This document shows, one piece after another, positions 1-64,000 of a DNA stretch of 64,000 nucleotides. The stretch lies in contig JBQTGV010000068.1 of assembly GCA_052390515.1 (NCBI GenBank), positions 16,760 to 80,759 of the forward strand. The letters are read 5' to 3'. Numbering within the stretch: position 1 is the stretch's first letter; the number at the start of each line of letters is the position of its first letter. The position numbers were made by a program, and so were the translations under genes. The stretch is from Candidatus Eiseniibacteriota bacterium. GTDB lineage: Bacteria > ARS69. The notes below the pieces were generated by a model. That model was given only the letters and a program-made list of their open reading frames with translations, had not been told where the DNA came from and ran no database searches.

Positions 1-2175
1 ATCTCGCGGAACCTGTCGAGCGGGAGCGTCCAGGTCACCGACTCGGGCGGCCGCGACGTCACCGCCGAGTTCCGTGACGCCGAGCTCTCCGTCGAAGTCG
101 GAGAACGCATCTTCGGCGTAGGCCGCGCCGCCTTCGAGGCGATGTGCGTCATCCGGCACGCAGACCTGCCTTCCACGATCGGACACACCGGGCTGCTCGC
201 GGAGCTGAGCCGGCGGGCTGCGGGCGAGGCGCCGGTCGAGGAGCCCGCGGAGGCGGCGTCGCCTGAGAACGCATCCGACCCCTTGCCCGTCGAGGCGGAC
301 TCCGGTCGGACCGCTCCCGCCGCGACCGACGACGACTTCCGCATCCTCCGCTCGGCGGCGGAGCAGATGCACTACCTGGTCTCCGGCGAGATGCCGGCGT
401 GGCCCGCCGAGGAAGGGACCCCCGCAGGACGCGCCGACGCGACGGACGTCGCGCCGCTGCACGATCCCGACGAGCCGGGCATCTCCGCCGTCGAGCGCAT
501 GCGCCGGCTGCGCCGCCACCTCGAGGTGCTCGACGGCGAGCAGGCCGCGTGCATGGCCGAGCTGCACCAGATCTCCGACCGCGCGGGCGAGATCGAGCAC
601 GAGGTGCGACGCCTTTCGTTCCTGTCGGAAGCGACGCCGGAGGACGTGGATCACCTGCGCGAGCTCATCGCGCACATCGAGGTGGCCGAGGAAGCCCGCC
701 GCGAGCACGCCGGTGCCGAGGCGGCGTTCCAACGGGAGCTCGAGGGACGCGGCGTGGGCGCGGCGCAACTGCGCGAGCTCGCCGCGACGTTCCGCGATCT
801 CTCCCCCACCGACCTGGACTTCGTCGCGCGGTACCGCGCGGAGGAGACCGTCCGCCGCGGCAACCAGGCGCTGACCCGCAGCGAGTCGCGGCTCGACGAA
901 TCGCGGATCCGGGAGATCGGCGTCGCGCAGGACCGCGCGGCGCGGACCGCCGTCGTCCCGCTGGCCGTGTCCATCGGCGGACTGCTCGCCGCCGTGGCCG
1001 CCGCGATCCTCCGCCTGCCCTCCCTCCCCGCCGGCCTGCTGCTCGCGGTCGCGGTCCTGGCCGCGACCGTCGGCGGCGTCCTGCTGTGGCGTGCGCGGCA
1101 CGTCGGCGCAACGGAACGCGTCCACATCGCGCAGAGCCAGGCGCGGAAGAAGGAGCAGATGTCCGAGCTGGAGCGCGAGGCTCACGAGTCTGCCTTCCGC
1201 CTCCACGACGTCGGCACGCGCTGCGGCATCGACGAAGCGAACGCGCTGCTCGACCGCTACGAGGAGTGGACGGCCCGTGCGGAGGATCTCGCCGTGCTCG
1301 ACCGCTTCGCGCGGGAGGGTGACGAGCTGGACCACGCCGCGGCCGCGCTCCGAGAGGACCTGGGCCGCTTCGCCGCGGCCCGCTCCCGCGGGGAGGGCAC
1401 GGATCCGGTGCTGGTCGATCCGGAGGCAGTGCACGCCGAGTACGCGCGCTCCATCGAGCTCCGCGACTCGCTCGCGCAGTGCGAGCGCGACTCGGCCGAG
1501 AAGGAGCAGCGACTGATCGAGCTCGAGTCCGGGCGCGCCGCGATCCGCGGGACGATCGAGTCGTTGCTCTCCGATGTCGGGGTGAACCCGCAGCGTGACG
1601 TGGACCAGGCGCTCGAGGCGGTGGGCGAACCCGATCCCGCGGCCGAGGCCGAGGCCGAGGCCCGTGCTTCGGCGTGGACACCTGCGCTCTCCGCCCGTGC
1701 CGAGGCGATCCTCCGGCGCCTGCTGCCCGAGGCTCGCGACGTCGAGGTGAACCATCGCCTCGTTCTCAAGCTCCGGCTCGAGCCCGGCGGCCCGCTGATG
1801 GATCCGCAGGAGCTCGCCGCTTCGCGTTCGGAGTCGGCTCTGGAGCAGGTTTGCCTCGCGCTTCGCCTCGCGATCGTGGAAACTCTCGGCTCGGCCGGAG
1901 AGACCGTCCCGCTCATCCTGGACGATCCCCTCGTTCGAGCCGACGACGCGCGGCACGACCGCTTCCTGGAGTTCCTCGTCGAGGACGCGTCGACCCGGGT
2001 CCAGGCCGTGCTGATGACCGCCCACGAGGTGAGGGCGAAGTGGTTCCTGCACCAGCATCCGGGAGCGAAGGAGCGCGTCGTCGCGCTCGTGGACTCGCGG
2101 GTGACCGGGAAGAGGCCCGCCTCTTCCGGCGCGGTGCCTTCGCCCGCCGCCTCGGTGTCGCAGCCGGCATCCTGA
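1..2175 (+). CDS. YhaN/SbcC-like AAA (SMC/RecF-type) ATPase with coiled coil and two internal TM helices; 5' end lies outside the window
   Basis: Frame +1 is open from base 1 (ISRNLSSG...GERIFGVGRAAFEAMCVIRHADL). Long Glu/Arg/Ala coiled-coil. Two hydrophobic helices (VVPLAVSIGGLLAAVAAAIL, LLLAVAVLAATVGGVLLW). C-terminal Walker-B/D-loop-like PLILDDPLVRADDARHDRFLEFL. The Walker A motif must be upstream of the window. Confidence 0.75.
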   Translation: MSRNLSSGSVQVTDSGGRDVTAEFRDAELSVEVGERIFGVGRAAFEAMCVIRHADLPSTIGHTGLLAELSRRAAGEAPVEEPAEAASPENASDPLPVEADSGRTAPAATDDDFRILRSAAEQMHYLVSGEMPAWPAEEGTPAGRADATDVAPLHDPDEPGISAVERMRRLRRHLEVLDGEQAACMAELHQISDRAGEIEHEVRRLSFLSEATPEDVDHLRELIAHIEVAEEARREHAGAEAAFQRELEGRGVGAAQLRELAATFRDLSPTDLDFVARYRAEETVRRGNQALTRSESRLDESRIREIGVAQDRAARTAVVPLAVSIGGLLAAVAAAILRLPSLPAGLLLAVAVLAATVGGVLLWRARHVGATERVHIAQSQARKKEQMSELEREAHESAFRLHDVGTRCGIDEANALLDRYEEWTARAEDLAVLDRFAREGDELDHAAAALREDLGRFAAARSRGEGTDPVLVDPEAVHAEYARSIELRDSLAQCERDSAEKEQRLIELESGRAAIRGTIESLLSDVGVNPQRDVDQALEAVGEPDPAAEAEAEARASAWTPALSARAEAILRRLLPEARDVEVNHRLVLKLRLEPGGPLMDPQELAASRSESALEQVCLALRLAIVETLGSAGETVPLILDDPLVRADDARHDRFLEFLVEDASTRVQAVLMTAHEVRAKWFLHQHPGAKERVVALVDSRVTGKRPASSGAVPSPAASVSQPAS

Positions 2176-2294
2176 TCCTCGGCGGGAACTCCGCCGCCGA
2201 CGCACCACCCCAGCCCATCACCTGGAGCCGCGCCTTCGTGGTCGGCACGGTCGCGCGCACGGCGGCCGGCACCGAGCCGATCACCTTGCACACC

Positions 2295-3410
2295 ATGCAG
2301 CCGGTCGAGGTGCACCTCGTGGTGGAGGGCGAGCGCGAAGGCCTTCCGGTGTACTGCACCTTCGCGGAACGCTTCCGGATGGGGCGCCGCGCCGTCGCCG
2401 AGCGCCTCGTCGTGTCCCCGCAGGATGCGGGCCTCCAGGACGCGAAGATCGCCTGGCTCGAGCTCCGCCCCGGCCCGGACGGGCGCGGGTGGATCCGCAA
2501 CCGGCTGCCCTCGGGCGAGAACCAGTGGACGCTGCCGGTCCTCGAGCTTCCGGGAGAGGATCGCCCCGAGGAAGAGAGGGCGTACGGGACGGCGCGCTTC
2601 GCGGCGGCCGTCGAGATCCCGGGAGCCTCCCCGCTCGTCCTCGGCACTCCGGGATGGAAGGAGACCGGCGCCGACCTCGACCCGGAGAGCGCGCCCGGGT
2701 TCCGAGTGACGCGCGCCGGCAGCCCCACGCTCGCCGAGGCCGCGCTCGGGCTGGCCAGGCTGCCGGTGCGCCCCGATGCGCTCGAGGCCCACTACCGCGC
2801 GTGGATTGCCGTCCGGCCCGCCGATGTCGTGCTCGGTGCCTACGAGCAGCTCGCCGGCGGATCTCTGCCGGGCGATCGGACTGCGCCGCTCGACGGCCCC
2901 GGATGGGAATGGCTCTTCCGGCGCGTGGCGGATCCGGTGCGCCGCCGCAAGGCACCCGGTGCCCCGGTGGTCGGACCCTCGGCGCGCGGCGTGGCGTGGG
3001 GACGGGCGGACTCGGCGCGCGTCGCGCGCGGCGATGCGCTGATCTTCGCCGACGGGCATGTCGCGATTCTCGCGGAGGACGACGGCGACGGCTGGCTCGA
3101 CGAGGACGACGAGGTCGTCCACGACGCGAAGGGCGAGGTGCGCCGCGGATTCCTGAGCGAGACCCCCGGCCGCGACTTCGCCATCCTCCGGGTCCGGGAC
3201 TTCCTCGCGCTCCGTGGCAAGCTCGCCGAGGCGGGGTACACGAGCGCCCAGCAGTCCTACTACGGGCCCGAGGTGCAGCGCGCCTGCCGCGAGTTCCAGA
3301 TCGATCAGGGACTCGACAGCACCGGGGTTCCGGATCCGGCGACGGTCGCCGCCCTCGACGAGTTCCTGGCGCGGCTGCGCTCCACGGACACCGGCGCCTC
3401 CACCCCGTGA
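2295..3410 (+). CDS. Peptidoglycan-binding (PG_binding_1-like) domain protein; start uncertain
   Basis: C-terminus LRGKLAEAGYTSAQQSYYGPEVQRACREFQIDQGLDSTGVPDPATVAALDEF is a typical PG-binding repeat. The first ATG is at 2295. The same frame upstream reads RRGAFARRLGVAAGILILGGNSAADA (Tat/Sec-like), but the only in-frame start there is GTG 2040, which lies inside the upstream gene. Confidence 0.6.
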   Translation: MQPVEVHLVVEGEREGLPVYCTFAERFRMGRRAVAERLVVSPQDAGLQDAKIAWLELRPGPDGRGWIRNRLPSGENQWTLPVLELPGEDRPEEERAYGTARFAAAVEIPGASPLVLGTPGWKETGADLDPESAPGFRVTRAGSPTLAEAALGLARLPVRPDALEAHYRAWIAVRPADVVLGAYEQLAGGSLPGDRTAPLDGPGWEWLFRRVADPVRRRKAPGAPVVGPSARGVAWGRADSARVARGDALIFADGHVAILAEDDGDGWLDEDDEVVHDAKGEVRRGFLSETPGRDFAILRVRDFLALRGKLAEAGYTSAQQSYYGPEVQRACREFQIDQGLDSTGVPDPATVAALDEFLARLRSTDTGASTP

Positions 3411-6373
3411 GGACGGTCGCGGCACCCGACCACGCGGCGCTGCGCGTGGCTCTGGCTTTCGAGATCCGCGACGCGCGGGCGAGCGACCCGCTGCTCCCGA
3501 TCACCGTGGTGTGCCCGTCGGATCCGGCGCGTGAGGAGACCCGCCGGGATCTCGCTCGGCGGCTCGGAGCGCTGCTCGGCGTGCGCGTTCTCGGCTGGAG
3601 CGAGTGGACCGCGGCGCGGGCCGCGCCCGGGCTCCTCGCGGGAGGAATGCGCCGGCTGCCCGAGCCCGGGTTCGAGCGGCTCGTCGCGCGGATCCTCGCG
3701 GGCGAGCGCTCGGGGCCGCTGGCGGCGGCTACAGGAGGCGCGGGCCTCGCGCGCGCCGTCTCCGCGACGATCTCGGATCTCGTGGAGGGCGGATGGACGG
3801 GCGAGGCGCTCCTCGGCGCCGTTCGCCCGAGCGATCCGGTGCGCGCGGCGCTCGCCCGCGTGCTCTCCGCTGTGGAGCGCGCATGGCGCGAGGAAGCACT
3901 CGCCGACCGGCGTCGCGAAGAGGCGATGGCCGCGACGGCTCTCGCCCGCGACGCGCCGGCGGGACGCCGGACCGAACCGACGGTCTTCTTCGGCTTCCAC
4001 GACCTGACCGCCCGGCAGCGCTCGGTGGTCCTGGCCGCCGCCGCGGGTGGGCCGGTGACGCTGCTCGTGCCCGGGCCCGGAGGGGCCTTCGGTGCCGCCG
4101 CCGAACCGCTCGTCAGCTGGGCGCGGGACCGCGGCGAAGCGCCGGTCTTCGCGCAGGCATCCGCGGGGCCTCGGCTACAGCTCCGGGAGAGCGAGCTCGG
4201 CGGGACGGAACTCGCCGATCCGGGCCCGGAGCGGCTCGAGCTCGAGACGCACGCCGCGGAGGAGGACGAGGTCCGCGCCGTGGCCCGGCGCATCCGACGA
4301 GAGGTTCGCGAGGCGAAGCGCTCGTTCGACGACTTCCTCGTCGTGGTTCCGGCGGCCGGCCCTTCCCCGCTCCTCTTCCGCCGCCGCTTCGCCAAGGCGG
4401 GAATCCCGCTGGCCGATCTCGCCGGCGTGCCGGCGACGCGCACCGAAGCCGGTCGGCGCGCCCTGCTGCTGGCACGCGCGCTCTCGGCTCGCCGGAGGGA
4501 TCGGGAGCGCGAGGCGCTCGAGTTCCTGGAGCGCGTCGAGCGCGAGACGGACGCAGCGGCCGACGTCCTGGACGACCCCTTCGCGCGCTTCGCCGGCGCG
4601 CGCGACTGGCGCGAGGCGGTCGAGCGCTTCCGGGAGACTTTCGCGGAGAGGTTCGGAGCGCAGCCGGCGCCCGAGGTCGAGTCCGCGCTCGCGGCGATCG
4701 CCCTGGTGATGGAAGGTCGGCCCAGCCGGCCCCGCGACTTCGCCGGCATGCTCGCCGCCGCGCTTTCGGCCGTGCGCCAGCGCGCCGAGCCCGACGAGGA
4801 AGGAGCGCGCGTCCTGCTCGCACGGATCGACCAGGTTCGCGGGCTGTCGCGCCCGTTCGTCTTCCACACCGGCCTGGCCGAGGACGCGCTGGCGAGAGCG
4901 GCGCGCGAGGATCCGCTGCTCCCGGATCCGACGCGGGAGGAGCTCAACAACCTGTCCGAGCACGAAGGCCTGCGTCTCGGCGTCCGCGAGGGCGCGCGCG
5001 AGGAGCTGCGCCTGCTCGCTCGCTTCGCGTTCGAATCCTCGACCGAGCGCGCCGTGCTGTCCTGGTCGCGGAGGCAGCGAACGGGCTCCGACGCGCGGAA
5101 TCCAGCGGGCCTCTTCCTCGACCTCGCCTCGGTGCGCGTCGGCCGGCCGCTCGATCCGGAGAGCGCCGAGTTCGCGCGCGTGGCGCCTGCCCCGCCCTGC
5201 AACGATCCCGCCGACCGGTTCGACGCGGATCTCGCCATGCTCTCCGGCGAAGAGCCCGCGGGAGAGGCCGATCTCTCGCGATGGATCGCCGAGCCGCGCG
5301 CGGAACGCCTCGTCGAGGCGCTGCGCGCCACCGAAGGGCGGTGGCGGCTCGGCGTGCTGACGCGCTACGACGGCGTGCTTCGTGACCCGCGAGCGCTCCG
5401 CGCCGTGCGCGCACGGATCCCCTCGGAGCGCCGGGGCTGGAGTCCGACCGGGATCGAGGCGGCCGCGAACTGCCCGTTCCAGTTCCTCGTGGAGCGCGTG
5501 CTCGAGCTCCGGCCACCCGAGGACGCCGAGGACGACTTCGATCCGGCCGCGCGCGGCGCGATGTTCCACGAGATCCTGGAGATCCTCTACGTCCGCTTCC
5601 ACCGCGACGGCATCCTGCCGCTCGTCCCCGAGCACGTGGCCGGTTGCCTGCGCATGCTCGACGACCTGGTCGCGCGGCATCGGGACGCACTGCGCCGCGA
5701 GCCGCCCGCCCGCCGGATGCAGCGCGCCGCGACGCTCGCCGTGCTGCGCGACGACATCGCCGTGGTGCTGGCCACCGACGCCCACCGGCCGCCGGAGGAA
5801 CGCGCCGTCCCGTTCCGCTTCGAGCTCGGCTTCGGCATGGACGAGGGCGCCGCGGCGCCGGAGCTCGATCTCGGCGGCGGCGAGAAGGTCCGCGTGCGCG
5901 GCAAGGTGGACCGCGTGGACCTTCGCGCCGACGGCCGTCTGGAGATCGTGGACTGGAAGACCGGAGTGCCCCTGCTCGGCACCGGGCGGATCACCCGGTC
6001 GGAGGGCGGCCGCTCGACCGTCCACGTGCAGCTGCCGGTGTACATCGACGCGGTGGAGCAGACGCTGGGCAAGCCGGTCGCGCGGGCCTGCTTCTTCCAC
6101 GCGACGGCCGAGCACGACTTCGAACGCATCGAGCTCACCCGCGAGGACCTCGAGGCCGTTCGCCCGAAGCTCTCCAAGCTCGTGCGCGAGGTCCTCGAGC
6201 GCACCGCGTCGGGATGGTACCCGGCGATCCCCGGCGAGGCGTGCTGCCGCCGCACGCTGGCGATGGCCTGCGGTCCGCAGCCCTTCGCCCGGTTCCTGAA
6301 CAAGGTCGGTGACCCGGACCTGGCCAGGCGCATCGCGCTGCTGTCCGAGCCGGACCGCGAGGCACCTCGATGA
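3407..6373 (+). CDS. addB: AddB-like subunit of AddAB helicase-nuclease (PD-(D/E)XK nuclease, Cys-rich C-terminus)
   Basis: GTG 3407 overlaps the upstream stop (GTGA). C-terminal nuclease motifs: AANCPFQFLVERVL, GAMFHEILE, RGKVDRVDLRADGRLEIVDWKTG, VQLPVYIDAVEQ, and the Cys cluster ACCRRTLAMACG. No Walker A is visible at the N-terminus. It sits immediately upstream of addA with an ATGA overlap. Confidence 0.8.
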   Translation: MRTVAAPDHAALRVALAFEIRDARASDPLLPITVVCPSDPAREETRRDLARRLGALLGVRVLGWSEWTAARAAPGLLAGGMRRLPEPGFERLVARILAGERSGPLAAATGGAGLARAVSATISDLVEGGWTGEALLGAVRPSDPVRAALARVLSAVERAWREEALADRRREEAMAATALARDAPAGRRTEPTVFFGFHDLTARQRSVVLAAAAGGPVTLLVPGPGGAFGAAAEPLVSWARDRGEAPVFAQASAGPRLQLRESELGGTELADPGPERLELETHAAEEDEVRAVARRIRREVREAKRSFDDFLVVVPAAGPSPLLFRRRFAKAGIPLADLAGVPATRTEAGRRALLLARALSARRRDREREALEFLERVERETDAAADVLDDPFARFAGARDWREAVERFRETFAERFGAQPAPEVESALAAIALVMEGRPSRPRDFAGMLAAALSAVRQRAEPDEEGARVLLARIDQVRGLSRPFVFHTGLAEDALARAAREDPLLPDPTREELNNLSEHEGLRLGVREGAREELRLLARFAFESSTERAVLSWSRRQRTGSDARNPAGLFLDLASVRVGRPLDPESAEFARVAPAPPCNDPADRFDADLAMLSGEEPAGEADLSRWIAEPRAERLVEALRATEGRWRLGVLTRYDGVLRDPRALRAVRARIPSERRGWSPTGIEAAANCPFQFLVERVLELRPPEDAEDDFDPAARGAMFHEILEILYVRFHRDGILPLVPEHVAGCLRMLDDLVARHRDALRREPPARRMQRAATLAVLRDDIAVVLATDAHRPPEERAVPFRFELGFGMDEGAAAPELDLGGGEKVRVRGKVDRVDLRADGRLEIVDWKTGVPLLGTGRITRSEGGRSTVHVQLPVYIDAVEQTLGKPVARACFFHATAEHDFERIELTREDLEAVRPKLSKLVREVLERTASGWYPAIPGEACCRRTLAMACGPQPFARFLNKVGDPDLARRIALLSEPDREAPR

Positions 6374-9300
6374 GGCCCCCCGACCAGGACGTCCGCGACC
6401 GCATCGTGAGCGCCCGCGGCGTGACGCTGGCGGTCGAGGCCGGCGCGGGAACGGGCAAGACGCGCCTGCTGGTCGATCGTGTGCTCAGCCGGCTCCGTGA
6501 CGGCGTTCCGCTGCCGCGGCTGGCGGTGATCACGTTCACGAAGAAGGCCGCCGCGGAGCTCGTCGCCAGGATCCGCTCCGACCTGGCCGAGCGGCGCGCG
6601 GAACCGTGGGCCCGTTCGGCGCTGTCGACCTTCGACCTGGCGGAGATCGGCACGACGGACTCCTTCTGCTGGTCGCTGCTCTCCCGGCACCCGCTGGAAG
6701 CGGGCGTGCCCCCGGGCTTCGGCGTGGCCGACGAGATCGCCGCCGAAGCGCTGCGCGACGTCGCCTGGTCCCGCTTCCTGGACGGCCAGGGCGCCGAGGG
6801 CGGACGCTCCCTGGCCGCCCTGCGACGCTCCGGCGTCAAGGTCGGGGCGCTTCGCTCCCTGCTGGAGGCCCTGGTGTCGGAGCGCGACCTGGACGTCGCG
6901 GCGATCGAGACGCACACGGTTCCGGAGCTCGCGCCGGAGTTCAGCCGTGCGCTGGATGCCGCGCTCGCCCTCGCCGGGCTCTGCCGCGACCCGCGCGACC
7001 GGTTGTGGCTCCGCGTCCGCGAGCTCGAGCGGGAGCGGGACGCGGCCTCCCTCCTCGACCGAGCGGCGGCGGAGCGGCTCCTCGCCCGCCGCAAGGCGGC
7101 CGGAGCGCGCTACGGCTCACGCCGCGACGGCCGCGCGGAGGCGTGGGGCGGGAAGCACGGCAAGGCGAAGGTCGTGGCCGCCCTCGAGCAGGTCGACGAG
7201 GCGGTGGACCGCTGGTTCCGCGCCCGCGGGCTCGCGCTCGCCGCCGAGACCGTCGATCTGGCGAAGGCCTACGGCCGCGAGTACGCGCGGGTGAAGCTGG
7301 AGCGTGGCCTGCTCGACTTCCGCGATCTGGCGCTCGTCACCCGCAACCTGCTGCGGGATCGCGCCGATGTCCGCCGCCGCGTCGCCGCGCGCTTCGACGA
7401 GGTGTTCCTGGACGAGGTGCAGGACACCGATCCGCTGCAGATGGAGATCGCCTTCCTGCTCGCCGCCGCGGGCGAAGGTCGTATCACCGATCCGCTCGCC
7501 GCCGAGCTCGTGCCCGGGCGGCTCTTCCTGGTCGGCGATCCGAAGCAAAGCATCTATCGCTTCCGCCGGGCTGACATCGAGCTGTACGAGCGCGCGGTGA
7601 GCGGTGTCGCCGCGCGCGGCGAGACCCCCAGGATCCGCGCGAACTTCCGCTCGCGACCGGAGATCCTGGACTTCACCAACCGCGTGTTCCGCGGATGGAT
7701 GGAGCCGCCGGAGGACGGCACGCGCTGGCAGGTGCGCTATGAGGAGCTGGAGGCGGCGGTACCGGGTGCGCCGGACGCGAACCGCGTCCGACTCCTGCTT
7801 CCCGATGCCCGCGTCCGCGCGGCGATCCTGGAGCGCGCCGGCCGCGATTCGCTCCGTGCCGAGGATGTTCGCGAGCTGGAGCTGGACTCCGTGGTGCGGC
7901 TCGTCCGCCGCGTGGTCGGGGCGGACGGCGAGCCGGCCTGGATCGTGCGCGACCCGCGGAGCAGAGCCGAGCGGCCCGCCCGTGCGCGGGACGTCGCCGT
8001 GCTGGTGCGCAAGATCGACTGGGGGGAGCGCCTGCTCGACGCGCTGCGGCACGCAGGCGTCGGCGCCACGACGTCCGGCGGGCGGCGCTACTGGGAGCGC
8101 GAGGAGATCCAGTCGCTGCTCGCCGTGCTGGAGGCGGTCGTCGATCCCGAGAATCGCCTCGCGCACTTCGCCGCACTACGCTCCCTCGCCTTCGGCCTGC
8201 CCGACGACGCGCTCGTGCTGCACGTGCTCGATCCGCAGGAGGGGACGCCGGCGGCGAGCTGCGACGACCGCCTGCGCGAGCTCACGCTCCACGCCAGGAA
8301 GGTGCCGCCTGCGGAGTTCCTCGAGCACGTGGTCGAGGAGCTCTGTCTGCTTCCGGTCTTCGGGCTTCGCCCGGACGGAGCCGGCCGCGTGGAGAGCCTG
8401 CGTATGCTGCTCGAGTCCGCGGACTCCCTCGCCGAGGCGGGGCTCGACTCGCTGCCGGATCTGGTGCGGTGGCTGCGCGAGCGGTCCGGCGAGGGAGCAG
8501 CGGAGGCCCCCGGAGAGTTCGAGCCGGGCGAAGGCGGCGGCGTGCAGATCCTGACGATGCACAAGGCGAAGGGCCTGGAGTTCCCGGTCGTGATCCTCGC
8601 CGACCTGGCGGCGGAGCCGCGCCAGGACTCGCTGCTCGTAGCCGACCGCGCCTCCGGCCTCGTCGAGTTCCGCGCATCGCGGCCGAGCGGAGTGCAGACC
8701 GCCGCCTTCGAGGAAGCCTACCGCGTCGAGAGGGACCGGCGGCGAGCGGAGGACGTGCGGCTGCTCTACGTGGCGATGACGCGTGCGCGGGACTGGCTGG
8801 TTCTCTCGTGGCCGCAGGGCTCGGGCGGCTTCCTGGAGGGTGGCGTCCTCGCCGAGCGCGTCGGCGCGCCACCCGGCGAGGCCCCGCCCGGCGGCGTTCC
8901 GTCGATGCGCGCGGAAGAGCTCGCTGCCCTTCCGGAGCGCCGTCGTCTGCTGCGGATCGATCCCGAACGGCCGCGAATCCCGGTCGAGCCTCCTCCCGAC
9001 TCCTGGCGGGAGGCACGCGCCGCCGCTGCCCGCGGCTCACGCATCGTGGCGGCGACCCGCCTGGGGAGCCGCGCGGAGCCCACGTACTCCGGCGCTCCCG
9101 GTTCCGGCGCGATCTTCGGCCGGCTCGTTCACGGGGCGCTCGAGCGCCTCGACCCGCTCGACCCGGCGCGTGCCGGGCGCGCACTCGCTCTCGCAGCCAC
9201 CGACCTGGAGCGGGCCCTCGCCCGCGAAGGGATGCGCCTCGATCCGGCGCTCGTCGGAGCGGCGGCTTCACTGCTCGAACGGATCGCCGCCGAGCCTGCG

Positions 9301-9684
9301 GTCCTCGCGGTGTGGAACGCGCCCCGGCTGTTGCGCGAGGTTCCGTTCCTGATCCCCCGCGGTGACGACTTCCTTTCCGGCACCTTCGACGCCCTGCTCG
9401 AGGAGCTGGACGGCGCGCTCACCCTCGTGGACTGGAAGACGGAGCGCATCGGCGACGAGCCGGGCGAATCGGCGAAGGAGCGACACCGGGATCAGGCCGC
9501 GCTCTACGCCTGGGCGGCCGTCGAGTCGACCGGGCGGCCGGTGCGCGAGGTTCGCATCGTCTTCCTCGCTTCCGATCCCGTCCGAACCGGCTCGTTCGCG
9601 GTCGGGCCCGAGCTGCTGGACGGCGCACGGCGCCTTCTCGGCGCCTCCGGGTGGAGCGGCGACCCCGTGCCCGGCTGGCGGTAG
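6370..9684 (+). CDS. addA: AddA/UvrD-family ATP-dependent helicase with C-terminal PD-(D/E)XK nuclease
   Basis: Walker A AGAGTGKTRLLVDRV. UvrD motifs: FDEVFLDEVQDTDPLQ, LFLVGDPKQSIYRFRRAD, ILTMHKAKGLEFPVVIL, RLLYVAMTRARDWLVLS. Nuclease tail GTFDALLEELDGALTLVDWKT ... DQAALYAWA. Confidence 0.9.
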   Translation: MRPPDQDVRDRIVSARGVTLAVEAGAGTGKTRLLVDRVLSRLRDGVPLPRLAVITFTKKAAAELVARIRSDLAERRAEPWARSALSTFDLAEIGTTDSFCWSLLSRHPLEAGVPPGFGVADEIAAEALRDVAWSRFLDGQGAEGGRSLAALRRSGVKVGALRSLLEALVSERDLDVAAIETHTVPELAPEFSRALDAALALAGLCRDPRDRLWLRVRELERERDAASLLDRAAAERLLARRKAAGARYGSRRDGRAEAWGGKHGKAKVVAALEQVDEAVDRWFRARGLALAAETVDLAKAYGREYARVKLERGLLDFRDLALVTRNLLRDRADVRRRVAARFDEVFLDEVQDTDPLQMEIAFLLAAAGEGRITDPLAAELVPGRLFLVGDPKQSIYRFRRADIELYERAVSGVAARGETPRIRANFRSRPEILDFTNRVFRGWMEPPEDGTRWQVRYEELEAAVPGAPDANRVRLLLPDARVRAAILERAGRDSLRAEDVRELELDSVVRLVRRVVGADGEPAWIVRDPRSRAERPARARDVAVLVRKIDWGERLLDALRHAGVGATTSGGRRYWEREEIQSLLAVLEAVVDPENRLAHFAALRSLAFGLPDDALVLHVLDPQEGTPAASCDDRLRELTLHARKVPPAEFLEHVVEELCLLPVFGLRPDGAGRVESLRMLLESADSLAEAGLDSLPDLVRWLRERSGEGAAEAPGEFEPGEGGGVQILTMHKAKGLEFPVVILADLAAEPRQDSLLVADRASGLVEFRASRPSGVQTAAFEEAYRVERDRRRAEDVRLLYVAMTRARDWLVLSWPQGSGGFLEGGVLAERVGAPPGEAPPGGVPSMRAEELAALPERRRLLRIDPERPRIPVEPPPDSWREARAAAARGSRIVAATRLGSRAEPTYSGAPGSGAIFGRLVHGALERLDPLDPARAGRALALAATDLERALAREGMRLDPALVGAAASLLERIAAEPAVLAVWNAPRLLREVPFLIPRGDDFLSGTFDALLEELDGALTLVDWKTERIGDEPGESAKERHRDQAALYAWAAVESTGRPVREVRIVFLASDPVRTGSFAVGPELLDGARRLLGASGWSGDPVPGWR

Positions 9685-9719
9685 CGTCCCCCGATGGCAC
9701 CATGGAGGCGGACAACCCC

Positions 9720-9747
9720 TTGACGCCGGACCACCAGGGCTTATATT
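9720..9747 (+). promoter_or_regulatory. Sigma-70-type promoter TTGACG-16 nt-TATATT directly in front of arsR (leaderless geometry)
   Basis: TTGACG at 9720-9725 and TATATT at 9742-9747. The arsR ATG at 9755 lies 7 nt after the -10 element, and there is no Shine-Dalgarno sequence. This is a local AT-rich pocket in a GC-rich genome. Confidence 0.55.
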
Positions 9748-9754
9748 TCGATCT

Positions 9755-10102
9755 ATGTCGAACTATCGAATCGATGGACTGGAGTCGCTTGCCGATCGGT
9801 TTCGCGTGCTCGGCAGCCCGGCCCGCCTCGGCCTCTTCCTGCGCCTGGCGGCCTGCTGCCGGGGACCGGCGAACGAGTGCTGCGATCCCGCGGCGATGCG
9901 CCGCTGCGTCGGCGATCTCGCGGCAGGGCTGGACCTCGCTCCCTCCACGATCTCGCATCACCTGAAGGAGCTCCGGCGTGCCGGGCTCATCCGGTGCGAG
10001 CGGCGGGGCCAGCAGATCGACTGCTGGGTCGACCCCGCGGTCGTCGAGGAGCTCGGTAGCTGGCTGGAGAAGAGCCTCGAACCCGAAGGAGACAGGAGAT
10101 GA
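9755..10102 (+). CDS. arsR: ArsR/SmtB-family metalloregulator
   Basis: The wHTH signature LAPSTISHHLKELRRAGLIRCERRGQQI. Cys-rich N-terminal segment LAACCRGPANECCDPAAMRRCVGDL. Overlaps arsM by ATGA. Confidence 0.85.
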   Translation: MSNYRIDGLESLADRFRVLGSPARLGLFLRLAACCRGPANECCDPAAMRRCVGDLAAGLDLAPSTISHHLKELRRAGLIRCERRGQQIDCWVDPAVVEELGSWLEKSLEPEGDRR

Positions 10103-10854
10103 CCGGAACGACGGAGCAACTACGCAAGGCTGTCCGCGATCGGTACGCGGAGATCGCGCGGGGCGATCGGCAGGGATGTGGCACGTCCTCGGGAAGCGGA
10201 TGCTGCGGGCCCTCGAGGTCGGAGGGTCTGGGATACGCCGGCGAGGATCTCGCCATGCTGCCGGAGGGAGCGGACCTCGGACTCGGCTGCGGGAACCCGG
10301 CGGCACTCGCGTCGCTCCGCGCCGGCGATACGGTGCTCGACCTCGGAAGCGGCGCCGGCATCGATTGCTTCCTCGCCGCGCGCGAGGTCGGCGAGACCGG
10401 CCGCGTGATCGGCGTGGACATGACGCCGGACATGATCGACCGGGCGCGGGCCAACGTCGCGAAGGTCGGCGCGCGGAACGTGGAGTTTCGCCTCGGCGAG
10501 ATCGAGAACCTGCCGGTCGCCGACGCCTCGGTCGACGTGGTGATCTCCAACTGCGTCGTCAACCTCTCCACGGACAAGGCCCGCGTGTACCGCGAGGCGT
10601 TCCGCGTACTGCGTCCCGGAGGACGCGTGGCCATTTCCGACATCGTGGCCGTCGGAGCCATGCCGGAGTCCGTCCGTGCCGACGTCGATCAGTACTCGGG
10701 GTGCGTCAGCGGAGCGGTGCCGGCCGGCGAGATCCGAACCATGCTCGAGGGCGCGGGCTTCACCGGCGTGACCATCACCGAGCGCGCGACGGACGCGGAC
10801 GCCGGGATCCCCTTCGTCCGCTCGGCCGCGGTGGTGGCGGTGAAACCGGCGTAG
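10099..10854 (+). CDS. arsM: Arsenite S-adenosylmethionine methyltransferase
   Basis: N-terminal VRDRYAEIA...CCGP. SAM motif VLDLGSGAGIDCF. The conserved Cys positions are present (GLGCGNP, ISNCVVNL, YSGCVSGA). LRPGGRVAISDIV. Confidence 0.85.
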   Translation: MTGTTEQLRKAVRDRYAEIARGDRQGCGTSSGSGCCGPSRSEGLGYAGEDLAMLPEGADLGLGCGNPAALASLRAGDTVLDLGSGAGIDCFLAAREVGETGRVIGVDMTPDMIDRARANVAKVGARNVEFRLGEIENLPVADASVDVVISNCVVNLSTDKARVYREAFRVLRPGGRVAISDIVAVGAMPESVRADVDQYSGCVSGAVPAGEIRTMLEGAGFTGVTITERATDADAGIPFVRSAAVVAVKPA

Positions 10855-12925
10855 CCGTCCGGCGCGCGAGCAGCTCCCGCGCGGACTCGAGGTTCGGGCC
10901 GGCCTTCGGGTGTGCCGGGTCCGCGCGAAGGACCTGCTCGAAGCACGCGATGCCCTCCTCGACTCGGCCGGCACGTGCCAGCGCGATTCCGAGATCGTTG
11001 AGCAGCTCGTTGTCCCCGGGGCGAAGCTCGTGAGCGCGCCCGTAAGCGTCGATCGCCTCGTCCAGGCGCCGGTCTTCGACCAGCAGCACGCCCAGCCGGT
11101 GCCAGTCGCGGGCGCTGCCGGGCGCCAGCCGCACGACCTCGCGCTGCCCGGCGACGGCGCCGGTCAGGTCGCCGGCACGGAGCCGGATGGCGGCGAGCAC
11201 CCGATGCGCGTCCTCCGAGTCGGGTCGCAGCCGCACGGCTCGCTCGACATCGTGCGCCGCCTGCTCCACGGAGCCCTCCTCCAGCTTGCGCTGCGCGCGC
11301 TGCACGAAGAGGTGCGCCGCCATGTCCGGCGAAGCCCGCCGGACGACCGGCGCGAGCAGGTTCTCCACCGGCGACCAGTCGTCGGTCAGCGGACGCCCAC
11401 CGGAACGCGCCGTGAGGGTGGCTTCCTCCGCGGCGGTCAGACACTGCAGCCCGACGCGCGAGTCGTAAGCGCGGGTCACCCTCGCGGCATCGAACGGACG
11501 CTTCGCGGCGACGACCACGTAGGTGTTGCGCGAGTCCTCCTGCGTCGACACCGGCGCCCCCTCCATGAACACCTGCACTTCCGGGAAGACCGACTCCAGG
11601 GTGAGGATCACCGCCCCCAGGAACTTCCCCGTCGCGTACACGTCGATGAGGTTCATGAGCAGTGCGCCGTCCGGCGCTAGAATGTCGCGCACGTCGAGGG
11701 CGAACTCCGTCGTGGTCAGCTGGTACGGAACGCTGTAGTCGTCGACCGCGTCCAGGTAGATGGCGTCGTACACGGGCGCAGGCTGTCCCCGCCGGCGTGC
11801 ATCCGCGAGCCGCTGCACGTGCGCGCGGCCGTCCTCGTGCCGGATCGTCAGGCGGTGATCGCGCGGCAGATCGAGCGCGACGATCGACGCACGCGTCACC
11901 GCCGGATCGATCTCGACCACGTCGATACGGCTCCTCGGAAAGCGACTCTCGATCCAGCGGGGCACGGTGTATCCCCCGCCGCCGATCGTCAGGGTCGCCA
12001 GGGAGTCGCGGGTGCCGGCCAGCTCGGTCGTGACCGCGGCGTAGATGCGCCCGTAGCCGTACTGCAAGTCTTCGGGCCTGCCCATCACCACGGAACTGTG
12101 CAGCAGCTTGTCGAGGTGCAGGTTGCGGATGTCCGGCGACTCCGAGACGCGGTACACGCGGACGTGCGAGTACTGGCTCTCGTCGGAGTAGACGAGGTCG
12201 GGCTCCGCCGCATCGCGCAGCGAGAGGCGCGCCCCCACCGTCTCTGCCCACGGCCACGGACCGACGCCGAGCGCCGCGAGGGCCAGCAACGCGACGAACC
12301 AGGCACGCGCTAGCCGCGAGCCCGCGCCGAAGGCGAGACCCGCGGCGGCGAGCAGGCCGGCCACCGCCCAGATGATCGCGGCGGTGCCGAACAGGGCGAT
12401 CAGCCAGAAGCCGGTGGCGAACGTGCCGACCAGGCTGCCGATCACGCCCCACGCGTAGACGCTGCCGATCGTGCGGCCGGTCTCCCGACTCCGATCGAGC
12501 GCCATCTTCGCCGCGACCGGACTGATCATGCCGAGCACCAACGAAGGGACTAGGAACACGATGGCGACGTGGCTCGCCACGCGCGCCGGCCAGGGCAGCG
12601 TCCACAGGAACGCCCACTCTCCGACCTGGCGCTCCAGCGCTCCGATGGCCACGCCGGTGATCGAGGCGAGGACGAAGACGGCCGAGAGGGTGGGCGCGGC
12701 CGGGCGGCGATCGGCGAGGCGCCCTCCCGCGTAGTTTCCCACGGCGATTCCGGCGAGCACGATGCCGATCACCGAGGTCCACGTGTAGAGCGATGCGCCG
12801 AGGTGGCGCGACACGATCCGCCCGGCGACGAGCTCGATCGCCATGATGCAGAAGCTGGAGACGAAGACCGTGACCTGCGGGGCCCACGGAGGCGGCGACC
12901 GACGCTCCGGGCCGACGTCGCTCAA
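10775..12925 (-). CDS. Fused membrane (MFS-like) / spermidine-synthase-like / TPR protein, paralogue 1
   Basis: About 7 TM helices (FVSSFCIMAIELVAGRIVSRHLGASLYTWTSVIG...). Spermidine-synthase-like core (SQYSHVRVY, LHLDKLLHSSV, LTIGGGGYTVPRW, VVEIDPAVT, DAIYLDAVDD). C-terminal TPR repeats. The likely start is TTG 12925, overlapping the upstream stop (TTGA). The C-terminal 80 nt overlap the arsM 3' end convergently. Confidence 0.8.
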   Translation of the reverse strand: MSDVGPERRSPPPWAPQVTVFVSSFCIMAIELVAGRIVSRHLGASLYTWTSVIGIVLAGIAVGNYAGGRLADRRPAAPTLSAVFVLASITGVAIGALERQVGEWAFLWTLPWPARVASHVAIVFLVPSLVLGMISPVAAKMALDRSRETGRTIGSVYAWGVIGSLVGTFATGFWLIALFGTAAIIWAVAGLLAAAGLAFGAGSRLARAWFVALLALAALGVGPWPWAETVGARLSLRDAAEPDLVYSDESQYSHVRVYRVSESPDIRNLHLDKLLHSSVVMGRPEDLQYGYGRIYAAVTTELAGTRDSLATLTIGGGGYTVPRWIESRFPRSRIDVVEIDPAVTRASIVALDLPRDHRLTIRHEDGRAHVQRLADARRRGQPAPVYDAIYLDAVDDYSVPYQLTTTEFALDVRDILAPDGALLMNLIDVYATGKFLGAVILTLESVFPEVQVFMEGAPVSTQEDSRNTYVVVAAKRPFDAARVTRAYDSRVGLQCLTAAEEATLTARSGGRPLTDDWSPVENLLAPVVRRASPDMAAHLFVQRAQRKLEEGSVEQAAHDVERAVRLRPDSEDAHRVLAAIRLRAGDLTGAVAGQREVVRLAPGSARDWHRLGVLLVEDRRLDEAIDAYGRAHELRPGDNELLNDLGIALARAGRVEEGIACFEQVLRADPAHPKAGPNLESARELLARRTATPVSPPPPRPSGRRGSRRPRPSRAR

Positions 12926-15027
12926 GGAAGACCCTTCGCGGCGCCGCCGGCCGGCCGCCGCGCGAGCAGCTCCCGCGCGGACTCGAGGTTCGGGCCGGCC
13001 TTCGGGTGCGACGGATCGGCGCGCAGGACCTGCTCGAAGCACGCGATGCCCTCTTCGACCCGCCCGGCCCGGGCCAGAGCGATCCCCAGGTCGTTGAGCG
13101 CCTCGAGGTCGGCGGGGGCCAGCTCCAGCGCGCGACGATACGCCTCCACCGCCTCCTCGAGCTGGTGTCCCTCGGCGAGCAGCACGCCCAGCCGGTGCCA
13201 GTCGCGGGCGCTGCCGGGTGACAGCCGCACGACCTCGCGCTGTCCGGCGACGGCGCCCGACACGTCGCCGGCACGGAGCCGGATGCCGGTGAGCGCACGG
13301 TGGGCTTCTTCCGAGTCGGGGCGCAGCCGCACGGCGCGCTCGGCGTCGCGCAGAGCGTCCGAGACGGGACCCTTCGCGGCGTTGCGCTGTGCACGCTCGG
13401 CGAGCAGGCGAGCGGCCATCTCCGGAGACGAGCGGCGCACCACCGGCGCGAGCAGGTTCTCCACCGGCGCCCAGTCGTCGGTGAGTGGACGCACGCCCTC
13501 GCGGTCGGTGAGCGCGCCGCGCTCCGTGGCGGTGAGCCGCTGCAGCCCGATGCGGCGGTCGTACCCGGAGACCAGGCGCGACGCGTCGAACGGCGTGCGC
13601 GTGGCCACGAGGACCCAGGTGTTGCGTACGGCGGGCTGCGACGAGACCGGCCGCCCCTCGGCGAAGACCTCCACGTGCGGGAAGACCGACTCGAGCGTGA
13701 GCAGCATCGACGCGAGGAAGCGTCCGCTCGCGTAGTCGTCGATCAGGTTCATGAGGAATGCGCCGTCCCGGGCGAGCAGCGAGCTCGCGTCGCGGGCGAA
13801 CTCCACCGTGGTCATCTGGTAAGGGACGCTGTAGTCGTCGAAGACGTCCAGGTAGATGCAGTCGTACGTCGGGAAGCTCCGGCCGGACCTCTTCGCTTCC
13901 GCCGTCCGCCGGACGTACGCACGCCCGTCCCCGTGCACGACGCCGAACCCGTGCTCCTCGGACAGACCCAGCGCTGCGACGGCCGCGCGCGTCACCGCGG
14001 GATCGATCTCGACGACGTCCGTGCGGCTCCCGGGCCAGCGGTCGTCGATCCAGCGCGGAAACACGTAGCCCCCGCCCCCGATCGTCAGCGTCGCCAGGGA
14101 ATCCCGCGCGCCCGCCAGCTCCGCCGTCGCCGCCGCGTAGATCCGCTCGTAGCCGTACTGCAGCTGCTCGGGCCGGCCCATGACCACCGAGCTGTGCAAC
14201 AGCTTGTCGAGATGCAGGGTGCGCACGTCGGGCTGCTCGGAGACGCGGAACACGCGGATGTGCGAGTACTGGCTCTCGTCGGAGTAGATCAGATCCGGGT
14301 CCGGCGCCTCGCGGAGCGAGAGGCGGGCTCCCAGCGTCTCCGCCCACGGCCACGGTCCGGCGCCGAGCACGGCGAGGAGGAGCAGCGAAGTGCCCCAGGT
14401 CCGCGCGAGCGCCGAGCGGACGGCGAAGAGCAGCCCGGTGACGCCGAGCACGCCGGCCACCGTCCAGATCACCAGGGACGTGCCGAACGTGGCGATGAGC
14501 CAGAATCCCGTGGCGAAGGTCCCGGCCAGGCTGCCGATGACGCCCCAGGCGTAGACGCCGCCGATCGTGCGTCCGATCTCGCGGCCGCGGTCCAGGGCCA
14601 TCTTCGCGGCGACCGGGCCGATCATGCCCAGCAGGAGCGAAGGCACGACGAACACGAGCGCGACGTGAGTCGCGACGCGCGCGGCCCATGGCAGCGTCCA
14701 CAGGAACGTCCACTCCCCGACCTGACGCTCCAGCGCGCCGATGCCTGCGCTCGTGACCGAGGAGAGCACGAACAGCAGGGAGAGCGTCGGCAGCGGCGGC
14801 CGGCGATCGGCCAGACGGCCGCCCAGGTAGTTCCCCGCGGCGAGGCCGGCGAGCACGACGCCGATCACCGACGTCCACGTGTACAGCGACGCGCCGAGGT
14901 GCCGCGAGACGATGCGACCGGCGACGAGCTCGATCACCATGACGCAGAAGCTGGAAACGAAGACCGTCGCCTGCGGGGCCCATCCCGGCACGTCGCTGGG
15001 TCGTGAAGCGCTCTCGGTCAAGGCCAT
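12922..15027 (-). CDS. Fused membrane (MFS-like) / spermidine-synthase-like / TPR protein, paralogue 2
   Basis: Same architecture and collinear sequence with paralogue 1 (FVSSFCVMVIELVAGRIVSRHLGASLYTWTSVIG, SQYSHIRVF, LTIGGGGYVFPRW, VVEIDPAVT). ATG 15027 is preceded by GGCGAGGGG; alternative ATGs are at 15060 and 15063. Confidence 0.8.
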   Translation of the reverse strand: MALTESASRPSDVPGWAPQATVFVSSFCVMVIELVAGRIVSRHLGASLYTWTSVIGVVLAGLAAGNYLGGRLADRRPPLPTLSLLFVLSSVTSAGIGALERQVGEWTFLWTLPWAARVATHVALVFVVPSLLLGMIGPVAAKMALDRGREIGRTIGGVYAWGVIGSLAGTFATGFWLIATFGTSLVIWTVAGVLGVTGLLFAVRSALARTWGTSLLLLAVLGAGPWPWAETLGARLSLREAPDPDLIYSDESQYSHIRVFRVSEQPDVRTLHLDKLLHSSVVMGRPEQLQYGYERIYAAATAELAGARDSLATLTIGGGGYVFPRWIDDRWPGSRTDVVEIDPAVTRAAVAALGLSEEHGFGVVHGDGRAYVRRTAEAKRSGRSFPTYDCIYLDVFDDYSVPYQMTTVEFARDASSLLARDGAFLMNLIDDYASGRFLASMLLTLESVFPHVEVFAEGRPVSSQPAVRNTWVLVATRTPFDASRLVSGYDRRIGLQRLTATERGALTDREGVRPLTDDWAPVENLLAPVVRRSSPEMAARLLAERAQRNAAKGPVSDALRDAERAVRLRPDSEEAHRALTGIRLRAGDVSGAVAGQREVVRLSPGSARDWHRLGVLLAEGHQLEEAVEAYRRALELAPADLEALNDLGIALARAGRVEEGIACFEQVLRADPSHPKAGPNLESARELLARRPAGGAAKGLP

Positions 15028-15089
15028 CCCCTCGCCCGCGGGCGAAACCCGGCCGATCATCATAGCGGATGGGAGCGGATCCCGCTGCG

Positions 15090-15119
15090 TTGACACCCGG
15101 GCGGCCCCCTCCCTACGAT
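15090..15119 (+). promoter_or_regulatory. Candidate sigma-70 promoter TTGACA-18 nt-TACGAT for the + strand sugar operon
   Basis: TTGACA at 15090-15095 and TACGAT at 15114-15119. The -10 element overlaps the first ATG (15118), which argues for the downstream TTG 15154 as the real start. Confidence 0.4.
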
Positions 15120-15153
15120 GGACGCTCGCCCTCTGTACCCGCGGGAGGAATCC

Positions 15154-16119
15154 TTGAAAGGTCGCCGCGTCCTGGTCACCGGCGGGGCGGGGTTCATCGG
15201 CAGCCACCTGGTCGACCGGCTCCTGGAACGGGGCGTGGCCGTGCTCGTGGTGGACAACCTCTTCCTCGGAAAGCGGGAGAACCTCGACGACGCTCTCGCC
15301 CGCAAGGGCGATCTCACGTTCGTCTACGAGGACGCCGCCGATCTCCCGGCCGTGCGGGACCTGATCGAGCGCCACCGCATCGAGGACGTCTACGACCTGG
15401 CCACGAAGGCGCTCGAGTACTCCTTCGCGAACCCGGCCGGAGCGTTCCGGGTCAACACCGACATCGCCGCCACCCTCGCCGAGCTGCTGCGGAAGGGGCA
15501 CTACCGGCGGCTCGTCCACGCCAGCAGCTCCGAAGCGTTCGGCTCGGCGGTGGTTCGCCCCATGCCCGAGGATCATCCCCGCCATCCGACCACGCCGTAC
15601 GCGGCCGGGAAGGCCGCGGCCGACCTGCTGCTCTCCTCGTACGTGCGCACCTTCGACCTGGACATCCGCATCCTCCGGCCGTTCAACAATTACGGACCAC
15701 GACAGAACTGGGGCGCGTTCTCCGGCGTCGTGCCCAAGACGATCCACCGGCTGGTGCAGGGGCTCCCGCCGGTGGTGCACGGAGACGGCTCGCAGGGGCG
15801 CGACTTCGTGTACGTCGGCGACGTCGCCGACGCGCTGATCGCCGTGGGCGAGACCGCCGCGGCGCGCGGACTCGATCTCAACGTGGCCTCGGGCGTGGAG
15901 ACTCCGGTGCGCGACGTGATCCGGATCCTCTGCGAGCACGCCGGCTTCCGCGGCGAGTGGCTCCGCGAAGAGCGGCGCGCGGCGGACGTCGACCATCACG
16001 TCGGGGACGCGTCGCGGCTGCGGGAGGTCACCGGCTTCCGCCCGGGGACCGATCTCCGGGACGGGCTCTCCCGCACGTGGGAGTGGTACCGTAGCCGATT
16101 CGCGGGAGGGCGGGCGTGA
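15154..16119 (+). CDS. NAD-dependent sugar-nucleotide epimerase/dehydratase (SDR family)
   Basis: (M)KGRRVLVTGGAGFIGSHLVDRLL Rossmann N-terminus. The catalytic YAAGKAAAD (YxxxK) motif is present. TTG 15154 is preceded by GGGAGGAA 5 nt upstream. The alternative ATG 15118 has no SD. Confidence 0.85.
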   Translation: MKGRRVLVTGGAGFIGSHLVDRLLERGVAVLVVDNLFLGKRENLDDALARKGDLTFVYEDAADLPAVRDLIERHRIEDVYDLATKALEYSFANPAGAFRVNTDIAATLAELLRKGHYRRLVHASSSEAFGSAVVRPMPEDHPRHPTTPYAAGKAAADLLLSSYVRTFDLDIRILRPFNNYGPRQNWGAFSGVVPKTIHRLVQGLPPVVHGDGSQGRDFVYVGDVADALIAVGETAAARGLDLNVASGVETPVRDVIRILCEHAGFRGEWLREERRAADVDHHVGDASRLREVTGFRPGTDLRDGLSRTWEWYRSRFAGGRA

Positions 16120-17255
16120 TTCCCCTCAGCCGACCGGCGTTCGGCCCCGAGGAAGAGGACGCGGTCCGCGACGTGCTGCGCAGCGGATGGGTGGCGCAGG
16201 GTCCGACCACCGCCGCGTTCGAGCGCGAGTTCGCGGCGGTCATCGGCGCGCCGCATGCCGTCGCCGTGTCCTCGTGCACGACCGCGCTCCACCTCGCCGT
16301 GCTCGGCGCCGCAATACGACCCGGCGACGAGGTCATCCTCCCCTCCTTCACGTTCCCGGCCACCGCGAACGCCGTCCTGTACGAGGGAGGGACGCCGGTG
16401 CTCGTCGACGTGGACCGCCGCACGCTGAACATCGATCCCGCCGCCGCCGCCGCCGCCGTCGGACCGCGCACGCGCGCCATCATCGGCGTCCACCTGTTCG
16501 GCTTTCCCTGCGAGATCCGCGCCCTGGAGTCGCTCTGTACCGAGAGGGGCCTGTTCCTGATCGAGGACGCGGCCTGCGCCGTCGGGACGCGGATCGGAGA
16601 GCGCATGGCGGGCACGTTCGGCGATGTCGCGTGCTTTTCGTTCCATGCGCGGAAGGTGGTCACCTGCGGCGAGGGTGGCATGCTGACGACGCGCCGCGAC
16701 GACCTGGCCGCGGAGCTCGCGAGCCGGCGGACGCACGGGGCCGACCGCGGCGCGGAGGTGCGGGAGGGCGAAGGTCTCGCGCCCACTTCGCCCCGGCACG
16801 TGCGGCTGGGCTACAACTACCGGCTGTCCGACGTGCAGTCGGCGATCGCGCGGGTGCAGCTCACGCGTCTCGAGGGCTTCGTCCGGGAGCGCGAAGAGCT
16901 CGCGCGGCGCTACGACGAGGGGTTCGCGGACTTGCAAGGCCTGCAGCTTCCGCCTCGCGACCCGGGACTCCGACACAGCTGGCAGAGCTACGTCGTGGTC
17001 GTGGACGCAGAGGCGCCGGTTGCGGCACGGGCTCTGCGTGACGCGCTCGCCGGACGCGGCGTGGCGACGCGCCCCGGGACCTACGCGGTGCACCAGGAGC
17101 CGTACTGGCGGGAGCGCTTCCCGGTCCCCTCGCTGCCGAACGCGGAGCGCGCCGCAGCGGGCTCGGTGGCCTTGCCGCTCTACAACGGTTTGAGCTGGGA
17201 AAACCAGGCTCGGGTCATCGACTCGGTCAGGCAGAGCTTCGGGGTGTCGCGCTAA
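16116..17255 (+). CDS. DegT/DnrJ/EryC1/StrS-family sugar aminotransferase
   Basis: IPLSRPAFGPEEEDAVRDVLRSGWVAQGPTTAAFEREFA, SSCTTALHLAV, FSFHARKVVTCGEGG (PLP Lys), LGYNYRLSDVQSAIARVQL. GTGA overlap with the upstream gene. Confidence 0.9.
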   Translation: MIPLSRPAFGPEEEDAVRDVLRSGWVAQGPTTAAFEREFAAVIGAPHAVAVSSCTTALHLAVLGAAIRPGDEVILPSFTFPATANAVLYEGGTPVLVDVDRRTLNIDPAAAAAAVGPRTRAIIGVHLFGFPCEIRALESLCTERGLFLIEDAACAVGTRIGERMAGTFGDVACFSFHARKVVTCGEGGMLTTRRDDLAAELASRRTHGADRGAEVREGEGLAPTSPRHVRLGYNYRLSDVQSAIARVQLTRLEGFVREREELARRYDEGFADLQGLQLPPRDPGLRHSWQSYVVVVDAEAPVAARALRDALAGRGVATRPGTYAVHQEPYWRERFPVPSLPNAERAAAGSVALPLYNGLSWENQARVIDSVRQSFGVSR

Positions 17256-17263
17256 CGCGCTTG

Positions 17264-17293
17264 TTGACTGAAGGATCCGCGACCGCATACACT
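17264..17293 (+). promoter_or_regulatory. Candidate internal promoter TTGACT-18 nt-TACACT upstream of the carbamoyltransferase
   Basis: Lies in the 131-nt gap 17256-17386. TTGACT at 17264-17269 and TACACT at 17288-17293. Confidence 0.3.
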
Positions 17294-17386
17294 TCGCAGA
17301 TTGCAATGCGGCGGCGTCCTTTCCGGCGCGGTCCGATATCGGGAATAGCACTCTGCTATCAGCCCCTGGTCTTCCCGAAGGGCTTC

Positions 17387-19114
17387 ATGGCGCAGATCGT
17401 CCTCGGCGTGTACGACGGCCCTTCCGGCGGGGCTGCGCTCGTTCAGGAAGGGCGCCTCCTCGCCATCGCCGAGGAGGACCGCATCGTCCGCCGCCACCGC
17501 GTGTCGGGGCTGCCCCGCGCCTCCGTTCAGTCCGTGCTGGGCGAGTCCGGCGTGGCCGGAGAAACGGTCTCCGCCGTGGTGATCGCCACGCGGGACGCGA
17601 CCTACGCAGAGGGCGTGGGCGATTCGGCGCGCGCCCCGCTGCTGTATCGCGTCGGCACGGCCATGCCTTCGCCCGCCGCGGTCAGCCGTCGCATCCGCGA
17701 CACGTTCGCCCGGGCCCGGCGGCGGCGTCTGGACGAAGCGCTCCGCTCCGAGTTCGGGATCTCCTGCCCCATCACGTTCCTCGATCATCACCTGGTGCAC
17801 GCCGTCGCCGCCGCAGCGCTGACCGGCCGCCGCGACTGCCTCACGCTCACGATGGACGGCGGCTCCGACGGCGTCTGGTGCCAGGTCGCGTCGGTGCGCG
17901 GCGGGCAGCCGCAGCGCGTCGCGTGCGAAGTGGGAACCGCCTCGCTCCTCGGGTTCCTGAACGTCGTCTGCGAGCAACTCGGCATCGCCGCCGGACCGGA
18001 CCGTTACCGGAGGCTCGAGGACCTGGGGATGCGCGGCGCACCGATCCACCTCGAGCGGCTTTCGCCGTACGTCGACGGCGGCGAGGGCCGGCTCGTGCTG
18101 GTCGACGCCCTCTTCCGCAAGAGCGGCGTTCTCCCCGGACTCGTGGCCGTCGCGCGCAAGGAAGACCTCGCGGCGAGCGCGCTGCGATTCGCCGGGGACG
18201 TCGTACGCCGCTACGCGGTGCACTGGCACGCGCGCGGCGGGCACCCGGACCTCGTGCTGGGCGGAGATCTCTTCGACCTCCCCTCGCTGGTGAGCGCCGT
18301 GCGCGCGGCACCGGAGATCGAGCGCCTGTTCGTCCCACCCGCACCCGGCGACGCGGGACTCCCCGCCGGATGCGCCTACGCGGGCTGTCTCGAGGGAGTG
18401 CTCGACGATCCATCGCCGTATCCGGATGCGCCGCTCTCCACGCCCTTCGTGGGCACGGCCTACGGCGACGGCGAGATCGAGCAGATGCTGCTCTTCGAGA
18501 GCGTCGAGTACCGGCACCATCCGGAAGTCGACCGCGACGTGGCCCGCGTCCTCGCCGAGGGCAGATCCGTGGCCCGCTTCGACGGGCGCACGGAGATCGG
18601 CGACCGCGGACTGGGGAACCGCAGCGTGCTGCGCAGCCCGCGCGGCGGCTTGCGGCGCGGGCACCTCGGCTTCCTGCTGGTCCCCAGCGTGTACCACGCC
18701 GTCGTCCCCGAGGACGATTTCGCGGAGTGGTTCGAGGGCGACGGCCTCGCGCCGTCCAGGCTGCGCACCGCTCCCGGGCTCGTGCGGCCGCTGGAGCGCT
18801 TCGTCGAGGAGTGCCCCGACCTCGTGGGCTGGGAGGGTCTGGTGCGGGTGCAGACGGTCTGCCCGGAGGCGACGCCGCGGCTGCACGACATCCTGCGCGA
18901 GTTCGAGAGCTGGAGCGGCATCCCCATTCTGGCGGCCGCGTCCTTCCGGCTCCCTGACGAGCCGCTGGTGTCCTCGCCGCGGGACGCGCTGCGCACGTTC
19001 CGGCTCCTCGGAGCGGACTACGCGGCTCTCGGTCACTACCTGGTGCGCAATCCGGATCTCCGACCGAGCAGCCAGGAGCGCGCCGGAGCCGCCGACGAGG
19101 TTCGCCACCCCTGA
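17387..19114 (+). CDS. NodU/CmcH-family carbamoyltransferase
   Basis: MAQIVLGVYDGPSGGAALVQEGRLLAIAEEDRIVRRH, FLDHHLVHAVAAA, C-terminal GDRGLGNRSVL. The length fits the family. Confidence 0.8.
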   Translation: MAQIVLGVYDGPSGGAALVQEGRLLAIAEEDRIVRRHRVSGLPRASVQSVLGESGVAGETVSAVVIATRDATYAEGVGDSARAPLLYRVGTAMPSPAAVSRRIRDTFARARRRRLDEALRSEFGISCPITFLDHHLVHAVAAAALTGRRDCLTLTMDGGSDGVWCQVASVRGGQPQRVACEVGTASLLGFLNVVCEQLGIAAGPDRYRRLEDLGMRGAPIHLERLSPYVDGGEGRLVLVDALFRKSGVLPGLVAVARKEDLAASALRFAGDVVRRYAVHWHARGGHPDLVLGGDLFDLPSLVSAVRAAPEIERLFVPPAPGDAGLPAGCAYAGCLEGVLDDPSPYPDAPLSTPFVGTAYGDGEIEQMLLFESVEYRHHPEVDRDVARVLAEGRSVARFDGRTEIGDRGLGNRSVLRSPRGGLRRGHLGFLLVPSVYHAVVPEDDFAEWFEGDGLAPSRLRTAPGLVRPLERFVEECPDLVGWEGLVRVQTVCPEATPRLHDILREFESWSGIPILAAASFRLPDEPLVSSPRDALRTFRLLGADYAALGHYLVRNPDLRPSSQERAGAADEVRHP

Positions 19115-19115
19115 G

Positions 19116-20051
19116 TCAGGCCACGGAGCGCTCGAACGTCTCCCGCTGGAACGGCACGCCGCCGTGGCGCTCCTTGAACGTGAACAGACCCTCGTTGACG
19201 ACTCCAGAGATCGACGAGGTGCCGAAGTCGAAGAGCCTGATCCCGCGGCCCGCTGCCCACTCCAACGCCCGCAGCTGCAGCAGGTTCGTGGCGCGAAGGT
19301 GGCGCTGCTCGCGGTCCTGCGCGAGGTAGAACGAGAGCGCCACGCGGTCGTTCAGCGCGAGCGTCCACGAGCCCGCCACGAGTTCGCCCTTCGGCCCGCG
19401 CGCCAGGTGAAGCGCCTGCGCTTCGCCCAGCCGCTGCGCCAGGTCGGCGAGTTCCGCGGCGGAGTGCACGGGCCTGGCGCCGAACGCCGCCCGATCCCGG
19501 GTCAGCAGCGCGTGGAATTCCGCGTACGCCCGCTCCGAATCCACGACGACTCCCTCGCGCTCCGCCTTCCTCGCGGCGCGCCATGCCGGGTTGGTCAGCA
19601 GCTCCGCGGGAGCCTTGCCCGCCAGCGGCGCCGCCTGCGACACTTCGCTGGTCACGATGCCGAAGCCGCAGGCGAGGAGTGCTTCCCGGACGACGCCGCG
19701 CTCGCCGCGCTCGTAGCAAGGAGGCGGCGGCGTGACGCGTATCCGTGAATAGCGGCGCTCCGCGGCGAGCGCCACGATGCGGTCCACGGCGAAGCGGGCC
19801 GAGTTCGCGCCCGCGTCCGCGGGGAGCACGGGACCGCCGTACGACGCGCCGGCTCCGGACCACCACGTCGCGCCGGAGTCGGCCGCGGCCGCAGGCCACA
19901 GGGCCGCGGGTCTGCCCGACTCGCCGAGGACGGCGGCGTGGTCCCAGCGCCAGCGCGCGGCCTCGTGGTAACCCAGGAAGCGGCGCGTGTGGAAGATCGC
20001 TCCGTTCAGCGCGGAGCTGCAGAAGTCGTCCCAGGCGACCGCGTCGATCAC
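19116..20051 (-). CDS. FemAB-like / GNAT-fold acyl(aminoacyl)transferase
   Basis: IFHTRRFLGYH, NPAWRAARKAEREGV, ALSFYLAQDREQRHLRATNLLQLRALEWAAGRGIRLFDFG, FTFKERHGG. GTGA overlap with the upstream formyltransferase. Confidence 0.65.
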   Translation of the reverse strand: MIDAVAWDDFCSSALNGAIFHTRRFLGYHEAARWRWDHAAVLGESGRPAALWPAAAADSGATWWSGAGASYGGPVLPADAGANSARFAVDRIVALAAERRYSRIRVTPPPPCYERGERGVVREALLACGFGIVTSEVSQAAPLAGKAPAELLTNPAWRAARKAEREGVVVDSERAYAEFHALLTRDRAAFGARPVHSAAELADLAQRLGEAQALHLARGPKGELVAGSWTLALNDRVALSFYLAQDREQRHLRATNLLQLRALEWAAGRGIRLFDFGTSSISGVVNEGLFTFKERHGGVPFQRETFERSVA

Positions 20052-20974
20052 GGCTTCGCCTCGTCGAAGCCGCCCGCGCGGCGAAGTTCGTGCGGAAGGC
20101 CGAGCGACGCGCCCGCGGAAGCATCCTCCGCGAACGACGCATCGACGATCTCGACCGCTCCGGAGCCGGCGCCGGCCACGAGGCGAGAGGTCTCGCGCGG
20201 ATCGATCCGGCCGGGGCCGGGGCCGGCGCCCGCGAGTGGAAGGACCTTCCAGACCGTGACGCGCCGGCCGCCGATCGAGGCGAACGCGCCGGGATACGGC
20301 CGGGTCAATCCGCGCACCCAGTTGAATACGGCGCGCGGGCCGAGCCTCCAGTCGATCGCCCCGTCCTCCGGAGTCCGCCGCGGTCCGTAGCTCGCGCCCG
20401 CCTCGCTCTGGCGGACTCGCGGCGCGGTGCCCGCGGCGAGCCCCGGCAAGTGCTCGGCCAGCAACTTCACCGCGGCATCGGCCAGCCGCGCGCGGACCGT
20501 GCCGGCGTCGTCGTGGTCGGTGATGCGGAACGGCCGCTGGCCGACGATGTCGCCCGTGTCCGTACCCTCGTCGAAGTAGAAGAGCGTCGGTCCCGTCTCA
20601 CGCTCGTCCCGGATCAGCGCCCAGTTCACCGGCGCGAAGCCGCGGAGCCGAGGCAGGAGCGATCCGTGGATCCCCAGGCATCCGCGCGGAGGGACGGCGA
20701 GGACCTCCGCGGGAAGGATCCACCTCCATCCGACGGCGAACAGCACGTCCGGGGCGAGCGCGCGAAGCTCCGCGAGCGCCGCTTCGGTGCGGAAGCGCCG
20801 GCCGCGTATCCGCGGAAGCCCCCGCTCCCCCGCGATGCGAACGACGTCGTCCGCCCAGTGCTCGTGCCCGGCCGGATCGAACGTACCCACGCCGACCACG
20901 TCATGGCCGGCGTGCAGCACGATCTCGAGGCACCTCGCGCCGATCTCCTGGCTGCCGAGGAAGACGACCCGCAC
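20048..20974 (-). CDS. Formyltransferase (Fmt/ArnA-N-like)
   Basis: VRVVFLGSQEIG. The catalytic region GCLGIHGSLLPRLRGFAPVNWALI is the HxSLLPxxRG signature. TGPTLFYFDEGTDTGDIV. A C-terminal Fmt_C-like domain is present. GTG 20974 lies 2 nt after the upstream stop. Confidence 0.85.
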   Translation of the reverse strand: MRVVFLGSQEIGARCLEIVLHAGHDVVGVGTFDPAGHEHWADDVVRIAGERGLPRIRGRRFRTEAALAELRALAPDVLFAVGWRWILPAEVLAVPPRGCLGIHGSLLPRLRGFAPVNWALIRDERETGPTLFYFDEGTDTGDIVGQRPFRITDHDDAGTVRARLADAAVKLLAEHLPGLAAGTAPRVRQSEAGASYGPRRTPEDGAIDWRLGPRAVFNWVRGLTRPYPGAFASIGGRRVTVWKVLPLAGAGPGPGRIDPRETSRLVAGAGSGAVEIVDASFAEDASAGASLGLPHELRRAGGFDEAKP

Positions 20975-20976
20975 GT

Positions 20977-21606
20977 TCAGCGGGGACCGCGCGTCCGTGG
21001 ACCGACGATGGACCACTCCGGGTCGATCGCGGCCCAGATCCCGGCGGGCACGCGGATCTCCTCGCCGGTCTCGTCCGAGCGGGCGATCACCTCGTCGCCT
21101 TCGCGGCCGACTTCCTTCACCGGCCGGCCCATCACCGAGACGAAGCCCGCGACCCGCGCCGGGTTCCCGATCACGAGGGCGTGCGGCGGGACGTCCCGCG
21201 TCACCACCGCGCCCGCGCCCACCATGCAGTAGGCCCCGAGCTCGACGCCGCACACGACGGTGACGTTCGCCCCGACGGACGCACCCCGCCGCACGACGGT
21301 GGGCGTGACGTGCCACTCGGGATCGAACGCGCGCGGATACAGGTCGTTCGTGAAGGTCATGTGGGGCCCGAGGAAGACGTCGTCCTCCACGGTGACGCCG
21401 TGGTAGATGGAGACGCCGTTCTGGATCTTCACGCGGTCCCCGATGCGCACGGTGTGGTCGATGTAGACGCTCTTGCCCACGATGCAGTCCCGGCCGATGA
21501 CCGCGTTCTCCCGGATCTGCACGTTGTTCCACACCTTGGTGCCCTCGCCGATCTTCGCCCGTGGATCGACATCGGCGGTCCGATGGACGAACGATTCCGC
21601 GCTCAC
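20977..21606 (-). CDS. Left-handed beta-helix (hexapeptide) N-acetyltransferase, WbpD/WlbB-like
   Basis: Hexapeptide repeats (IGEGTKVWNNVQIRENAVIGRDCIVGKSVYIDHTVRIGDRVKIQNGVSIY). VIGNPARVAGFV. Confidence 0.85.
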   Translation of the reverse strand: MSAESFVHRTADVDPRAKIGEGTKVWNNVQIRENAVIGRDCIVGKSVYIDHTVRIGDRVKIQNGVSIYHGVTVEDDVFLGPHMTFTNDLYPRAFDPEWHVTPTVVRRGASVGANVTVVCGVELGAYCMVGAGAVVTRDVPPHALVIGNPARVAGFVSVMGRPVKEVGREGDEVIARSDETGEEIRVPAGIWAAIDPEWSIVGPRTRGPR

Positions 21607-22613
21607 GACGGCTGCACCTCCACGGACGCCCCTCCGGAACGGATCGAGCGTTCGATCGCCTCCAGCACCTCCAGCACTCCGAGACCGCTGCGCGCGTCGG
21701 TGCGCGGCCGCGTCCGGCGCGTCACGCAGTCCAGGAAGTGCGCGGCCTCGATCTTGAGCGGCTCGCCCACCGGCACCGGCGGGATGCGGATGTCGCCGAC
21801 GCGCTCGGTGATCGCGTCCTGGAAGCTCTCGTAATACTCCCGCGTGTCGATTCCCTTGTCGATGATGCGGATCTTCTCGCTCGGCTCCACGTCGTCGAAG
21901 ACCGCCATGCGGCGGTTCCCCACGACCGTCACCCGGCGCACCTTGTGCGGATCGAGCCAGCTCACGTGCAGGTTCGCCAGGATTCCGCCCTCGAACGTGA
22001 TGGTGGCGAACACGACATCCGGGAGCCCCCGGCGAAGATAGCTGCCGCCCTGCGCGGAGACGGTGAGCGGACGCGCGTCGGTCAGGAAGCGGATGATGGA
22101 GACGTCGTGTGGGGCGAGATCCCAGAGCGCACTCTCCGCCGCGCGCACCTTCCCCAGGTTCACGCGCGTCGTGTAGAGATAGTAGAGGTCACCCAGCTCG
22201 CCGGACCGCACCGTTTCCCGGAACTGCACGAGCCCGGGATGGAACTCCAGCAGATGGCCGACCATCAGGATGCGGCGGCGCGCTTCGGCCGTCTCGGCGA
22301 GCTCCCGGCCCTCCCGGACCGACAGCGCGAGCGGCTTCTCGATGAGCACGTCGATTCCCGCCAGCAGCAGGCGCTTCCCCACCTCGAAGTGCGTCGACGC
22401 TGGGGTGGCCACGACCACCGCGTCGACCCCCGCGTCGAGCAGTTCGTCCACGGTGTGCACCAGCGGCACTCCCGGATGCAGCCGCGACGCGGCCAGGAGC
22501 GCCTCGTCGCGCGTGTCGGCGATCCCGACGACCTCGCAGTCCGGCAGCCCGCGCAGCACGCGAACGAAGTTGGGTCCCCAGTAACCGAATCCGATGACGC
22601 CGGCGCGGATCAA
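21603..22613 (-). CDS. Gfo/Idh/MocA-family sugar-nucleotide oxidoreductase, WbpB-like
   Basis: (M)IRAGVIGFGYWGPNFVRVL Rossmann start, LIEKPLALS, ILMVGHLLEFHP. TTG 22613 has GGGAGG 4 nt upstream. The in-frame alternatives ATG 22637 and GTG 22649 lack an SD. Confidence 0.85.
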   Translation of the reverse strand: MIRAGVIGFGYWGPNFVRVLRGLPDCEVVGIADTRDEALLAASRLHPGVPLVHTVDELLDAGVDAVVVATPASTHFEVGKRLLLAGIDVLIEKPLALSVREGRELAETAEARRRILMVGHLLEFHPGLVQFRETVRSGELGDLYYLYTTRVNLGKVRAAESALWDLAPHDVSIIRFLTDARPLTVSAQGGSYLRRGLPDVVFATITFEGGILANLHVSWLDPHKVRRVTVVGNRRMAVFDDVEPSEKIRIIDKGIDTREYYESFQDAITERVGDIRIPPVPVGEPLKIEAAHFLDCVTRRTRPRTDARSGLGVLEVLEAIERSIRSGGASVEVQPS

Positions 22614-22711
22614 GGGGCCTCCCGGAAGGGGAATCATCAGCCCGAACACCGGCGGCCGGAGTCAGGCGGCATCGATCGTAGGGAGCGGGCGAATCCCCTG
22701 TCAACGCCTCG

Positions 22712-23545
22712 TCAGGGCGCGGTCCCGGCGAGCGCCTGGCCTCGCCACTCGGCGGCGAGATACGCGCGGTCGGGCTTCGGTTCCGAAGCGTCCCGATCGA
22801 GCGCGCCGACCCCCACGAGGTGGTTGGGGAACGCGAAATCCAGCGAGGCGCTCCAGTCCCCCTCCGAGCTCCGCGCGAACGAGACGTGCGCGGCCTTCGA
22901 ACGGTCGATGGCGAGTCCGAGCCAGTGCACCGCGTCGCCCGACTGCGGAAGCTCGGTGTCCCAGGTGATCCGGCCGAGCAGCGCGGGGAAGCGGATCGCA
23001 CCGCCGAGCTGCCAGTGCCGCGAGCCGTCCACCCCGTCCGCGCCGCGCTCGAAGAGCTCGTGCAGGACCGCGGCCAGGCGAACGTGACGCCCGGCGGTCA
23101 GGACGGTGCCGACGTCACCCTCGAACCCGCCGTCCTCCCCTCCGCGCCACTCCAGGCCGGCGCCGAAGTGCGCGGTGCGGCCCACCCGCACGCGGTTCGC
23201 CACCGCGAAGGTCCACGCCGGGACGCCGGGGCGGTCGTCGAGCTCGCGCTGGTATCCGTAAGCGAGCCGGTCGGTCGCCGCAGCGACGCTCAACCCGGTC
23301 ACGTCGGAGGGGACTTTCCACTCCTCCCCGTCCGGCAGCTGCTCGGGAATCTCGTCCAGGAAGAGCTCGACGACCGCGGTGCCCATGCCGGTCAGGCCGA
23401 CCGCCGCCGGGTTGACCCACACGGAGCGTGCGCCTTCCTCCGCGGCCACGGGGCGGAATCCACCCACGAGCCCGGGATGGGCGTGCGCCGTCCCGCCGAA
23501 GGCGATCGCTCCCGAAAGCACCCATCGGATGAAGCGGGGATTCAT
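22712..23545 (-). CDS. Secreted protein, probable outer-membrane beta-barrel, unknown function
   Basis: Signal peptide MNPRFIRWVLSGAIAFGGTAHA. Alternating amphipathic strands with Gly/aromatic ends. ATGA overlap with the upstream agmatinase. Confidence 0.6.
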   Translation of the reverse strand: MNPRFIRWVLSGAIAFGGTAHAHPGLVGGFRPVAAEEGARSVWVNPAAVGLTGMGTAVVELFLDEIPEQLPDGEEWKVPSDVTGLSVAAATDRLAYGYQRELDDRPGVPAWTFAVANRVRVGRTAHFGAGLEWRGGEDGGFEGDVGTVLTAGRHVRLAAVLHELFERGADGVDGSRHWQLGGAIRFPALLGRITWDTELPQSGDAVHWLGLAIDRSKAAHVSFARSSEGDWSASLDFAFPNHLVGVGALDRDASEPKPDRAYLAAEWRGQALAGTAP

Positions 23546-24438
23546 GCCCCCTTCATCGGCAGGTCCGGCAGATAGCTGAGCATCTTGGCAGCCAGGCGCG
23601 CCGCGGCGAACTCCGATACGCGCGAGCCGGCCGCGGGGGCCAGCTCGACGATGTCCATGCCCACGACCCGGCGGCGCTCGAACGCGATCCGGAGCAGCTC
23701 GAGGGCATCCAGCCAGCCCAGCCCTCCCGGCTCCGGGGTACCCGTGGCCGGGATCACCGACGGATCGAGGCCGTCCACGTCGAACGTCACGTAGAGGGGA
23801 TCCCGCAGGGACTCTACGAGCTCGCCGGCAGAGACCCGTCCACGTACCACGTCCCGAGCGGGAAAGAGGCGAACGCGCCGCTCCGCCGCCAGAAACGCGG
23901 CCTCCTCCGCGGACCAGCTTCGCGCCCCGACGATGGTCACCGGCCCGTCCTCGAGCAGCCGGCGCATGACGCACGCGTGCGAGTGGTCGCTGCCCTCGAA
24001 GCGGTCGCGCAGGTCACCGTGGGCGTCGATGGACAGCACGTGCGCGCCTGGATGCGCTTCCCGGACCGCGCGAACCGCTCCGATGGTGACCGAGTGCTCG
24101 CCGCCGAGCACGAACGGCAGCGCGCCCCGCCGCACGATGGGGCGAACCGCGGCGCGGACCAGCTCCGAGTACTCGTGGGGGTCGCGCCCGGCGGGCTGCA
24201 CCGTCGAACCGAGGGCGAAGGACAGGTCCTCGAGGTTCACGCCGGTCTCGTCGTCGTGCGTCTCGACCTGACGGGACGCCTCGAGGATCGCAGCCGGCCC
24301 CGCTGCGGCCCCCGTGCCGTAGGAGACCGTACCCTCGAACGGCGCGCAGACGAAGACCACGCGCGCCTGTTCGGAGTCCGCTCCCGAGCGGCTGGCCACG
24401 CCACCGAAGTTCGCGCGGGCCGATTGCGCCGAGGTCAT
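23542..24438 (-). CDS. speB: Agmatinase / ureohydrolase family
   Basis: Arginase-family Mn-binding motifs GGEHSVTIG, SIDAHGDLRD, VTFDVDGLDPSVIPATGTPEPGG, DIVELAP. SD GGAGGAGAG upstream of ATG 24438. Confidence 0.85.
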   Translation of the reverse strand: MTSAQSARANFGGVASRSGADSEQARVVFVCAPFEGTVSYGTGAAAGPAAILEASRQVETHDDETGVNLEDLSFALGSTVQPAGRDPHEYSELVRAAVRPIVRRGALPFVLGGEHSVTIGAVRAVREAHPGAHVLSIDAHGDLRDRFEGSDHSHACVMRRLLEDGPVTIVGARSWSAEEAAFLAAERRVRLFPARDVVRGRVSAGELVESLRDPLYVTFDVDGLDPSVIPATGTPEPGGLGWLDALELLRIAFERRRVVGMDIVELAPAAGSRVSEFAAARLAAKMLSYLPDLPMKGA

Positions 24439-24494
24439 CTCTCCTCCTTCGCGTCACACGGCAGACATCCTACCCCGTGCGCCGCGACCCCGCT

Positions 24495-25967
24495 ATGATC
24501 CGCCCGATGACCCGAGCGTCCCGTGCCGTCGCGTGGCTCCTGGTGCTCGTCGCCGCGACGGACGCGGCGCTGTTCGCGATGCGTGCCGCGTCGCTGGTGG
24601 AGGACGGCGAACTCGCCGCGACGACCGGGATCGAGGAGCCGTCCATCGCCGCGGTGTGGCGCGCGCGGCAGGGGTTCCCGGTCTACGCACCCGCGGAGGG
24701 GGCCGCGAGCGTCCCCCTCTACAACTGGCTCTTCTACCGGGTCTTCGCCGCCGCTGCGTCCACCGCGCCCGACGAGCCGGCGAGCATCCTGCTCCTCGGG
24801 CGATGGCTGGACGCACTCTTCCTCGCCGCCGGCGCCCTCGTCCATCACGCGCTCCTCCGCCGCGTCCTGGCCTCGTCGGGATGTGCGCTCCCGGCCGCCG
24901 CCACCGCGGCGCTGGTGATCGTCACGTGGTTCGGGTCGGGCCTGGTGCGCTGGTACGCGCTGACCGTCCGTCCCGACGGAGCGGCCGCGGCCCTGGCCAC
25001 GGCAGGATTCCTGCTGTTCGGCGCCGCTCCGGGCCGAACGAAGGCGCTCGTCCTCGCCTCGCTCCTGTTCTACGCGGCCTGGTCGTTCAAGCAGACCTCG
25101 GTCCTGCTGCTCGGGGGATGCGTGCTGCACGTGTTGCTCGAACGAAGGCCGCTCGCGCTCCTTCCCCTCCTCGGGCCCTTCGCCCTGCTCGCCTCCGCCA
25201 CCCACCTCGTGCTGGGTGCGGACTACGCGAGGTGCACGCTGCTCGCGCCGTCACTCTCGCCCGCCGACCCCGGCCATGCACTCGTCGTCGCCGCGCGGGC
25301 GTTGGCGCCCGGCGTGCCCTTCTGGCTCGTGCCGCTCGCCGACGTGATCCGCACGCGCGGCGAGCCGTGCAGCGTCGAGCTCCGCCTGCTGCGCCGCTCG
25401 GCGGCCTTCGCCCTCGGCGGCTCGATGCTGCTCTCCCTCAAGCAGGGATCGTACGTCTACTACTACTGGGAGGCGTTCGTGGTCCTCTCCATGCTCTTCG
25501 CGGTGGCGGTGGCGCGCGGTTCGGCCGGACGGGCCGGCATCGTGGGGGCGGCGGTGCTGCTCGCCGTCTCCGTGGCGCAGCTCGCGGCGCCGGGACGGTG
25601 GTCTCGCGTGGACCTGCTCTCCGACGACGCCGCCCGCGAGCGCCGAGAGCGCATCGAGTTCGCCGCGACGTTGCCCGCCCCGTTCTTCTCCGAGGACCGG
25701 CTGCTGGCACTGCCCTGGTACGCTCCCGGCGGCGACGTCCACGTGATCGATCCCGTGCTGTACCGCGCGCCGGGCGTCGCCTCGCTCGTGGGCGAAGGTA
25801 TCGCCGGCCGGATCCGCCAAGGGTCCTTCGCCACCGTCCTGGTCACCCCTCGCGACCGCTTCGGCCTGTCCGAGGCGGCGCGTGCCGGCGGCCTGGTCGA
25901 AGCGCCCGTCCCGCGCTGCCTCGAGGGTTTTCGCCTCTGGGTGCGACCGGAGGGCGGCGGCGGCTGA
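24495..25967 (+). CDS. Polytopic membrane protein, GT-C (ArnT/PMT-like) glycosyltransferase fold suspected
   Basis: At least 10 hydrophobic helices, with a soluble C-terminal domain ending CLEGFRLWVRPEGGGG. ATG at 24495; alternative GTG at 24477. The family assignment is tentative. Confidence 0.6.
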   Translation: MIRPMTRASRAVAWLLVLVAATDAALFAMRAASLVEDGELAATTGIEEPSIAAVWRARQGFPVYAPAEGAASVPLYNWLFYRVFAAAASTAPDEPASILLLGRWLDALFLAAGALVHHALLRRVLASSGCALPAAATAALVIVTWFGSGLVRWYALTVRPDGAAAALATAGFLLFGAAPGRTKALVLASLLFYAAWSFKQTSVLLLGGCVLHVLLERRPLALLPLLGPFALLASATHLVLGADYARCTLLAPSLSPADPGHALVVAARALAPGVPFWLVPLADVIRTRGEPCSVELRLLRRSAAFALGGSMLLSLKQGSYVYYYWEAFVVLSMLFAVAVARGSAGRAGIVGAAVLLAVSVAQLAAPGRWSRVDLLSDDAARERRERIEFAATLPAPFFSEDRLLALPWYAPGGDVHVIDPVLYRAPGVASLVGEGIAGRIRQGSFATVLVTPRDRFGLSEAARAGGLVEAPVPRCLEGFRLWVRPEGGGG

Positions 25968-27403
25968 CGTGCCGGCGCGGCCGGCAGACTCCACACCGCG
26001 ACTCCCGCGCTCCCGTCCGCATCGGGCAGCAGCCGGGCTCCCGACGCCTCGAGAAAGCGCACGAGCGGCTCCGGCCTGCAGCGAAGGGAGCTTCCCGCCA
26101 CGGCGAGAAACGCCGCGCGGTCGGGGTCGAGCCGCTCGGGGAAGGACCAGCGGTTCCGGAACTCGACGCGCACCGGGGTCCTCTCGCCCCAGACCGCGTG
26201 GATGCGTTTGCGCGCTTCGGTATCGCAGAGGATCACCGCGCCCTCCGGCGTGACCGCGTGGAGCAGCCGCACCTCCGCGTCGACGCCGCGCAGAAGCGCG
26301 TCATGGCCCGCGTGGACCACCGCGCAGGCGGCCAGCGCGACGGCGCCCACGCCGCCGGCGAGGAGTCTCACGGGCACGCGCCGCGTCCAGCGGTCGAGCA
26401 TCTCGACGTAGGCCAGAAGGAACATCGGCAGCACCGGCACCAGGAAGCGCAGGCCCACCACCGCGCTGGCCGGCCACCCGCCGGCCGTGTCGCGGTAGTA
26501 GTACAGGCAGAAGAAGAGCGTCGTCCCCAGCGTGACCGTGCGCACGAACCAGCGGTCCCGGCCGCGGTAGAAGAGCACGCCCAGCAGCATCAGCGGGAAC
26601 ACGGCCAGCAGCGCCGATCCGTAGTGCACCGCTCCCGGCACGAGCTCGTGCAGCCCGAACTGCCCTTCCATGCCGATGTCGGCGCGGTCGTCGCGGTAGC
26701 CGGACGTCCCGCGCCACCACCGTCCGAACGCGACGTGCTGGTACACCGCCAGGGCGACACCGCCGGGCACGAGCCCGGCGAGAAGCGTCGCGAGGCGCCC
26801 GGCGGGGACACGGCGGCGCGCACACTCCAGGGCCGCGGCGAGCACGAACAGCGCCGCGAGCACCACGTGCGTCGTCCGTACGAGGCACGACGCACCGAGC
26901 CACGCGCCGGCCAGCAGGGCGCCGCGGCGCGTGTCGCGGCGCCAGGCGGCCCACGCCAGCAGGAACAACACGCCGGCGGCGACGTCGCTCATGAGGGTCC
27001 GCGCGTAGTAGACGAGAGTCGGGTGCGCCAGGTACAGCAACGAGCCCCACGCGGGGAGCTTCGCCTCTCGCAGGATCCGGGCGAACACCAGGAATCCGAC
27101 GAGATGCAGCAGCGCGTTCGCCGCGAACGTGGCGCGCCACTCGGGCGCCGCCAGCGGCGCGAGCAGGAGCGGCCAGAGCGGGGCGAACTTGCTGACCTCG
27201 TGCCCGCCCGGGCTCTCGACGCGGCTGATCGGGTCGACGCCGGCGACGTCGCTGTAGATGGTCCCCGCGCGGTAGACGAACGCCGTCGAGAGGTACGTCG
27301 ACTCGTCGATGACGGCGAAGGTGCGCGGCCAGGCGAGAACGAAGAGCACGGCCCAGACGACTGCCGCCGCCATTTCGAGCCGCACGCCGGAAGGGCGATC
27401 CAC
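25463..27403 (-). CDS. Polytopic membrane protein, GT-C (ArnT/PMT-like) fold suspected, with a long low-complexity tail overlapping the convergent gene
   Basis: N-terminal loop FAVIDESTYLSTAFVY, many TM helices, then a soluble domain ending GVAVWSLPAAP near 25970. There is no stop codon until 25463, so the last ~168 codons run antisense to gene 24495-25967. Confidence 0.6.
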   Translation of the reverse strand: MDRPSGVRLEMAAAVVWAVLFVLAWPRTFAVIDESTYLSTAFVYRAGTIYSDVAGVDPISRVESPGGHEVSKFAPLWPLLLAPLAAPEWRATFAANALLHLVGFLVFARILREAKLPAWGSLLYLAHPTLVYYARTLMSDVAAGVLFLLAWAAWRRDTRRGALLAGAWLGASCLVRTTHVVLAALFVLAAALECARRRVPAGRLATLLAGLVPGGVALAVYQHVAFGRWWRGTSGYRDDRADIGMEGQFGLHELVPGAVHYGSALLAVFPLMLLGVLFYRGRDRWFVRTVTLGTTLFFCLYYYRDTAGGWPASAVVGLRFLVPVLPMFLLAYVEMLDRWTRRVPVRLLAGGVGAVALAACAVVHAGHDALLRGVDAEVRLLHAVTPEGAVILCDTEARKRIHAVWGERTPVRVEFRNRWSFPERLDPDRAAFLAVAGSSLRCRPEPLVRFLEASGARLLPDADGSAGVAVWSLPAAPARQPPPPSGRTQRRKPSRQRGTGASTRPPARAASDRPKRSRGVTRTVAKDPWRIRPAIPSPTSEATPGARYSTGSITWTSPPGAYQGSASSRSSEKNGAGNVAANSMRSRRSRAASSESRSTRDHRPGAASCATETASSTAAPTMPARPAEPRATATAKSMERTTNASQ

Positions 27404-27406
27404 GCG

Positions 27407-29812
27407 CTACCCCCCCGCCGAGGGCGTCGCCTTCGCCCCCCGGGCGAGCCGGTCCAGCGCTCCGAGCAGTCCGGCGAACACCCACATCGTCAGCGCGATC
27501 TTCGGTACGCGCCAGAACTCGTTGAACGTTCCCTGGACCACGTACGTGAACATGCCCGCACAGATCGCGGCCGCGAGCCGCCGCACCTTCGGGTCCGGTG
27601 CGCGGCACAGCCGGATGCCGGTCCGCCAGAACGCGACGACGAGGAACGTCAGGATGAGGACCCCGGGCAGGCCCTGCTCCGAGGCGACCCGCAGCAGCTC
27701 GGAGTGCGTTCCGCGCCGGCCCCGGGAGAAGTCGACGTCCCGGTACTCGTCGTAAGCCATCTCGTAGGCTCCCGGACCGACGCCGGTCAGAGGGCGATCC
27801 AGGAACATGCGGCCCGCGGCCACCCAGCGGTTGATCCTCTCCACGTTCGAGGCGTACTCCGGCGACGTGCTCACGTTCCAGTAGTGCTCGAGCGACTGGC
27901 TCGCGGCGGGCGAGCGAAGGAACACGGCGACGACGAGCAGCCCCGTCAGCGCGAGCGGCACGGCGATGCGACGCAGGAAGAGGCGGCCGCGGATCACCAG
28001 CAGCAGTACCAGCAGCAGCGCGGTCGTCACCCACGCGGCCCGCGCGAACGAGATGATCGTGGCGATCGTCATCAGCATCAAGGCGACGAAGAGAGGGATC
28101 GCGTCCATGTTCCGCTTCCCCGTGATCAGGTACACGAGCGCCGGACCGAGCGCGAACCCGAGGAACGCCGTGTACGGGCCATGGTTGTACAGGAACGGTT
28201 CTCCGATGAAGAACGCGGCCCGCCCGAGCGGCACCGGAGAGCTGATCACCTGCACGATCCCGTACACCGAGAGAACGGCTCCGGAGACGACGTACACCAC
28301 GATGACGCGCTCGATCTCTTCCAGCCGGCGGATCTCGAAGAGCGGGAACAGCGCTCCGACGAGGATGAACCCGCTCACCGACACGAGCTGGAAGAGGGAG
28401 TGACGCAAGTAGACCGACGTCGTCGCGGTCACCGCCATCCAGGCGATGGCGAGCAGCATCGCCACGACCATGGGGCTGCGCTCGAGCTTCTTCGGATGGA
28501 GCAGGAGCGAGTACACCCAGGCCCCGGCGAGCAGGATGATCCCCGGCTCCGTCGGGAACTGGATCTCGAAGCCGGCCCTTTCGTTCAAGTAGTCCCAGGC
28601 CCACGGCAGCGCGATGACCAGGGCGAGCCACGCGGCACGCAGGTCCCGAGCGAGCGTGACCACGAAGCCGACTCCCAGCAGAGCGACGAGGACGAGCGGC
28701 TCTCGAGCGAAGACGAGCGCCGCGCCCGCGGCGAGCGCGGCGCCGGCCAGGCCCTCGCGCGCGCTCCAGGCCGGGGACCGGCGCAAGCCCACGGCGAGGC
28801 CGGCACCCGCGGGGACGAGCAACGCGGCCAGCAGCACCGGTGCCGTGAACCGGCGCTCCGCCCTCTCGGCCGGCACGGCGCGGTCCAGGATCCGCACTCC
28901 GAGGTCGTGCGCGGCCTGGTGCTCGACCGCGCGCACGCGCAGGCCGGCGAGGAACCTGGCCGCACGTTGCAGCTCGGCCAGGTCGTCCTCTGCCGCGCGA
29001 AGACCCGGCTCGGGCAGCAGCGCGGGGATCTCGTGCGCGGCGCGCTCCAGCTCGCGGAGCCGCGCCGACGCATCCGCGGCCTCGACCGACCCACCACCGT
29101 GCCGCCGCTCGGCCAGCGCCAGCGCGGTGCGCGCGGCGGCGATCTCGTAGGCGAGGTGCGCGGCCAGCGACTCTGCTTCGCGTCCTTGCGCAGCCTCGTC
29201 GGCGACGCCGGCTCCCACGCGGACGGCGGCGAGGTGAGCCGCGGAGCGCTCCTCCTCCCGCGCGCTCTCCCGGGAGGCCTGTTCGAGGAACTCGCGCTCG
29301 CCGCCGGCGTCCTCCCGATAGAGCTCCCGGAGCCGCTCCTCCAGCATCATCGCCAGCGCGTTGGCCAAGTCGGCGGAGAGCGCCGGGTCGTTCGTGCGGA
29401 CGCGGATCTCGAAGGGGCCGTACGGCATCGCTTCGAACGACACGCACTCCTGCAGACGCCGGACGGCGGCCTCCGTGGTGCGCTCCCGGAAGTGCCCGGT
29501 CAGGTCGAAGCGCTCGACGAGGCGACGGGCCGTCTCCGCGCTGCCGAGGACCGCCTCCCAGACCGCGAGCGGCTCGGTTTCGTCCTCGGCCGTGGGCAGC
29601 AGTGAGCGCGCCAGCCCGGAGACGGCTCCTGCGTCGGCGTAGCGGAAGTCGTCCGCGCGGCGCTCGGGGGGCAGCAGGACCGCGGTCGACTCCCACGTGC
29701 CCGGCAGGAGTCGGGTTCCCACGGCGGCGAGCACCGCGGCGAGCGCGCCGACCCGGACGATCCAGCCGGACCGGCGGAGAAGCTCACGCGCCGTCTCACG
29801 TCCCTGGGTCAA
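27407..29812 (-). CDS. Fusion of a Wzz-like polysaccharide co-polymerase (N-terminal ~360 aa) with a Wzy/WaaL O-antigen polymerase/ligase domain
   Basis: N-terminal part: TM helix (WIVRVGALAAVLAAV), coiled-coil periplasmic region, and a second TM helix (FTAPVLLAALLVPAGAGLAV). C-terminal part: about 10 TM helices with the Wzy_C-type loop NVERINRWVAAGRMFLDRPLTGVGPGAY...GTHSELLRVASEQGLPG. TTG start at 29812 with GGAGAGGG 6 nt upstream. Confidence 0.75.
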   Translation of the reverse strand: MTQGRETARELLRRSGWIVRVGALAAVLAAVGTRLLPGTWESTAVLLPPERRADDFRYADAGAVSGLARSLLPTAEDETEPLAVWEAVLGSAETARRLVERFDLTGHFRERTTEAAVRRLQECVSFEAMPYGPFEIRVRTNDPALSADLANALAMMLEERLRELYREDAGGEREFLEQASRESAREEERSAAHLAAVRVGAGVADEAAQGREAESLAAHLAYEIAAARTALALAERRHGGGSVEAADASARLRELERAAHEIPALLPEPGLRAAEDDLAELQRAARFLAGLRVRAVEHQAAHDLGVRILDRAVPAERAERRFTAPVLLAALLVPAGAGLAVGLRRSPAWSAREGLAGAALAAGAALVFAREPLVLVALLGVGFVVTLARDLRAAWLALVIALPWAWDYLNERAGFEIQFPTEPGIILLAGAWVYSLLLHPKKLERSPMVVAMLLAIAWMAVTATTSVYLRHSLFQLVSVSGFILVGALFPLFEIRRLEEIERVIVVYVVSGAVLSVYGIVQVISSPVPLGRAAFFIGEPFLYNHGPYTAFLGFALGPALVYLITGKRNMDAIPLFVALMLMTIATIISFARAAWVTTALLLVLLLVIRGRLFLRRIAVPLALTGLLVVAVFLRSPAASQSLEHYWNVSTSPEYASNVERINRWVAAGRMFLDRPLTGVGPGAYEMAYDEYRDVDFSRGRRGTHSELLRVASEQGLPGVLILTFLVVAFWRTGIRLCRAPDPKVRRLAAAICAGMFTYVVQGTFNEFWRVPKIALTMWVFAGLLGALDRLARGAKATPSAGG

Positions 29813-29985
29813 AATTCGCCCTCTCCGCAGTCTGCCCGAGGAAGATCCGGGACCGGCCCGCCTCTTGGCAATGCCCTTCCCGGGCCTCGCCTTCGCCCCC
29901 GGCTGTCGCGGAATCGCCGGTTTGATACACTGTTACGGATCCCGGACGGGCGAACCTGTCCGGCCACCGTCCCCGGGGCGAGGTC

Positions 29986-31629
29986 ATGACGACAATCACG
30001 AAGTGGACGCGAGCGGCTCGCGGGGCCGCGGTCGCGCTCGTCGCCGCGGGAGCCGTCCCGACGGCCGGAGCAGCCATCCTGCGGGTGCCCGACGACCACA
30101 CGACGATCCAGAGCGCGGTCGCCGCCGCCGTCCCCGGCCAGGACGAGATCTGGGTGTCGGCGGCGGGGTCGCCGTACGTCCTCCCGTCGACGCTGATTCT
30201 CGTCGGCGGAGTGGACTACCGAGGAGGCTGGGATGCGCTCTTCCTGAGTCAGGACGCATCGCGGACCCGCATCCATCTCGCCCAGGATTCCACCGGCAGC
30301 GCGGTCGACGCCGCGCTTCTCGGCGCCGGGGATCTCTTTTCTCACTTCACCGTCGGGCCGCCGGTCAAGCCGGCCACGTTCACCACGGTGAACGGCGCGG
30401 GCATGTTCATCGGTTCCGGCTCACCGACCATCGCGAACTGCGTGTTCGAGAACAACGTGTCCCGGGACGCCGGAGGAGCCATCCAGATCGCCGCCGGCTC
30501 GGCCGCCTACATCCTCGACTGCACGTTCGACTCGAACGAGACCGGGCTCGTGGCCGGCGGCGGGCGCGGCGGCGCGATCTCCGTGGCGTCCGGATCCAAC
30601 GGAGTGCGCATCGAGCTCTGCCGCTTCACCGGCAACTGGTCCGACCGCGCCTCGGTCACGCTCTCCGCGGCGGGCGGCGCGCTCTTCACGCGGTCCGGGA
30701 TCCGGCTGGAGCGGTGCAAGTTCGAGGACAACTACTCCGGCTTCCACGGCGGCGCGCTGTTCGTCGTCGACGCGGACCTTCGCGCGTGGGGCAACCTCTT
30801 CTACGCCGACTCGGCGGCGCGCCACGGCGGCGCCATCTACCACCAGAACGGCAGCGGCGAGCACAACGGCTCCCTCATCGAAGACTGCGTCGCCGGAGCG
30901 GGAACGGGCGAGATCGGGAACGGCGGCGGCATTTACTTCGAGCGCGGCTCGAACCGATTCCTCGACGGATACGTGCGGCGGTGCACGGCGACCCAGGGCA
31001 ACGGTTTCTCCGACGGTGTCGGCGGGGCCTTCTACTTCTTCGAGCCGCTGGCCGGTTCCGCGGTCCGCCGCACGGAGATCAGCGGGAACCGGGCCCAGGT
31101 CGGGGGCGCAGTCGGGGTGCAGGGCACCACGACGGTCACCTTCTCGGACGCTGCCCTGGAGGCGAACACGATCGTCGCGAACTACGCGGCCATCGGAGAC
31201 GCGGCGCGCTACGGAGGCGGCGGCGTGCACATCTTCGCCGACTTCATCGGAGAGATCGTCGACAACATCATCGCCGAGCAGGAGAACGGTGCCGGCATCT
31301 CCTGCGAGGGGCTGCTGGCTTCGCCGAACATCCGCTTCAACTGCGTCTGGAACGGCCCCTCCAACTCGGATCCGGAGTACGGACAGGACTGCGTGGATCG
31401 GACGAACATCAACGGCAACATCCGCTCGAATCCGCTGCTGTGCTGCTTCTCGGGCGGGTGCGTTCCCGCCGGATCGCCGCCTCCCGACTTGCAGCTGAGC
31501 GCGGCGTCCCCATGCCTCGGAGCGGGCGAGGGCGGCGTGGACATGGGCAAGTACGGGTCGACGAACTGCACGACCCCGGTATCCCTCGAGCCCGCGTCGT
31601 GGGGGGCGATCAAGGCTCTCTACCGTTGA
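29986..31629 (+). CDS. Secreted right-handed parallel beta-helix repeat protein
   Basis: Signal peptide (AAVALVAAGAVPTAGAA). Repeated GGA(I/L/F) turns (DAGGAIQI, RGGAISV, AGGALFT, HGGALFV, HGGAIYH, NGGGIYF, VGGAFYF, VGGAVGV, GGGGVHI). Cys-rich C-terminal part ending SWGAIKALYR. Confidence 0.75.
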   Translation: MTTITKWTRAARGAAVALVAAGAVPTAGAAILRVPDDHTTIQSAVAAAVPGQDEIWVSAAGSPYVLPSTLILVGGVDYRGGWDALFLSQDASRTRIHLAQDSTGSAVDAALLGAGDLFSHFTVGPPVKPATFTTVNGAGMFIGSGSPTIANCVFENNVSRDAGGAIQIAAGSAAYILDCTFDSNETGLVAGGGRGGAISVASGSNGVRIELCRFTGNWSDRASVTLSAAGGALFTRSGIRLERCKFEDNYSGFHGGALFVVDADLRAWGNLFYADSAARHGGAIYHQNGSGEHNGSLIEDCVAGAGTGEIGNGGGIYFERGSNRFLDGYVRRCTATQGNGFSDGVGGAFYFFEPLAGSAVRRTEISGNRAQVGGAVGVQGTTTVTFSDAALEANTIVANYAAIGDAARYGGGGVHIFADFIGEIVDNIIAEQENGAGISCEGLLASPNIRFNCVWNGPSNSDPEYGQDCVDRTNINGNIRSNPLLCCFSGGCVPAGSPPPDLQLSAASPCLGAGEGGVDMGKYGSTNCTTPVSLEPASWGAIKALYR

Positions 31630-33533
31630 AGGCGGCGCCGCGGGAATCGTCCGGCGCCCTCCCGCGCACGATCCCTGGTGCGGCGCAGGGCGCCGCCGCT
31701 CTCGCCGCCGTCGCGCTGCTGGAGATCGCCGGGCATGCGCGCTCCGCGCCTGCGCTTCTGTCTCCGCTGCGCGACCTCTCGCTCGTGGCGTCCGCCGGCG
31801 CGTTGCTCGGGGCCTTCCTGGGGCTCCTCCGGGGCGCCCGCCCGCTCGCCTTCCTCTCCCCCTTCGGGGTCGCGCTCGGCGCCGGGATCGCGCTGCACTT
31901 CTGGCTGCGCACCGTCTCCGGGGCCGGCGTCCTGGAGGGCGGAGGCTCGCGCGACGCCCTGCGCGGAGCGGCCGGGCTCGCCGCTGGTGCAGTCCTCGGC
32001 CAGCTCCTCGGCTTCGCTCTGGGGCGAACGCGCGCGCTTCGCCCCCCGCCCGCCGGCATCTCGATCGCCTTCGTCGTGCTGCTGTCGCTGCCCGCGCTCC
32101 TCCCCGCCCCGAGGCCGCAGCTCGACGAGTCCCGGAAGAACCTGCTGCTGCTGTCGATCGACACGCTGCGTGCCGATCGCCTCGGCGCGTCGGGGCATCC
32201 GGACGGCCTGAGCCCGCATCTCGACCGCCTGGCCAGGACCGCGACGACGCACGTCGGTGCGGTGACCCCGCTGCCGCGCACGCTGCCGTCCATGTCCTCG
32301 GTGATGACCGGACTGCCTCCGCACTCGCACGGCGTGCGTGACAACTTCCACTACGCGCTCGGCGAGAGGGCGGAGACGCTCGCCGAGGACCTTGCGCGCC
32401 GCGGCTGGGCCACCGCGGCGGTGAACTCGAATCCGGTCCTGTCCCACGACAGCGGCATCTTCCAGGGGTTCGCCTCCGCCAACGACCGCGGCGACGACTG
32501 GTCGCGCCTGGGACTCGTCCGCGGAGCGTCGCGCATCGCCACGCTTCTGGCCATGCGCCGCGGCGATCGGGACGCCGTCATCACCGAGCTCGCCTTGTCC
32601 TGGTTGGCGCGCCGTCCCTCCGGACGGCCCTTCTTCCTCTGGGTCCACTGGCTCGCGCCGCACATGCCGTACGAGCCGTCGTTCCCCGACGATCGCCGCT
32701 TCGATCCGGCGTACGAAGGCGCGCATCTCCGCGCGCTCGACTATGGCGGCATCTCCAAGGGAGACATGACCTACCGCAACCCGCTGTCCCCGCGCGAGCG
32801 CGAGCATGCCGTCCGGCTCTACGACGGGGAGGTCGCGACGGCCGACCGGGCCGTGGGACGGCTGCTTCGCTCGGTGGAGCGCGACCGGCTGCTCGACGAC
32901 ACGGTCGTCGTGCTGGTTGCCGACCACGGCGAGAGCCTCCTCGAACACGGGTACTTCTTCAACCACGGCGATTTCGTCTACGGGCCCGCGGCGCACGTCC
33001 CGCTCGTCGTGCGGGACCCGCTCGCTCCGGCCCCGATCCTCGACACCGCTCCGGCCTCCCTGAACGACGTGCGCGGGATGATCGCGGCGAAGCTGGAGGA
33101 CGTCCCCGCGCCACCGCGCCCGGACGCACTCTTCTGCGAGTCGGACTTCTGTCGCTTCCCCGACCTGAACGACCGGCTCGGGCTCCTCCTCCCCCTGGAG
33201 GTCGCGCAGGACACCGGTCCGATTCCGGACTGGAAGGAGCGCTGGGAGGAGCAGGCCATCCGGGCGAAGCAGCGCTTCGTGCAGCGCGAAGGGTGGCGAC
33301 TGGTCCGCTCGCCCCGGAAGGACGGCGACGCGCACGAGCTCTTCGACCTGGCCCGCGATCCGGGCGAGACCACGAACGTCGCCGGGGAGAACCCGGAGCG
33401 GTTGGCCGAGCTCGCGCTCCTGCTGGACCGCTGGATCTCGGCGGGCGAGGAGGCCGACGACACCGGTGAGGTGCGCGCGCCGGACGAGGACACGCAGGAG
33501 CAGATGCGCGCTCTCGGTTACGTGGGCCGCTGA
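31626..33533 (+). CDS. Membrane-anchored sulfatase-fold (alkaline-phosphatase superfamily) hydrolase/transferase with a Thr nucleophile
   Basis: About 5 N-terminal TM helices, then LLLLSIDTLRADRLG, PLPRTLPSMSSVMTGLPPHSHG (Thr where sulfatases have Cys/Ser), and VVLVADHGESL. TTG 31626 overlaps the upstream stop (TTGA). Confidence 0.75.
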   Translation: MKAAPRESSGALPRTIPGAAQGAAALAAVALLEIAGHARSAPALLSPLRDLSLVASAGALLGAFLGLLRGARPLAFLSPFGVALGAGIALHFWLRTVSGAGVLEGGGSRDALRGAAGLAAGAVLGQLLGFALGRTRALRPPPAGISIAFVVLLSLPALLPAPRPQLDESRKNLLLLSIDTLRADRLGASGHPDGLSPHLDRLARTATTHVGAVTPLPRTLPSMSSVMTGLPPHSHGVRDNFHYALGERAETLAEDLARRGWATAAVNSNPVLSHDSGIFQGFASANDRGDDWSRLGLVRGASRIATLLAMRRGDRDAVITELALSWLARRPSGRPFFLWVHWLAPHMPYEPSFPDDRRFDPAYEGAHLRALDYGGISKGDMTYRNPLSPREREHAVRLYDGEVATADRAVGRLLRSVERDRLLDDTVVVLVADHGESLLEHGYFFNHGDFVYGPAAHVPLVVRDPLAPAPILDTAPASLNDVRGMIAAKLEDVPAPPRPDALFCESDFCRFPDLNDRLGLLLPLEVAQDTGPIPDWKERWEEQAIRAKQRFVQREGWRLVRSPRKDGDAHELFDLARDPGETTNVAGENPERLAELALLLDRWISAGEEADDTGEVRAPDEDTQEQMRALGYVGR

Positions 33534-34723
33534 TCCCGCGCGGCCACGAGCGTGCGCGCGCGGGCCAGAGCCGCGGCTCCGAACCGCGCGACGATGGAGT
33601 CCTCCGCCTCGTCGAGCCGGTCCCTGCGCGCCAAGTCCTCGGGCCCGCCGGTAGTGGCCCCACCGAAGAGCTCCAGCTGGGGTGCGTCCACGAGCCCCGC
33701 CAGCCCCACGCCGAGCAGGCGCACCGCCGAGCCGCGACGGTCGACGCCCCGGAAGAGGTCGGCGGCGGCCCGGAAGAGCGTGGTCGCCGAGCTGGTGGGC
33801 GCGGCGAGCGTCCTCGACCGCGAGAGCGTGGTGAAGTCGGCCAGGCGCACCTTGAGCTGCACGGTGCGCCCCGCAAAGCCCGCGCGGCGCGCCCTTCGCG
33901 CCACGGACTCGGCCAGCGCCAGCAGCACGCCCTCGAGCACGCCCGCGTCCCCGACGTCCTGGGGGAAGGTCGTCTCGCGGGAGAGGCTGCGGGCGCGCGC
34001 ATCGGGAACGACGGGCCGGTCGTCCCGGCCCTCGGCCAGCGCGATCCACCTCTCCGCGGCGCCACCCAGCGCGTGCGACAGGCGGGCCGGATCCGCGGCG
34101 GCGAGCGCCGCCATCGTGCGGACGCCCAGCCGCTGCAGCGCCGCCCGCGTCGCCGGGCCCACGCCCCACATGCGATCGAGGGGCAGCGACTGCACGAAAC
34201 GGCGGGCGTCGTCCGGCGGCACCACGACGAGTCCGTCCGGCTTGGCGTGCGCCGAGGCGAGCTTCGCCACGAACTTGGAGTCGGCGAGGCCGACCGACGC
34301 GGTGAGCGCGAGCTCCTTGCGGATCCTACGGCGAAGCGCCACTCCGATCTCGCGTGGCTCTCCCAGTAGCCGCCGTGTTCCGGTCAGATCCAGGAACGCT
34401 TCGTCGAGTGAGAGGGGCTCGACCGCCGGCGAGAACTCCGCGAAGACGCGCCGCAGCGTCCGCGACGCGGTCGTGTACTTCGCGTGGTCTCCGTGGATGA
34501 CGACGAGGCCCGGGCACCGGCGAACGGCCTGGGCCATCGGCATCGCGGAGCGGACCCCGAAGCGTCGCGCCTCGTAGGATGCGGAGGACACGACGCCGCG
34601 CCGGTCCGCGGCGCCGCCCACCGCCACGGGCTTTCCCGCGAGAGACGGATCGTCGCGCACCTCCACCGACGCGTAGAACGCGTCCATGTCCACGTGCGCG
34701 ATGACCCGGGTCCAATCCACCAC
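33518..34723 (-). CDS. dinB: DNA polymerase IV (Y-family)
   Basis: VIAHVDMDAFYASVEVRDDPSLAGKPVAVGG, SYEARRFGVRSAMP, PLSLDEAFLD, LTASVGLADSKFVAKLAS, LPLDRMWGVGPAT. GTG 34723 lies 14 nt after the upstream stop. Confidence 0.9.
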   Translation of the reverse strand: MVDWTRVIAHVDMDAFYASVEVRDDPSLAGKPVAVGGAADRRGVVSSASYEARRFGVRSAMPMAQAVRRCPGLVVIHGDHAKYTTASRTLRRVFAEFSPAVEPLSLDEAFLDLTGTRRLLGEPREIGVALRRRIRKELALTASVGLADSKFVAKLASAHAKPDGLVVVPPDDARRFVQSLPLDRMWGVGPATRAALQRLGVRTMAALAAADPARLSHALGGAAERWIALAEGRDDRPVVPDARARSLSRETTFPQDVGDAGVLEGVLLALAESVARRARRAGFAGRTVQLKVRLADFTTLSRSRTLAAPTSSATTLFRAAADLFRGVDRRGSAVRLLGVGLAGLVDAPQLELFGGATTGGPEDLARRDRLDEAEDSIVARFGAAALARARTLVAARDQRPT

Positions 34724-34737
34724 GGTTCCGTCGCCGG

Positions 34738-36153
34738 TCAGTGCTCGATCATCCGCCAGTACACTTCCGGATCGAAGTCCGGACTGTTCTCCGCATCGTG
34801 GCAGCCCCGGCAGCTGTTCATCAGCAGTGCCGCGCCGTAGCTGCCGTCGCGGGCGTGGGTGGTGCCCTTGCCGTGGCATACCTCGCACTGCACGTTGACC
34901 AGTGCCGGCGAACCCTGAGCGTGCGGGCTGTACCCGGCTGGATCGCCATGGCCGGTCACGTGGCAGCCGAAGCACTCCGGCAGCGCCTCCGTCCCGGCGA
35001 TCTCCAGCGTCTGGAAGGCGCTGGAGTGCGGCGTCTCCAGCCAGAGCCCGTACTCGCGCTCGTGGCATCCTGCGCAGCTCTCCGCTCCCACGTACCAGTG
35101 GCCGTCCGCGGCGCGCCGTTCCTGTGCCTTCGCCACGGCCTGCTCCTTCATCAAGTCGTTCAGATTCCGCTGGAACACGTCGACGAGCTCCGCCGTGTCG
35201 GGATCCTCGGCGGTGTCCCGATCGAGGACCGCCTCCTCCGCGGCGATTCCGAGCACGTCGCCGTTCTCGACGGCCACCTGCGCGACCCCGAGCGCCTGGC
35301 CGCGGTCCCCCGCGACGACGTACACGGCACCCCCGTGCTCGGCGAGCGTCCGGCCGCGCCCCATCGCGGCGGAACCGACGACGACGACGTCGACCTGGCC
35401 GGCCAGGTCCTCGCCGAGGGCCTGCGCCGCCTCGAGCGGCATGTGGGCGAGTAGCACGACGAGATCCGCGTCCCGCCGCAGGCGCGCGAGCACCGGCTCC
35501 AGCGACGGGACCGACTCGGCGAAGTCCACCTCCGCGGTGTGCGTCGTATCCGCGGGCGGCTTGCGCGTGACCGCGGTGATCCCCACGCGAATGCCGGCGC
35601 GCTCGACGATCCTCGAGGAGGGCAGCAGCAGAGATCCGCCCGCCGCGCGCAGGTTCGCGGAGACGAAGATCCCGTCTGGGGCCGCCAGGGACCGGAGGAT
35701 CTCCGCGGGCAGACGAAGGTCCTCTTCGCCGAGCGTGGCGGCATCGTAGCCCTGACGCTTCATCACTTCGACGAGGAAAAGGGCGCGCGCCTCCCAGGTC
35801 GCCGACTGGTTGCCGGTGAAGCCACCGGCGTCCACCAGGACGACCTCGCCCTCGTCACGGTACGCGGCGATCCGACTGGCCCGCCGGGCCAGTCCCCCTC
35901 GGGGGCTTCGGTGTCAGCCGCAGGGCGTCGTCTCGCCCATCACGGACTGCGAGGACAACACCACCAGTTCGGGGCGGCGTCCGTCTTCGAACAAGTCCGT
36001 CGCCGGGGGACGGTCGATCTCCTCGAGGAGCGTCCCGATTTCGCGCTCGAGCGCGGCCTTCGCCGAGTCGGCGTCCGCTCCGGCGCCCAGCTCCGCGGGA
36101 GCGGCTCCGGCCAACGCGAAGGACGCGACCACGACGCGAAGCGGGACGTGCAT
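34738..36153 (-). CDS. Exported tetrahaem c-type cytochrome with a metallophosphatase-like N-terminal domain. One in-frame TGA at 35916-35914 (candidate selenocysteine, otherwise a pseudogene)
   Basis: ATG 36153 with SD GGAGGTGG. Signal peptide MHVPLRVVVASFALAGAAPA. The frame runs continuously through the TGA (…GETTPCG-TGA-HRSPRGGLARRASRIAAY…). Four CXXCH motifs are present (CAGCH, CFGCH, CEVCH, CRGCH). Confidence 0.6.
35870..35916 (-). other. Candidate SECIS-like structure immediately 3' of the in-frame UGA
   Basis: RNA: UGA CACCGAAG CCCCC GA GGGGG A CUGGCCC GGC GGGCCAG. The perfect 7-bp stem (35876-35892) has its apical loop 28 nt after the UGA. Not folded computationally. Confidence 0.35.
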
Positions 36154-36289
36154 GAACCACCTCCGTGACACCGAACGCGGCAACCCACAGATCGGCGCGG
36201 GGTTCCGCCTCGTCGAGCGACCGATTCTAGCAAACGCGGATTCGGTTCGTCTTGTACACGCGCTTGACACGGGGACCGCCGCGGTGCTC

Positions 36290-36495
36290 TGATCCGCCCG
36301 TGCCGCCGGTTCCGGCGGCACAGACAGCTCGAGGAACGAAGGGAAGCCGGTGCGAATCCGGCGCGGCCCCGCCACTGTGAGCGGAGACGCCTCCCGCAAG
36401 ACGCCACGGCACGTAGCCGGAAGGCGCGGGATGCGGATGACCCGCGAGCCAGGAGACCGACTCGGGCATTCACGGGTACCGCCTTCGAGGGTGAG
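36290..36495 (+). promoter_or_regulatory. Cobalamin (B12) riboswitch aptamer
   Basis: Matches the conserved core AGGGAAGCCGGTGCGAATCCGGCGCGGCCCCGCCACTGTGAGCGGAG (B12 box GCCACTG at 36371-36377) and the downstream AGCCAGGAGACC (36447-36458). Located in a 444-nt gap upstream of an operon containing a TonB-dependent receptor. Confidence 0.85.
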
Positions 36496-36561
36496 GCAGG
36501 TGACGTCGATCTCGGGTAGCGCGTTCGTCCGCACTCCTCCCGACAGCTTCATCGGATCGCC

Positions 36562-36592
36562 GCTCCTCCTTTTCATCGAGGCCGGGAGGAGC
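36562..36592 (+). promoter_or_regulatory. SD-sequestering hairpin (riboswitch expression platform)
   Basis: GCTCCTCC (36562-36569) is complementary to GGAGGAGC (36585-36592), which contains the ribosome-binding site 5 nt before ATG 36598. A second anti-SD-like CTCCTCCC lies at about 36534-36541. Confidence 0.6.
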
Positions 36593-36597
36593 AAGTC

Positions 36598-38190
36598 ATG
36601 CCTTCTCGACTCCGATGGGGAATACGCGTTCTCGCGCTGATTCTCCTGGCACGAACCGCCACCGCCTCGCCGCCGGCGCGGTCGGCGTACGTTCTCTCGG
36701 CGAACGACGCGAAGGTCACGCGCGTCGACCTGGACACCGGCGCGGTACTCCCCGACGTGACGACCGCCGGCGCCTTCGCGAACCGCATCGAGCGGGACGC
36801 GGACGGCCGGCTGGGCGCGATCGTCTCGTCGGGATCGGACGAGGTGGCCCTCTTCGACTTCCCCACGGAGACGGTCTTCGGAACCGTGCCGCTTCCGGCG
36901 GGATCGAATCCGTGGACCGCGGAGATCGTCGGAACGCGCGTCTTCGTCACCTGTCTGCTGACCGACACGCTCTACGAGATCGACGCGACGACCCTCGCGG
37001 TGACGGACAGCGCCGCCACCGGCACGGCGCCGGAAGGAATCGCGGTGACCGGCGGCCACCTGTACGTCGCGAACACGGGGTTCGACTTCGGCACGTTCGG
37101 GTACGGGCCGGGCACGGTCACGGTGCTGGATCTCGACGATCTCTCCGAGGTCGCTACCGTTCCCGTTTCGGTGAACCCGCAGGACTGCCTCGTCGCCTCC
37201 GACGGGAACGTCCACGTGGTGTGCACGGGGAACTTCGGTCCGGTCACCGGATCGATCGACGTGATCGATCCGGGAAGCAAGACCGTCATCGCGTCCCTCC
37301 CCGTGCCGGCATACCCGGGCGGCGGTGCGGTCTCGCCGTCCGGGTCGGTCCATCTCTCGGTGACGACGCCCTCGTTCGGCTCGGAGATCTGGACGTACGT
37401 CGCCGCTTCGCTCGTGCTCGTGCACGACGGATCGAACCCGCTGCTGCCGTCGTTCGACTTCTACGGCGAGCCGGCCGCGACCGCGGCGCAGGAGCTCTTG
37501 GTGCCGGACTTCTCCGCCGATCTGCTCCTCGTGGAGATGCCGGAGGCACCGGGAGCTCCCACCGCGGTGCTCGTGGGCGATGGTCCGATCGACGTGGCGG
37601 TCATCGATGATCCGGGTCCGGTGCCCATCGTCCTCCGCGGCATCTCCGCCGAGAACGTGGCGTCCGGGATCCGCCTCTCGTGGAACGCGCTGCTCGAGGC
37701 GGACGTCGCCGGATTCGTCGTGGAGCGTTCCGTCCCGGCCCGCGGCGAGACCCGGCGAGTGGCCGACGATCTTCCGGCGGCCCGGAACGCGGAGTGGACC
37801 GACGAGGCCGTCACCGACGACGAGCGTTACGTGTACCGCGTGGGCGCCGTCGGCTTCCGCGGCGGGCTCATCTGGTCGGAGGAGACGTCGATCGTGCGCC
37901 GCAGCGCGCCGAGCCGGCTCGCGTTCGCCCGCGTGCGCCCCAACCCCGCGCGCGGACCCGTCTCCTTCGACGTCGTCGTCCCGCGGGATGGTGCCGTCGA
38001 GCTCGAGCTGCTGGATGCCGCCGGGCGCCGGATCGCGCGGCGAGCAGTGGGCGGCGTGCCCGCGGGCTCGGTGACGTTCGAGTGGGACGGAAGGGATGAC
38101 ACCGGCACGGCGGTAGCGTCAGGCATGTACTTCGCGAGGGTCCGGTCCGGCGGGGAGGTCGCCGTCGAGCGCGTGCTCCGCGTGCGATGA
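36598..38190 (+). CDS. Secreted YVTN-type beta-propeller protein with an Fn3-like module and a FlgD-Ig/T9SS-type C-terminal domain
   Basis: Signal peptide MPSRLRWGIRVLALILLARTATA. Propeller-like repeats (AYVLSANDAKVTRVDL, VFVTCLLTDTLYEID, LYVANTG, VHVVCTGNFG). CTD RPNPARGPVSFDVVVPRDGAVELELLDAAGRRI...VTFEWDGRDDTGTAVASGMYFARV. Confidence 0.75.
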   Translation: MPSRLRWGIRVLALILLARTATASPPARSAYVLSANDAKVTRVDLDTGAVLPDVTTAGAFANRIERDADGRLGAIVSSGSDEVALFDFPTETVFGTVPLPAGSNPWTAEIVGTRVFVTCLLTDTLYEIDATTLAVTDSAATGTAPEGIAVTGGHLYVANTGFDFGTFGYGPGTVTVLDLDDLSEVATVPVSVNPQDCLVASDGNVHVVCTGNFGPVTGSIDVIDPGSKTVIASLPVPAYPGGGAVSPSGSVHLSVTTPSFGSEIWTYVAASLVLVHDGSNPLLPSFDFYGEPAATAAQELLVPDFSADLLLVEMPEAPGAPTAVLVGDGPIDVAVIDDPGPVPIVLRGISAENVASGIRLSWNALLEADVAGFVVERSVPARGETRRVADDLPAARNAEWTDEAVTDDERYVYRVGAVGFRGGLIWSEETSIVRRSAPSRLAFARVRPNPARGPVSFDVVVPRDGAVELELLDAAGRRIARRAVGGVPAGSVTFEWDGRDDTGTAVASGMYFARVRSGGEVAVERVLRVR

Positions 38191-40106
38191 TGTTCGCTCA
38201 CGTTCTGGCTGCGCTTGCCGCCGGATTCGCTGCCGGCGCGGACGTGGCACCGCCGCCGGCCGGCTCGATCTGGGATCTCCCGGAGGTGGAGGTTCGCGCG
38301 GACGCGCTTCGCGACCCGATGGCGCCGTTCCCGATCTCCGGACGCCGCATCGGCCCCGAAGAGGTGCAGCGCCGCGCCGGGGGCGACCTGCGCGACGTGC
38401 TGCTGCCCCTCGCGGGACTGCGCGTGACGTCGCCCGGCGGACCGTGGGCGGGCTCGTCGGTGTCCCTGCGCGGGTCGACCGCCGACCAAGTGCTGGTCCT
38501 AGTCGACGGGAGGCGATGGAACCGCGCACAGGGCGGCGGCGTCGATCTCTCGACGATCGCCCTGTCCTCGGTGGAGAGCGTGGACGTGTTCCGCGGCGGC
38601 GCGTCGCCCTTCTGGGGCAGCGAAGCCATCGGCGGAGCGATCCTCGTGCACACCCGGCGCGCCGACGCGGGGGCGTGGAGCGTGCGCCTCGGTTCGGGAT
38701 CCTTCGGGGAGCGCTCGCTGGCGGCGAGCGCGGCGACGACCCTGCCCGCCCGCGGGTGGCGGTCGCTCGTCACCGGACAGCTCTTCGACACGTCCGGCGG
38801 CTACTCCTACGACGACGCCGCGCGCGGCGCGGAGCGAGCCGTGCAGAACGGCGACGTCCGCCGTGCGCAAGCCGACCTGCGCGCCGACGGCGGAGCCGGA
38901 CGGTTCACCGTGCGAGCCGACGTCGGCATCCTGGATTCCGAGCGGGGCGTTCCCGGCAGCGCCGAGTTCCCCACCCCCAGCGCGCGGCTCGAGGATCGGC
39001 GAGCCACGGCTGGACTGCGCATCGAGGACGCCTCGTCCACGCGGCGACCGGCCCTCGACGTTTCCGTGCTGCGACAGGTGCGACACTATCGCGAGAACGA
39101 CGAGATCTTCGGGCCGGTCGACGAATCCCACCGCAACCTCCGCGTGGAGGCCGATGCCGCCGCCGCAGGCTCGCGGCGAAGCCTGGCATGGCGCGCGGCG
39201 GCCGGCGCGGCGACCGATCGGCTGGACAGCACGACCGACGGGATCCGCCGGCGGGACAACGGCAACGCGCGCGGCCAGCTCTCGTACGACCGCCGCGTCG
39301 CCGGCATGGCCGTGCGCTGGATGCTGGCCGCCCGGCTGGACGTGACCGACGGATTCGCCCCGTCCGCCTCGCCGCGCGCCGGCGTTCGCATCGTGCCGTC
39401 GCCCGGCCGACTCGCGTTCTCCGCATCGGCCGGCACGTCGTACCGGACGCCGTCCTTCGACGAGCTGTTCTGGGCGCCGCGCGCGACCGCGGCGGGCAAC
39501 CCGCACCTCCGGGGAGAGCACGGGCGGGATCTCGACCTCGGCGTCGAGCTGGGCGCGCTGCCGCTCCGGGGCGCGCTGTTCGTCGGGGCCTTCGTGCGCG
39601 ACGTCGACGACCTCATCCAGTGGATTCCGGGCGCCTCGGGAATCTGGCGGCCGCACAACGTCGGGCGCGTCCGGATCTCCGGAGCCGAGGCGGAGGGCCA
39701 CGCGGGGGCGAAGCTCCCCCGCGGTGCCGGCGTGCGCATCTCCGGCTCCGCGACGCTGCTCGAAGCCGTGGACCGGACCGGGGAGCCGAACGTGGACGGC
39801 CAGAGGCTTCCTTACCGGCCGCAGTGGAGCGGAGCGGCCGCGGCCGTGCTCACCCACCCGGTGGTCGGGGAGCTGGAAGCGGCCTGCCGCCACATCGGCG
39901 ACGTGTACGTGACCCGGGCGAACACGAAGACCCTGCCGGGCTCGTTCGTCGTCGACGTGCTGTGGCGGCGCGTTCTCGCGCGGGGCGCGCGCGTCGACGC
40001 CGGCGTCACCAACGTGGGCGATGTCTTCGCGCGGGACTTCCGCGATTTCCCGCTCCCCGGGCGATCCTGGAACCTGGCCCTGACCTGGGAGAGGAGGCCT
40101 TCATGA
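38187..40106 (+). CDS. btuB: TonB-dependent outer-membrane receptor, probably cobalamin-specific (BtuB-like)
   Basis: Plug-domain motifs (DLPEVEVRA, DLRDVLLPLAGLRV, VSLRGSTADQVLVLVDGRRWN, VESVDVFRGGASPFWGSEAIGGAILV). Barrel with a C-terminal GRSWNLALTWE. Under the B12 riboswitch, with ATGA overlaps on both sides. Confidence 0.8.
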   Translation: MMFAHVLAALAAGFAAGADVAPPPAGSIWDLPEVEVRADALRDPMAPFPISGRRIGPEEVQRRAGGDLRDVLLPLAGLRVTSPGGPWAGSSVSLRGSTADQVLVLVDGRRWNRAQGGGVDLSTIALSSVESVDVFRGGASPFWGSEAIGGAILVHTRRADAGAWSVRLGSGSFGERSLAASAATTLPARGWRSLVTGQLFDTSGGYSYDDAARGAERAVQNGDVRRAQADLRADGGAGRFTVRADVGILDSERGVPGSAEFPTPSARLEDRRATAGLRIEDASSTRRPALDVSVLRQVRHYRENDEIFGPVDESHRNLRVEADAAAAGSRRSLAWRAAAGAATDRLDSTTDGIRRRDNGNARGQLSYDRRVAGMAVRWMLAARLDVTDGFAPSASPRAGVRIVPSPGRLAFSASAGTSYRTPSFDELFWAPRATAAGNPHLRGEHGRDLDLGVELGALPLRGALFVGAFVRDVDDLIQWIPGASGIWRPHNVGRVRISGAEAEGHAGAKLPRGAGVRISGSATLLEAVDRTGEPNVDGQRLPYRPQWSGAAAAVLTHPVVGELEAACRHIGDVYVTRANTKTLPGSFVVDVLWRRVLARGARVDAGVTNVGDVFARDFRDFPLPGRSWNLALTWERRPS

Positions 40107-41632
40107 AGCTGAGCGCGTTCACCGTGTCGACCGCCGTCCTCGCGGCGCAGCCGGCGCAGTCCGTCGTCGCCTGGGGACCGGAGGCGAACCTCTCCCTCAC
40201 CGCGACGGACTCCGAGACCGGACTCAATCACCGCCCGATGGCGATCACCTCGGACGGCACGTTCCACATCGTGTGGGCGGAGAAGGACGCCCCGAACCAG
40301 AACTACCGCGTCTGGACGAGACGACTCGAGAGCGGCACGTGGAGCGCGTCCGAGGTGATCGTGGACTACCTCGCCTCCGATCCGGGCACGAGCGGCGGGG
40401 CGAAGTATCCCTCGCTCGCCGCCGCCGGTGACGGGAGCCTGCACCTCTTCTGGCACGACTACCGCGTGGCCGGGATCAACAACATCGAGATCTTCACGAA
40501 GGCACGGGAGGCCGGCGGCGCCTGGGATCCGGAGCGGGTGGCGGACGTTCGCCTCACGGCCACGAGCCACCCCGAGACGCTCGGCGACAACGGATACGTG
40601 CCGACGCCGGGCGCGACGGCTGCCGGCGCGATGCACGTACTCTGGTACGACTTCCGTTACGATGGCCAGAGCGCCGAGATCCTGTCCAAGACCCGGCCAC
40701 CGGGAGGCTCCTGGGACCTCACCCCGGGAGACGCGGCGGACGCGCGCGTCACGCTCGACGCGGATCACTCGGAGCTCGTCGCCGCCGACGCGGACGCCGC
40801 CGGACGCGTGCACGCGGTCTGGCGCAGCGCCTCGGCCGGCACCCGGATCCTCTACGCCGAGCGCGATCCCCTGACCGGTATCTGGTCGAGCCCGATTCAG
40901 GTGGACGTCGCGGGCGCGGTGGCCGGTGCTCCCGCGCTCTCGCTCGACGGCGCCGGCCGCGTTCACGTCGTGTGGCCCGACTCCCGCAACGGCGGGCGTG
41001 CGCTCTGGACCCGGGTCCGCGAAGCCGGTGGCGCGTGGGGAGCGGAGTCGCGGCTTACCCGGCCCGCGGACGCCGCCGACGAACCTTCGCTCGACGCCGC
41101 GCCGGACGGGACGCTGCACCTCGTCTGGCAGGACGGTCGTGTCTCGCTGCTCTCGCCGAAGGTGTTCCACCGCGAGAAGGCACCGGCCGCGGCGTGGGAT
41201 ACGACGTACGCGTCGGACACGCGAGTGTCGCTCTCCACGGCGACCGCGGTGCGCTCCTCGGTGCTCTCGGACGACGACGGCGGCATCTTCGTCTGCTGGA
41301 AGGACCTCCGCACCGGCAGCTACGACATCTTCCTGCGGCGCGGCGGTCCCGCGGGCACCGGTGTGCCGGCGGCTCCGCCTTCACGTCCGCTGCTGGTTGC
41401 CGCGCCCAACCCGACGTTCGGCGAGCCCGTCCGCTTCGTGCGCGACGCCGTCGCCGCGCCCGCCGAGCTGACGATCCACGATGCGCTGGGCCGTCGTATC
41501 CGCACCCTGCGGGAGGGCGGCGAGTCCGCGTCCTGGGACGGCTCGACCGACGCTGGCGGGCGCGTGCCGGCAGGCGTCTACTTCGTCCGGTGGGGCGCCA
41601 CCGGCGCGGTGCGGGTCACGGTGATCCGATGA
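40103..41632 (+). CDS. Secreted BNR/sialidase-like beta-propeller repeat protein with a FlgD-Ig/T9SS-type C-terminal domain
   Basis: Signal peptide MKLSAFTVSTAVLAAQPAQS. Repeated blades (GTFHIVWAEKD, GSLHLFWHDYR, GAMHVLWYDFR, GRVHAVWRS, GRVHVVWPDSRNG, GTLHLVWQDGR, GGIFVCWKDLRTG). CTD APNPTFGEPVRF...LTIHDALGRRIRTL...WDGSTDAGGRVPAGVYFVRW. Confidence 0.75.
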   Translation: MKLSAFTVSTAVLAAQPAQSVVAWGPEANLSLTATDSETGLNHRPMAITSDGTFHIVWAEKDAPNQNYRVWTRRLESGTWSASEVIVDYLASDPGTSGGAKYPSLAAAGDGSLHLFWHDYRVAGINNIEIFTKAREAGGAWDPERVADVRLTATSHPETLGDNGYVPTPGATAAGAMHVLWYDFRYDGQSAEILSKTRPPGGSWDLTPGDAADARVTLDADHSELVAADADAAGRVHAVWRSASAGTRILYAERDPLTGIWSSPIQVDVAGAVAGAPALSLDGAGRVHVVWPDSRNGGRALWTRVREAGGAWGAESRLTRPADAADEPSLDAAPDGTLHLVWQDGRVSLLSPKVFHREKAPAAAWDTTYASDTRVSLSTATAVRSSVLSDDDGGIFVCWKDLRTGSYDIFLRRGGPAGTGVPAAPPSRPLLVAAPNPTFGEPVRFVRDAVAAPAELTIHDALGRRIRTLREGGESASWDGSTDAGGRVPAGVYFVRWGATGAVRVTVIR

Positions 41633-42666
41633 AGCGGCTCGTCCTTGGATTGCTGGCCCTCACCGGATGCGCGGAGAATCCGGGCGGGATCGAGACGCCC
41701 CATGACGCCGGCGGCGCCGCGCCGGTGCCGCCGCGAGTGCTCGTCGTGAACACCCTTTCCGAGACGCTCTCGACCCTCGACATCACCACCGGCGAGTTGA
41801 CCGCGCGCGCCGCCGACCTCGGAGCTTCGGCGAACCGCATCGAGATCTTTCCCGGCGGCGGCGGACTGCTCGTGGCCGCGTCCGGCGAGAACCGGGTCAC
41901 GTCGCACAACGGTCGCGACTTCGCCGAGCGCTTCGGGATCGACCTCGGACCGGGCTCGAGCCCGTGGCTCGCCGTGCCCCTGTCCATCGCCGAGGGCCTG
42001 GTGACGAACTGGCGGTCGAGCGACCTGCGCCGACTCGACCTCCTCGCGGGAAGCGCCGGCCCGCCGCTCGCGCTTTCGCCCGGACCCGAGGGATTCGCCG
42101 TCTCCGGACGCCGGGCCTGGGTGGCGTGCACCGGCTGGCAAGCGGACGGGCAGTTCGGCGAGGGCAGGCTCGACGTCGTGGATCTCGACGCATGGTCGGT
42201 GATCGCCCGGATCCCCGTCGGAAGGAACCCGCAGGAGGTGCTGGTGGACGACGCCGGTCGGATTCACGTGCTCTGCACGGGCAACTATGGAGCGCTGCCC
42301 GTCCCGGAGTGGGGCAGCGTCCACGTCGTGGACCCGGCGGCGCTCCAGGTCATCGGGATCGTTCCACTGGGTTCTTCACCCGGGCGCCTCGCCGCAGGGA
42401 TGGGAGACACGATCTGGGTCGCCGGATACTACGGTGGACTCCGCCGTTACGATGCCGCCTCGCTCGCCGTGTTCCCCGATCCGTCCGACCCTGCATTGCG
42501 CGCGGACGGACTCTCCGCGGTGACCTGGGACGAGGCGGGCGGAACGGCATACGTCACGAGCTTCGACCTCGACCTGCTCCTGGCGGTCGACGGCGTCACG
42601 CTCGCGGTGGTCGGAGTCTGGATCGTGGGCGACGGCCCCGTGGACGTGCGGGCGCTGCGACCGTGA
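41629..42666 (+). CDS. Lipoprotein, YVTN-type beta-propeller
   Basis: Lipobox LLALTGC. Repeats similar to gene 36598 (VLVVNTLSETLSTLDI, AWVACTGW, IHVLCTGNYG, GRNPQEVLV). ATGA overlap with the upstream gene. Confidence 0.75.
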   Translation: MKRLVLGLLALTGCAENPGGIETPHDAGGAAPVPPRVLVVNTLSETLSTLDITTGELTARAADLGASANRIEIFPGGGGLLVAASGENRVTSHNGRDFAERFGIDLGPGSSPWLAVPLSIAEGLVTNWRSSDLRRLDLLAGSAGPPLALSPGPEGFAVSGRRAWVACTGWQADGQFGEGRLDVVDLDAWSVIARIPVGRNPQEVLVDDAGRIHVLCTGNYGALPVPEWGSVHVVDPAALQVIGIVPLGSSPGRLAAGMGDTIWVAGYYGGLRRYDAASLAVFPDPSDPALRADGLSAVTWDEAGGTAYVTSFDLDLLLAVDGVTLAVVGVWIVGDGPVDVRALRP

Positions 42667-42667
42667 G

Positions 42668-43579
42668 TCAGCGGGGAGCGCCGAACGGCCACACCGCGTA
42701 GTTCACCGCGAGGCGCAGGGCGAAGTTGTGGATCACGCCCTCCTTGCCGGTGAACGTGGTCGAGTAGACCGAGCCGGTGAGCTGGTTCGGCGGAGGGGTG
42801 GATGTGGCGTCGAGGTGGGTGAGGTCGGCGTTCAGGCGAACGACGTCCTCGAGCCCGACGGAGACACCCCACCGATCCGAGAGCGCGACCCGCATGCCGC
42901 CGCCGACCGACAGGGCCCAGTCGGAAGAGTCGATCTGGAACACCGACAGGCCCGCCTCGCCGGCCGGGCTGAGCCCGATGTTCTCCACGCCCTCGACGCG
43001 CGTGGGAAGCGCGGAGTCGTACTCCAGGCGGATGACGTCGCCGTCGGACTTCTGCGTGAATACACCCGCCCCGACGGTCAGATACGGGAAGGCCCAGCCG
43101 CGCAGGACCGGCACCTCGTAGCTCACCGAAGCCAGGTACAGGTCGGTCAGCGCGTCGGACATCGCGCTCGTGGCCCGGACTCCGGGTTCGCCCTGGGCCT
43201 GGAAGTCCTCGCCCGCCAGGATGAGTCCTTCGAGGTCGAAGTTGCCGTCGATCGTGGCCAGCGCCGGGAACTGCACGCGGTAGCGCCCTCTCGAGTGCAT
43301 CCAGGTCGCGCCCAGGGACAGGCGTTCGTTCAACCGGTAGGTGCCGCGGAGGCCGTACCAGGGGGACGGATCGACGTCGAGGGTGCCGTTCGAGCGCGCG
43401 ATGATCGGACCCTGGAAGGCGGAGACGTCCAGGACGAACGACGCGTCCGCCAGGGAACCCTGGTCGATGTACCCGGACACCCACTCGATCCGGGCGCGGT
43501 CCAGTGCGTGCTGGGCGAGGACCGGGCCGGCACCCAGGCAGAGGACGAGCGGAGCGAGGAGCGAAAGGGCTCGGTTCAC
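42668..43579 (-). CDS. Outer-membrane beta-barrel protein (OmpA-N/OmpW-like), unknown function
   Basis: Signal peptide MNRALSLLAPLVLCLGAGPVLAQ. Alternating strands. The C-terminal region has an aromatic residue (…LAVNYAVWPFGAPR). Confidence 0.65.
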   Translation of the reverse strand: MNRALSLLAPLVLCLGAGPVLAQHALDRARIEWVSGYIDQGSLADASFVLDVSAFQGPIIARSNGTLDVDPSPWYGLRGTYRLNERLSLGATWMHSRGRYRVQFPALATIDGNFDLEGLILAGEDFQAQGEPGVRATSAMSDALTDLYLASVSYEVPVLRGWAFPYLTVGAGVFTQKSDGDVIRLEYDSALPTRVEGVENIGLSPAGEAGLSVFQIDSSDWALSVGGGMRVALSDRWGVSVGLEDVVRLNADLTHLDATSTPPPNQLTGSVYSTTFTGKEGVIHNFALRLAVNYAVWPFGAPR

Positions 43580-43686
43580 GTCGGCACCATCGGCGCAGGC
43601 GGCGCCGCTCCGGGCGACACTCTAGCCCAGGTTCCCCGGTGTCGCAAGTCGGCCCCCGGACCGCCGTTCGCTGATATGCTGCGGCC

Positions 43687-45885
43687 ATGCGCGGGGTCGT
43701 GGCGGCCTGTCTCGCAGTCTTCCTGATCCAGGCGTTTTACGCTTCGCTCCGTGCCAGCGGCACGTGCGACGAGCTGGGCGCGCACCTGCCATCCGGCATC
43801 TTGGCCTGGAAGAGCGGCCGGTTCGCGGGCGGGCTGGCAAACCCTCCGCTGGGACAGCTGCTCGTCGGCGCCGGGGCGATCGTCTCGGACCATGCCGACC
43901 GGCCCCTCCGCGACGATCCACTCTGGCTACTCCCCGCGCGGGCCCCGGTCCTCGCCCTCGGGCTGGTGACCGTGGCGCTGATCGGGATCGTCGGGCGGCG
44001 CCTTTCCGGGGCGAAGGCCGGCATCGGCGCGCTGGGGGCCGCGGCTCTGTGCCCGGACGTCGTCGCTCACTCCGGTCTGGCCACACTGGACCTCCCGGTG
44101 ACGGCGTTCCTGGCCCTGGCGACCTGCGCGGCCTGGACCTGGTTCCGGGAACGTCAGCTCGTGACCCTCGGCGCGTGGGGTTTGGCCTTCGCCTCCGCGT
44201 GCTTGATCAAGCACACCGCGCTGCACTTCCTTCCCGCCGTGATCCTCGGCGCGCTGCTCGCCGAACGGACGCTCAGGGCGCGGGTGCGCTCGGCCGCCGC
44301 GCTCGCGGCAGCCGCCGGGCTCGGGCTCGTGGCCCTCTCCTGGCTCGTGTACGGTCCGTTCGAAGGCGGCAGCCTGCTCCCTGCCGCCTATTTCGACTCG
44401 CTCGCCGACAAGTGGAGCCACGGGCGGAGCGGACACTTCGCGTACCTGCTCGGGGAGCGCAGCGCGGCGGGGTTCCCGCATTACTTCGTCGTCGCGCTGG
44501 CGGTCAAGATCCCGGTGCCGATTCTCGCGGCGGCCGCAGTCGGTGCGGTGGCTCTCGCGCGCGGGCGGCTCCCCGGCGACCGGCTCGGGTTCGCGGCCTT
44601 CGTGCTGCTCCCGGCGCTCTCGCTTCTCGCCACGGCATCCCTGCTGCAGCGCGTGAACATCGGCGTTCGCCACGTGCTCCCGCTCTACCCGGCGCTCCTC
44701 GCGCTGGCCGGGGCCGGCTGGGCCATCCTGGCGGCGTCGGGCAGGAGCGGGCGTTGGCTCGCCGCGGCGCTGGCTGCGTGGGCTGTGCTCGGCGCGGCGC
44801 GGATCGCGCCGGATCCTCTGGCCTACTTCAACGAGCTCGCGGGCGGCCCGGACCGGGGCAGCCGCGTTCTGATCGACTCCAATCTCGACTGGGGGCAGGA
44901 AGAGGGACGGGTCCGTGCGTGGGCCCGAGAGCACGGTGCCGAAATCAACCCCGACGAGCCTCGGGAGGGGACGGTCGCGGCGAACGTGAACGCGCTCCAC
45001 GGGATCCTCTCGGCGGACGACTCGCGCTTGCGCTGGCTCCGGGCCTTCCCGTCGCGTCCGACGCCCGGTCACAGCTGGCGTGTCTTCGAGACGGACGAGC
45101 GCGGGCTCCGCGACGCCGCAGACCGCTCACCCGTCGCGGCGATGGATCTCGCCCGCTGGCTCGTGGCGGGGGGACGGACGGGGGAGGCGCTCGAGACGCT
45201 GGGGCGGAACGACCTCTCCCGTCACGAAACCTACGCGCGGGAGTGGTGGCGGCATGTCGCGGAGGCGAGGCTCGGTACGGGCGACTGGATCGGAGCGGAG
45301 GCCGCGGCCGCGCGCGCCGGCGACGCCGCGCTGCTCGCCGAGTCTTCCTACCGCGTCTCGGAGGCCGGCGCGGTTCCCTGGAGCGCCCGCGACCCGCGTG
45401 AGCGACGCGCCGTGGTGGGAGCACTGCTCCGCCGCGGACACCGCGACGAGGCCGTCGCGCTCGCCGCGCGGATCGCACGCGATCACCCCGAGGACACCAC
45501 CCCGGAAGTGCGCGCTCTCATCGACCCCATGCCCGATCGACCGGCCGATCGCCTCGCCCGCGCCGCGACGTGGCGTCTGGCGGGCGACGAGGAACGTGCC
45601 CTGGTGGAGGTCGCCGAGCTGCTGGCGATCGATCCCGGGAACGCGGAGGCGCTCTGGCTGTACGGGGAGCTCGTGGTCCGGCGGAAGCTCGGCCTCACCG
45701 GGTTTCCGCTCCCCGAGGTCGACTGGAGCCGCGTCAGCCGTAGGCGCGGCGAAGCTCGGCGCGGAGCTCGCTCTGCAGGAACGGGTTCGAGCGGCGCTCC
45801 CGGCCGATCGTGGTCGCCGGACCGTGACCCGGATGGATGCGGGTCGCGTCGCCGAGCGGAACGAGAACCTCGTCGATCGACTTGA
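43687..45885 (+). CDS. GT-C family (ArnT/PMT_2, GT39-like) membrane glycosyltransferase with a C-terminal TPR region
   Basis: N-terminal loop DELGAHLPSG..W..GRFAGGLANPPLGQLL, about 11 TM helices, IDSNLDWGQE, then TPR-like helices. The last ~50 codons overlap the convergent MBL gene. Confidence 0.7.
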   Translation: MRGVVAACLAVFLIQAFYASLRASGTCDELGAHLPSGILAWKSGRFAGGLANPPLGQLLVGAGAIVSDHADRPLRDDPLWLLPARAPVLALGLVTVALIGIVGRRLSGAKAGIGALGAAALCPDVVAHSGLATLDLPVTAFLALATCAAWTWFRERQLVTLGAWGLAFASACLIKHTALHFLPAVILGALLAERTLRARVRSAAALAAAAGLGLVALSWLVYGPFEGGSLLPAAYFDSLADKWSHGRSGHFAYLLGERSAAGFPHYFVVALAVKIPVPILAAAAVGAVALARGRLPGDRLGFAAFVLLPALSLLATASLLQRVNIGVRHVLPLYPALLALAGAGWAILAASGRSGRWLAAALAAWAVLGAARIAPDPLAYFNELAGGPDRGSRVLIDSNLDWGQEEGRVRAWAREHGAEINPDEPREGTVAANVNALHGILSADDSRLRWLRAFPSRPTPGHSWRVFETDERGLRDAADRSPVAAMDLARWLVAGGRTGEALETLGRNDLSRHETYAREWWRHVAEARLGTGDWIGAEAAAARAGDAALLAESSYRVSEAGAVPWSARDPRERRAVVGALLRRGHRDEAVALAARIARDHPEDTTPEVRALIDPMPDRPADRLARAATWRLAGDEERALVEVAELLAIDPGNAEALWLYGELVVRRKLGLTGFPLPEVDWSRVSRRRGEARRGARSAGTGSSGAPGRSWSPDRDPDGCGSRRRAEREPRRST

Positions 45886-46393
45886 GCAGCACGTCGAGGT
45901 CGCCGCCGGGCAGGTCGGTGCGCCCGATCGAGCCCGCGAAGAGCACGTCCCCCGAGACGACGTCGTCCCCGTGAGCGAGGCTCACATGACCGGGCGAATG
46001 TCCCGGCGTGTGCAGGACGTGCAGCGTGCAACGTCCCAGGGTGAACGGACGTCCCGGAACGAGGTCGCCGTCCGGCGGCGGCGGCTTCGGCCAGTCGAGC
46101 CCGAACATCGCGACCTGCTCCTCGAAGCCGTCGACCAGCCACCGATCGTCCGGATGCATCAGGATCGGCACGTCCCAGCGGGCACGGATGGTGCCGTTGC
46201 CGGCGACGTGATCGACGTGGCCGTGCGTGTTGAGGATGGCCACCGGGGCCGCGCCCAGTTCATCGAGGCGCCTCACGAGGCGAAGGGCCTCGTCGCCCGG
46301 ATCCACCACGACGAGCTTGCCGGTCTCCTCGCACCGGAGGAGGTACGAGTTGACCTGGAAGATGCCCATCGGAAAGACTTCGATCTTCACCAC
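45734..46393 (-). CDS. MBL-fold metallo-hydrolase (glyoxalase II-like)
   Basis: FQVNSYLL, ILNTHGHVDHVAGN (HxHxDH), TPGHSPGHVS, VSGDVLFAGSIGRTDLPGG, IHPGHGPATTIG. Confidence 0.85.
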   Translation of the reverse strand: MVKIEVFPMGIFQVNSYLLRCEETGKLVVVDPGDEALRLVRRLDELGAAPVAILNTHGHVDHVAGNGTIRARWDVPILMHPDDRWLVDGFEEQVAMFGLDWPKPPPPDGDLVPGRPFTLGRCTLHVLHTPGHSPGHVSLAHGDDVVSGDVLFAGSIGRTDLPGGDLDVLLKSIDEVLVPLGDATRIHPGHGPATTIGRERRSNPFLQSELRAELRRAYG

Positions 46394-46944
46394 AGACCCT
46401 CGACCCAGGAACGGTCGAGATCCTCAGCATCCTTGTTACGGCTCGTCCGAGACATCCCCGCCTGCTCGCAGCACCTGGCGCACAGGCCGTGGAAGAGCAA
46501 CGGGTATCTCTCGATGCGGAAGCCCGTGCGCCCGGCGACCATCTCGCGGATGGCCGCAGCCTCGGGAAGCTCCACGTCCGCCACCTCACCGCAACGAACG
46601 CAGCGCACGTGCTCGTGGGGATCGTGCAGCGTCCCGTCGTAGCGCGAAGGCGAAGCGCCACCGGAGAACTCGTGGATCAGACCCTTTTCCTTCAACAGGC
46701 GCAGCGTGCGGTAGACGGTGGCCAGGCTGATCTCGGGAAGGTGGCGGCGGGCCTCGAGGTGGATCCACTCCGCGGTGGGATGCTGGTAGCAGGCGCGAAC
46801 GAGGCGAAGGACGATCTCCCGCTGCGGGGTCCGGCGCAGACCGACGCGCCGCCAGTCGGGAACGCCGAAATCCGCCGGCACCGAAGAGTCGCTCGGCCCG
46901 GCCGGAAACGAGTCCATCGCCTTCGCGGTCTCGTCCAAGTCCAT
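46387..46944 (-). CDS. Fur-family metalloregulator (Fur/Zur/PerR not distinguishable)
   Basis: RRTPQREIVLRLV, HPTAEWIHLEARRHLPEISLATVYRTLRLLKEKGLI, HEHVRCVRCGEVADVE, FHGLCARCC (CxxC…CxxC). An N-terminal extension of about 40 aa. Lies 11 nt downstream of the sigma-factor stop. Confidence 0.8.
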   Translation of the reverse strand: MDLDETAKAMDSFPAGPSDSSVPADFGVPDWRRVGLRRTPQREIVLRLVRACYQHPTAEWIHLEARRHLPEISLATVYRTLRLLKEKGLIHEFSGGASPSRYDGTLHDPHEHVRCVRCGEVADVELPEAAAIREMVAGRTGFRIERYPLLFHGLCARCCEQAGMSRTSRNKDAEDLDRSWVEGLW

Positions 46945-46955
46945 CCACCCGCGCT

Positions 46956-47828
46956 CTAGTTGAGATGCGCCTCGAGCCGCCTGTTCAGGGCGCCCGCCCG
47001 GAGCCGCTGCAGTGCGCGGTCCTTCAACTGGCGGATGCGTTCTTTGGAAAGGTGCAGCTTCTCGCCGATCTCGCCCAGGGTGTACGGCTCCTCGCCGGTC
47101 AGCCCGAAGTACAGGTTGATGATCAGCTCTTCGCGCTGGCTGAGCGACTCGACCGCCTCGCGGACGTCCTGGGAGCGCTCCCCGCCCTCGAGCCCGAGAT
47201 CCGGGGGCAGGGCGTCGGAGTCGTCCGCGATCCGGTTGAGCGGAGCTTCCCGCTCGGGATCCTCGTAGTCCGTCACCATCGAGTAGGCGCGGACCGAGGC
47301 CATCGCCTCCTGGATCTCCACCCCGGACCGGCCCACCGCGTCGGCAATCTCCTCGAGCGACGGCTCGCGCTCCAGGCGCTTCTCGAGCGTCTCCTCCGCA
47401 CGGCAGACGTCCCGCAGCGTGTCCCTTCGGCTGTGCGGGTAGTGAACGAGGTGGAGCTGATCGGCGAACGCTTTGTTCAGATTCCGCCGGATCCACCACA
47501 CGGCGTACGAGATGAACGCGCACCCGCGGCGCTCGTCGAACCGCCGAGCCGCCTCGTACAGGCCGAGGTTGCCCTCGGTGACCAGGTCGGCGAGCGGGAT
47601 CCCGCGGTTCATGTACCGCTTGGCGATATTCACCACGAAGCGGAGGTTGGCCTGCACCAGCTCGTGCACGGCCTCCTCGTCGCCGGACCGGATCCGGCGC
47701 CCGAGCTTCTGCTCCTGATCCCTGGTGAGCAGGGGAATCCGACCGATGTCGCGGAGGTACATCCCGAAGGAGTCATCGAGCGGGACCTGGTTCTTGCGGT
47801 TCGCACGCTTGAGATGGCCGACGCTCAT
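46956..47828 (-). CDS. RpoD-family (group 1/2-like, short) RNA polymerase sigma factor
   Basis: Region 1.2 YLRDIGRIPLLTRDQE. Region 2 LVQANLRFVVNIAKRYMNRGIPLADLVTEGNLGLYEAARRFD...FISYAVWWIRRN. Region 4 YTLGEIGEKLHLSKERIRQLKDRALQRLR. ATG 47828 with SD GGAGAGGAGGG. Confidence 0.85.
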   Translation of the reverse strand: MSVGHLKRANRKNQVPLDDSFGMYLRDIGRIPLLTRDQEQKLGRRIRSGDEEAVHELVQANLRFVVNIAKRYMNRGIPLADLVTEGNLGLYEAARRFDERRGCAFISYAVWWIRRNLNKAFADQLHLVHYPHSRRDTLRDVCRAEETLEKRLEREPSLEEIADAVGRSGVEIQEAMASVRAYSMVTDYEDPEREAPLNRIADDSDALPPDLGLEGGERSQDVREAVESLSQREELIINLYFGLTGEEPYTLGEIGEKLHLSKERIRQLKDRALQRLRAGALNRRLEAHLN

Positions 47829-47900
47829 GGTGGACCCTCCTCTCCCCGGTTCTCGGCGCACGACGCTCTGTACACCGAAGAATGAGAATCGTTCCTAAGT

Positions 47901-47930
47901 CTTATACGGCTAGATGCGAACTGGACGCAA
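47901..47930 (-). promoter_or_regulatory. Candidate sigma-70 promoter TTGCGT-18 nt-TATAAG for the sigma-fur-MBL operon
   Basis: On the minus strand: TTGCGT (47930-47925) and TATAAG (47906-47901). It lies inside the most AT-rich pocket of the window, about 70 nt upstream of ATG 47828. Confidence 0.45.
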
Positions 47931-47945
47931 GTGATTTTTGTCACA
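47930..47945. promoter_or_regulatory. CRP-type inverted repeat aGTGA-N6-TCACA abutting the -35 element
   Basis: aGTGATTTTTGTCACA matches TGTGA-N6-TCACA at 9 of 10 positions. Its centre is about 42-44 nt upstream of the inferred TSS, which is class-II geometry. Confidence 0.35.
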
Positions 47946-48033
47946 TGTGGAAAGACCCTACTTGGGCGAGGGGCGCGGCCCAGCGACAGATGCGGCTGGC
48001 ATCTGGCGCCGGCCGTCCGGAGCCTGCGGAAGG

Positions 48034-48834
48034 TCACTCACTTCCCCGGAAGGCCCCGCGCCACCACTCATTCGCCTTGATCGGGGTGAGGACGGTCCGA
48101 TCCGGGTCGGCAGGCGGGGCGAAGGTCGTCCGCGGCAGGTTGCGGTCCGGAATCAGCTGCCCGAGGCGCACGCGCAGAACGCCCTCCCCCCCGGCGATTT
48201 CGATCCGGTGCGGCCAGTCGATTCCACGCCGCAACGTCCACTCGGACCAGGAGATCGTCCAGGCACCGCCGTTATAGACCTGCGGCCGTCCGGCGCCGTC
48301 CAGGCGAAGTGTCCAGCCTTCGCCTCGAAGAACCGGTCCATCGGGGCCGCGCGCGAGTTCGGCTTCGGCCTCCGGCGGAGGAGCGCCACCCCACGGATCG
48401 GCCAGCAACGCCACGAGCATCCGTTCCGGATCGATCGGAAGCCCCGCCCAGCCCGAGTCCCGGCGCGCGCCGGCGATCCGAACTCGCTCGCGGGGGACGT
48501 CGATCCAGGTCGAGTCCGCGCCGGCCACCATCTCGAAGATGGTGAAGAACGCGGCGCTTCTGGCCTCGAGGCGGAGCCGCCCGCCCCGCTGGTACACCAA
48601 GGACGCGGAGCAACCCTCCGGTGCGGCTCCGTCCGCACCGAACCAGGCGAGCTCCAGCCCCGCACGCAGCGTCTCCACGCCCTTCGCGCGCTCGCGGACG
48701 CGGTCGACGAGCTCCGACCGACCCGGCGGTGCGAGTCCCTCGGCGTCGGGCCGAGGGCCGGAGGGACCGCACGCAGCCGCCGCGGCCGCCACGGCGAGGA
48801 CTCCCGCCAAGCGGGCCAGTCCCCGCCTCACCAT
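48034..48834 (-). CDS. Lipoprotein of unknown function (LolA/DUF4292-like suspected)
   Basis: Lipobox AAAAACG after MVRRGLARLAGVLAV. The mature part is soluble and beta-rich. The start overlaps the rhomboid stop by 7 nt. Confidence 0.6.
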   Translation of the reverse strand: MVRRGLARLAGVLAVAAAAAACGPSGPRPDAEGLAPPGRSELVDRVRERAKGVETLRAGLELAWFGADGAAPEGCSASLVYQRGGRLRLEARSAAFFTIFEMVAGADSTWIDVPRERVRIAGARRDSGWAGLPIDPERMLVALLADPWGGAPPPEAEAELARGPDGPVLRGEGWTLRLDGAGRPQVYNGGAWTISWSEWTLRRGIDWPHRIEIAGGEGVLRVRLGQLIPDRNLPRTTFAPPADPDRTVLTPIKANEWWRGAFRGSE

Positions 48835-49517
48835 CGCGAGCTCCGGAGCGCGGACCGGCGGGCGATGAGCGGGAAGGCCAGCAGCCCGACGGCGAACCCG
48901 CCGAGGTGCTCGAACCAGGCGATCGGACCGCCCCCGCCTCCGAGGCTGCCGAGCAGCTGGGCCAGGAACCACACCCCGATCACCACCGCGGCCGGAAGGC
49001 GGAAGTTGCCGGTCACGAAGATGAGATAGAGGAACGTGGTGACCTTCGCGTCGGGGAAGCCGATCAGGTAGGCACCGAGGATTCCGGCGATCGCCCCGCT
49101 CGCCCCGACGACGGGAGCGGTCGACCCCGGCTCCGCGAGAGCGTGCCCCAGATGTCCTCCGAGCCCGCAGGCCACGAAGAACGCCACGAACTTCCACGTT
49201 CCCAGAACTCCCTCGATGCGGGCGCCGAAGATCCCGAGGTAGAGGAGGTTCGCGGCCAGGTGCACGATGTTCGCGTGCAGGAACATCGAGGTCAGAGCCG
49301 AGAGCGGCGCGTCCCCGGCGAGGACCCGCGCGGGTGCGAAACCCCACTCCCGGAAGAGCGCCTCCTGCTTCCCGGCTGTCGCGGTCAGCAGGAAGACGAC
49401 CGCCTCGACCGCGATGAGGGACGCCGTGGCGAGCCAGGCGTCGCGTCCCTGCCGGTCGGCCTTCCACGGAAGAAACACGATCTCCCCGCACCAGGAACAC
49501 GAAGGCTCCGCCGCCAC
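48828..49517 (-). CDS. Rhomboid-family intramembrane serine protease
   Basis: FLHANIVHLAANLLYL (HxxxN), GASGAIAGILGAY (GxSG), FEHLGGFAVG (His); six TM helices. Confidence 0.85.
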   Translation of the reverse strand: MAAEPSCSWCGEIVFLPWKADRQGRDAWLATASLIAVEAVVFLLTATAGKQEALFREWGFAPARVLAGDAPLSALTSMFLHANIVHLAANLLYLGIFGARIEGVLGTWKFVAFFVACGLGGHLGHALAEPGSTAPVVGASGAIAGILGAYLIGFPDAKVTTFLYLIFVTGNFRLPAAVVIGVWFLAQLLGSLGGGGGPIAWFEHLGGFAVGLLAFPLIARRSALRSSRW

Positions 49518-49559
49518 GCGACGGAGCCTTGCGCCGAGCCGCCTGGCGAGCCCGATGCC

Positions 49560-49976
49560 CTACCGGGCCAGCGCCTCCGCCTCCACGATCAGCATCTTCG
49601 GACCATAGTTCAGGAATGCCACGTCGATGGCTGCCCGGCCGCCGGCCAGATCCCGGCGACGGATGACCTTGCCCACATCGCGCCAGGTCTGGTGGTAGAT
49701 GAACTCTCCGACCTCGTAGGACTGTTCCGGGACGTACGTCCGGAACTCGTCCGGCGCCGGCGCGCCGAAGTCGCCCACGTCGTGGGCCCGCGCGACGCTC
49801 TGCCCGTCGGCGTCGTACGTGAAGCACACGAGGGCGTTGCACGCGCCGCAGTTGGTCCACTCGAGCCCCGTCTCGTCGACGGCACGCAGGACCTGCATCT
49901 TCCGCCGCTTGCGGCAGCGGGGGCAGACCAGGAACCGTGTCGCCCGCTCGGGCGGGCTCGAAACCGTTGAGGACAT
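49560..49976 (-). CDS. Zinc-ribbon protein of unknown function
   Basis: CPRC…CGAC pair (FLVCPRCRKRRK…WTNCGACNALV). ATG 49976 is preceded by AGGAGAAGG. The longer 177-aa track ORF has no SD. Confidence 0.55.
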   Translation of the reverse strand: MSSTVSSPPERATRFLVCPRCRKRRKMQVLRAVDETGLEWTNCGACNALVCFTYDADGQSVARAHDVGDFGAPAPDEFRTYVPEQSYEVGEFIYHQTWRDVGKVIRRRDLAGGRAAIDVAFLNYGPKMLIVEAEALAR

Positions 49977-50261
49977 CGCCTTCTCCTGCTTTCGGATCAG
50001 CCTCTCGCGCCGCTCATGGGGCGTACGCGCCGAGCTCCGGGAGGACGCGCCCCCGCCGATCGCCCGTTTGCCGCGAATCTTGACAGGCATCATTCAAGAA
50101 ACGCGAAAAAAGTCAAGCACAAAGTAACTGACGATTACTGCCGGCCACTCTCTGCTCTGCGCCTCGTTCCTCACGGCCGGGATAACCCCCTGCCCGAGCG
50201 CATGTTCCGTCCTTCACAAGGAGGAACCGGCGCAGGCCCGACTCGACGCCTTCAGCGCCGC

Positions 50262-50300
50262 CTTCATAAAGAGAGGGGCGGAGAGATGCTCCCCGCCCCC
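50262..50300 (-). terminator. Intrinsic terminator after the basic-protein gene
   Basis: Minus strand: GGGGCGG…CCGCCCC stem followed by TCTCTTTAT. It starts about 20 nt after stop codon 50320-50322. Confidence 0.6.
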
Positions 50301-50319
50301 CCTCGCAAGCCCTCAACGG

Positions 50320-50538
50320 TCAGGCGCGCTTCCGTCTGCGGCGCCGCCGCGGTTTGGCATCCGCAGCACCGGCCTTCGCCTTCCGCCGCCGCCGCCGCTT
50401 GGCCTTGGCCTTACCTTTGGCCTTGCCGCGACGCTTGGCTTTGCCCTTGGCCTTGCGACGACGCTTGGCACCAGCCTTCCGCCTCGCCTTCCCCTTCGAC
50501 TTTCCCTTGGCTTTCGCCTTGGAGCGAGCCATCGCCAT
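50320..50538 (-). CDS. 72-aa extremely basic Lys/Arg/Ala-rich protein (histone-H1/protamine-like)
   Basis: MAMARSKAKAKGKSKGKARRKAGAKRRRKAKGKAKRRGKAKGKAKAKRRRRRKAKAGAADAKPRRRRRRKRA. SD GGAGGT 9 nt upstream of ATG 50538. An intrinsic terminator lies downstream. Confidence 0.65.
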   Translation of the reverse strand: MAMARSKAKAKGKSKGKARRKAGAKRRRKAKGKAKRRGKAKGKAKAKRRRRRKAKAGAADAKPRRRRRRKRA

Positions 50539-50665
50539 TACGGGCGTACCTCCATTCAGGATCACGACCCGCGGATGCGGGCCTCTACCGTTTCCGGAAA
50601 CGGCGCCCCGACTCCGGGAGTCGGGATTCGAGAAGCGCCGCGTGACTGCCGTCCTCGGACGGAAG

Positions 50666-51043
50666 TCACTTCGCGCTTCCGGTCGCGTCGTCCCTCCGGT
50701 CCAGCAACCTGCCCACCAGAGACCGGATGTCGTCCAGGTCGAAAGGCTTGCCGACCCTGGCCCCGGTCTCGTCCAGCTCGAACCCCCTCCGCGGGTGCCG
50801 TGTCGTCATCAAGACGACCTTCGCCGCGGGGCGGATCCGCCGGAACCGTTCCACGAACTCCGGTTCCGGTCCGCGCGGCTCCGTCGCGATCAGCAGATCG
50901 AAGGGAACCGTGCGGGACTTGCGAATCGCCTCGTCCCGGTCCGCCGCAGTCTCCACCCGATAGCCCGCGTCGGTCAGGTCGAGAGCGAGGGCACGAGTCG
51001 TGACCGGTTCGTCGTCCGTGAGGATGAGGAGCCGTTTCGACAT
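50666..51043 (-). CDS. Stand-alone CheY-like receiver domain lacking the canonical phospho-acceptor Asp
   Basis: LLILTDDEP (acidic pair), VVLMTT (Thr) and VGKPFDLDD (Lys) are all present. The acceptor position reads FDLLIATEP, with Thr instead of Asp. Confidence 0.75.
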   Translation of the reverse strand: MSKRLLILTDDEPVTTRALALDLTDAGYRVETAADRDEAIRKSRTVPFDLLIATEPRGPEPEFVERFRRIRPAAKVVLMTTRHPRRGFELDETGARVGKPFDLDDIRSLVGRLLDRRDDATGSAK

Positions 51044-51098
51044 CGGTGCCGACCGCCACTCGAACGAGGCGCATCACATCCGCGCCGCCCTTCCTCCA

Positions 51099-51114
51099 CG
51101 CATGAGACGTGCCA
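51099..51114 (-). promoter_or_regulatory. Sigma-54 (-24/-12) promoter TGGCACG-N4-ATGCG upstream of the receiver gene
   Basis: The minus strand reads TGGCACGTCTCATGCG. GG and GC have the canonical 10-nt separation and the -24 half is perfect. It lies 56 nt upstream of ATG 51043 and directly downstream of a sigma-54 activator gene. Confidence 0.65.
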
Positions 51115-51324
51115 CAGCGCTCGCGCAAACGACTTGCGTGCAGGTGGACGCGCGCACGCTGTGCGAGCGAAGGTGATAACTCGCGTCACGCAACGGACTA
51201 GCAGCGATGGTCGCAACTACTTCGAGAAGGTGCGGGCGGCTCGGTGGTTGCCACGAAGGCGATGCGCGACACGCGCGCGCCGTCAAAACTTTCGACAGGT
51301 CGAGCCGTGCAGCGTCAATTTCTT

Positions 51325-52752
51325 TTACGGCGACGCCGGCGCGGACGAAGCGTCGTCGCGCTCGCCCACTTCCCTGCGATCGGGATCGGTGGCGTTGGGA
51401 TGGCCGTACATCTTGAGCTTGTTCAGCAGAGTCTGGCGGGTGATGCCGAGGATCTCCGCCGCCCGCGTGCGATTCCCCTCGACCTCATCGAGAATGCGGA
51501 AAATGTGCTCCCGCTCCACCTCGGCGAGCGGAAGCGCTCCCCGATCCACGAGCCCGCGCACGCGACGGAGCGACGAGCTCCCCCGAATCTTCTGAGAGAG
51601 GTGCTCCGGGCGAATGACGTCGCAGTCCTCGAGCAGCACCACCCGCTCCATCGCGTTTCGCAGCTCTCGCACGTTGCCGGGCCACCCGTAGCTCTCGAGG
51701 CACTCCAGCGCCTCGTCGGACAGGGTGAGCCCGGGCTTTGCGGCCTGCTCGCGGAACTCCGCGACGAAGCGGTTGGCCAGGTAGGCGATGTCCCCCTCCC
51801 GCTCCCGCAAGCTCGGCAGGGTGACGTGGATCACCTTCAGGCGGTGGAGCAGGTCCTTCCGGAAATCGCCGGTCTCGCTGGCGACGTCCAGGTCCTTGTT
51901 CGTGGCCGCCACGATCCGTAGATCGACCTCCCGGTCCTCGCGCCCGCCGAGACGCCGGAACCGCCGGTCCTCGATGAATGTCAGCAGCTTCGCCTGGGCG
52001 GCCGAACCGGCGTCGCCGATCTCGTCGAGGAACAGCGTGCCCTGGTCGGCGATCTCGGCGAGACCCTTCCGGGTCTCCTGCGCGTCGGTGAACGTGCCGC
52101 GCTCGTGGCCGAAGAGTTCGCTCTCGAAGAGGGACTCGGGAATGGCGGAGCAGTTCAGCTTCACGAAGGGCTGGCCGCGCCGATCCGACTCGTAGTGCAG
52201 GGCCCGCGCCACGAGCTCCTTTCCGGTCCCGGTCTCCCCCTGGACGAGGACGGTCCGCGCACCGCTGCGCACGACCTTGCGGATGGTGCTGCGCACCTCG
52301 GCGATCACCTCCGACTCGCCCAGGATGCGATCCAGCCCGACCGCCTCGATCCGGCGCTCTTCCTGGCCCCGGAGAGCCTCGCGCATCCGGGAGGCGTTGA
52401 GCGTCTGGGTCACGCAGCGGACCATCTCGTCCAGGTCGTAGGGCTTCTGCACGTAGTCGTCCGCGCCGAGCTTCATCGCCTGCACGACGTCCTGCACGTC
52501 CCCGTACGCGCTGATCATGATGGTGACCGTGCCGGGAGACCTCGTCTTGAGGTCGCGGAGCACGTCCAGTCCCGATGCGTCCTCCAGCTTGAGGTCCACG
52601 ACCGCGACGTCGGGCGGCTGCGCCTCGACGAAGCGGATGGCCGCGCGCCCGGACTCCGCGGTGCATACCGAGAACCCCTCCTCCTCCAGGGCCCGCCGCA
52701 GCATGGTGCGGACTCCCTCCTCGTCGTCCACGACCAGGACCTGATCGCTCAT
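51325..52752 (-). CDS. NtrC-family sigma-54-dependent response regulator (receiver + AAA+ + HTH)
   Basis: Receiver VLVVDDEEGV…VAVVDLKLED…YVQKPYD. AAA+ domain VLVQGETGTGKELVARALH, the GAFTGA-type loop ESELFGHERGTFTDA, GTLFLDEIGD, RIVAATN. HTH domain GNRTRAAEILGITRQTLLNKLK. ATGA overlap with the kinase gene. Confidence 0.9.
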   Translation of the reverse strand: MSDQVLVVDDEEGVRTMLRRALEEEGFSVCTAESGRAAIRFVEAQPPDVAVVDLKLEDASGLDVLRDLKTRSPGTVTIMISAYGDVQDVVQAMKLGADDYVQKPYDLDEMVRCVTQTLNASRMREALRGQEERRIEAVGLDRILGESEVIAEVRSTIRKVVRSGARTVLVQGETGTGKELVARALHYESDRRGQPFVKLNCSAIPESLFESELFGHERGTFTDAQETRKGLAEIADQGTLFLDEIGDAGSAAQAKLLTFIEDRRFRRLGGREDREVDLRIVAATNKDLDVASETGDFRKDLLHRLKVIHVTLPSLREREGDIAYLANRFVAEFREQAAKPGLTLSDEALECLESYGWPGNVRELRNAMERVVLLEDCDVIRPEHLSQKIRGSSSLRRVRGLVDRGALPLAEVEREHIFRILDEVEGNRTRAAEILGITRQTLLNKLKMYGHPNATDPDRREVGERDDASSAPASP

Positions 52753-53978
52753 GCGGCGCTCGTCTCGGGGACTCTCTCGGGCGTCTCCGGCTTCGCCGCG
52801 TCCGCGTTCTTGGGCAGCGGGATGGGCAGGATGACCGTGAAGCGGGCGCCGCCGTCGGCGTTGTTGGTCGCGGAGATCAGACCGCCGTGGGCCTTGCAGA
52901 TGCGCTGGCTGATCGACAGCCCGAGACCCAGGCCCTTGGAGCTCGAGGAGATGAACGGCTCGAAGATCTCGCCGGACGCGCCCTCGGGGATCCCCGGCCC
53001 GGTGTCGCTGAACGCGATCCGCACGCCGGTCGGGGCGGCCCGGTTGGAGCGCGGGGAGAGCCAGCTCGAGACGCGCAGGGTGCCGCCCTTCTTCCGCATG
53101 GCGTTCCGGGCGTTCATGATGATGTTGAGAAAGACCTCCCGCATCATGCTGCCGTCCACGTTGAGCAGGGGCAGCCCCTCCTCGAGGTCGGTCTCGAGAC
53201 CGATGCCGGCGGCGACGAGCGAGTCCCGGGCGAGCGCCACCGAATCCGAGAGCACCCGGTTCACGCTGGTCAGGCGCCGGCGCGGCGCGGGCGGCCGGGA
53301 ATAGGCGAGGAAGTCGGAAATCACCTGCTCGATCCGATCCAGCTCCTTGATCGACGCGGTGAGGCTCTCGCGGTTCGCGTCGTCGCGCTCCAGGTGCTTC
53401 AGGACGTACTGGATCGTGGTCCGGATCCCGGTCAGGGGGTTGCGGATCTCGTGGGCGATGCCCGCGGAGATGGTCCCGAGCGAGAGCAGGCGGCGCGTCT
53501 CCGCCCCGAAGCTCCCGATCCACTCGCCTTCGGCCGCGTTGCGGAGCACCCCGACGCAGTGGATCCCTCTTCCGTCCGGATTGCGGGTCGACGTGTAGTC
53601 CGACTCCAGGAAGCGGACGTCCCCACCCTTCGACGTGATCAGGGTGGGAAGGGTCGAGCGGGTCCGTCCCTGGTCCAAGAGGGGCTGGAGGGGACACCCC
53701 TCGTCGCAGAGGAGCGTGCCGTCCGTGTCCTGACAGCGGAGGATCTCGGTGCAGGGCCGGCCGACGGCCTCTTCGCGCTTCCACTCCAGCGTGGACTCGG
53801 CGGACGCGGAGAACTCCACGATCCGGCGATCGGCGTCGATCACGATGATGGCGTCGCGGTTGGCCTCGAGCAACGCGTCGAGGACTCCGGTGTGCAGGTC
53901 GCGCTGCAGCAGCGAGCGCGACCCGCCGGGCGAGGCTCTGTCGTCACCGCGCCGTCGACTGACCCTTCCCATCGGCAC
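52749..53978 (-). CDS. PAS-domain sensor histidine kinase (cytoplasmic)
   Basis: PAS domain (AIIVIDADRRIVEFSASAE…) with four Cys residues. H-box GIAHEIRNPLTGI. N box NIIMNARNAM. G boxes SDTGPGIP and GLGLGLSI. Confidence 0.9.
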   Translation of the reverse strand: MPMGRVSRRRGDDRASPGGSRSLLQRDLHTGVLDALLEANRDAIIVIDADRRIVEFSASAESTLEWKREEAVGRPCTEILRCQDTDGTLLCDEGCPLQPLLDQGRTRSTLPTLITSKGGDVRFLESDYTSTRNPDGRGIHCVGVLRNAAEGEWIGSFGAETRRLLSLGTISAGIAHEIRNPLTGIRTTIQYVLKHLERDDANRESLTASIKELDRIEQVISDFLAYSRPPAPRRRLTSVNRVLSDSVALARDSLVAAGIGLETDLEEGLPLLNVDGSMMREVFLNIIMNARNAMRKKGGTLRVSSWLSPRSNRAAPTGVRIAFSDTGPGIPEGASGEIFEPFISSSSKGLGLGLSISQRICKAHGGLISATNNADGGARFTVILPIPLPKNADAAKPETPERVPETSAA

Positions 53979-54008
53979 CTTGCGCGGCGAGCGTGCCGCG
54001 TCGACGCG

Positions 54009-54037
54009 ACCGTAGAAGATGTGCCGCGCCGGGTCAA
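54009..54037 (-). promoter_or_regulatory. Candidate sigma-70 promoter TTGACC-17 nt-TACGGT for the kinase/NtrC operon
   Basis: On the minus strand: TTGACC (54037-54032) and TACGGT (54014-54009), about 30 nt upstream of the kinase start. Confidence 0.4.
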
Positions 54038-54069
54038 CGAAAAGGGAGGATCCCGCGAGGGATCCTCCC
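54036..54069 (-). terminator. Intrinsic terminator of groESL
   Basis: Perfect 11-bp stem GGGAGGATCCC-tcgc-GGGATCCTCCC followed by TTTTCGTT on the minus strand, 28 nt after the groEL stop. Confidence 0.85.
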
Positions 54070-54097
54070 CGATTCCGTCACCGCGATGCGATGCTCG

Positions 54098-56036
<1,939 letters not shown>

Positions 56037-56111
56037 GTTCCCTCCCCACGAATGTGCGGTTGGATGATGGACGAACGCCCCCTTTCAGGGGCATGTGAGT
56101 CCGCCTCGCTT

Positions 56112-56127
56112 AGCGATCCCTGTGCCA
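56112..56127 (-). promoter_or_regulatory. Sigma-54-type (-24/-12) element TGGCACA-N4-TCGCT upstream of groES
   Basis: The minus strand reads TGGCACAGGGATCGCT with correct GG-N10-GC spacing, 76 nt upstream of the groES ATG. Confidence 0.45.
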
Positions 56128-56398
56128 ATGGGTGCAAGGCGACGTCAAGCGATTGTCCGAGAAGAGCTTGGGGGATCGAGCGCTCCGCCGCGCCCCTTCA
56201 GGCGATGCATCGACTGACAGTGCCGGAGAGGGTCCGATGTCAGTGCGGCACGGGTCGGCTGCCGATCTGGCGTGCTCCTCTCGACGAGGACCCGACGGCG
56301 GCCACGGCGGCAACTCCGGAGCTCGCCGGGACAAGTAGCCCGCTTCTCGGGTACTGTGCGCCCGTTCCGGAGGACCGCGCAGCGCGGGGGGAAGGGGC

Positions 56399-57622
56399 AT
56401 GGAGCGAACGGTGACGGTGCGGGCCGAGGGGCACTTGATCGACTCCGGCCTGCTTTCGCGGATCTTCGACCAGATCATCCATGCGGGCGCCCGCTACGAG
56501 GTGGTCCGGTTCGACATCGGGCGAACGAACGACCAGCCGTCGAGCACCGAGCTGCGCATCGAGGCCGAGAGCACCGAGAGCCTGGCCGAGCTCCTGGAGC
56601 GACTGATCCCGCTCGGAGTCTTCGCCCTCGATCAGGGCGAAGTCGCCACTGAGCCTGCGCCCGCCGACGGCGTGGTGCCGGACGACTTCTACTCGACCAC
56701 CAATCACCGGACCGAGGTCCGTCGGGACCGCCAGTGGATCCCGGTGACGCGGCAGCGCATGGACTCGGTCATCGTGCTCTCGAACGCGGGAGCGCTTTGC
56801 ACCAAGCTGCGCAGCGTCCGCAAGGGCGACGCCGTCGTCGTGGGACACGAGGGAATCCGCGTCATTCCCATCGACAAGGAACGCGACCGCGCCCACTTCG
56901 GGTTCATGACCAACGAAGTGTCGTCGGAGAAGCAGGTGGAGCTCGCCGTGAACCGCATCGTGCAGGACGTCCGCGCCGCGCGACGGGAAAGCGGGCGGAT
57001 CGTGGTCGTCGCGGGGCCGGTCTGCGTGCACACCGGCGGAGTCGCGCCGCTGGAGGCGATCCTCTCCGCCGGGTACGTGAGCGCGCTGCTGGCCGGAAAC
57101 GCGCTGGCCGTGCACGACATCGAGCGCGCGCTCTACGGCACCTCCCTCGGCATCGACTGCGAGACGGGCGAAGCCGTGGTCGACGGTCACCGCAACCACA
57201 TGCGGGCCATCAACACCGTGCGGAGGGCCGGCGGGATCGCGCGCGCCGTGGAGCAGGGTGTCCTGACCCGGGGCATCATGCACCGCTGCGTGAAGGAGAA
57301 CGTGCCGTTCGTGCTGGCCGGTAGCCTGCGCGACGACGGCCCCCTGCCCGAGGTCGTCACCGACATGAACGACGCGCAGGAGGCGTACGCGGTGGCGCTG
57401 GAGGGTGCGCGCGTCGTGCTGATCCTCTCCACCATGCTCCATGGGATCGCGACGGGGAACATGCTGCCCTCGTCGGCGCTGACCGTCTGCGTGGACATCA
57501 ACCCGGCGGTGGCCACGAAGCTCGCCGACCGCGGGACGTCCCAGGCCGTGGGCGTGGTCACCGACGTCGGTCTCTTCCTCTCTCTCCTCGCCGCGAGGCT
57601 CGGGGCGACGCCCCGGGAATGA
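56399..57622 (+). CDS. TIGR00300-type LOR/SDH-like protein (archaeal-type ornithine cyclodeaminase / ArgZ-associated family)
   Basis: [27 protein letters not shown]…, [68 protein letters not shown]. The family is recalled from memory. Confidence 0.65.
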
Positions 57623-58614
57623 GCCGGGTACGCTTCGGGGTCAGCTACTTCGGCGTGCGTGATCCGCGTCACGCCGCGTCCGATCTCGCCGAGATCGCCG
57701 ATGCGGGCTTCGCCGCCGTCACGCACACGTTCTCCGAGCACGATCTGCGGTATCACGAACGAGACGTCGCGCGGCTCGTGGAGAGGACCAAGGCCCTCGG
57801 CCTGGAGGCCGACCTGGACCCCTGGGGCGTCGCAGGAGTCTTCGGAGGAGAGGCGTACTCGGAGCTGGCGTTGCGGGAGATCGCCTGCCGGCAGATCGAT
57901 GCCAACGGGCGATCGGTTCCGGCCTGCTGCCCCAACGCGCCGGAGACGGGCGAGCTGCTGGAGCGCTGGGCTCGCACCGCCGAGGGCCTGGGCGCGGACG
58001 CGCTCTTCTGGGACGAGCCTCACTTCTACCTCGGCGCCCTGCTCGATCGTGCTTCGCCGGTTCCTGCATGCCGCTGCGCCCGCTGCGAGGCCGCATGGAG
58101 CGAGGATCGAGCCGGCCCACTCCCCGCCGAGGGGGATGCTGACCTGGCGAGGTTCCGGGGCGAATCCCTACGCCGCCTTCTCTCGCACTCGATCGCGGCC
58201 GCGGGCCGCGTCCGCCACTCGCTCTGCCTCCTTCCCCGCGGCGAGTTCCGCGTGGCCGGCACCGACGAGTGGGAGGAGTTCGCCGGCATCGCCGGGATCT
58301 CCCGCCTCGCGACGGATCCGTATTGGATGCAGCGACCGGTCGATCCGGCCGGCTACGTGCGCGACCACTCCGCTCCGCTGCGCGCGCTCTGCGACCGTAC
58401 CGGTCAGGAGATGGAGATCTGGATCCAGGGCATCCGCATCGCCCGTGGTGCGGAGCACCACATCGTGAGCGCCACCGAGGCCGCCGTCGAGTCCGGTGCT
58501 GCCCGCATCGCTTACTGGAGCTTCCGCGGCACGGAGCGCATGAGCTGGTTGGCGTGCGAGGATCCGGACGCGGCTTGGGCCGCCATGCGCGAGGCGGTGC
58601 GCCTCTTCGGCTAG
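57619..58614 (+). CDS. Conserved hypothetical protein, TIM-barrel-like
   Basis: ATGA-coupled to the upstream gene. Its composition is coding-like (FGVSYFGVRDPRHAASDLAEIADAGF…, ALFWDEPHF). No family was recognised. Confidence 0.55.
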   Translation: MSRVRFGVSYFGVRDPRHAASDLAEIADAGFAAVTHTFSEHDLRYHERDVARLVERTKALGLEADLDPWGVAGVFGGEAYSELALREIACRQIDANGRSVPACCPNAPETGELLERWARTAEGLGADALFWDEPHFYLGALLDRASPVPACRCARCEAAWSEDRAGPLPAEGDADLARFRGESLRRLLSHSIAAAGRVRHSLCLLPRGEFRVAGTDEWEEFAGIAGISRLATDPYWMQRPVDPAGYVRDHSAPLRALCDRTGQEMEIWIQGIRIARGAEHHIVSATEAAVESGAARIAYWSFRGTERMSWLACEDPDAAWAAMREAVRLFG

Positions 58615-58722
58615 CGGCCCGCTCCGGCCGATCCACGACCCCTTTCGGCTCAGCCCGCCGGGTCCATCGTCTGTTATATTCGCCGGCGCCGCCGCCACCG
58701 CCGCCCGGGAGTCCAAACACCC

Positions 58723-60207
58723 ATGCGGAAACGGGCCGCCGTCCTCGCCCTCGTGCTCGTCGCGCTGCCTGCGCGCGACTCCGGTGCGCATCCCATGGGC
58801 AACTTCTCGATCAGTCACTATGCCGGCATCGAGATCGCGCCGGACACGATCCGCGTGAAGTACCTGCTGGACTTCGCCGAGATCCCCGCCGTGCGGGAGC
58901 TGGAGCTCGTCGATCCGGATCTCGACGACCGGGTCACCCCCGAGGAGCGTGCCGCCTACCTCGAGGCCAAGACCGGCGAGGTCCTCCGCGGGCTGCGCCT
59001 CGTCGTGGACGGCCGTGCACTGCCGCTCGGAGCCGAGTGGTCCCGGGTGTCGTTCCCGCCGGGCGAAGGCGGCCTGTCCACGGTCCGCACCGCCTGGCTG
59101 CTCTCCGTGCCGCTGGACAGCTCCGACCGGCAACCGCGCTTCCTGGTGTGGAACGACGCCAACTACGAGGACCGCGTGGGCTGGAAGGAGATCCGCTTCA
59201 CCGGACTCGACGGAGTGGGGATCGGACGGACCTCGCTGCGCTGGAGCCCGCAGAGCGACGAGCTCTCCGCGTACCCGGACGAGTACCTGTCCGATCCTCC
59301 GGTGGATACCAAGGCCTGGTGCCGCTTCGGCGTCGGACTCGAGCGCGACGACACCGCAGACATCGAGCCGCCGCCGGGATTCGCCGGGCCAAGCCAGAGC
59401 GACAATCCCTTCGTCCGCCTGGTGACCGCGTCGGATCTCACGCCGCGCGTTGTTCTCGCCTCCCTGCTCCTGGCCGCCGTTCTCGGTGCCGGCCACGCGC
59501 TCGAGCCCGGACACGGGAAGACGCTCGTCGCCGCGTACCTCGTGGGATCGCACGGGACCGTGCTGCATGCGGTTCTCCTCGGCCTCATCGTCACGCTGAC
59601 GCATACGTTCAGCGTGTTCCTCCTCGGGGCGGGCGTGCTGTACCTGTCCCGGTACTTCGTGCCCGAACAGATGTTCCCCTGGCTCGGCGCCGTGTCCGGA
59701 GCGCTGATCGTGGCGGTCGGAGTCACGATGCTGCGCGCGCGCTGGCGCGAAGGAGCGCACGGTCACGCTCACGACCATCACCATGCTCATCGGCACGACC
59801 ATGACCACGCCGGCGATCCTCACCACGACCACGACCATGACCACGGCGATCATCATCACCACGGCCACCCGCATCACCCGGGAACCGCCGCAGGCGGCAA
59901 CGCCTCCCTGCGCAGCATTCTCGCGCTCGGCGTCAGCGGCGGGCTCGTTCCCTGTCCCGCGGCCATCGTGGTCCTGCTCGCCGCGGTGGCACTCGGGCGT
60001 GTGGGCTTCGGCATGGTACTGATCGCGGCTTTCAGCGGGGGGCTCGCCGCGGTCCTCGTGTCGGTGGGAACGGCCTTCGTGCTCGCGCGAGGCTGGATCG
60101 AGCGACTGCCGCGCGCCGATGCGCTCACCCGCAGGCTCGGCCTCGCGTCCGCCGCGGTGGTCACCGTCTTCGGCGTGGTGATCGCCGTGCGATCGCTCAC
60201 GGCGTGA
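58723..60207 (+). CDS. NicO/RcnA-family nickel/cobalt transporter with an N-terminal periplasmic domain and a His/Asp-rich loop
   Basis: Signal peptide then HPMGNFS… (a soluble part of about 230 aa). NicO signature GAGHALEPGHGKT. Loop HGHAHDHHHAHRHDHDHAGDPHHDHDHDHGDHHHHGHPHHP. LVPCPAAIVVLL. Confidence 0.8.
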   Translation: MRKRAAVLALVLVALPARDSGAHPMGNFSISHYAGIEIAPDTIRVKYLLDFAEIPAVRELELVDPDLDDRVTPEERAAYLEAKTGEVLRGLRLVVDGRALPLGAEWSRVSFPPGEGGLSTVRTAWLLSVPLDSSDRQPRFLVWNDANYEDRVGWKEIRFTGLDGVGIGRTSLRWSPQSDELSAYPDEYLSDPPVDTKAWCRFGVGLERDDTADIEPPPGFAGPSQSDNPFVRLVTASDLTPRVVLASLLLAAVLGAGHALEPGHGKTLVAAYLVGSHGTVLHAVLLGLIVTLTHTFSVFLLGAGVLYLSRYFVPEQMFPWLGAVSGALIVAVGVTMLRARWREGAHGHAHDHHHAHRHDHDHAGDPHHDHDHDHGDHHHHGHPHHPGTAAGGNASLRSILALGVSGGLVPCPAAIVVLLAAVALGRVGFGMVLIAAFSGGLAAVLVSVGTAFVLARGWIERLPRADALTRRLGLASAAVVTVFGVVIAVRSLTA

Positions 60208-60446
60208 ACGAACGACGGACCCCGGCTGCGCGTCAATCCTGCTCAAGACCGGCAAAGATCGCCGAAGCGCGTGATGCATCCGCGACGCAACGACAGTTCG
60301 CGCGCACGTGCGCGTGATACAATTTCACTCGCGGCGGATGCTGCTCGACGCGTGGTTCTTCACATCCTCGGGTCGTCTGATCTGGCAGACCCGGGAAGGG
60401 TACGCGAGGCCCCGTGGAGCACGCCGGACGCGGCTCCGCCGCTTCT

Positions 60447-61694
60447 CTACTCCGCTCCGTCCGGATCGGCGAGCACGATGACCTCGAGTTCCTCCCCCGC
60501 GCTCGCCCGGCCGCATCCTTCGGGCAGCACCGCGAGCGCGTTCGCCTCGACCATGGAGCGCAGGTTCCCCGAGCCGTGCGGTCCGACTTCGCGGATCCGG
60601 AATCCACCGTCGCTCCAGCGTAGCCGCACGCGCGCGAAATGCCGGCGGTCCTCCGGACCGCGCAAATCCCCGTCGAGCCGCGCGCGGACGCGCGGCCGCC
60701 CGGGCCGGCGATCGCCCTCCAGCGCCCGGAGCGCCGGACGCACGAAGTTCTCGAACGCCACCATGGACGACACCGGATTGCCGGGGAGACCGAACACCAG
60801 CGCGCCGTGCAACCGGCCGAAGAGCAGCGGCTTCCCGGGGCTCGAGGCGACCCTCCAGAACACGCGCTCGAAACCCAGATCGAGCAGGACCGCCTGTACC
60901 TCGTCCCGGTCCCCGACGGACACTCCGCCGCTGGTGATCAGCACGTCGAGCCCGGCGGTCGCGGCGAGCCGCGCGGCCAGGTCGGCCCGGTCGTCGCGCG
61001 CGAGTCCCAGGTCCCGGACCTCGGCGCCCGCGTCGCGCACCAGACCGCGGAGCGTCCAGTCGTTGCTGCTCCGGATCTTCCCCGGGCGAAGCTCATCGCC
61101 GACCGCGAGCAGCTCGTCTCCCGTCGCCAGCACGCCGACGACGGGGCGGCGATGGACGGACACCCGCTCGCGGCCGAGGGAGGCGAGCATGCCCACCGCA
61201 GCCGGACCGAGACGGGTCCCGCGTTCCAGGACGACGGCACCGGCGGCCACGTCCTCCCCGATCCGGCGAACGGCCCGCCCGGGCTCGACGGGGCGCTCCA
61301 CGCGGACCCGATCGCGCGCGAACTGCGTCCACTCCAGCATCACCACGGCGTCGGCACCGGGGGGGATCGGCGCGCCGGTCATGATCCGAACGGCCGCACC
61401 CGGGCGAAGCGCGGCCGCAGGCGGGCCCCCGGCGACCGAGTCGCCGAGCACCTCCAGCTCCACCGGATGCTCCGTGCTGGCCCCGGTCACGTCCGCGGCA
61501 CGGACGGCGTAGCCGTCCACCGTGGAGTTCTCGAAGGGCGGCACGGGATGTGGAGCGACCACGTCGGCCGCCAGCACGCGGCCCTGCGCCAGGGCGAGCT
61601 CCACCTCCTCCGCCGGAAGCGCGACCACCTCACCGCGCACGAGCTTCGCCGCCTCGTCGAACGGCAGGGGTGTATCCGCGTGCAGGCGTTTCAT
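60447..61694 (-). CDS. moeA: Molybdopterin molybdenumtransferase
   Basis: PVPPFENSTVDGYAVRAAD, AVRIMTGAPIPPGADAVV, DVLITSGGVSVGDRD, FGLPGNPVSS. ATGA overlap with cutA. Confidence 0.9.
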   Translation of the reverse strand: MKRLHADTPLPFDEAAKLVRGEVVALPAEEVELALAQGRVLAADVVAPHPVPPFENSTVDGYAVRAADVTGASTEHPVELEVLGDSVAGGPPAAALRPGAAVRIMTGAPIPPGADAVVMLEWTQFARDRVRVERPVEPGRAVRRIGEDVAAGAVVLERGTRLGPAAVGMLASLGRERVSVHRRPVVGVLATGDELLAVGDELRPGKIRSSNDWTLRGLVRDAGAEVRDLGLARDDRADLAARLAATAGLDVLITSGGVSVGDRDEVQAVLLDLGFERVFWRVASSPGKPLLFGRLHGALVFGLPGNPVSSMVAFENFVRPALRALEGDRRPGRPRVRARLDGDLRGPEDRRHFARVRLRWSDGGFRIREVGPHGSGNLRSMVEANALAVLPEGCGRASAGEELEVIVLADPDGAE

Positions 61695-62020
61695 CGGTCC
61701 GGCCTCCGCACCGACTCCGTAACCCAGGCCGCATACGCTTCGTTCGCCGAACGTACGGCGACGCGGAGGATCGCCGGCGTCTCGTACGGGTGCGCGCGGC
61801 GTACGTGCTCCTCCGCTTCCGCGGCGAGATCCGCCGTCGTCTTGCCCACGATCTGGAACTCCGCGTCGTCGCGGAGCTCGCCCTTCCACCGGTAGAAGGA
61901 GCGCACCGGGAAGTACGTCGCGCAGGCCACGACGCCGGCAGCCACCAGTTCGCGGGACAGTCGCCGCGCGTCCTCCTCGGACGCCACGGTGGTGACGATC
62001 TCGACCAGCTCGCGGCTCAT
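61691..62020 (-). CDS. cutA: Divalent-cation tolerance protein CutA
   Basis: VEIVTTVASEEDARRLSRELVAAGVVACATYFPVRSFYRWKGEL…HPYETPAIL. Confidence 0.85.
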   Translation of the reverse strand: MSRELVEIVTTVASEEDARRLSRELVAAGVVACATYFPVRSFYRWKGELRDDAEFQIVGKTTADLAAEAEEHVRRAHPYETPAILRVAVRSANEAYAAWVTESVRRPDR

Positions 62021-63942
62021 CGGGTCTCTCCGCCGCCGAGCTGGGCGAGCTGCTTCCGAGCGAGGTCGGCGAGCGGCCCCTCGCCCTCCAGCGCGAGCAC
62101 CCGGCTCCACGAGTCGCGGGCTTCGTCCGACCGGCCGTCCTCCTGCGCGAGCGCGGCCAGGTTGGCCCAGGCGCGCGCGAAGCGCGGGCGAATGCGCACC
62201 GCCTCCCGGAGCAGCTCGGCCGCCTCCTCCGGACGGCCCTCCCGCAGCAGGACCCCCGCGAGCCGGTGACGCGTCTCCGCCGAGCGCGGGTTCGCGGCGA
62301 GCGCCTCCGCCAGCACGTCCCGTTCGGCGGTCGCGTTCCCGAGGGCCGCCTCCGCGCGAGCCAGGTCGCGGTAGACCGCGTCCGGGTTCGGCCCCAGCGC
62401 GAGCGCCCGGCGAAACGCCGTCCGGGCCTCCTCCGCCCTCCCCGCGTCCAGCGCCGCCTGACCGAGGTACTGCCAGGCGAAGCGATTCTCCGGATCCTCC
62501 GCGACCACCCTGCGAAGCAGGTCGAGCGAGCGCTGCGGCGCGTCCTGCTGGAGCCAGGTCAGCGCCTCGTTGATCCGGTCCACCAGCGGAAGTCGCGCGT
62601 GCGGGTCGTCACCGGAGAGGAACGCCGCCTCCGCATCGTCCTCGCCCCCGGCCGCCCCCGCGACGTAACCGAGCGCGCGCAGCGCCTCGGCGTCCCTGTC
62701 GGTGAGCTCGCGGCGCGTGGACCCGAACGCGTGCTCCCTCCGCGCCGCCCACTCCCGATCGAGGTGCGCACGCAGGGTCGCCACCACGTCGGGGTGAGTC
62801 GACGCCAGGTCGCGCGTCTCCCCGGGATCCTCCGCCGGCCTGTACAGGCGATTCACCGGACCGGAAACGAGCCGCCATCCGTCGCTCTCCAGGACGCGGA
62901 GGCCGCTCCACCCGAAGTTGTAGTGGGGATAGAGCGTCTCCCCGATCACCGGGGTCGGCGGAGCGTCGAGCGGTGGAGCCGATCCGGGGTTGAGAGCGTC
63001 CCCGAGGGCGGCCCGGCGAAGCAGCGTCGCGGCGCCGCGCTCGACCGCGAGCGGCTCGGCGAGCAGCCGCGGAGCGAAACCGGCGTCGCGGACGAGGATC
63101 GGTACGCGCAGCGTCGAGGCGTGGACGAGCGCCCCGTGCGTCGACTCGCCGTGTTCGCCCAGACCTTCGCCATGGTCGGCGACGACCACCACGAATAGCT
63201 CTCGCGTCCCTCGACGCGCTGCCAGCACGTGGAGCAGGCGGCCGGTGGCGGCGTCCACCGCGCAAACCTCGCCCCGATACGGATCGCCGGCGAAGAGCGT
63301 GCGCCACGGGGCCGGCGGCGTGTACTCGGCGTGCGGATCGAAGAAGTGCACCCAGAGGAACAGCGGCCGCTCCGCTGCCGGCGGGTCTCCGCGCCCACCG
63401 TCGAGCCATCGGACCACGCGATCCACCGTCTCCTCGGCGGTCCGCTGGCGCATGGCTCCGTGGTCCTCCTCGTCCTCGCCGAGCGTGGAGTCGTACCGAT
63501 CGAAGCCGCGGTCGAGCCCGAACGAGGCCGAGAGCGGATACGCGCTCACGAACGCGGCCGTCGTCCAGCCGGCGTCCCGGACCGCCTGCGCGAGCGTCGT
63601 GCCCGCATCCTCCGGCAGGCGGAAGATGCCGTTGTCGCGTACGCCGTGAGCGACGGGCGCAAGCCCGGTCATCATGGACGTGTGCGAAGGCAACGTGATC
63701 GGTGCGGGAGCGCGCCCCTCGAACGCGAGGGTGCCGCCGCGGGCCGTACGGTCGAGATGCGGGGTGCGGGCCGCGGGATCGCCCAGACAGCCCCACCGGT
63801 CCCCTCGGAGCGTATCGACGGTGAGCAGCAGCAGGTCGGGGGGATCCGTCGTCGGCTTCGTCCCGCACCCCGCCGCCAGCGCGGCCGTGAGCGCGAATGT
63901 CACCGACCGTACCCGGAGCCGGCGCGCAGGGGGAGACGACAT
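62017..63942 (-). CDS. Lipoprotein: sulfatase-fold (alkaline-phosphatase superfamily, Thr nucleophile) domain plus C-terminal TPR repeats
   Basis: Lipobox LAAGC. LLLLTVDTLRGDRWG, PITLPSHTSMMTGLAPVAHG, VVVVADHGEGLGEHG, then TPR helices. Confidence 0.8.
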   Translation of the reverse strand: MSSPPARRLRVRSVTFALTAALAAGCGTKPTTDPPDLLLLTVDTLRGDRWGCLGDPAARTPHLDRTARGGTLAFEGRAPAPITLPSHTSMMTGLAPVAHGVRDNGIFRLPEDAGTTLAQAVRDAGWTTAAFVSAYPLSASFGLDRGFDRYDSTLGEDEEDHGAMRQRTAEETVDRVVRWLDGGRGDPPAAERPLFLWVHFFDPHAEYTPPAPWRTLFAGDPYRGEVCAVDAATGRLLHVLAARRGTRELFVVVVADHGEGLGEHGESTHGALVHASTLRVPILVRDAGFAPRLLAEPLAVERGAATLLRRAALGDALNPGSAPPLDAPPTPVIGETLYPHYNFGWSGLRVLESDGWRLVSGPVNRLYRPAEDPGETRDLASTHPDVVATLRAHLDREWAARREHAFGSTRRELTDRDAEALRALGYVAGAAGGEDDAEAAFLSGDDPHARLPLVDRINEALTWLQQDAPQRSLDLLRRVVAEDPENRFAWQYLGQAALDAGRAEEARTAFRRALALGPNPDAVYRDLARAEAALGNATAERDVLAEALAANPRSAETRHRLAGVLLREGRPEEAAELLREAVRIRPRFARAWANLAALAQEDGRSDEARDSWSRVLALEGEGPLADLARKQLAQLGGGETR

Positions 63943-64000
63943 TTTGTTCCGAGCTCCGGAGGAAGGGCGAGAGTAGCGTTAAGGTAGGGAGCGAGGCGCG

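Follow-up and report, generated by a model that had tools for sequence, protein, structure and literature searches.

A short open reading frame on the minus strand of the window (the whole 64-kb stretch of DNA analysed, 72% G+C) begins as a gene for an exported protein would begin and then meets a TGA, beyond which the same frame runs on into an open reading frame with four haem-binding motifs. Is this TGA a stop, an error or a codon? On the comparative sequence evidence set out below, it almost certainly encodes selenocysteine and is accompanied by a recoding hairpin, and 36153..34738 (minus strand) is very probably one gene, for an exported member of the UshA-like CxU selenoprotein family.

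Gene structure and reading frame

The complete selenoprotein gene, as we read it, spans 34738..36153 on the minus strand and comprises 471 codons, with selenocysteine (Sec) as codon 80, plus a terminal TGA stop at 34738-34740. A Shine-Dalgarno-like sequence, GGAGGTGG (36157..36164, minus strand), can be read directly from the DNA, and its GGAGG is separated by a 6-nt spacer from the ATG at 36153-36151. Residues 1-20 (MHVPLRVVVASFALAGAAPA; 36094..36153, minus strand) form a predicted Sec-type signal peptide, passing from a basic n-region through a hydrophobic core to A-P-A, with a mean Kyte-Doolittle hydropathy of +1.9 over residues 7-20. The N-termini of relatives are comparable to this region. 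The upstream ORF ends ...GETTPCG at TGA 35916-35914, which as a recoded UGA completes a Cys78-Gly79-Sec80 (CGU) motif (35914..35922, minus strand); past it the frame reads HRSPRGGLARRAS... up to the terminal TGA at 34740-34738, and the 391 codons 3' of the in-frame TGA are free of additional stops or frameshifts. Within them lie four CXXCH motifs, at 35076-35062, 34974-34960, 34887-34873 and 34812-34798 (minus strand). The whole gene aligns collinearly with the full-length Cys homologues (444-481 aa). A search of 34500-36700 turned up no site resembling a promoter or a terminator.

The earlier note had described the ribosome-binding site, the signal peptide, the end of the upstream ORF, its continuation in frame into the four-CXXCH ORF and a downstream ORF opening at an internal GTG without a ribosome-binding site or signal peptide of its own; the sequence agrees with it on every one of these points, the GTG lying at 35835. 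It was also right that TGA is an ordinary stop here, since 19 of the 29 gene-like ORFs in the window, this gene included, end in TGA. Because TGA terminates ORFs elsewhere in the window, global recoding is excluded.

Automatic ORF and gene calling reads the locus as two separate genes, one for an exported 79-aa peptide and the other for a haem protein initiated at GTG 35835 or nearby. Attachment of haem at CXXCH during cytochrome c maturation needs export, yet the downstream part, with four such motifs, has neither a ribosome-binding site nor a signal peptide. Moreover, motifs conserved in the family (GGLARRA...VDAGG) lie in the stretch that separates the TGA from the GTG, and the Cys homologues are single polypeptides. 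The chance that two genes are involved is negligible.

Conservation of the TGA column

If the TGA encodes selenocysteine, then homologues should carry either TGA or a Cys codon at this position, and the earlier note had proposed this comparison as a check. In a survey of 87 family loci the column contained TGA 39 times, TGC 29 times and TGT 19 times (48 Cys codons in all), and never TAA or TAG. Alternation of UGA and Cys at one column is the classical signature of the Cys/Sec pairs that define selenoproteins (PMC13188914). The 39 TGA loci span several phyla, and TGA stands at the identical column in each of the nine distinct relatives closest to the window gene, which are 39-90% identical in amino-acid sequence and come from separate, independent assemblies (JGI, ENA, NCBI and Logan). 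Invariance was counted over 86 family sequences: C-G-[C/U] is present in all 86 and is the only invariant motif of the N-terminal domain, while every full-length Cys form has an invariant C-G-C at the TGA column. The homologues with PCGC...GGLARRA that the earlier note mentioned do exist.

For the window there is one sequence, of metagenome type, and an assembly or sequencing error at 35914-35916, hiding a true TGC or TGT, would leave the same picture in this one locus. It would not recur at the identical position in independent assemblies from four data sources, nor in an 88%-identical relative recovered from two separate samples (L006 and L007), both of which keep the TGA. We attach next to no likelihood to an error, and the check for one went in favour of Sec.

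A nonsense pseudogene makes a different prediction. Here a TGC/TGT-to-TGA mutation would have killed a Cys-type cytochrome gene, the downstream part of which is now decaying; the TGA is indeed one substitution away from the Cys codons of 48 homologues, and in public gene calls each half stands by itself as a hypothetical protein. The downstream part, however, shows no decay. Its codons are uninterrupted, and purifying selection acts on both parts of the gene, for a comparison with L006 gives dN/dS values of 0.26 upstream and 0.13 downstream of the TGA. The TGA is shared by every close relative and by loci from several phyla, is never replaced by another stop codon, and is followed by a hairpin that covaries (below). 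A pseudogene is hardly credible in the face of these data, and this check, too, favoured Sec.

A SECIS-like hairpin downstream of the UGA

The bacterial SECIS (bSECIS) model demands an apical loop of 3-9 nt with a G in its two opening positions, a stem of 4-16 bp, a distance of 16-37 nt from the UGA and an energy of -7.5 kcal/mol or lower (PMC13188914). The candidate SECIS hairpin (35874..35894, minus strand) consists of the core CUGGCCC-GGC-GGGCCAG (35892-35876) plus two outer pairs, and overlies the codons for G-L-A-R-R-A-S-R. With a GGC loop that begins 28 nt after the UGA, a stem of 7-9 bp and a core energy of -12.1 kcal/mol, it lies within all four constraints. The earlier note had seen the 7-bp core and its spacing, and had suggested folding as a check; the core and its spacing stand, with the two further pairs (35894-35874) as an addition, and the fold both satisfies the bSECIS model and is recovered by RNAalifold with compensatory changes. 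The 'second hairpin' that it reported, CCCCC-GA-GGGGG, must be discarded: a 2-nt loop is sterically impossible, RNAfold gives 4 bp there, RNAalifold predicts nothing, and relatives do not preserve the pairing in register.

How much weight can a hairpin in such DNA bear? Perfect hairpins with 7 bp and a 3-nt loop occur 0.28 times per kb in the window, and ~0.006 are expected in the 16-37-nt SECIS range. The local fold energy is nevertheless unexceptional against shuffled sequence (z = -0.78). In addition, the peptide by itself accounts for part of the hairpin, since the codons of Ala-Arg-Arg-Ala (GCN-CGN-CGN-GCN) are self-complementary, and a weaker hairpin of 4-6 bp is kept in some Cys forms. 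The hairpin is convincing only when taken with the comparative data.

Those data are as follows. RNAalifold predicts the hairpin de novo, with double changes in four of the seven pairs. Scored against the 9-bp structure, 90% of cells pair, a share that drops to at most 50% when the partner is slid, and none of 500 shuffles reached the observed covariation. Covariation falls on the third positions of codons (Leu/Ala2, Ala1/Arg2), and the changes are therefore synonymous. With the register fixed, the median stem energy is -9.4 kcal/mol in Sec forms and +3.9 kcal/mol in Cys forms (p = 5e-9), and a difference persists among sequences that encode GG[LIV]ARR[AV], where the means are -9.6 for Sec (n=20) and -3.4 for Cys (n=8; p = 8e-5). 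A covariance model of the hairpin was built from 28 Sec forms, with 10 Sec forms held out: seven of the 10 scored at least 46.8 bits, and all Cys forms at most 34.4. The window hairpin scores 65.7 bits, and there is no second match of that kind in the window. The gene is a clean example of a SECIS that shares its nucleotides with a conserved peptide motif and covaries at synonymous sites only, and Cys forms nested within the Sec clade retain weakened 'fossil' hairpins.

In its 3-nt loop with G-G, its upper stem of 7-9 bp, its spacing and its energy the hairpin resembles the bacterial SECIS consensus of bSECISearch (PMC13188914); it differs in that it lies within the conserved L-A-R-R-A codons, which partly determine it, and in sequence it is unlike the E. 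coli fdhF element. It is not represented by any Rfam family. Local matches in the Rfam scan were a riboswitch and CRISPR-DR20, and nothing else; the latter (18.5 bits against 42, E = 0.7) was dismissed as a chance match. A window-wide scan for in-frame TGAs, requiring coding-like composition on both sides, led us to reject two others, at 13219 (plus strand) and 7119 (minus strand), which lie in Arg/Ala/Gly-rich antisense frames with GC1 > 0.9.

The hairpin also bears on a further alternative. Downstream hairpins can in general stimulate read-through, and the UGA might be read by a near-cognate or suppressor tRNA as Trp, Cys or Gly, with stimulation by the hairpin, in an organism without Sec machinery. 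Searches by tblastn with E. coli SelA, SelB and SelD gave no match, either in the window or in related loci totalling 476 kb, and ARAGORN found no tRNA genes within the 64-kb window. Against such decoding, the column holds UGA or a Cys codon and nothing else, within a C-G-C motif that is invariant; in its G-G apical loop and its spacing the hairpin matches bacterial SECIS elements; and the family is curated as a selenoprotein. Read-through to a residue other than Sec is, in our judgement, very improbable, if somewhat less so than a pseudogene.

Insertion of selenocysteine is the preferred reading. In the bacterial Sec pathway a SECIS recruits SelB-GTP-Sec-tRNASec to the ribosome. By this route UGA 35916-35914 would be decoded as selenocysteine, with the hairpin 28 nt downstream, inside the coding sequence, serving as the SECIS that recruits the SelB complex. 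The product would be a precursor of 471 residues instead of a fragment of 79, and would presumably be exported by way of its N-terminal signal peptide and receive four c-type haems at its CXXCH motifs.

Membership of the UshA-like CxU family

The window gene belongs to a catalogued selenoprotein family, UshA-like CxU; to call it a selenoprotein is correct, and it is not a new phenomenon. 'COG0737, UshA-like, CxU' was listed as a selenoprotein in the 2008 GOS survey of Zhang & Gladyshev (PMC2398784) and is listed also in reviews (PMC9312934, PMC13188914); Peng et al. 2016 names neither the UshA-like family nor Gemmatimonadetes. By a wide margin, the best NCBIfam match is to NF041198, UshA_like_PCGU (221.6 bits, E = 1.6e-65), and covers both domains, at model positions ~21-274 and 357-517 of 519. 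The protein shares with that family a 5'-nucleotidase-like N-terminal domain joined to a C-terminal multihaem domain, the alternation of Sec and Cys, and a P-C-G-U motif at the matching position: the frame reads ...TTPCG-UGA-HRSPRGGLARRA, placing Pro-Cys-Gly-Sec/Cys in the loop before the GG-x-ARR helix.

The score falls below the curated cutoff of 275 bits, and we therefore regard the protein as a homologue outside the equivalog threshold, from a divergent subclade. A Gemmatimonadota-labelled relative, L001, is likewise under the cutoff at 241 bits; scores for other members are 287 (Krumholzibacteriia), 291 (Fibrobacteraceae), 281 (Eisenbacteria, L015), 357 (L064) and 476 (L089). In a neighbor-joining distance tree of the 86 sequences, built without support values, the window gene falls in an all-Sec subclade within a Sec-dominated clade, which also includes the above-cutoff members L011, L013, L015, L064 and L089. 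Its N-terminal domain is more degenerate than that of other members: SoxB and 5'-nucleotidase (5'-NT) models score ~35 bits or less, compared to 43-82 bits in six of the eight other members tested (of the remaining two, L001 gives 25.8 and L038 has no SoxB match). The Thermodesulfobacteriota members, to which NF041198 gives its best scores, have a different SECIS. The family is large: at E <= 1e-30 it has ~6,350 cluster representatives. Sec forms make up ~40% of the sampled loci. Gene neighbourhoods yielded no recurrent partner among Pfam matches to 69 flanking ORF fragments of Sec-form loci, the most frequent being ABC_tran (4/69).

A phosphoesterase fold joined to a tetrahaem cytochrome

Residues ~60-340 (35134..35976, minus strand) form a UshA/5'-nucleotidase-like N-terminal domain with degenerate metal-binding motifs. 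The family profile matches the 5'-nucleotidase fold of PDB 2z1a with E = 3.5e-29, and an AF2 model matches CD73 and 2z1a with Foldseek E values of ~2e-21 to 4e-21; the model is that of a Cys homologue (P0018), not of the window protein, and its haem domain is of low confidence. With the calcineurin-like metallophosphoesterases 5'-nucleotidase, UshA, CD73 and SoxB the protein has in common the fold of this domain and the GG-x-ARR helix after the first beta-strand loop, but their dinuclear-metal ligands are replaced: D-x-H by S-x-M, G-D by G-G and G-N-H-E by G-E-E-D. None of the former metal-ligand columns is conserved across the UshA-like family, and the SoxB model TIGR04486 gives 35 bits against a cutoff of 550. 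As judged by these residues, the protein shares the fold of functional metallophosphoesterases but is without their catalytic apparatus.

Where 5'-nucleotidases have a C-terminal substrate-binding domain there stands instead a cytochrome c554-like tetrahaem domain (residues ~349-471; 34741..35109, minus strand), with four CXXCH and a PF13435 match of 53.2 bits against a gathering cutoff of 20.8. Further His codons are conserved at 35026-35028, 34855-34857 and 34741-34743 (minus strand). Cytochrome c554 of Nitrosomonas europaea (PDB 1BVB; profile match E = 3e-17) likewise has four CXXCH and PF13435 above threshold, but the window module is fused to a Sec-bearing domain, and scores 29.5 bits against the 400-bit cutoff of the c554 equivalog NF043010. 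The comparisons show a 5'-nucleotidase-fold domain without canonical metal ligands fused to a c554-like tetrahaem domain.

Comparison to MccSep and possible function

A selenoprotein with multiple haems has a counterpart in MccSep/ExtKL (GSU2937-GSU2936), the pentahaem polysulfide reductase of Geobacter sulfurreducens, in which Sec works adjoining a haem with an unusual distal ligand (PMC13510729). Both are periplasmic multihaem c-type cytochromes (the window protein by prediction) with a single Sec; in both, gene callers end one ORF at the UGA and open a second after it, a SECIS-like hairpin follows within ~30 nt, and Sec alternates with Cys among homologues. They differ in architecture. In MccSep an N-terminal helical cap holds the five haems, and the Sec lies in the D-G-U-P loop of an Ig-like domain at the C-terminus (PMC13510729), whereas the window protein has four C-terminal haems and its Sec in an N-terminal phosphoesterase-fold domain (P-C-G-U). 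No homology was seen between the Sec-bearing parts. MccSep is an analogue of the window protein, not a relative.

What the protein does can be suggested by such analogy and by motif conservation. We propose, with low confidence, that it is a periplasmic oxidoreductase, wired through the haems, with the CGU loop as its redox-active centre; its substrate may be a sulfur or selenium compound. Because the family conserves three distal His for four haems, one haem is possibly open, or capped by the CGU loop. A more specific proposal, speculative and rather unlikely as it stands, is that the UshA-like/c554 fusion is a periplasmic chalcogen oxidoreductase of a hitherto uncharacterised type, in which a 'dead' phosphoesterase scaffold presents Cys-Gly-Sec to the haem that has no conserved distal His. 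Sec would assist a catalytic haem ligated by Cys or Sec, an arrangement convergent with that of MccSep, and the substrates would be polysulfide, thiosulfate-type compounds or selenium oxyanions. The literature searched assigns the UshA-like family no function, abundant as it is and present in lists since 2008; were the proposal true, a widespread orphan selenoprotein would acquire one.

Consequences for annotation

Public gene calls split the window gene and every one of its close relatives into an ORF of 78-88 aa and a 'hypothetical protein' of 341-384 aa. Because the clade lies under the NCBIfam cutoff, annotation pipelines will keep missing it. With the window gene recognised, a high-G+C lineage gains a selenoprotein and, implicitly, the trait of Sec decoding. 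The nearest labelled relatives of this lineage are Gemmatimonadota genomes assembled from metagenomes.

Reading frame of the gene

As the earlier note had described, the gene under study occupies one minus-strand frame. It starts at ATG 36153-36151, with the Shine-Dalgarno sequence GGAGGTGG just upstream (36164-36157), and its first residues, MHVPLRVVVASFALAGAAPA, resemble a signal peptide (basic start, hydrophobic core of mean hydropathy +1.9, A-P-A end). An in-frame TGA (35916-35914) stands directly after ...VMGETTPCG; beyond it, HRSPRGGLARRASRIAAYRDEGEVVLVDAGG... opens a stretch of 391 codons with no further stop until the terminal TGA at 34740-34738, and four CXXCH motifs lie within this stretch (35076-35062, 34974-34960, 34887-34873 and 34812-34798). 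In the mechanical ORF list, the downstream piece does open with an internal GTG (35835), and TGA is indeed an ordinary stop, terminating 19 of the 29 gene-like ORFs in the window.

Further in-frame TGAs at 13219 (plus strand) and 7119 (minus strand) also have coding-like GC3 on both sides. We rejected both as antisense-frame artefacts because GC1 upstream of them is 0.92-0.98 and the translations are rich in Arg, Ala and Gly, as is typical of sequence with 72% G+C.

The UGA column in homologues

Scanning genome contigs with the joined window protein first brought up two Gemmatimonadota-labelled genomes assembled from metagenomes (approximately 54% identity), in both of which TGA occupies the same column (ETAPCG-TGA-GRAPKGGLARRAG), and a Pirellulales homologue with PCGC there, the motif that the earlier note gives for homologues. 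The 13 closest protein-database matches are 341-384 aa long and begin just past the TGA column; remoter matches span 444-481 aa and include ...TSPCGCHTPKGGLARRA.... In the DNA of seven matches of the shorter type, an upstream ORF of 78-88 aa had been called, in every case ending PCG-TGA. With 80 additional loci from a profile-based scan, the tally for this column comprises 87 loci: TGA in 39 and a Cys codon in 48 (TGC 29, TGT 19). TAA and TAG are absent from all 87, and C-G-[C/U] is invariant across 86 aligned proteins. Purifying selection acts on both sides of the TGA: in a comparison with an 88%-identical relative, the 79 codons upstream give a dN/dS of 0.26 and the 391 downstream ones 0.13. 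The conserved TGA/Cys column and these ratios exclude a pseudogene, a sequencing error and two separate genes. Together with the covarying hairpin described below, they support with high confidence the interpretation of the UGA as selenocysteine (Sec80, in Cys78-Gly79-Sec80), as first proposed by sequence alone.

In the close relatives L004-L010 (proteins P0002-P0013), public calls give a 78-88-aa ORF and a separate 341-384-aa ORF, labelled 'hypothetical protein' or nameless. The selenoprotein gene is thus systematically mis-annotated in the window's clade.

A covarying hairpin downstream of the UGA

The hairpin CUGGCCC-GGC-GGGCCAG lies where the earlier note had placed it, at 35892-35876 (minus strand), its loop beginning 28 nt past the UGA. 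It satisfies all four published constraints on bacterial SECIS elements: a loop of 3-9 nt with G within the first two positions, a stem of 4-16 bp, a spacing of 16-37 nt and an energy of at most -7.5 kcal/mol (PMC13188914). A second proposed hairpin, CCCCC-GA-GGGGG, did not stand: it would need a loop of 2 nt, and relatives do not conserve its register. The fold of the hairpin region was not more stable than that of shuffled sequence (z = -0.78).

Evidence for the helix comes from a gap-free alignment of 28 distinct sequences from Sec forms (homologues with TGA at the column; Cys forms have TGC or TGT). RNAalifold independently predicted the identical 7-bp helix, with two-sided changes in four of the seven pairs. 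In a 9-bp version 90% of cells are paired, versus 31-50% after a shift of the 3' partner by one to three columns, and none of 500 column shuffles reached the observed covariation score or double-change count. The loop reads G-G/U-N throughout. The columns that covary fall on third codon positions (Leu CUG/CUC/CUU/CUA against Ala GCC/GCG/GCU, and Ala GCC/GCA/GCG/GCU against Arg CGG/CGU/CGC/CGA), so the compensation is synonymous and acts on RNA.

Because Ala-Arg-Arg-Ala codons (GCN-CGN-CGN-GCN) are self-complementary, the hairpin comes partly free with the peptide, and Cys forms were therefore taken as controls. With the register fixed, median stem energy is -9.4 kcal/mol for 27 Sec forms, whereas 48 Cys forms have a median of +3.9 (p = 5e-9); in the subset encoding GG[LIV]ARR[AV] the means are -9.6 (Sec, n = 20) and -3.4 (Cys, n = 8; p = 8e-5). 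A covariance model trained on the 28 sequences scored held-out Sec forms at 70.4, 69.8, 61.3, 59.1, 57.9, 57.3 and 46.8 bits, and all Cys forms at 34.4 bits or less; three further held-out Sec forms, two labelled Deltaproteobacteria/Deferrisomatales and one Thermodesulfobacteriota, scored 40.8, 35.5 and 25.4 bits, and at least one of these three, L089, has a hairpin of another kind. Across the window, the model gives one significant match, at 35863-35925 (65.7 bits).

The Eisenbacteria Sec form L033 carries the perfect CUGGCCC-GGC-GGGCCAG, whereas its Cys neighbours L091-L093, with the same peptide, have CUCGCGC-GCC-GUGCGGC-type sequences of 4-6 pairs with G-U wobbles. These weakened LARRA-codon hairpins (L091:1148-1207, L092:1148-1207, L093:1127-1186), in Cys forms nested in a Sec-dominated clade, look like fossil SECIS elements left by Sec-to-Cys replacement.

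The common-register hairpin is missing in Sec forms L064, L066, L083 and L089 (labels: Deltaproteobacteria, Deferrisomatales, Cognaticolwellia sp., Thermodesulfobacteriota). L089 has a different 8-bp hairpin nearer the UGA, UCUUGGCG-GCGU-UGCCAAGA; in the other three no convincing SECIS element was identified. More than one SECIS design thus appears to occur within the UshA-like CxU family.

The protein family

Pfam detects only a cytochrome c554 domain in the window protein (PF13435, 53.2 bits). The top NCBIfam match, NF041198 ('UshA_like_PCGU, UshA-like (seleno)protein', E = 1.6e-65), covers both domains at 221.6 bits, below its curated cutoff of 275; the window's clade scores 221-241 bits and other Sec forms 281-476. 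The family is on record: a 2008 GOS selenoprotein table includes 'COG0737, UshA-like, CxU' (76 sequences with Sec, 92 with Cys; PMC2398784), and two reviews tabulate it, citing NF041198 (PMC9312934, PMC13188914). Within the literature searched, these three papers alone name the family, as a listing or a passing remark, and we found no functional work. The window gene is a divergent, unannotated member of this known family and no new kind of system; its value lies in an annotation fix and a clean SECIS example.

Profile searching of 1.84 billion cluster representatives returned 6,354 at E <= 1e-30, and among the best 150 about one third are truncated ORFs, cut just past the CxU column. Some representatives of approximately 900-1200 aa (among them P0045, P0046 and P0048, 1188-1207 aa) carry the UshA-like/cytochrome unit C-terminally in a larger protein, or show two matched stretches. 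A neighbor-joining tree places the window gene in a subclade made up of Sec forms alone; the surrounding clade is dominated by Sec forms and has a few Cys forms nested in it.

With a family profile, matches were obtained to the N-terminal domain of 5'-nucleotidase (PDB 2z1a, E = 3.5e-29) and to cytochrome c554 (1bvb, E = 3e-17); the AF2 model of Cys homologue P0018 (pLDDT 81.8, N-domain >90) has Foldseek matches to CD73 and 5'-NT. In the window protein, other residues stand at the metallophosphatase ligand positions (S-x-M for D-x-H, G-G for G-D, G-E-E-D for G-N-H-E), and throughout the family, conservation in the N-domain is limited to CG[C/U], GG, R90/R91 (0.91/0.86) and one further Gly. In the C-domain, the four CXXCH motifs are joined by only three other conserved His (H376, H433, H471). 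The protein is therefore not a nucleotidase. This pattern singles out the CGU loop as the N-domain's conserved functional element, and indicates that one of the four haems has no conserved distal His.

By the established bacterial pathway, the hairpin would recruit SelB-Sec-tRNASec to the UGA, after which the precursor would be exported and its haems attached. With low confidence, we suggest that the CGU loop has a redox function coupled to the tetrahaem wire; it might act at the haem that lacks a distal His, and its substrates might contain sulfur or selenium. Among experimentally characterised proteins, MccSep/ExtKL of Geobacter comes nearest: this periplasmic selenoprotein is a pentahaem polysulfide reductase, and its Sec adjoins a His/Cys-ligated haem (PMC13510729). 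We count it as an analogue only, since its architecture differs.

Gene neighbourhood

Approximately 18 nt past the selenoprotein stop lies a dinB-type DNA polymerase IV gene (IMS, IMS_HHH, IMS_C; 33518-34720, minus strand). All relatives in the window's clade whose flanks are long enough keep this pairing, and co-transcription is possible. The divergent intergenic region holds a cobalamin riboswitch (RF00174, 36341-36458, plus strand; 88.3 bits, E = 1.8e-20), followed on the same strand by ORFs 36598-38190, 38187-40106 and 40103-41632, which encode a FlgD_ig-domain protein, a TonB-dependent receptor (Plug and barrel) and a BNR/FlgD_ig protein. Together these probably form a B12-regulated outer-membrane uptake operon, whose gene order recurs beside the selenoprotein gene in relatives. 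No recurrent neighbour across phyla was found at family loci, and gene context gives no functional clue.

Two Cys forms of Eisenbacteria type, L091 and L092, have a second Cytochrome_C554 protein ahead of the gene and a PALP+CBS (cystathionine beta-synthase-like) gene behind it; in L093, a Cys_Met_Meta_PP enzyme precedes it. These flanks, which have no equivalent in the window's clade, may reflect a link to sulfur amino-acid or sulfide metabolism.

Follow-up and report, generated by a model that had tools for sequence, protein, structure and literature searches.

We describe here a four-gene operon (g1 to g4) placed behind a cobalamin riboswitch. It is probably repressed by cobalamin, and its products probably carry corrinoids through the outer membrane in the manner of the BtuB-BtuG systems. 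Judging from sequence and structure comparisons, the core of the operon is a divergent member of this known system, that is to say, homologous and not analogous to it. The initial annotation of this DNA had suggested an “analogous but undescribed” apparatus for corrinoid scavenging; scavenging is indeed the best reading of the operon, and it is the analogy that has to give way to homology. The elements discussed below all lie in the window, i.e., the whole 64 kb stretch of DNA that was analysed, and are as follows:

36300..36479, + strand: cobalamin riboswitch aptamer (R1 136 bits; Rfam core 36341-36458)
36562..36600, + strand: expression platform with anti-SD, SD, and start codon (predicted fold)
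36598..38190, + strand: g1, 530 aa, predicted secreted BtuG-like protein (Pfam/NCBIfam, AF2, Foldseek, family profile)
36679-37608, + strand: g1 YVTN propeller, 7-bladed (residues 28-337)
37633-37896, + strand: g1 Fn3-like module (residues 346-433)
37921-38187, + strand: g1 T9SS-like/FlgD_ig C-terminal domain (residues 442-530)
38187..40106, + strand: g2, 639 aa, BtuB-like TonB-dependent transporter (Pfam, NCBIfam, PDB matches)
40103..41632, + strand: g3, 509 aa, predicted secreted 7-bladed propeller with a C-terminal domain (Pfam, AF2, Foldseek)
40166-41350, + strand: g3 propeller (residues 22-416; blade motif hHhVWxDxR)
41393-41629, + strand: g3 FlgD_ig/T9SS-like C-terminal domain (residues 431-509)
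41629..42666, + strand: g4, 345 aa, BtuG-like YVTN propeller, predicted lipoprotein (paralogy with g1, family profile, lipobox)

The riboswitch and the operon behind it

The cobalamin riboswitch is the sole Rfam match in the whole window. RF00174 matches positions 36341-36458 (+) with 88.3 bits (E 1.8e-20; curated gathering threshold, 31.5 bits), and our own covariance model, R1, widens the aptamer to 36300-36479 with 136 bits. About 120 nt separate the end of the aptamer from the ATG of g1 (36598-36600), with a hairpin in between: an anti-SD, GCUCCUCC (36562-36569), is predicted to pair with the SD, GGAGGAGC (36585-36592), which stops 5 nt before the ATG. Taken alone, this predicted hairpin would be weak evidence, given that its folding energy of -17 kcal/mol comes with a z-score of only -1.7; an SD-sequestering hairpin is predicted, with differing sequences, in all seven loci that were folded, namely the window and six relatives, all of the four-gene operon type. 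An intrinsic terminator was searched for in the leader after the aptamer, and none was found.

The four ORFs are joined by a 4-nt ATGA overlap at each of the three junctions (38187, 40103, and 41629), and the operon ends with g4, a convergent gene beginning 1 nt past its stop codon. Pfam scans of the likely genes of the window (long ORFs whose third-position GC is as high as is usual for coding regions in this DNA), a set that takes in all neighbours between about 25.4 and 47.9 kb, revealed no btuFCD or cobalamin-synthesis genes and no inner-membrane B12 transporter nearby. The initial annotation had read this part of the sequence well: the riboswitch core is confirmed by Rfam, the SD-sequestering hairpin is predicted again in the six relatives folded, the four translationally coupled genes are exactly as it described them, BtuF/BtuCD are indeed absent from the vicinity, and most of its domain calls for g1-g4 agree with the Pfam and NCBIfam matches.

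The transporter and the three propellers

Pfam recognizes in g2 a Plug (67.8 bits) and a TonB_dep_Rec_b-barrel (101.3 bits), so this gene of a cobalamin-riboswitch operon codes for a plug together with a 22-strand barrel. The top NCBIfam transporter family for g2 is TIGR01779 (TonB-B12, 128.4 bits), with scores that lie under the BtuB equivalog cut-offs (128.4 vs. 599.7 for TIGR01779; 84.1 vs. 836 for NF007926), and a PDB search puts E. coli BtuB first (1e-17), then B. theta BtuB2, BtuB3, and BtuB1. We regard g2 as a BtuB-like TonB-dependent transporter.

The first gene, g1, starts with an ordinary signal peptide and has no lipobox. When its AF2 model (pLDDT 90.6) was submitted to Foldseek, ranks 2-17 were all BtuG1/2/3 structures, i.e., 16 of the top 17 matches; the superpositions on BtuG1/2/3 gave target TM-scores of 0.72-0.78 and rmsd values of 3.0-4.0 Å, with the exception of the two-domain BtuG1 chain 8BLW_B (TM 0.43). 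At the sequence level, g1 by itself matches BtuG1 (8PTD, 8PTF, 8BLW_B) at 4e-7, and the g1 family profile matches BtuG1 with an E of 7.8e-17, collinear across 177 profile positions, YncE (3VGZ) and Lp49 (3BWS) coming well under BtuG1. The top raw sequence scores, for g4 as well as for g1, go to 1L0Q, the S-layer YVTN domain of Methanosarcina mazei, which the g1 family matches as overlapping repeats in several registers. Even with the E limit relaxed to 10, PF16819 (DUF5074; gathering score 27.2 bits) matches neither g1 nor g4, and its threshold is passed by a BtuG1 fragment (30.6 bits), by the g1 relatives P0053 and P0054 (39-49 bits), and by the propeller of the related locus L026 (27.9 bits); the link of g1/g4 to BtuG via DUF5074 is thus transitive, since the relatives and the BtuG1 fragment pass and the window proteins do not. 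As regards the binding site, the comparison is limited to the three mappable ionic contacts of BtuG1 with the corrinoid, Arg141, Arg244, and Glu249 (bioRxiv 10.1101/2024.02.16.580637), which align to W106, T210, and approximately G214 of g1. The g1 family shows little or no variation at W106 and T210, which is not true of G214; the three mapped contacts being replaced, the binding chemistry is not conserved in identity.

The initial annotation had seen three “unrelated-looking” propellers, a view that does not hold for g1 and g4, which share 32% identity over 320 residues (E 2e-29) and align over 310 columns with an E of 7e-62 in a profile-profile comparison. The two are paralogues, and both are remote but detectable homologues of BtuG. 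The g4 family profile matches BtuG1, BtuG3, and BtuG2 at 1.3e-7, 1.1e-5, and 3.5e-5, respectively; as Lp49 and hydrazine synthase beta equal or outscore BtuG with this profile, the link between g4 and BtuG rests largely on the paralogy with g1. The lipobox of g4, LTGC, ends with Cys14 (nt 41668-41670), and the next residues are A-E-N-P; of the 35 family members examined, all have the lipobox Cys, which a pattern match picked up in 31 and inspection by eye in the other four.

We also observed that, among the 31 g4 family members recovered by pattern match, 65-71% have acidic residues at positions 2 and 3 after this Cys; these resemble, by sequence only, the surface-export signal of Bacteroidota.

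The remaining propeller, g3, is of another kind. Pfam gives a weak BNR_4 match (29.5 bits), and the AF2 model (pLDDT 88.8) retrieves with Foldseek nothing more specific than propeller-type lyases, lectins, and sialidases (TM 0.5-0.7), the nearest folds being PL42, PL24/25, and GH145 enzymes and sugar-binding lectins. The g3 family profile matches C-terminal domains only in the PDB, and no likeness to known B12-binding proteins came out of Foldseek or of the profile search. The initial annotation had proposed comparing the propellers with BtuG and BtuH: the comparison pays off with BtuG in the case of g1, and g3 has no detectable sequence or fold match with BtuH (7BIZ), with the DUF4465 proteins, or with BtuK (4R5O, which is neither among its top 50 Foldseek matches nor among the profile matches with E up to 10). 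About 55 full-length homologues of g3 were found (39-78% identity), all of them unnamed or BNR-repeat proteins, and the remote ones sit in unrelated genomic contexts. Its blade repeat is common, occurring in thousands of long multi-repeat proteins, so that the likeness of the fold to enzymes says little, and no catalytic residues could be assigned. From these comparisons, g3 represents a propeller family without a characterised close relative, strictly co-conserved with g1, g2, and g4. Both g1 and g3 end with a C-terminal domain scoring above the FlgD_ig cut-off of 27 bits (42.6 and 28.8 bits, respectively), and a PDB search with either family profile retrieves the C-terminal domains of PorU and PorZ.

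Related loci and competing readings

Our comparison set is made of 80 related loci, with phylum labels taken from the records. In 77 of them, the propeller gene has a co-oriented neighbour that codes for a transporter homologous to g2, and in 57 a co-oriented cobalamin riboswitch is found upstream (56/64 when only loci with more than 700 nt of upstream sequence are counted), as confirmed by Rfam in a sample of 17 of these loci. The riboswitch is missing in eight loci with enough upstream sequence, including most of the short-lipoprotein-type loci. Going by their labels, these BtuG-like/transporter loci span several non-Bacteroidota lineages of the FCB group, and the anchor of the propeller varies among them, being a lipid, a T9SS-type domain, or a dockerin. 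The simpler loci consist of a transporter and then a propeller, with the riboswitch directly 5′ of the transporter; in L026, a gene for a BtuF-like periplasmic binding protein is inserted between the two, and the propeller passes PF18962. The initial annotation had suggested looking for the four-gene set in related genomes, and the set does recur with its riboswitch: the order is complete in seven genomes, two more contigs are cut, one locus keeps g2-g3-g4, and the riboswitch is present in nine of these ten loci, whose hosts are Gemmatimonadota-labelled, Eisenbacteria-labelled, or unclassified MAGs.

One may ask whether the propellers bind corrinoids at all, or whether the receptor imports corrinoids next to non-binding propellers that are general surface, S-layer, or adhesin YVTN/BNR proteins or else structural or assembly partners of the receptor. 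We consider this unlikely. It is true that, among solved structures, g1 and g4 match the S-layer domain 1L0Q best in sequence, that the mapped BtuG1 contacts are not conserved, and that g3 resembles lectins and glycan lyases and no B12 binder; however, the match to 1L0Q consists of overlapping repeats, whereas that to BtuG1 is a single collinear stretch, and the closest folds among propeller-only structures are the BtuG proteins. Moreover, a generic surface protein is hard to square with an adjacency to the transporter in 77/80 loci, across several phyla, and with a riboswitch in 56/64.

It would be quite improbable for the operon to handle another ligand needed when B12 is scarce (cobalt, a corrinoid precursor, a lower-ligand compound, or a glycan-bound nutrient), with g3 as an enzyme of the BNR_4/lyase/glycosidase type: TonB-B12 is the best transporter family for g2, BtuB heads its structure matches, and g3, with its widespread blade repeat, has no assignable catalytic residues. 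What speaks for such a ligand is that B12 riboswitches also control genes other than B12 transporters, that g2 is far below the BtuB equivalog cut-off, and that lyases, a glycosidase family, and lectins are the nearest folds of g3. As for the uptake of precursors, it falls inside the corrinoid-uptake reading, since BtuG binds cobinamide as well as cobalamins (PMC10404256).

Uptake of the BtuB-BtuG type, the reading that we prefer, would operate as follows. At low intracellular B12, the riboswitch would leave the ribosome-binding site of g1 free; g1 would then be translated, and g2, g3, and g4 would follow via translational coupling at the ATGA overlaps. With B12 bound, the hairpin would lock up the g1 ribosome-binding site. 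That the riboswitch controls g1 only, with g2-g4 expressed from internal signals, would fit a regulation that appears translational, at the g1 start, with no terminator after the aptamer, but it is very improbable, as the three overlaps leave no space for internal promoters or independent ribosome entry, seven related genomes have the genes in this order and the riboswitch solely before g1, and the riboswitch of the simpler loci directly precedes the transporter. In the preferred scheme of corrinoid uptake, g2 would be the TonB-dependent corrinoid channel, and g4, a lipid-anchored propeller presumably exposed at the surface, would most likely bind the corrinoid in its central cavity and pass it to g2, with which it may form a complex, perhaps capping the barrel like the lid known from Bacteroides. 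Exported, and either held at the surface or released through its Fn3 spacer and T9SS-like C-terminal domain, g1 would most likely be an outlying corrinoid-binding scavenger feeding g4/g2, and g3 would probably contribute as an additional relay or accessory protein, in a role like that of BtuK or BtuH by analogy and not by homology.

Few microbes make B12 and many need it, and the mode of capture shapes communities. BtuG-like propellers are found beside B12-riboswitch-controlled transporters in many environmental lineages, with interchangeable anchors; they provide candidates for new corrinoid-binding proteins, open a route to how lid-type transporters evolved, and improve the annotation of hundreds of proteins now called “YncE family” or “hypothetical”. 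A BtuG-like system outside Bacteroidota, the secretion-type anchoring of a BtuG-like protein, and the third propeller, g3, are undescribed, and our literature search found no paper tying BtuG to Gemmatimonadota, Ignavibacteria, Zixibacteria, Marinimicrobia, or Chlorobi. Also new is a Gemmatimonadota/Eisenbacteria-labelled clade with the four-gene form, i.e., two BtuG paralogues plus g2 and g3. We would put forward, tentatively, that capture by a BtuG-type propeller and a TonB-dependent transporter might be an old trait of the FCB group, with lipid, type-IX-secretion, or dockerin anchors, and not an invention of Bacteroidota, and that the four-gene clade might run a three-propeller relay from g1 to g3 to g4/g2, g3 being a new corrinoid-binding/transfer class unrelated to BtuG, BtuH, BtuJ, and BtuK.

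Comparison with known systems

The BtuB-BtuG complexes of Bacteroides thetaiotaomicron, BtuB1G1, BtuB2G2, and BtuB3G3 (PDB 8BLW, 8BM0, 8P97; Wexler 2018, PMC6143338; Abellon-Ruiz 2023, PMC10404256), have in common with the operon a riboswitch followed by a btuB-like transporter beside a seven-bladed YVTN-type propeller. Like BtuG, g4 is a predicted lipoprotein, and the simpler related loci have the transporter-propeller order of Bacteroides. BtuG, with its femtomolar affinity for B12, has been described as exclusive to Bacteroidetes, and so have lipoprotein-capped TonB-dependent transporters (PMC6143338, PMC10404256), whereas the host of the window lies outside Bacteroidota, its nearest relatives being MAGs labelled Gemmatimonadota, “bacterium”, or Eisenbacteria. 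Other differences are the presence of two BtuG-like paralogues, with g1 upstream of the transporter; the Fn3 spacer and T9SS-like C-terminal domain of g1, in contrast to the lipid anchor of BtuG; scores below the DUF5074 threshold; a signature proper to g1 and g4 (NPW, PEG, NPQ, HVxCTG, GDGP) that replaces the mapped BtuG1 contacts; and the absence of an adjacent btuFCD.

Other proteins resemble parts of the operon. The M. mazei domain 1L0Q, E. coli YncE (3VGZ), and Leptospira Lp49 (3BWS) share with g1/g4 the repeat class and the seven-bladed fold, but, unlike g1/g4, none of them is linked with a TonB-dependent transporter that a B12 riboswitch controls. T9SS type A cargo (TIGR04183/PF18962) has at its C-terminus, as do g1 and g3, an Ig-like domain some 85 residues long, with the difference that g1 and g3 miss the TIGR04183 cut-off (22.4 and 18.4 vs. 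23 bits).

The B12 loci of B. thetaiotaomicron each code for several B12-binding surface proteins, propellers included, and BtuK1 and BtuK2 offer a precedent for extra propellers in such loci (PMC13616437); together with BtuH/BtuJ, they are accessory B12-binding lipoproteins thought to relay corrinoids to BtuBG (PMC13616437, PMC8941943). We also considered g3 as a homologue of BtuK or BtuH, which is unsupported beyond a positional analogy: g3 has no PKD domain, no lipobox, and no fold match to them, and it carries instead a secretion-type C-terminal domain. All these proteins are extra surface proteins of riboswitch-controlled loci, and BtuK is also a seven-bladed propeller; by analogy, BtuK, BtuH, and BtuJ are the nearest functional precedent both for g3 and for g1 as an additional copy.

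Operon layout and riboswitch control

We consider it likely that this locus is a B12-riboswitch-controlled corrinoid uptake operon of the BtuB-BtuG type. The direct basis for this reading is the riboswitch, a predicted hairpin at the ribosome binding site (RBS), the overlap of the genes, their homology to BtuB and BtuG, and the conserved association of riboswitch, transporter and propeller. The features are as follows:

36341-36458 (+), cobalamin riboswitch (Rfam RF00174)
36598-38190 (+), g1, secreted propeller
38187-40106 (+), g2, BtuB-like TonB-dependent transporter
40103-41632 (+), g3, secreted propeller
41629-42666 (+), g4, lipoprotein propeller

As the initial annotation had it, the four genes are joined by ATGA overlaps, one at each of the three junctions (g1/g2, g2/g3 and g3/g4), and a cobalamin riboswitch lies ahead of them (88.3 bits, E 1.8e-20, gathering score 31.5); nothing else in the 64 kb window matched an Rfam family. 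The stop codons of g4 and of a convergent gene (42668-43579, −) are separated by 1 nt, so that the operon ends at g4.

Whole-leader folding was uninformative at 72% G+C (z about 0), and we therefore relied on our own covariance model, built from the window aptamer and related aptamers, in which the aptamer spans 36300-36479 (136 bits; the E-values of this model are rough). A hairpin sequestering the Shine-Dalgarno sequence, also part of the initial annotation, is predicted here as well: GGAGGAGC (36585-36592), just 5' of the g1 start codon, is able to pair with GCUCCUCC (36562-36569). In the window, this hairpin (−17 kcal/mol, z only −1.7) is unremarkable against shuffled sequence; in all seven folded loci of the four-gene operon type (the window and six relatives), an RBS-sequestering hairpin is predicted at the corresponding position, though its sequence differs between loci. 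As the terminator scan returned no terminator-like site, riboswitch control probably acts on translation. A promoter scan was empty; the sigma-70 consensus may not suit promoters of the FCB group.

Among the likely genes scanned in the rest of the window, btuFCD and cobalamin-synthesis genes were absent, which agrees with the earlier remark that no BtuF/BtuCD is adjacent. The adjacent genes have no relation to B12: they encode a multi-haem cytochrome c (Cytochrome_C554/C7; 34738-35835, −), a DinB/ImpB-type polymerase (33518-35068, −) and, in the case of the convergent gene, a small outer-membrane beta-barrel protein. A transporter of the NicO family (nickel/cobalt) with a DsbD_2-like region is encoded 16 kb past the operon (58615-60204, +), with no riboswitch 5' of its gene. 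The window also encodes two sulfatase-domain proteins, one fused to a long TPR region (62020-63978, −) and the other in an ORF of 1278 aa that matches no Pfam family over its N-terminal 800 residues (29697-33533, +), and three coding-like long ORFs of 724, 647 and 423 aa without Pfam match (1-2172, +; 25463-27406, −; 60624-61892, +). Many long antisense ORFs are present, such as one of 503 aa on the strand opposite to the riboswitch and g1 (35914-37425, −); we rejected them as genes, their codon-position G+C not being coding-like, and regard them as by-products of the high G+C content.

The transporter and the g1 and g4 propellers

The product of g2 carries Plug and TonB-dependent barrel domains (Pfam). 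Its best NCBIfam family is TonB-B12, at 128 bits, far below the equivalog cut-off of 600, and its best solved relatives in the PDB are E. coli BtuB (1e-17) and BtuB2, BtuB3 and BtuB1 of Bacteroides thetaiotaomicron.

The g1 protein has a signal peptide, YVTN repeats and a C-terminal domain matching FlgD_ig at 42.6 bits, which falls narrowly under the cut-off of the T9SS sorting-domain model (22.4 bits for a cut-off of 23); g4 starts with an N-terminal lipobox (LTGC), followed by YVTN repeats. The three propellers had been described as unrelated-looking, a view that cannot be kept for g1 and g4: judged from their sequences, which are 32% identical over 320 residues (E 2e-29) and align profile to profile with a probability of 100% (E 7e-62, 310 columns), they are paralogues.

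Searched alone against PDB sequences, g1 retrieves chains named “YncE family protein” (8PTD, 8PTF and 8BLW_B, E 4e-7), which are BtuG1, one of the B12-capture propellers of B. thetaiotaomicron (PMC10404256; bioRxiv 10.1101/2024.02.16.580637). A profile of 35 g1 homologues reaches BtuG1 at 7.8e-17 in a single collinear stretch of 177 profile positions, and BtuG2 and BtuG3 at 2e-3 to 8e-3; BtuG1 is outscored by the archaeal S-layer YVTN domain 1L0Q, via several overlapping repeat registers. The g4-family profile finds BtuG1 (1.3e-7), BtuG3 (1.1e-5) and BtuG2 (3.5e-5), with scores that Lp49 and hydrazine synthase beta match or exceed. In the AF2 model of g1 (pLDDT 90.6), a seven-bladed propeller (28-337) is followed by an Fn3-like module (346-433) and the C-terminal domain (442-528); in Foldseek against the PDB, ranks 2-17 are all BtuG1, BtuG2 or BtuG3 structures, with a target TM of 0.72-0.78 and an rmsd of 3.0-4.0 Å, the two-domain chain 8BLW_B excepted.

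The threshold of DUF5074, the Pfam model for BtuG (27.2 bits), is passed by the aligned BtuG1 fragment (30.6 bits), by the g1 relatives P0053 and P0054 and by the propeller encoded in locus L026 (27.9 bits); g1 and g4 have no match to this model. The BtuG1 fragment is about 30% identical over about 160 residues to almost every propeller encoded in the related loci. We compared the three ionic contacts that lie within the aligned part of BtuG1: the profile alignment places W106, T210 and about G214 of g1 opposite Arg141, Arg244 and Glu249, respectively. Within the g1 family, W106 and T210 vary little or not at all, yet they are chemically unlike the BtuG1 residues, and G214 is not conserved; g1 and BtuG thus have fold and ancestry in common, and binding chemistry not demonstrably so. 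We conclude that g1 and g4 are relatives of BtuG; that both bind corrinoid directly is, to our mind, slightly favoured.

Related loci and their anchoring variants

Eighty related loci were retrieved by scanning one genome per species with search patterns derived from motifs of this family, so that the invariance of these motifs is partly circular. This includes HVxCTG, whose invariance across the 80 loci we do not count as independent evidence. According to the phylum labels of the MAG records, the loci come from Gemmatimonadota, Eisenbacteria, Zixibacteria, Ignavibacteriales, KSB1/Caldithrix, Cloacimonadota, Neomarinimicrobiota, Cytophagia, Acidobacteriota, Deferribacteres and “bacterium”.

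The four-gene order, whose recurrence behind riboswitches in relatives had been raised by the initial annotation, is found in full in seven loci (L001, L002, L004, L005, L006, L008 and L010), truncated in L003 and L007, where the contig ends, and reduced to g2-g3-g4 in L076; nearly all remaining loci have one propeller gene immediately 3' of a g2-like transporter, on the same strand, which is the btuB-btuG order of Bacteroides. A g2-like transporter adjoins a propeller in 77 of the 80 loci. Rfam detects the cobalamin riboswitch in 9/10 four-gene-type loci and in 8/19 sampled two-gene loci, the misses being mostly contigs cut upstream. With our own covariance model, a same-strand upstream riboswitch is found in 57/80 loci; where more than 700 nt of upstream sequence is available, it is present in 56 of 64 loci, at a median distance of 378 nt from the first gene, and absent in eight. 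Half of these eight are of a short lipoprotein type with tandem transporters, and in four of the five other lipoprotein-type loci the contig is cut too close upstream to judge; members of the wider family need not all act on B12. L045 shows tandem riboswitch matches (6626-6879 and 7475-7679) on the same strand, 5' of a single transporter-propeller pair.

The lipoprotein-type propellers of about 340 aa (L044, L053, L058 and L062; also the cut loci L056, L059 and L075) follow two tandem TonB-dependent transporters in Ignavibacteriales and Neomarinimicrobiota, mostly without a cobalamin riboswitch within reach; in L062, one lies on the opposite strand. These propellers may have another ligand or a different regulation.

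Anchoring varies across the family, from lipobox proteins of about 340 aa to proteins of about 430-650 aa with a g1-like C-terminal domain and a dockerin protein from Zixibacteria. The latter (L020:10004-11221) is a BtuG-like propeller encoded after a riboswitch-controlled transporter, with a C-terminal Dockerin_1 domain (35.8 bits) that Pfam also reports in P0056 and P0058; on this domain match, the dockerin would be a third anchoring mode beside the lipobox and the T9SS-type domain. In a Cytophagia-labelled MAG (L026:5978-11902), the riboswitch is followed by a transporter with an N-terminal CarboxypepD_reg domain, a BtuF-like Peripla_BP_2 gene and a 634-aa propeller that combines its DUF5074 match with a Por_Secre_tail (33.3 bits), a bona fide T9SS sorting domain. 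By its domain scores, this propeller formally belongs to the BtuG family, with a T9SS anchor replacing the lipid. The lipobox Cys is present in 35/35 g4-family members examined. After it (window 41668-41685), the consensus is A-E-D-P, residues 2 and 3 being acidic in 65-71% of 31 pattern-matched members, a pattern that resembles in sequence the signal for lipoprotein export to the surface described in Bacteroidota for BtuG (PMC6143338), here in a host outside that phylum.

The g3 propeller and comparison with known systems

In Pfam, g3 matches BNR_4 weakly and has a C-terminal domain of the FlgD_ig type; its AF2 model (pLDDT 88.8, pTM 0.79) shows a propeller of seven blades, which carry the motif hHhVWxDxR, ahead of the C-terminal domain. 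Homology to BtuK, BtuH or BtuJ, the accessory B12 lipoproteins of B. thetaiotaomicron, is unsupported: Foldseek gave generic matches only (TM 0.5-0.7; PL42 lyase, Photorhabdus lectins, GH145, sialidases), and the g3-family profile matched only C-terminal domains in the PDB. There are about 55 full-length homologues (39-78% identity), unnamed, on contigs shared with g1 and g4 homologues.

In an exhaustive search, the blade repeat (hHhVWxDxRxG...I; window 40103-41380) was found in 9479 proteins at E<=1e-3, many of them 900-4500 aa long and matching in 5-12 stretches, so that the repeat seems to define a large and apparently unnamed propeller-repeat family. We rejected g3 as a general marker of B12 loci, as this repeat occurs frequently in repeat proteins of great length and the remote relatives P0150 and P0151 (26-34% identity) have unrelated neighbourhoods. 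Collinear g3-like proteins of about 500 aa fall into no more than about ten clusters at 50% identity in the same search, and among the 80 loci g3 is confined to the four-gene type; it thus represents a small family specific to this operon. That g3 has a role in binding or relay is a tentative proposal, which we hold to be rather unlikely.

In the mechanism we propose, B12 scarcity would open the g1 RBS, and g2, g3 and g4 would be translated by coupling. The g2 transporter would be the corrinoid channel, g4 a lipid-anchored binder passing corrinoid to it, possibly as a lid, and g1 a scavenger exported via a type-IX-like route; g3 might serve as an additional relay or accessory component.

The closest precedent for g3 is positional only, namely BtuK1 and BtuK2, propeller lipoproteins of a B. 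thetaiotaomicron B12 operon, one of which binds B12 (PMC13616437). BtuG homologues have been stated to be exclusive to Bacteroidetes, from BlastP searches of 313 gut genomes (PMC6143338), and lipoprotein-capped transporters seemingly so (PMC10404256). A review of 2026 takes up the occurrence of BtuH and BtuJ outside Bacteroidota, but not that of BtuG (PMC13616437). In the searchable literature, we found no report pairing BtuG with the phyla of the related loci, and mentions of DUF5074 in only two, unrelated papers. In view of these statements and of this lack of reports, three features look unreported: the spread over several lineages of the FCB group, the variety of anchors and the four-gene operon that includes g3. 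The “analogous but undescribed” system of the initial annotation was nevertheless too strong a wording: the core of the operon is a divergent form of the known BtuB-BtuG system.
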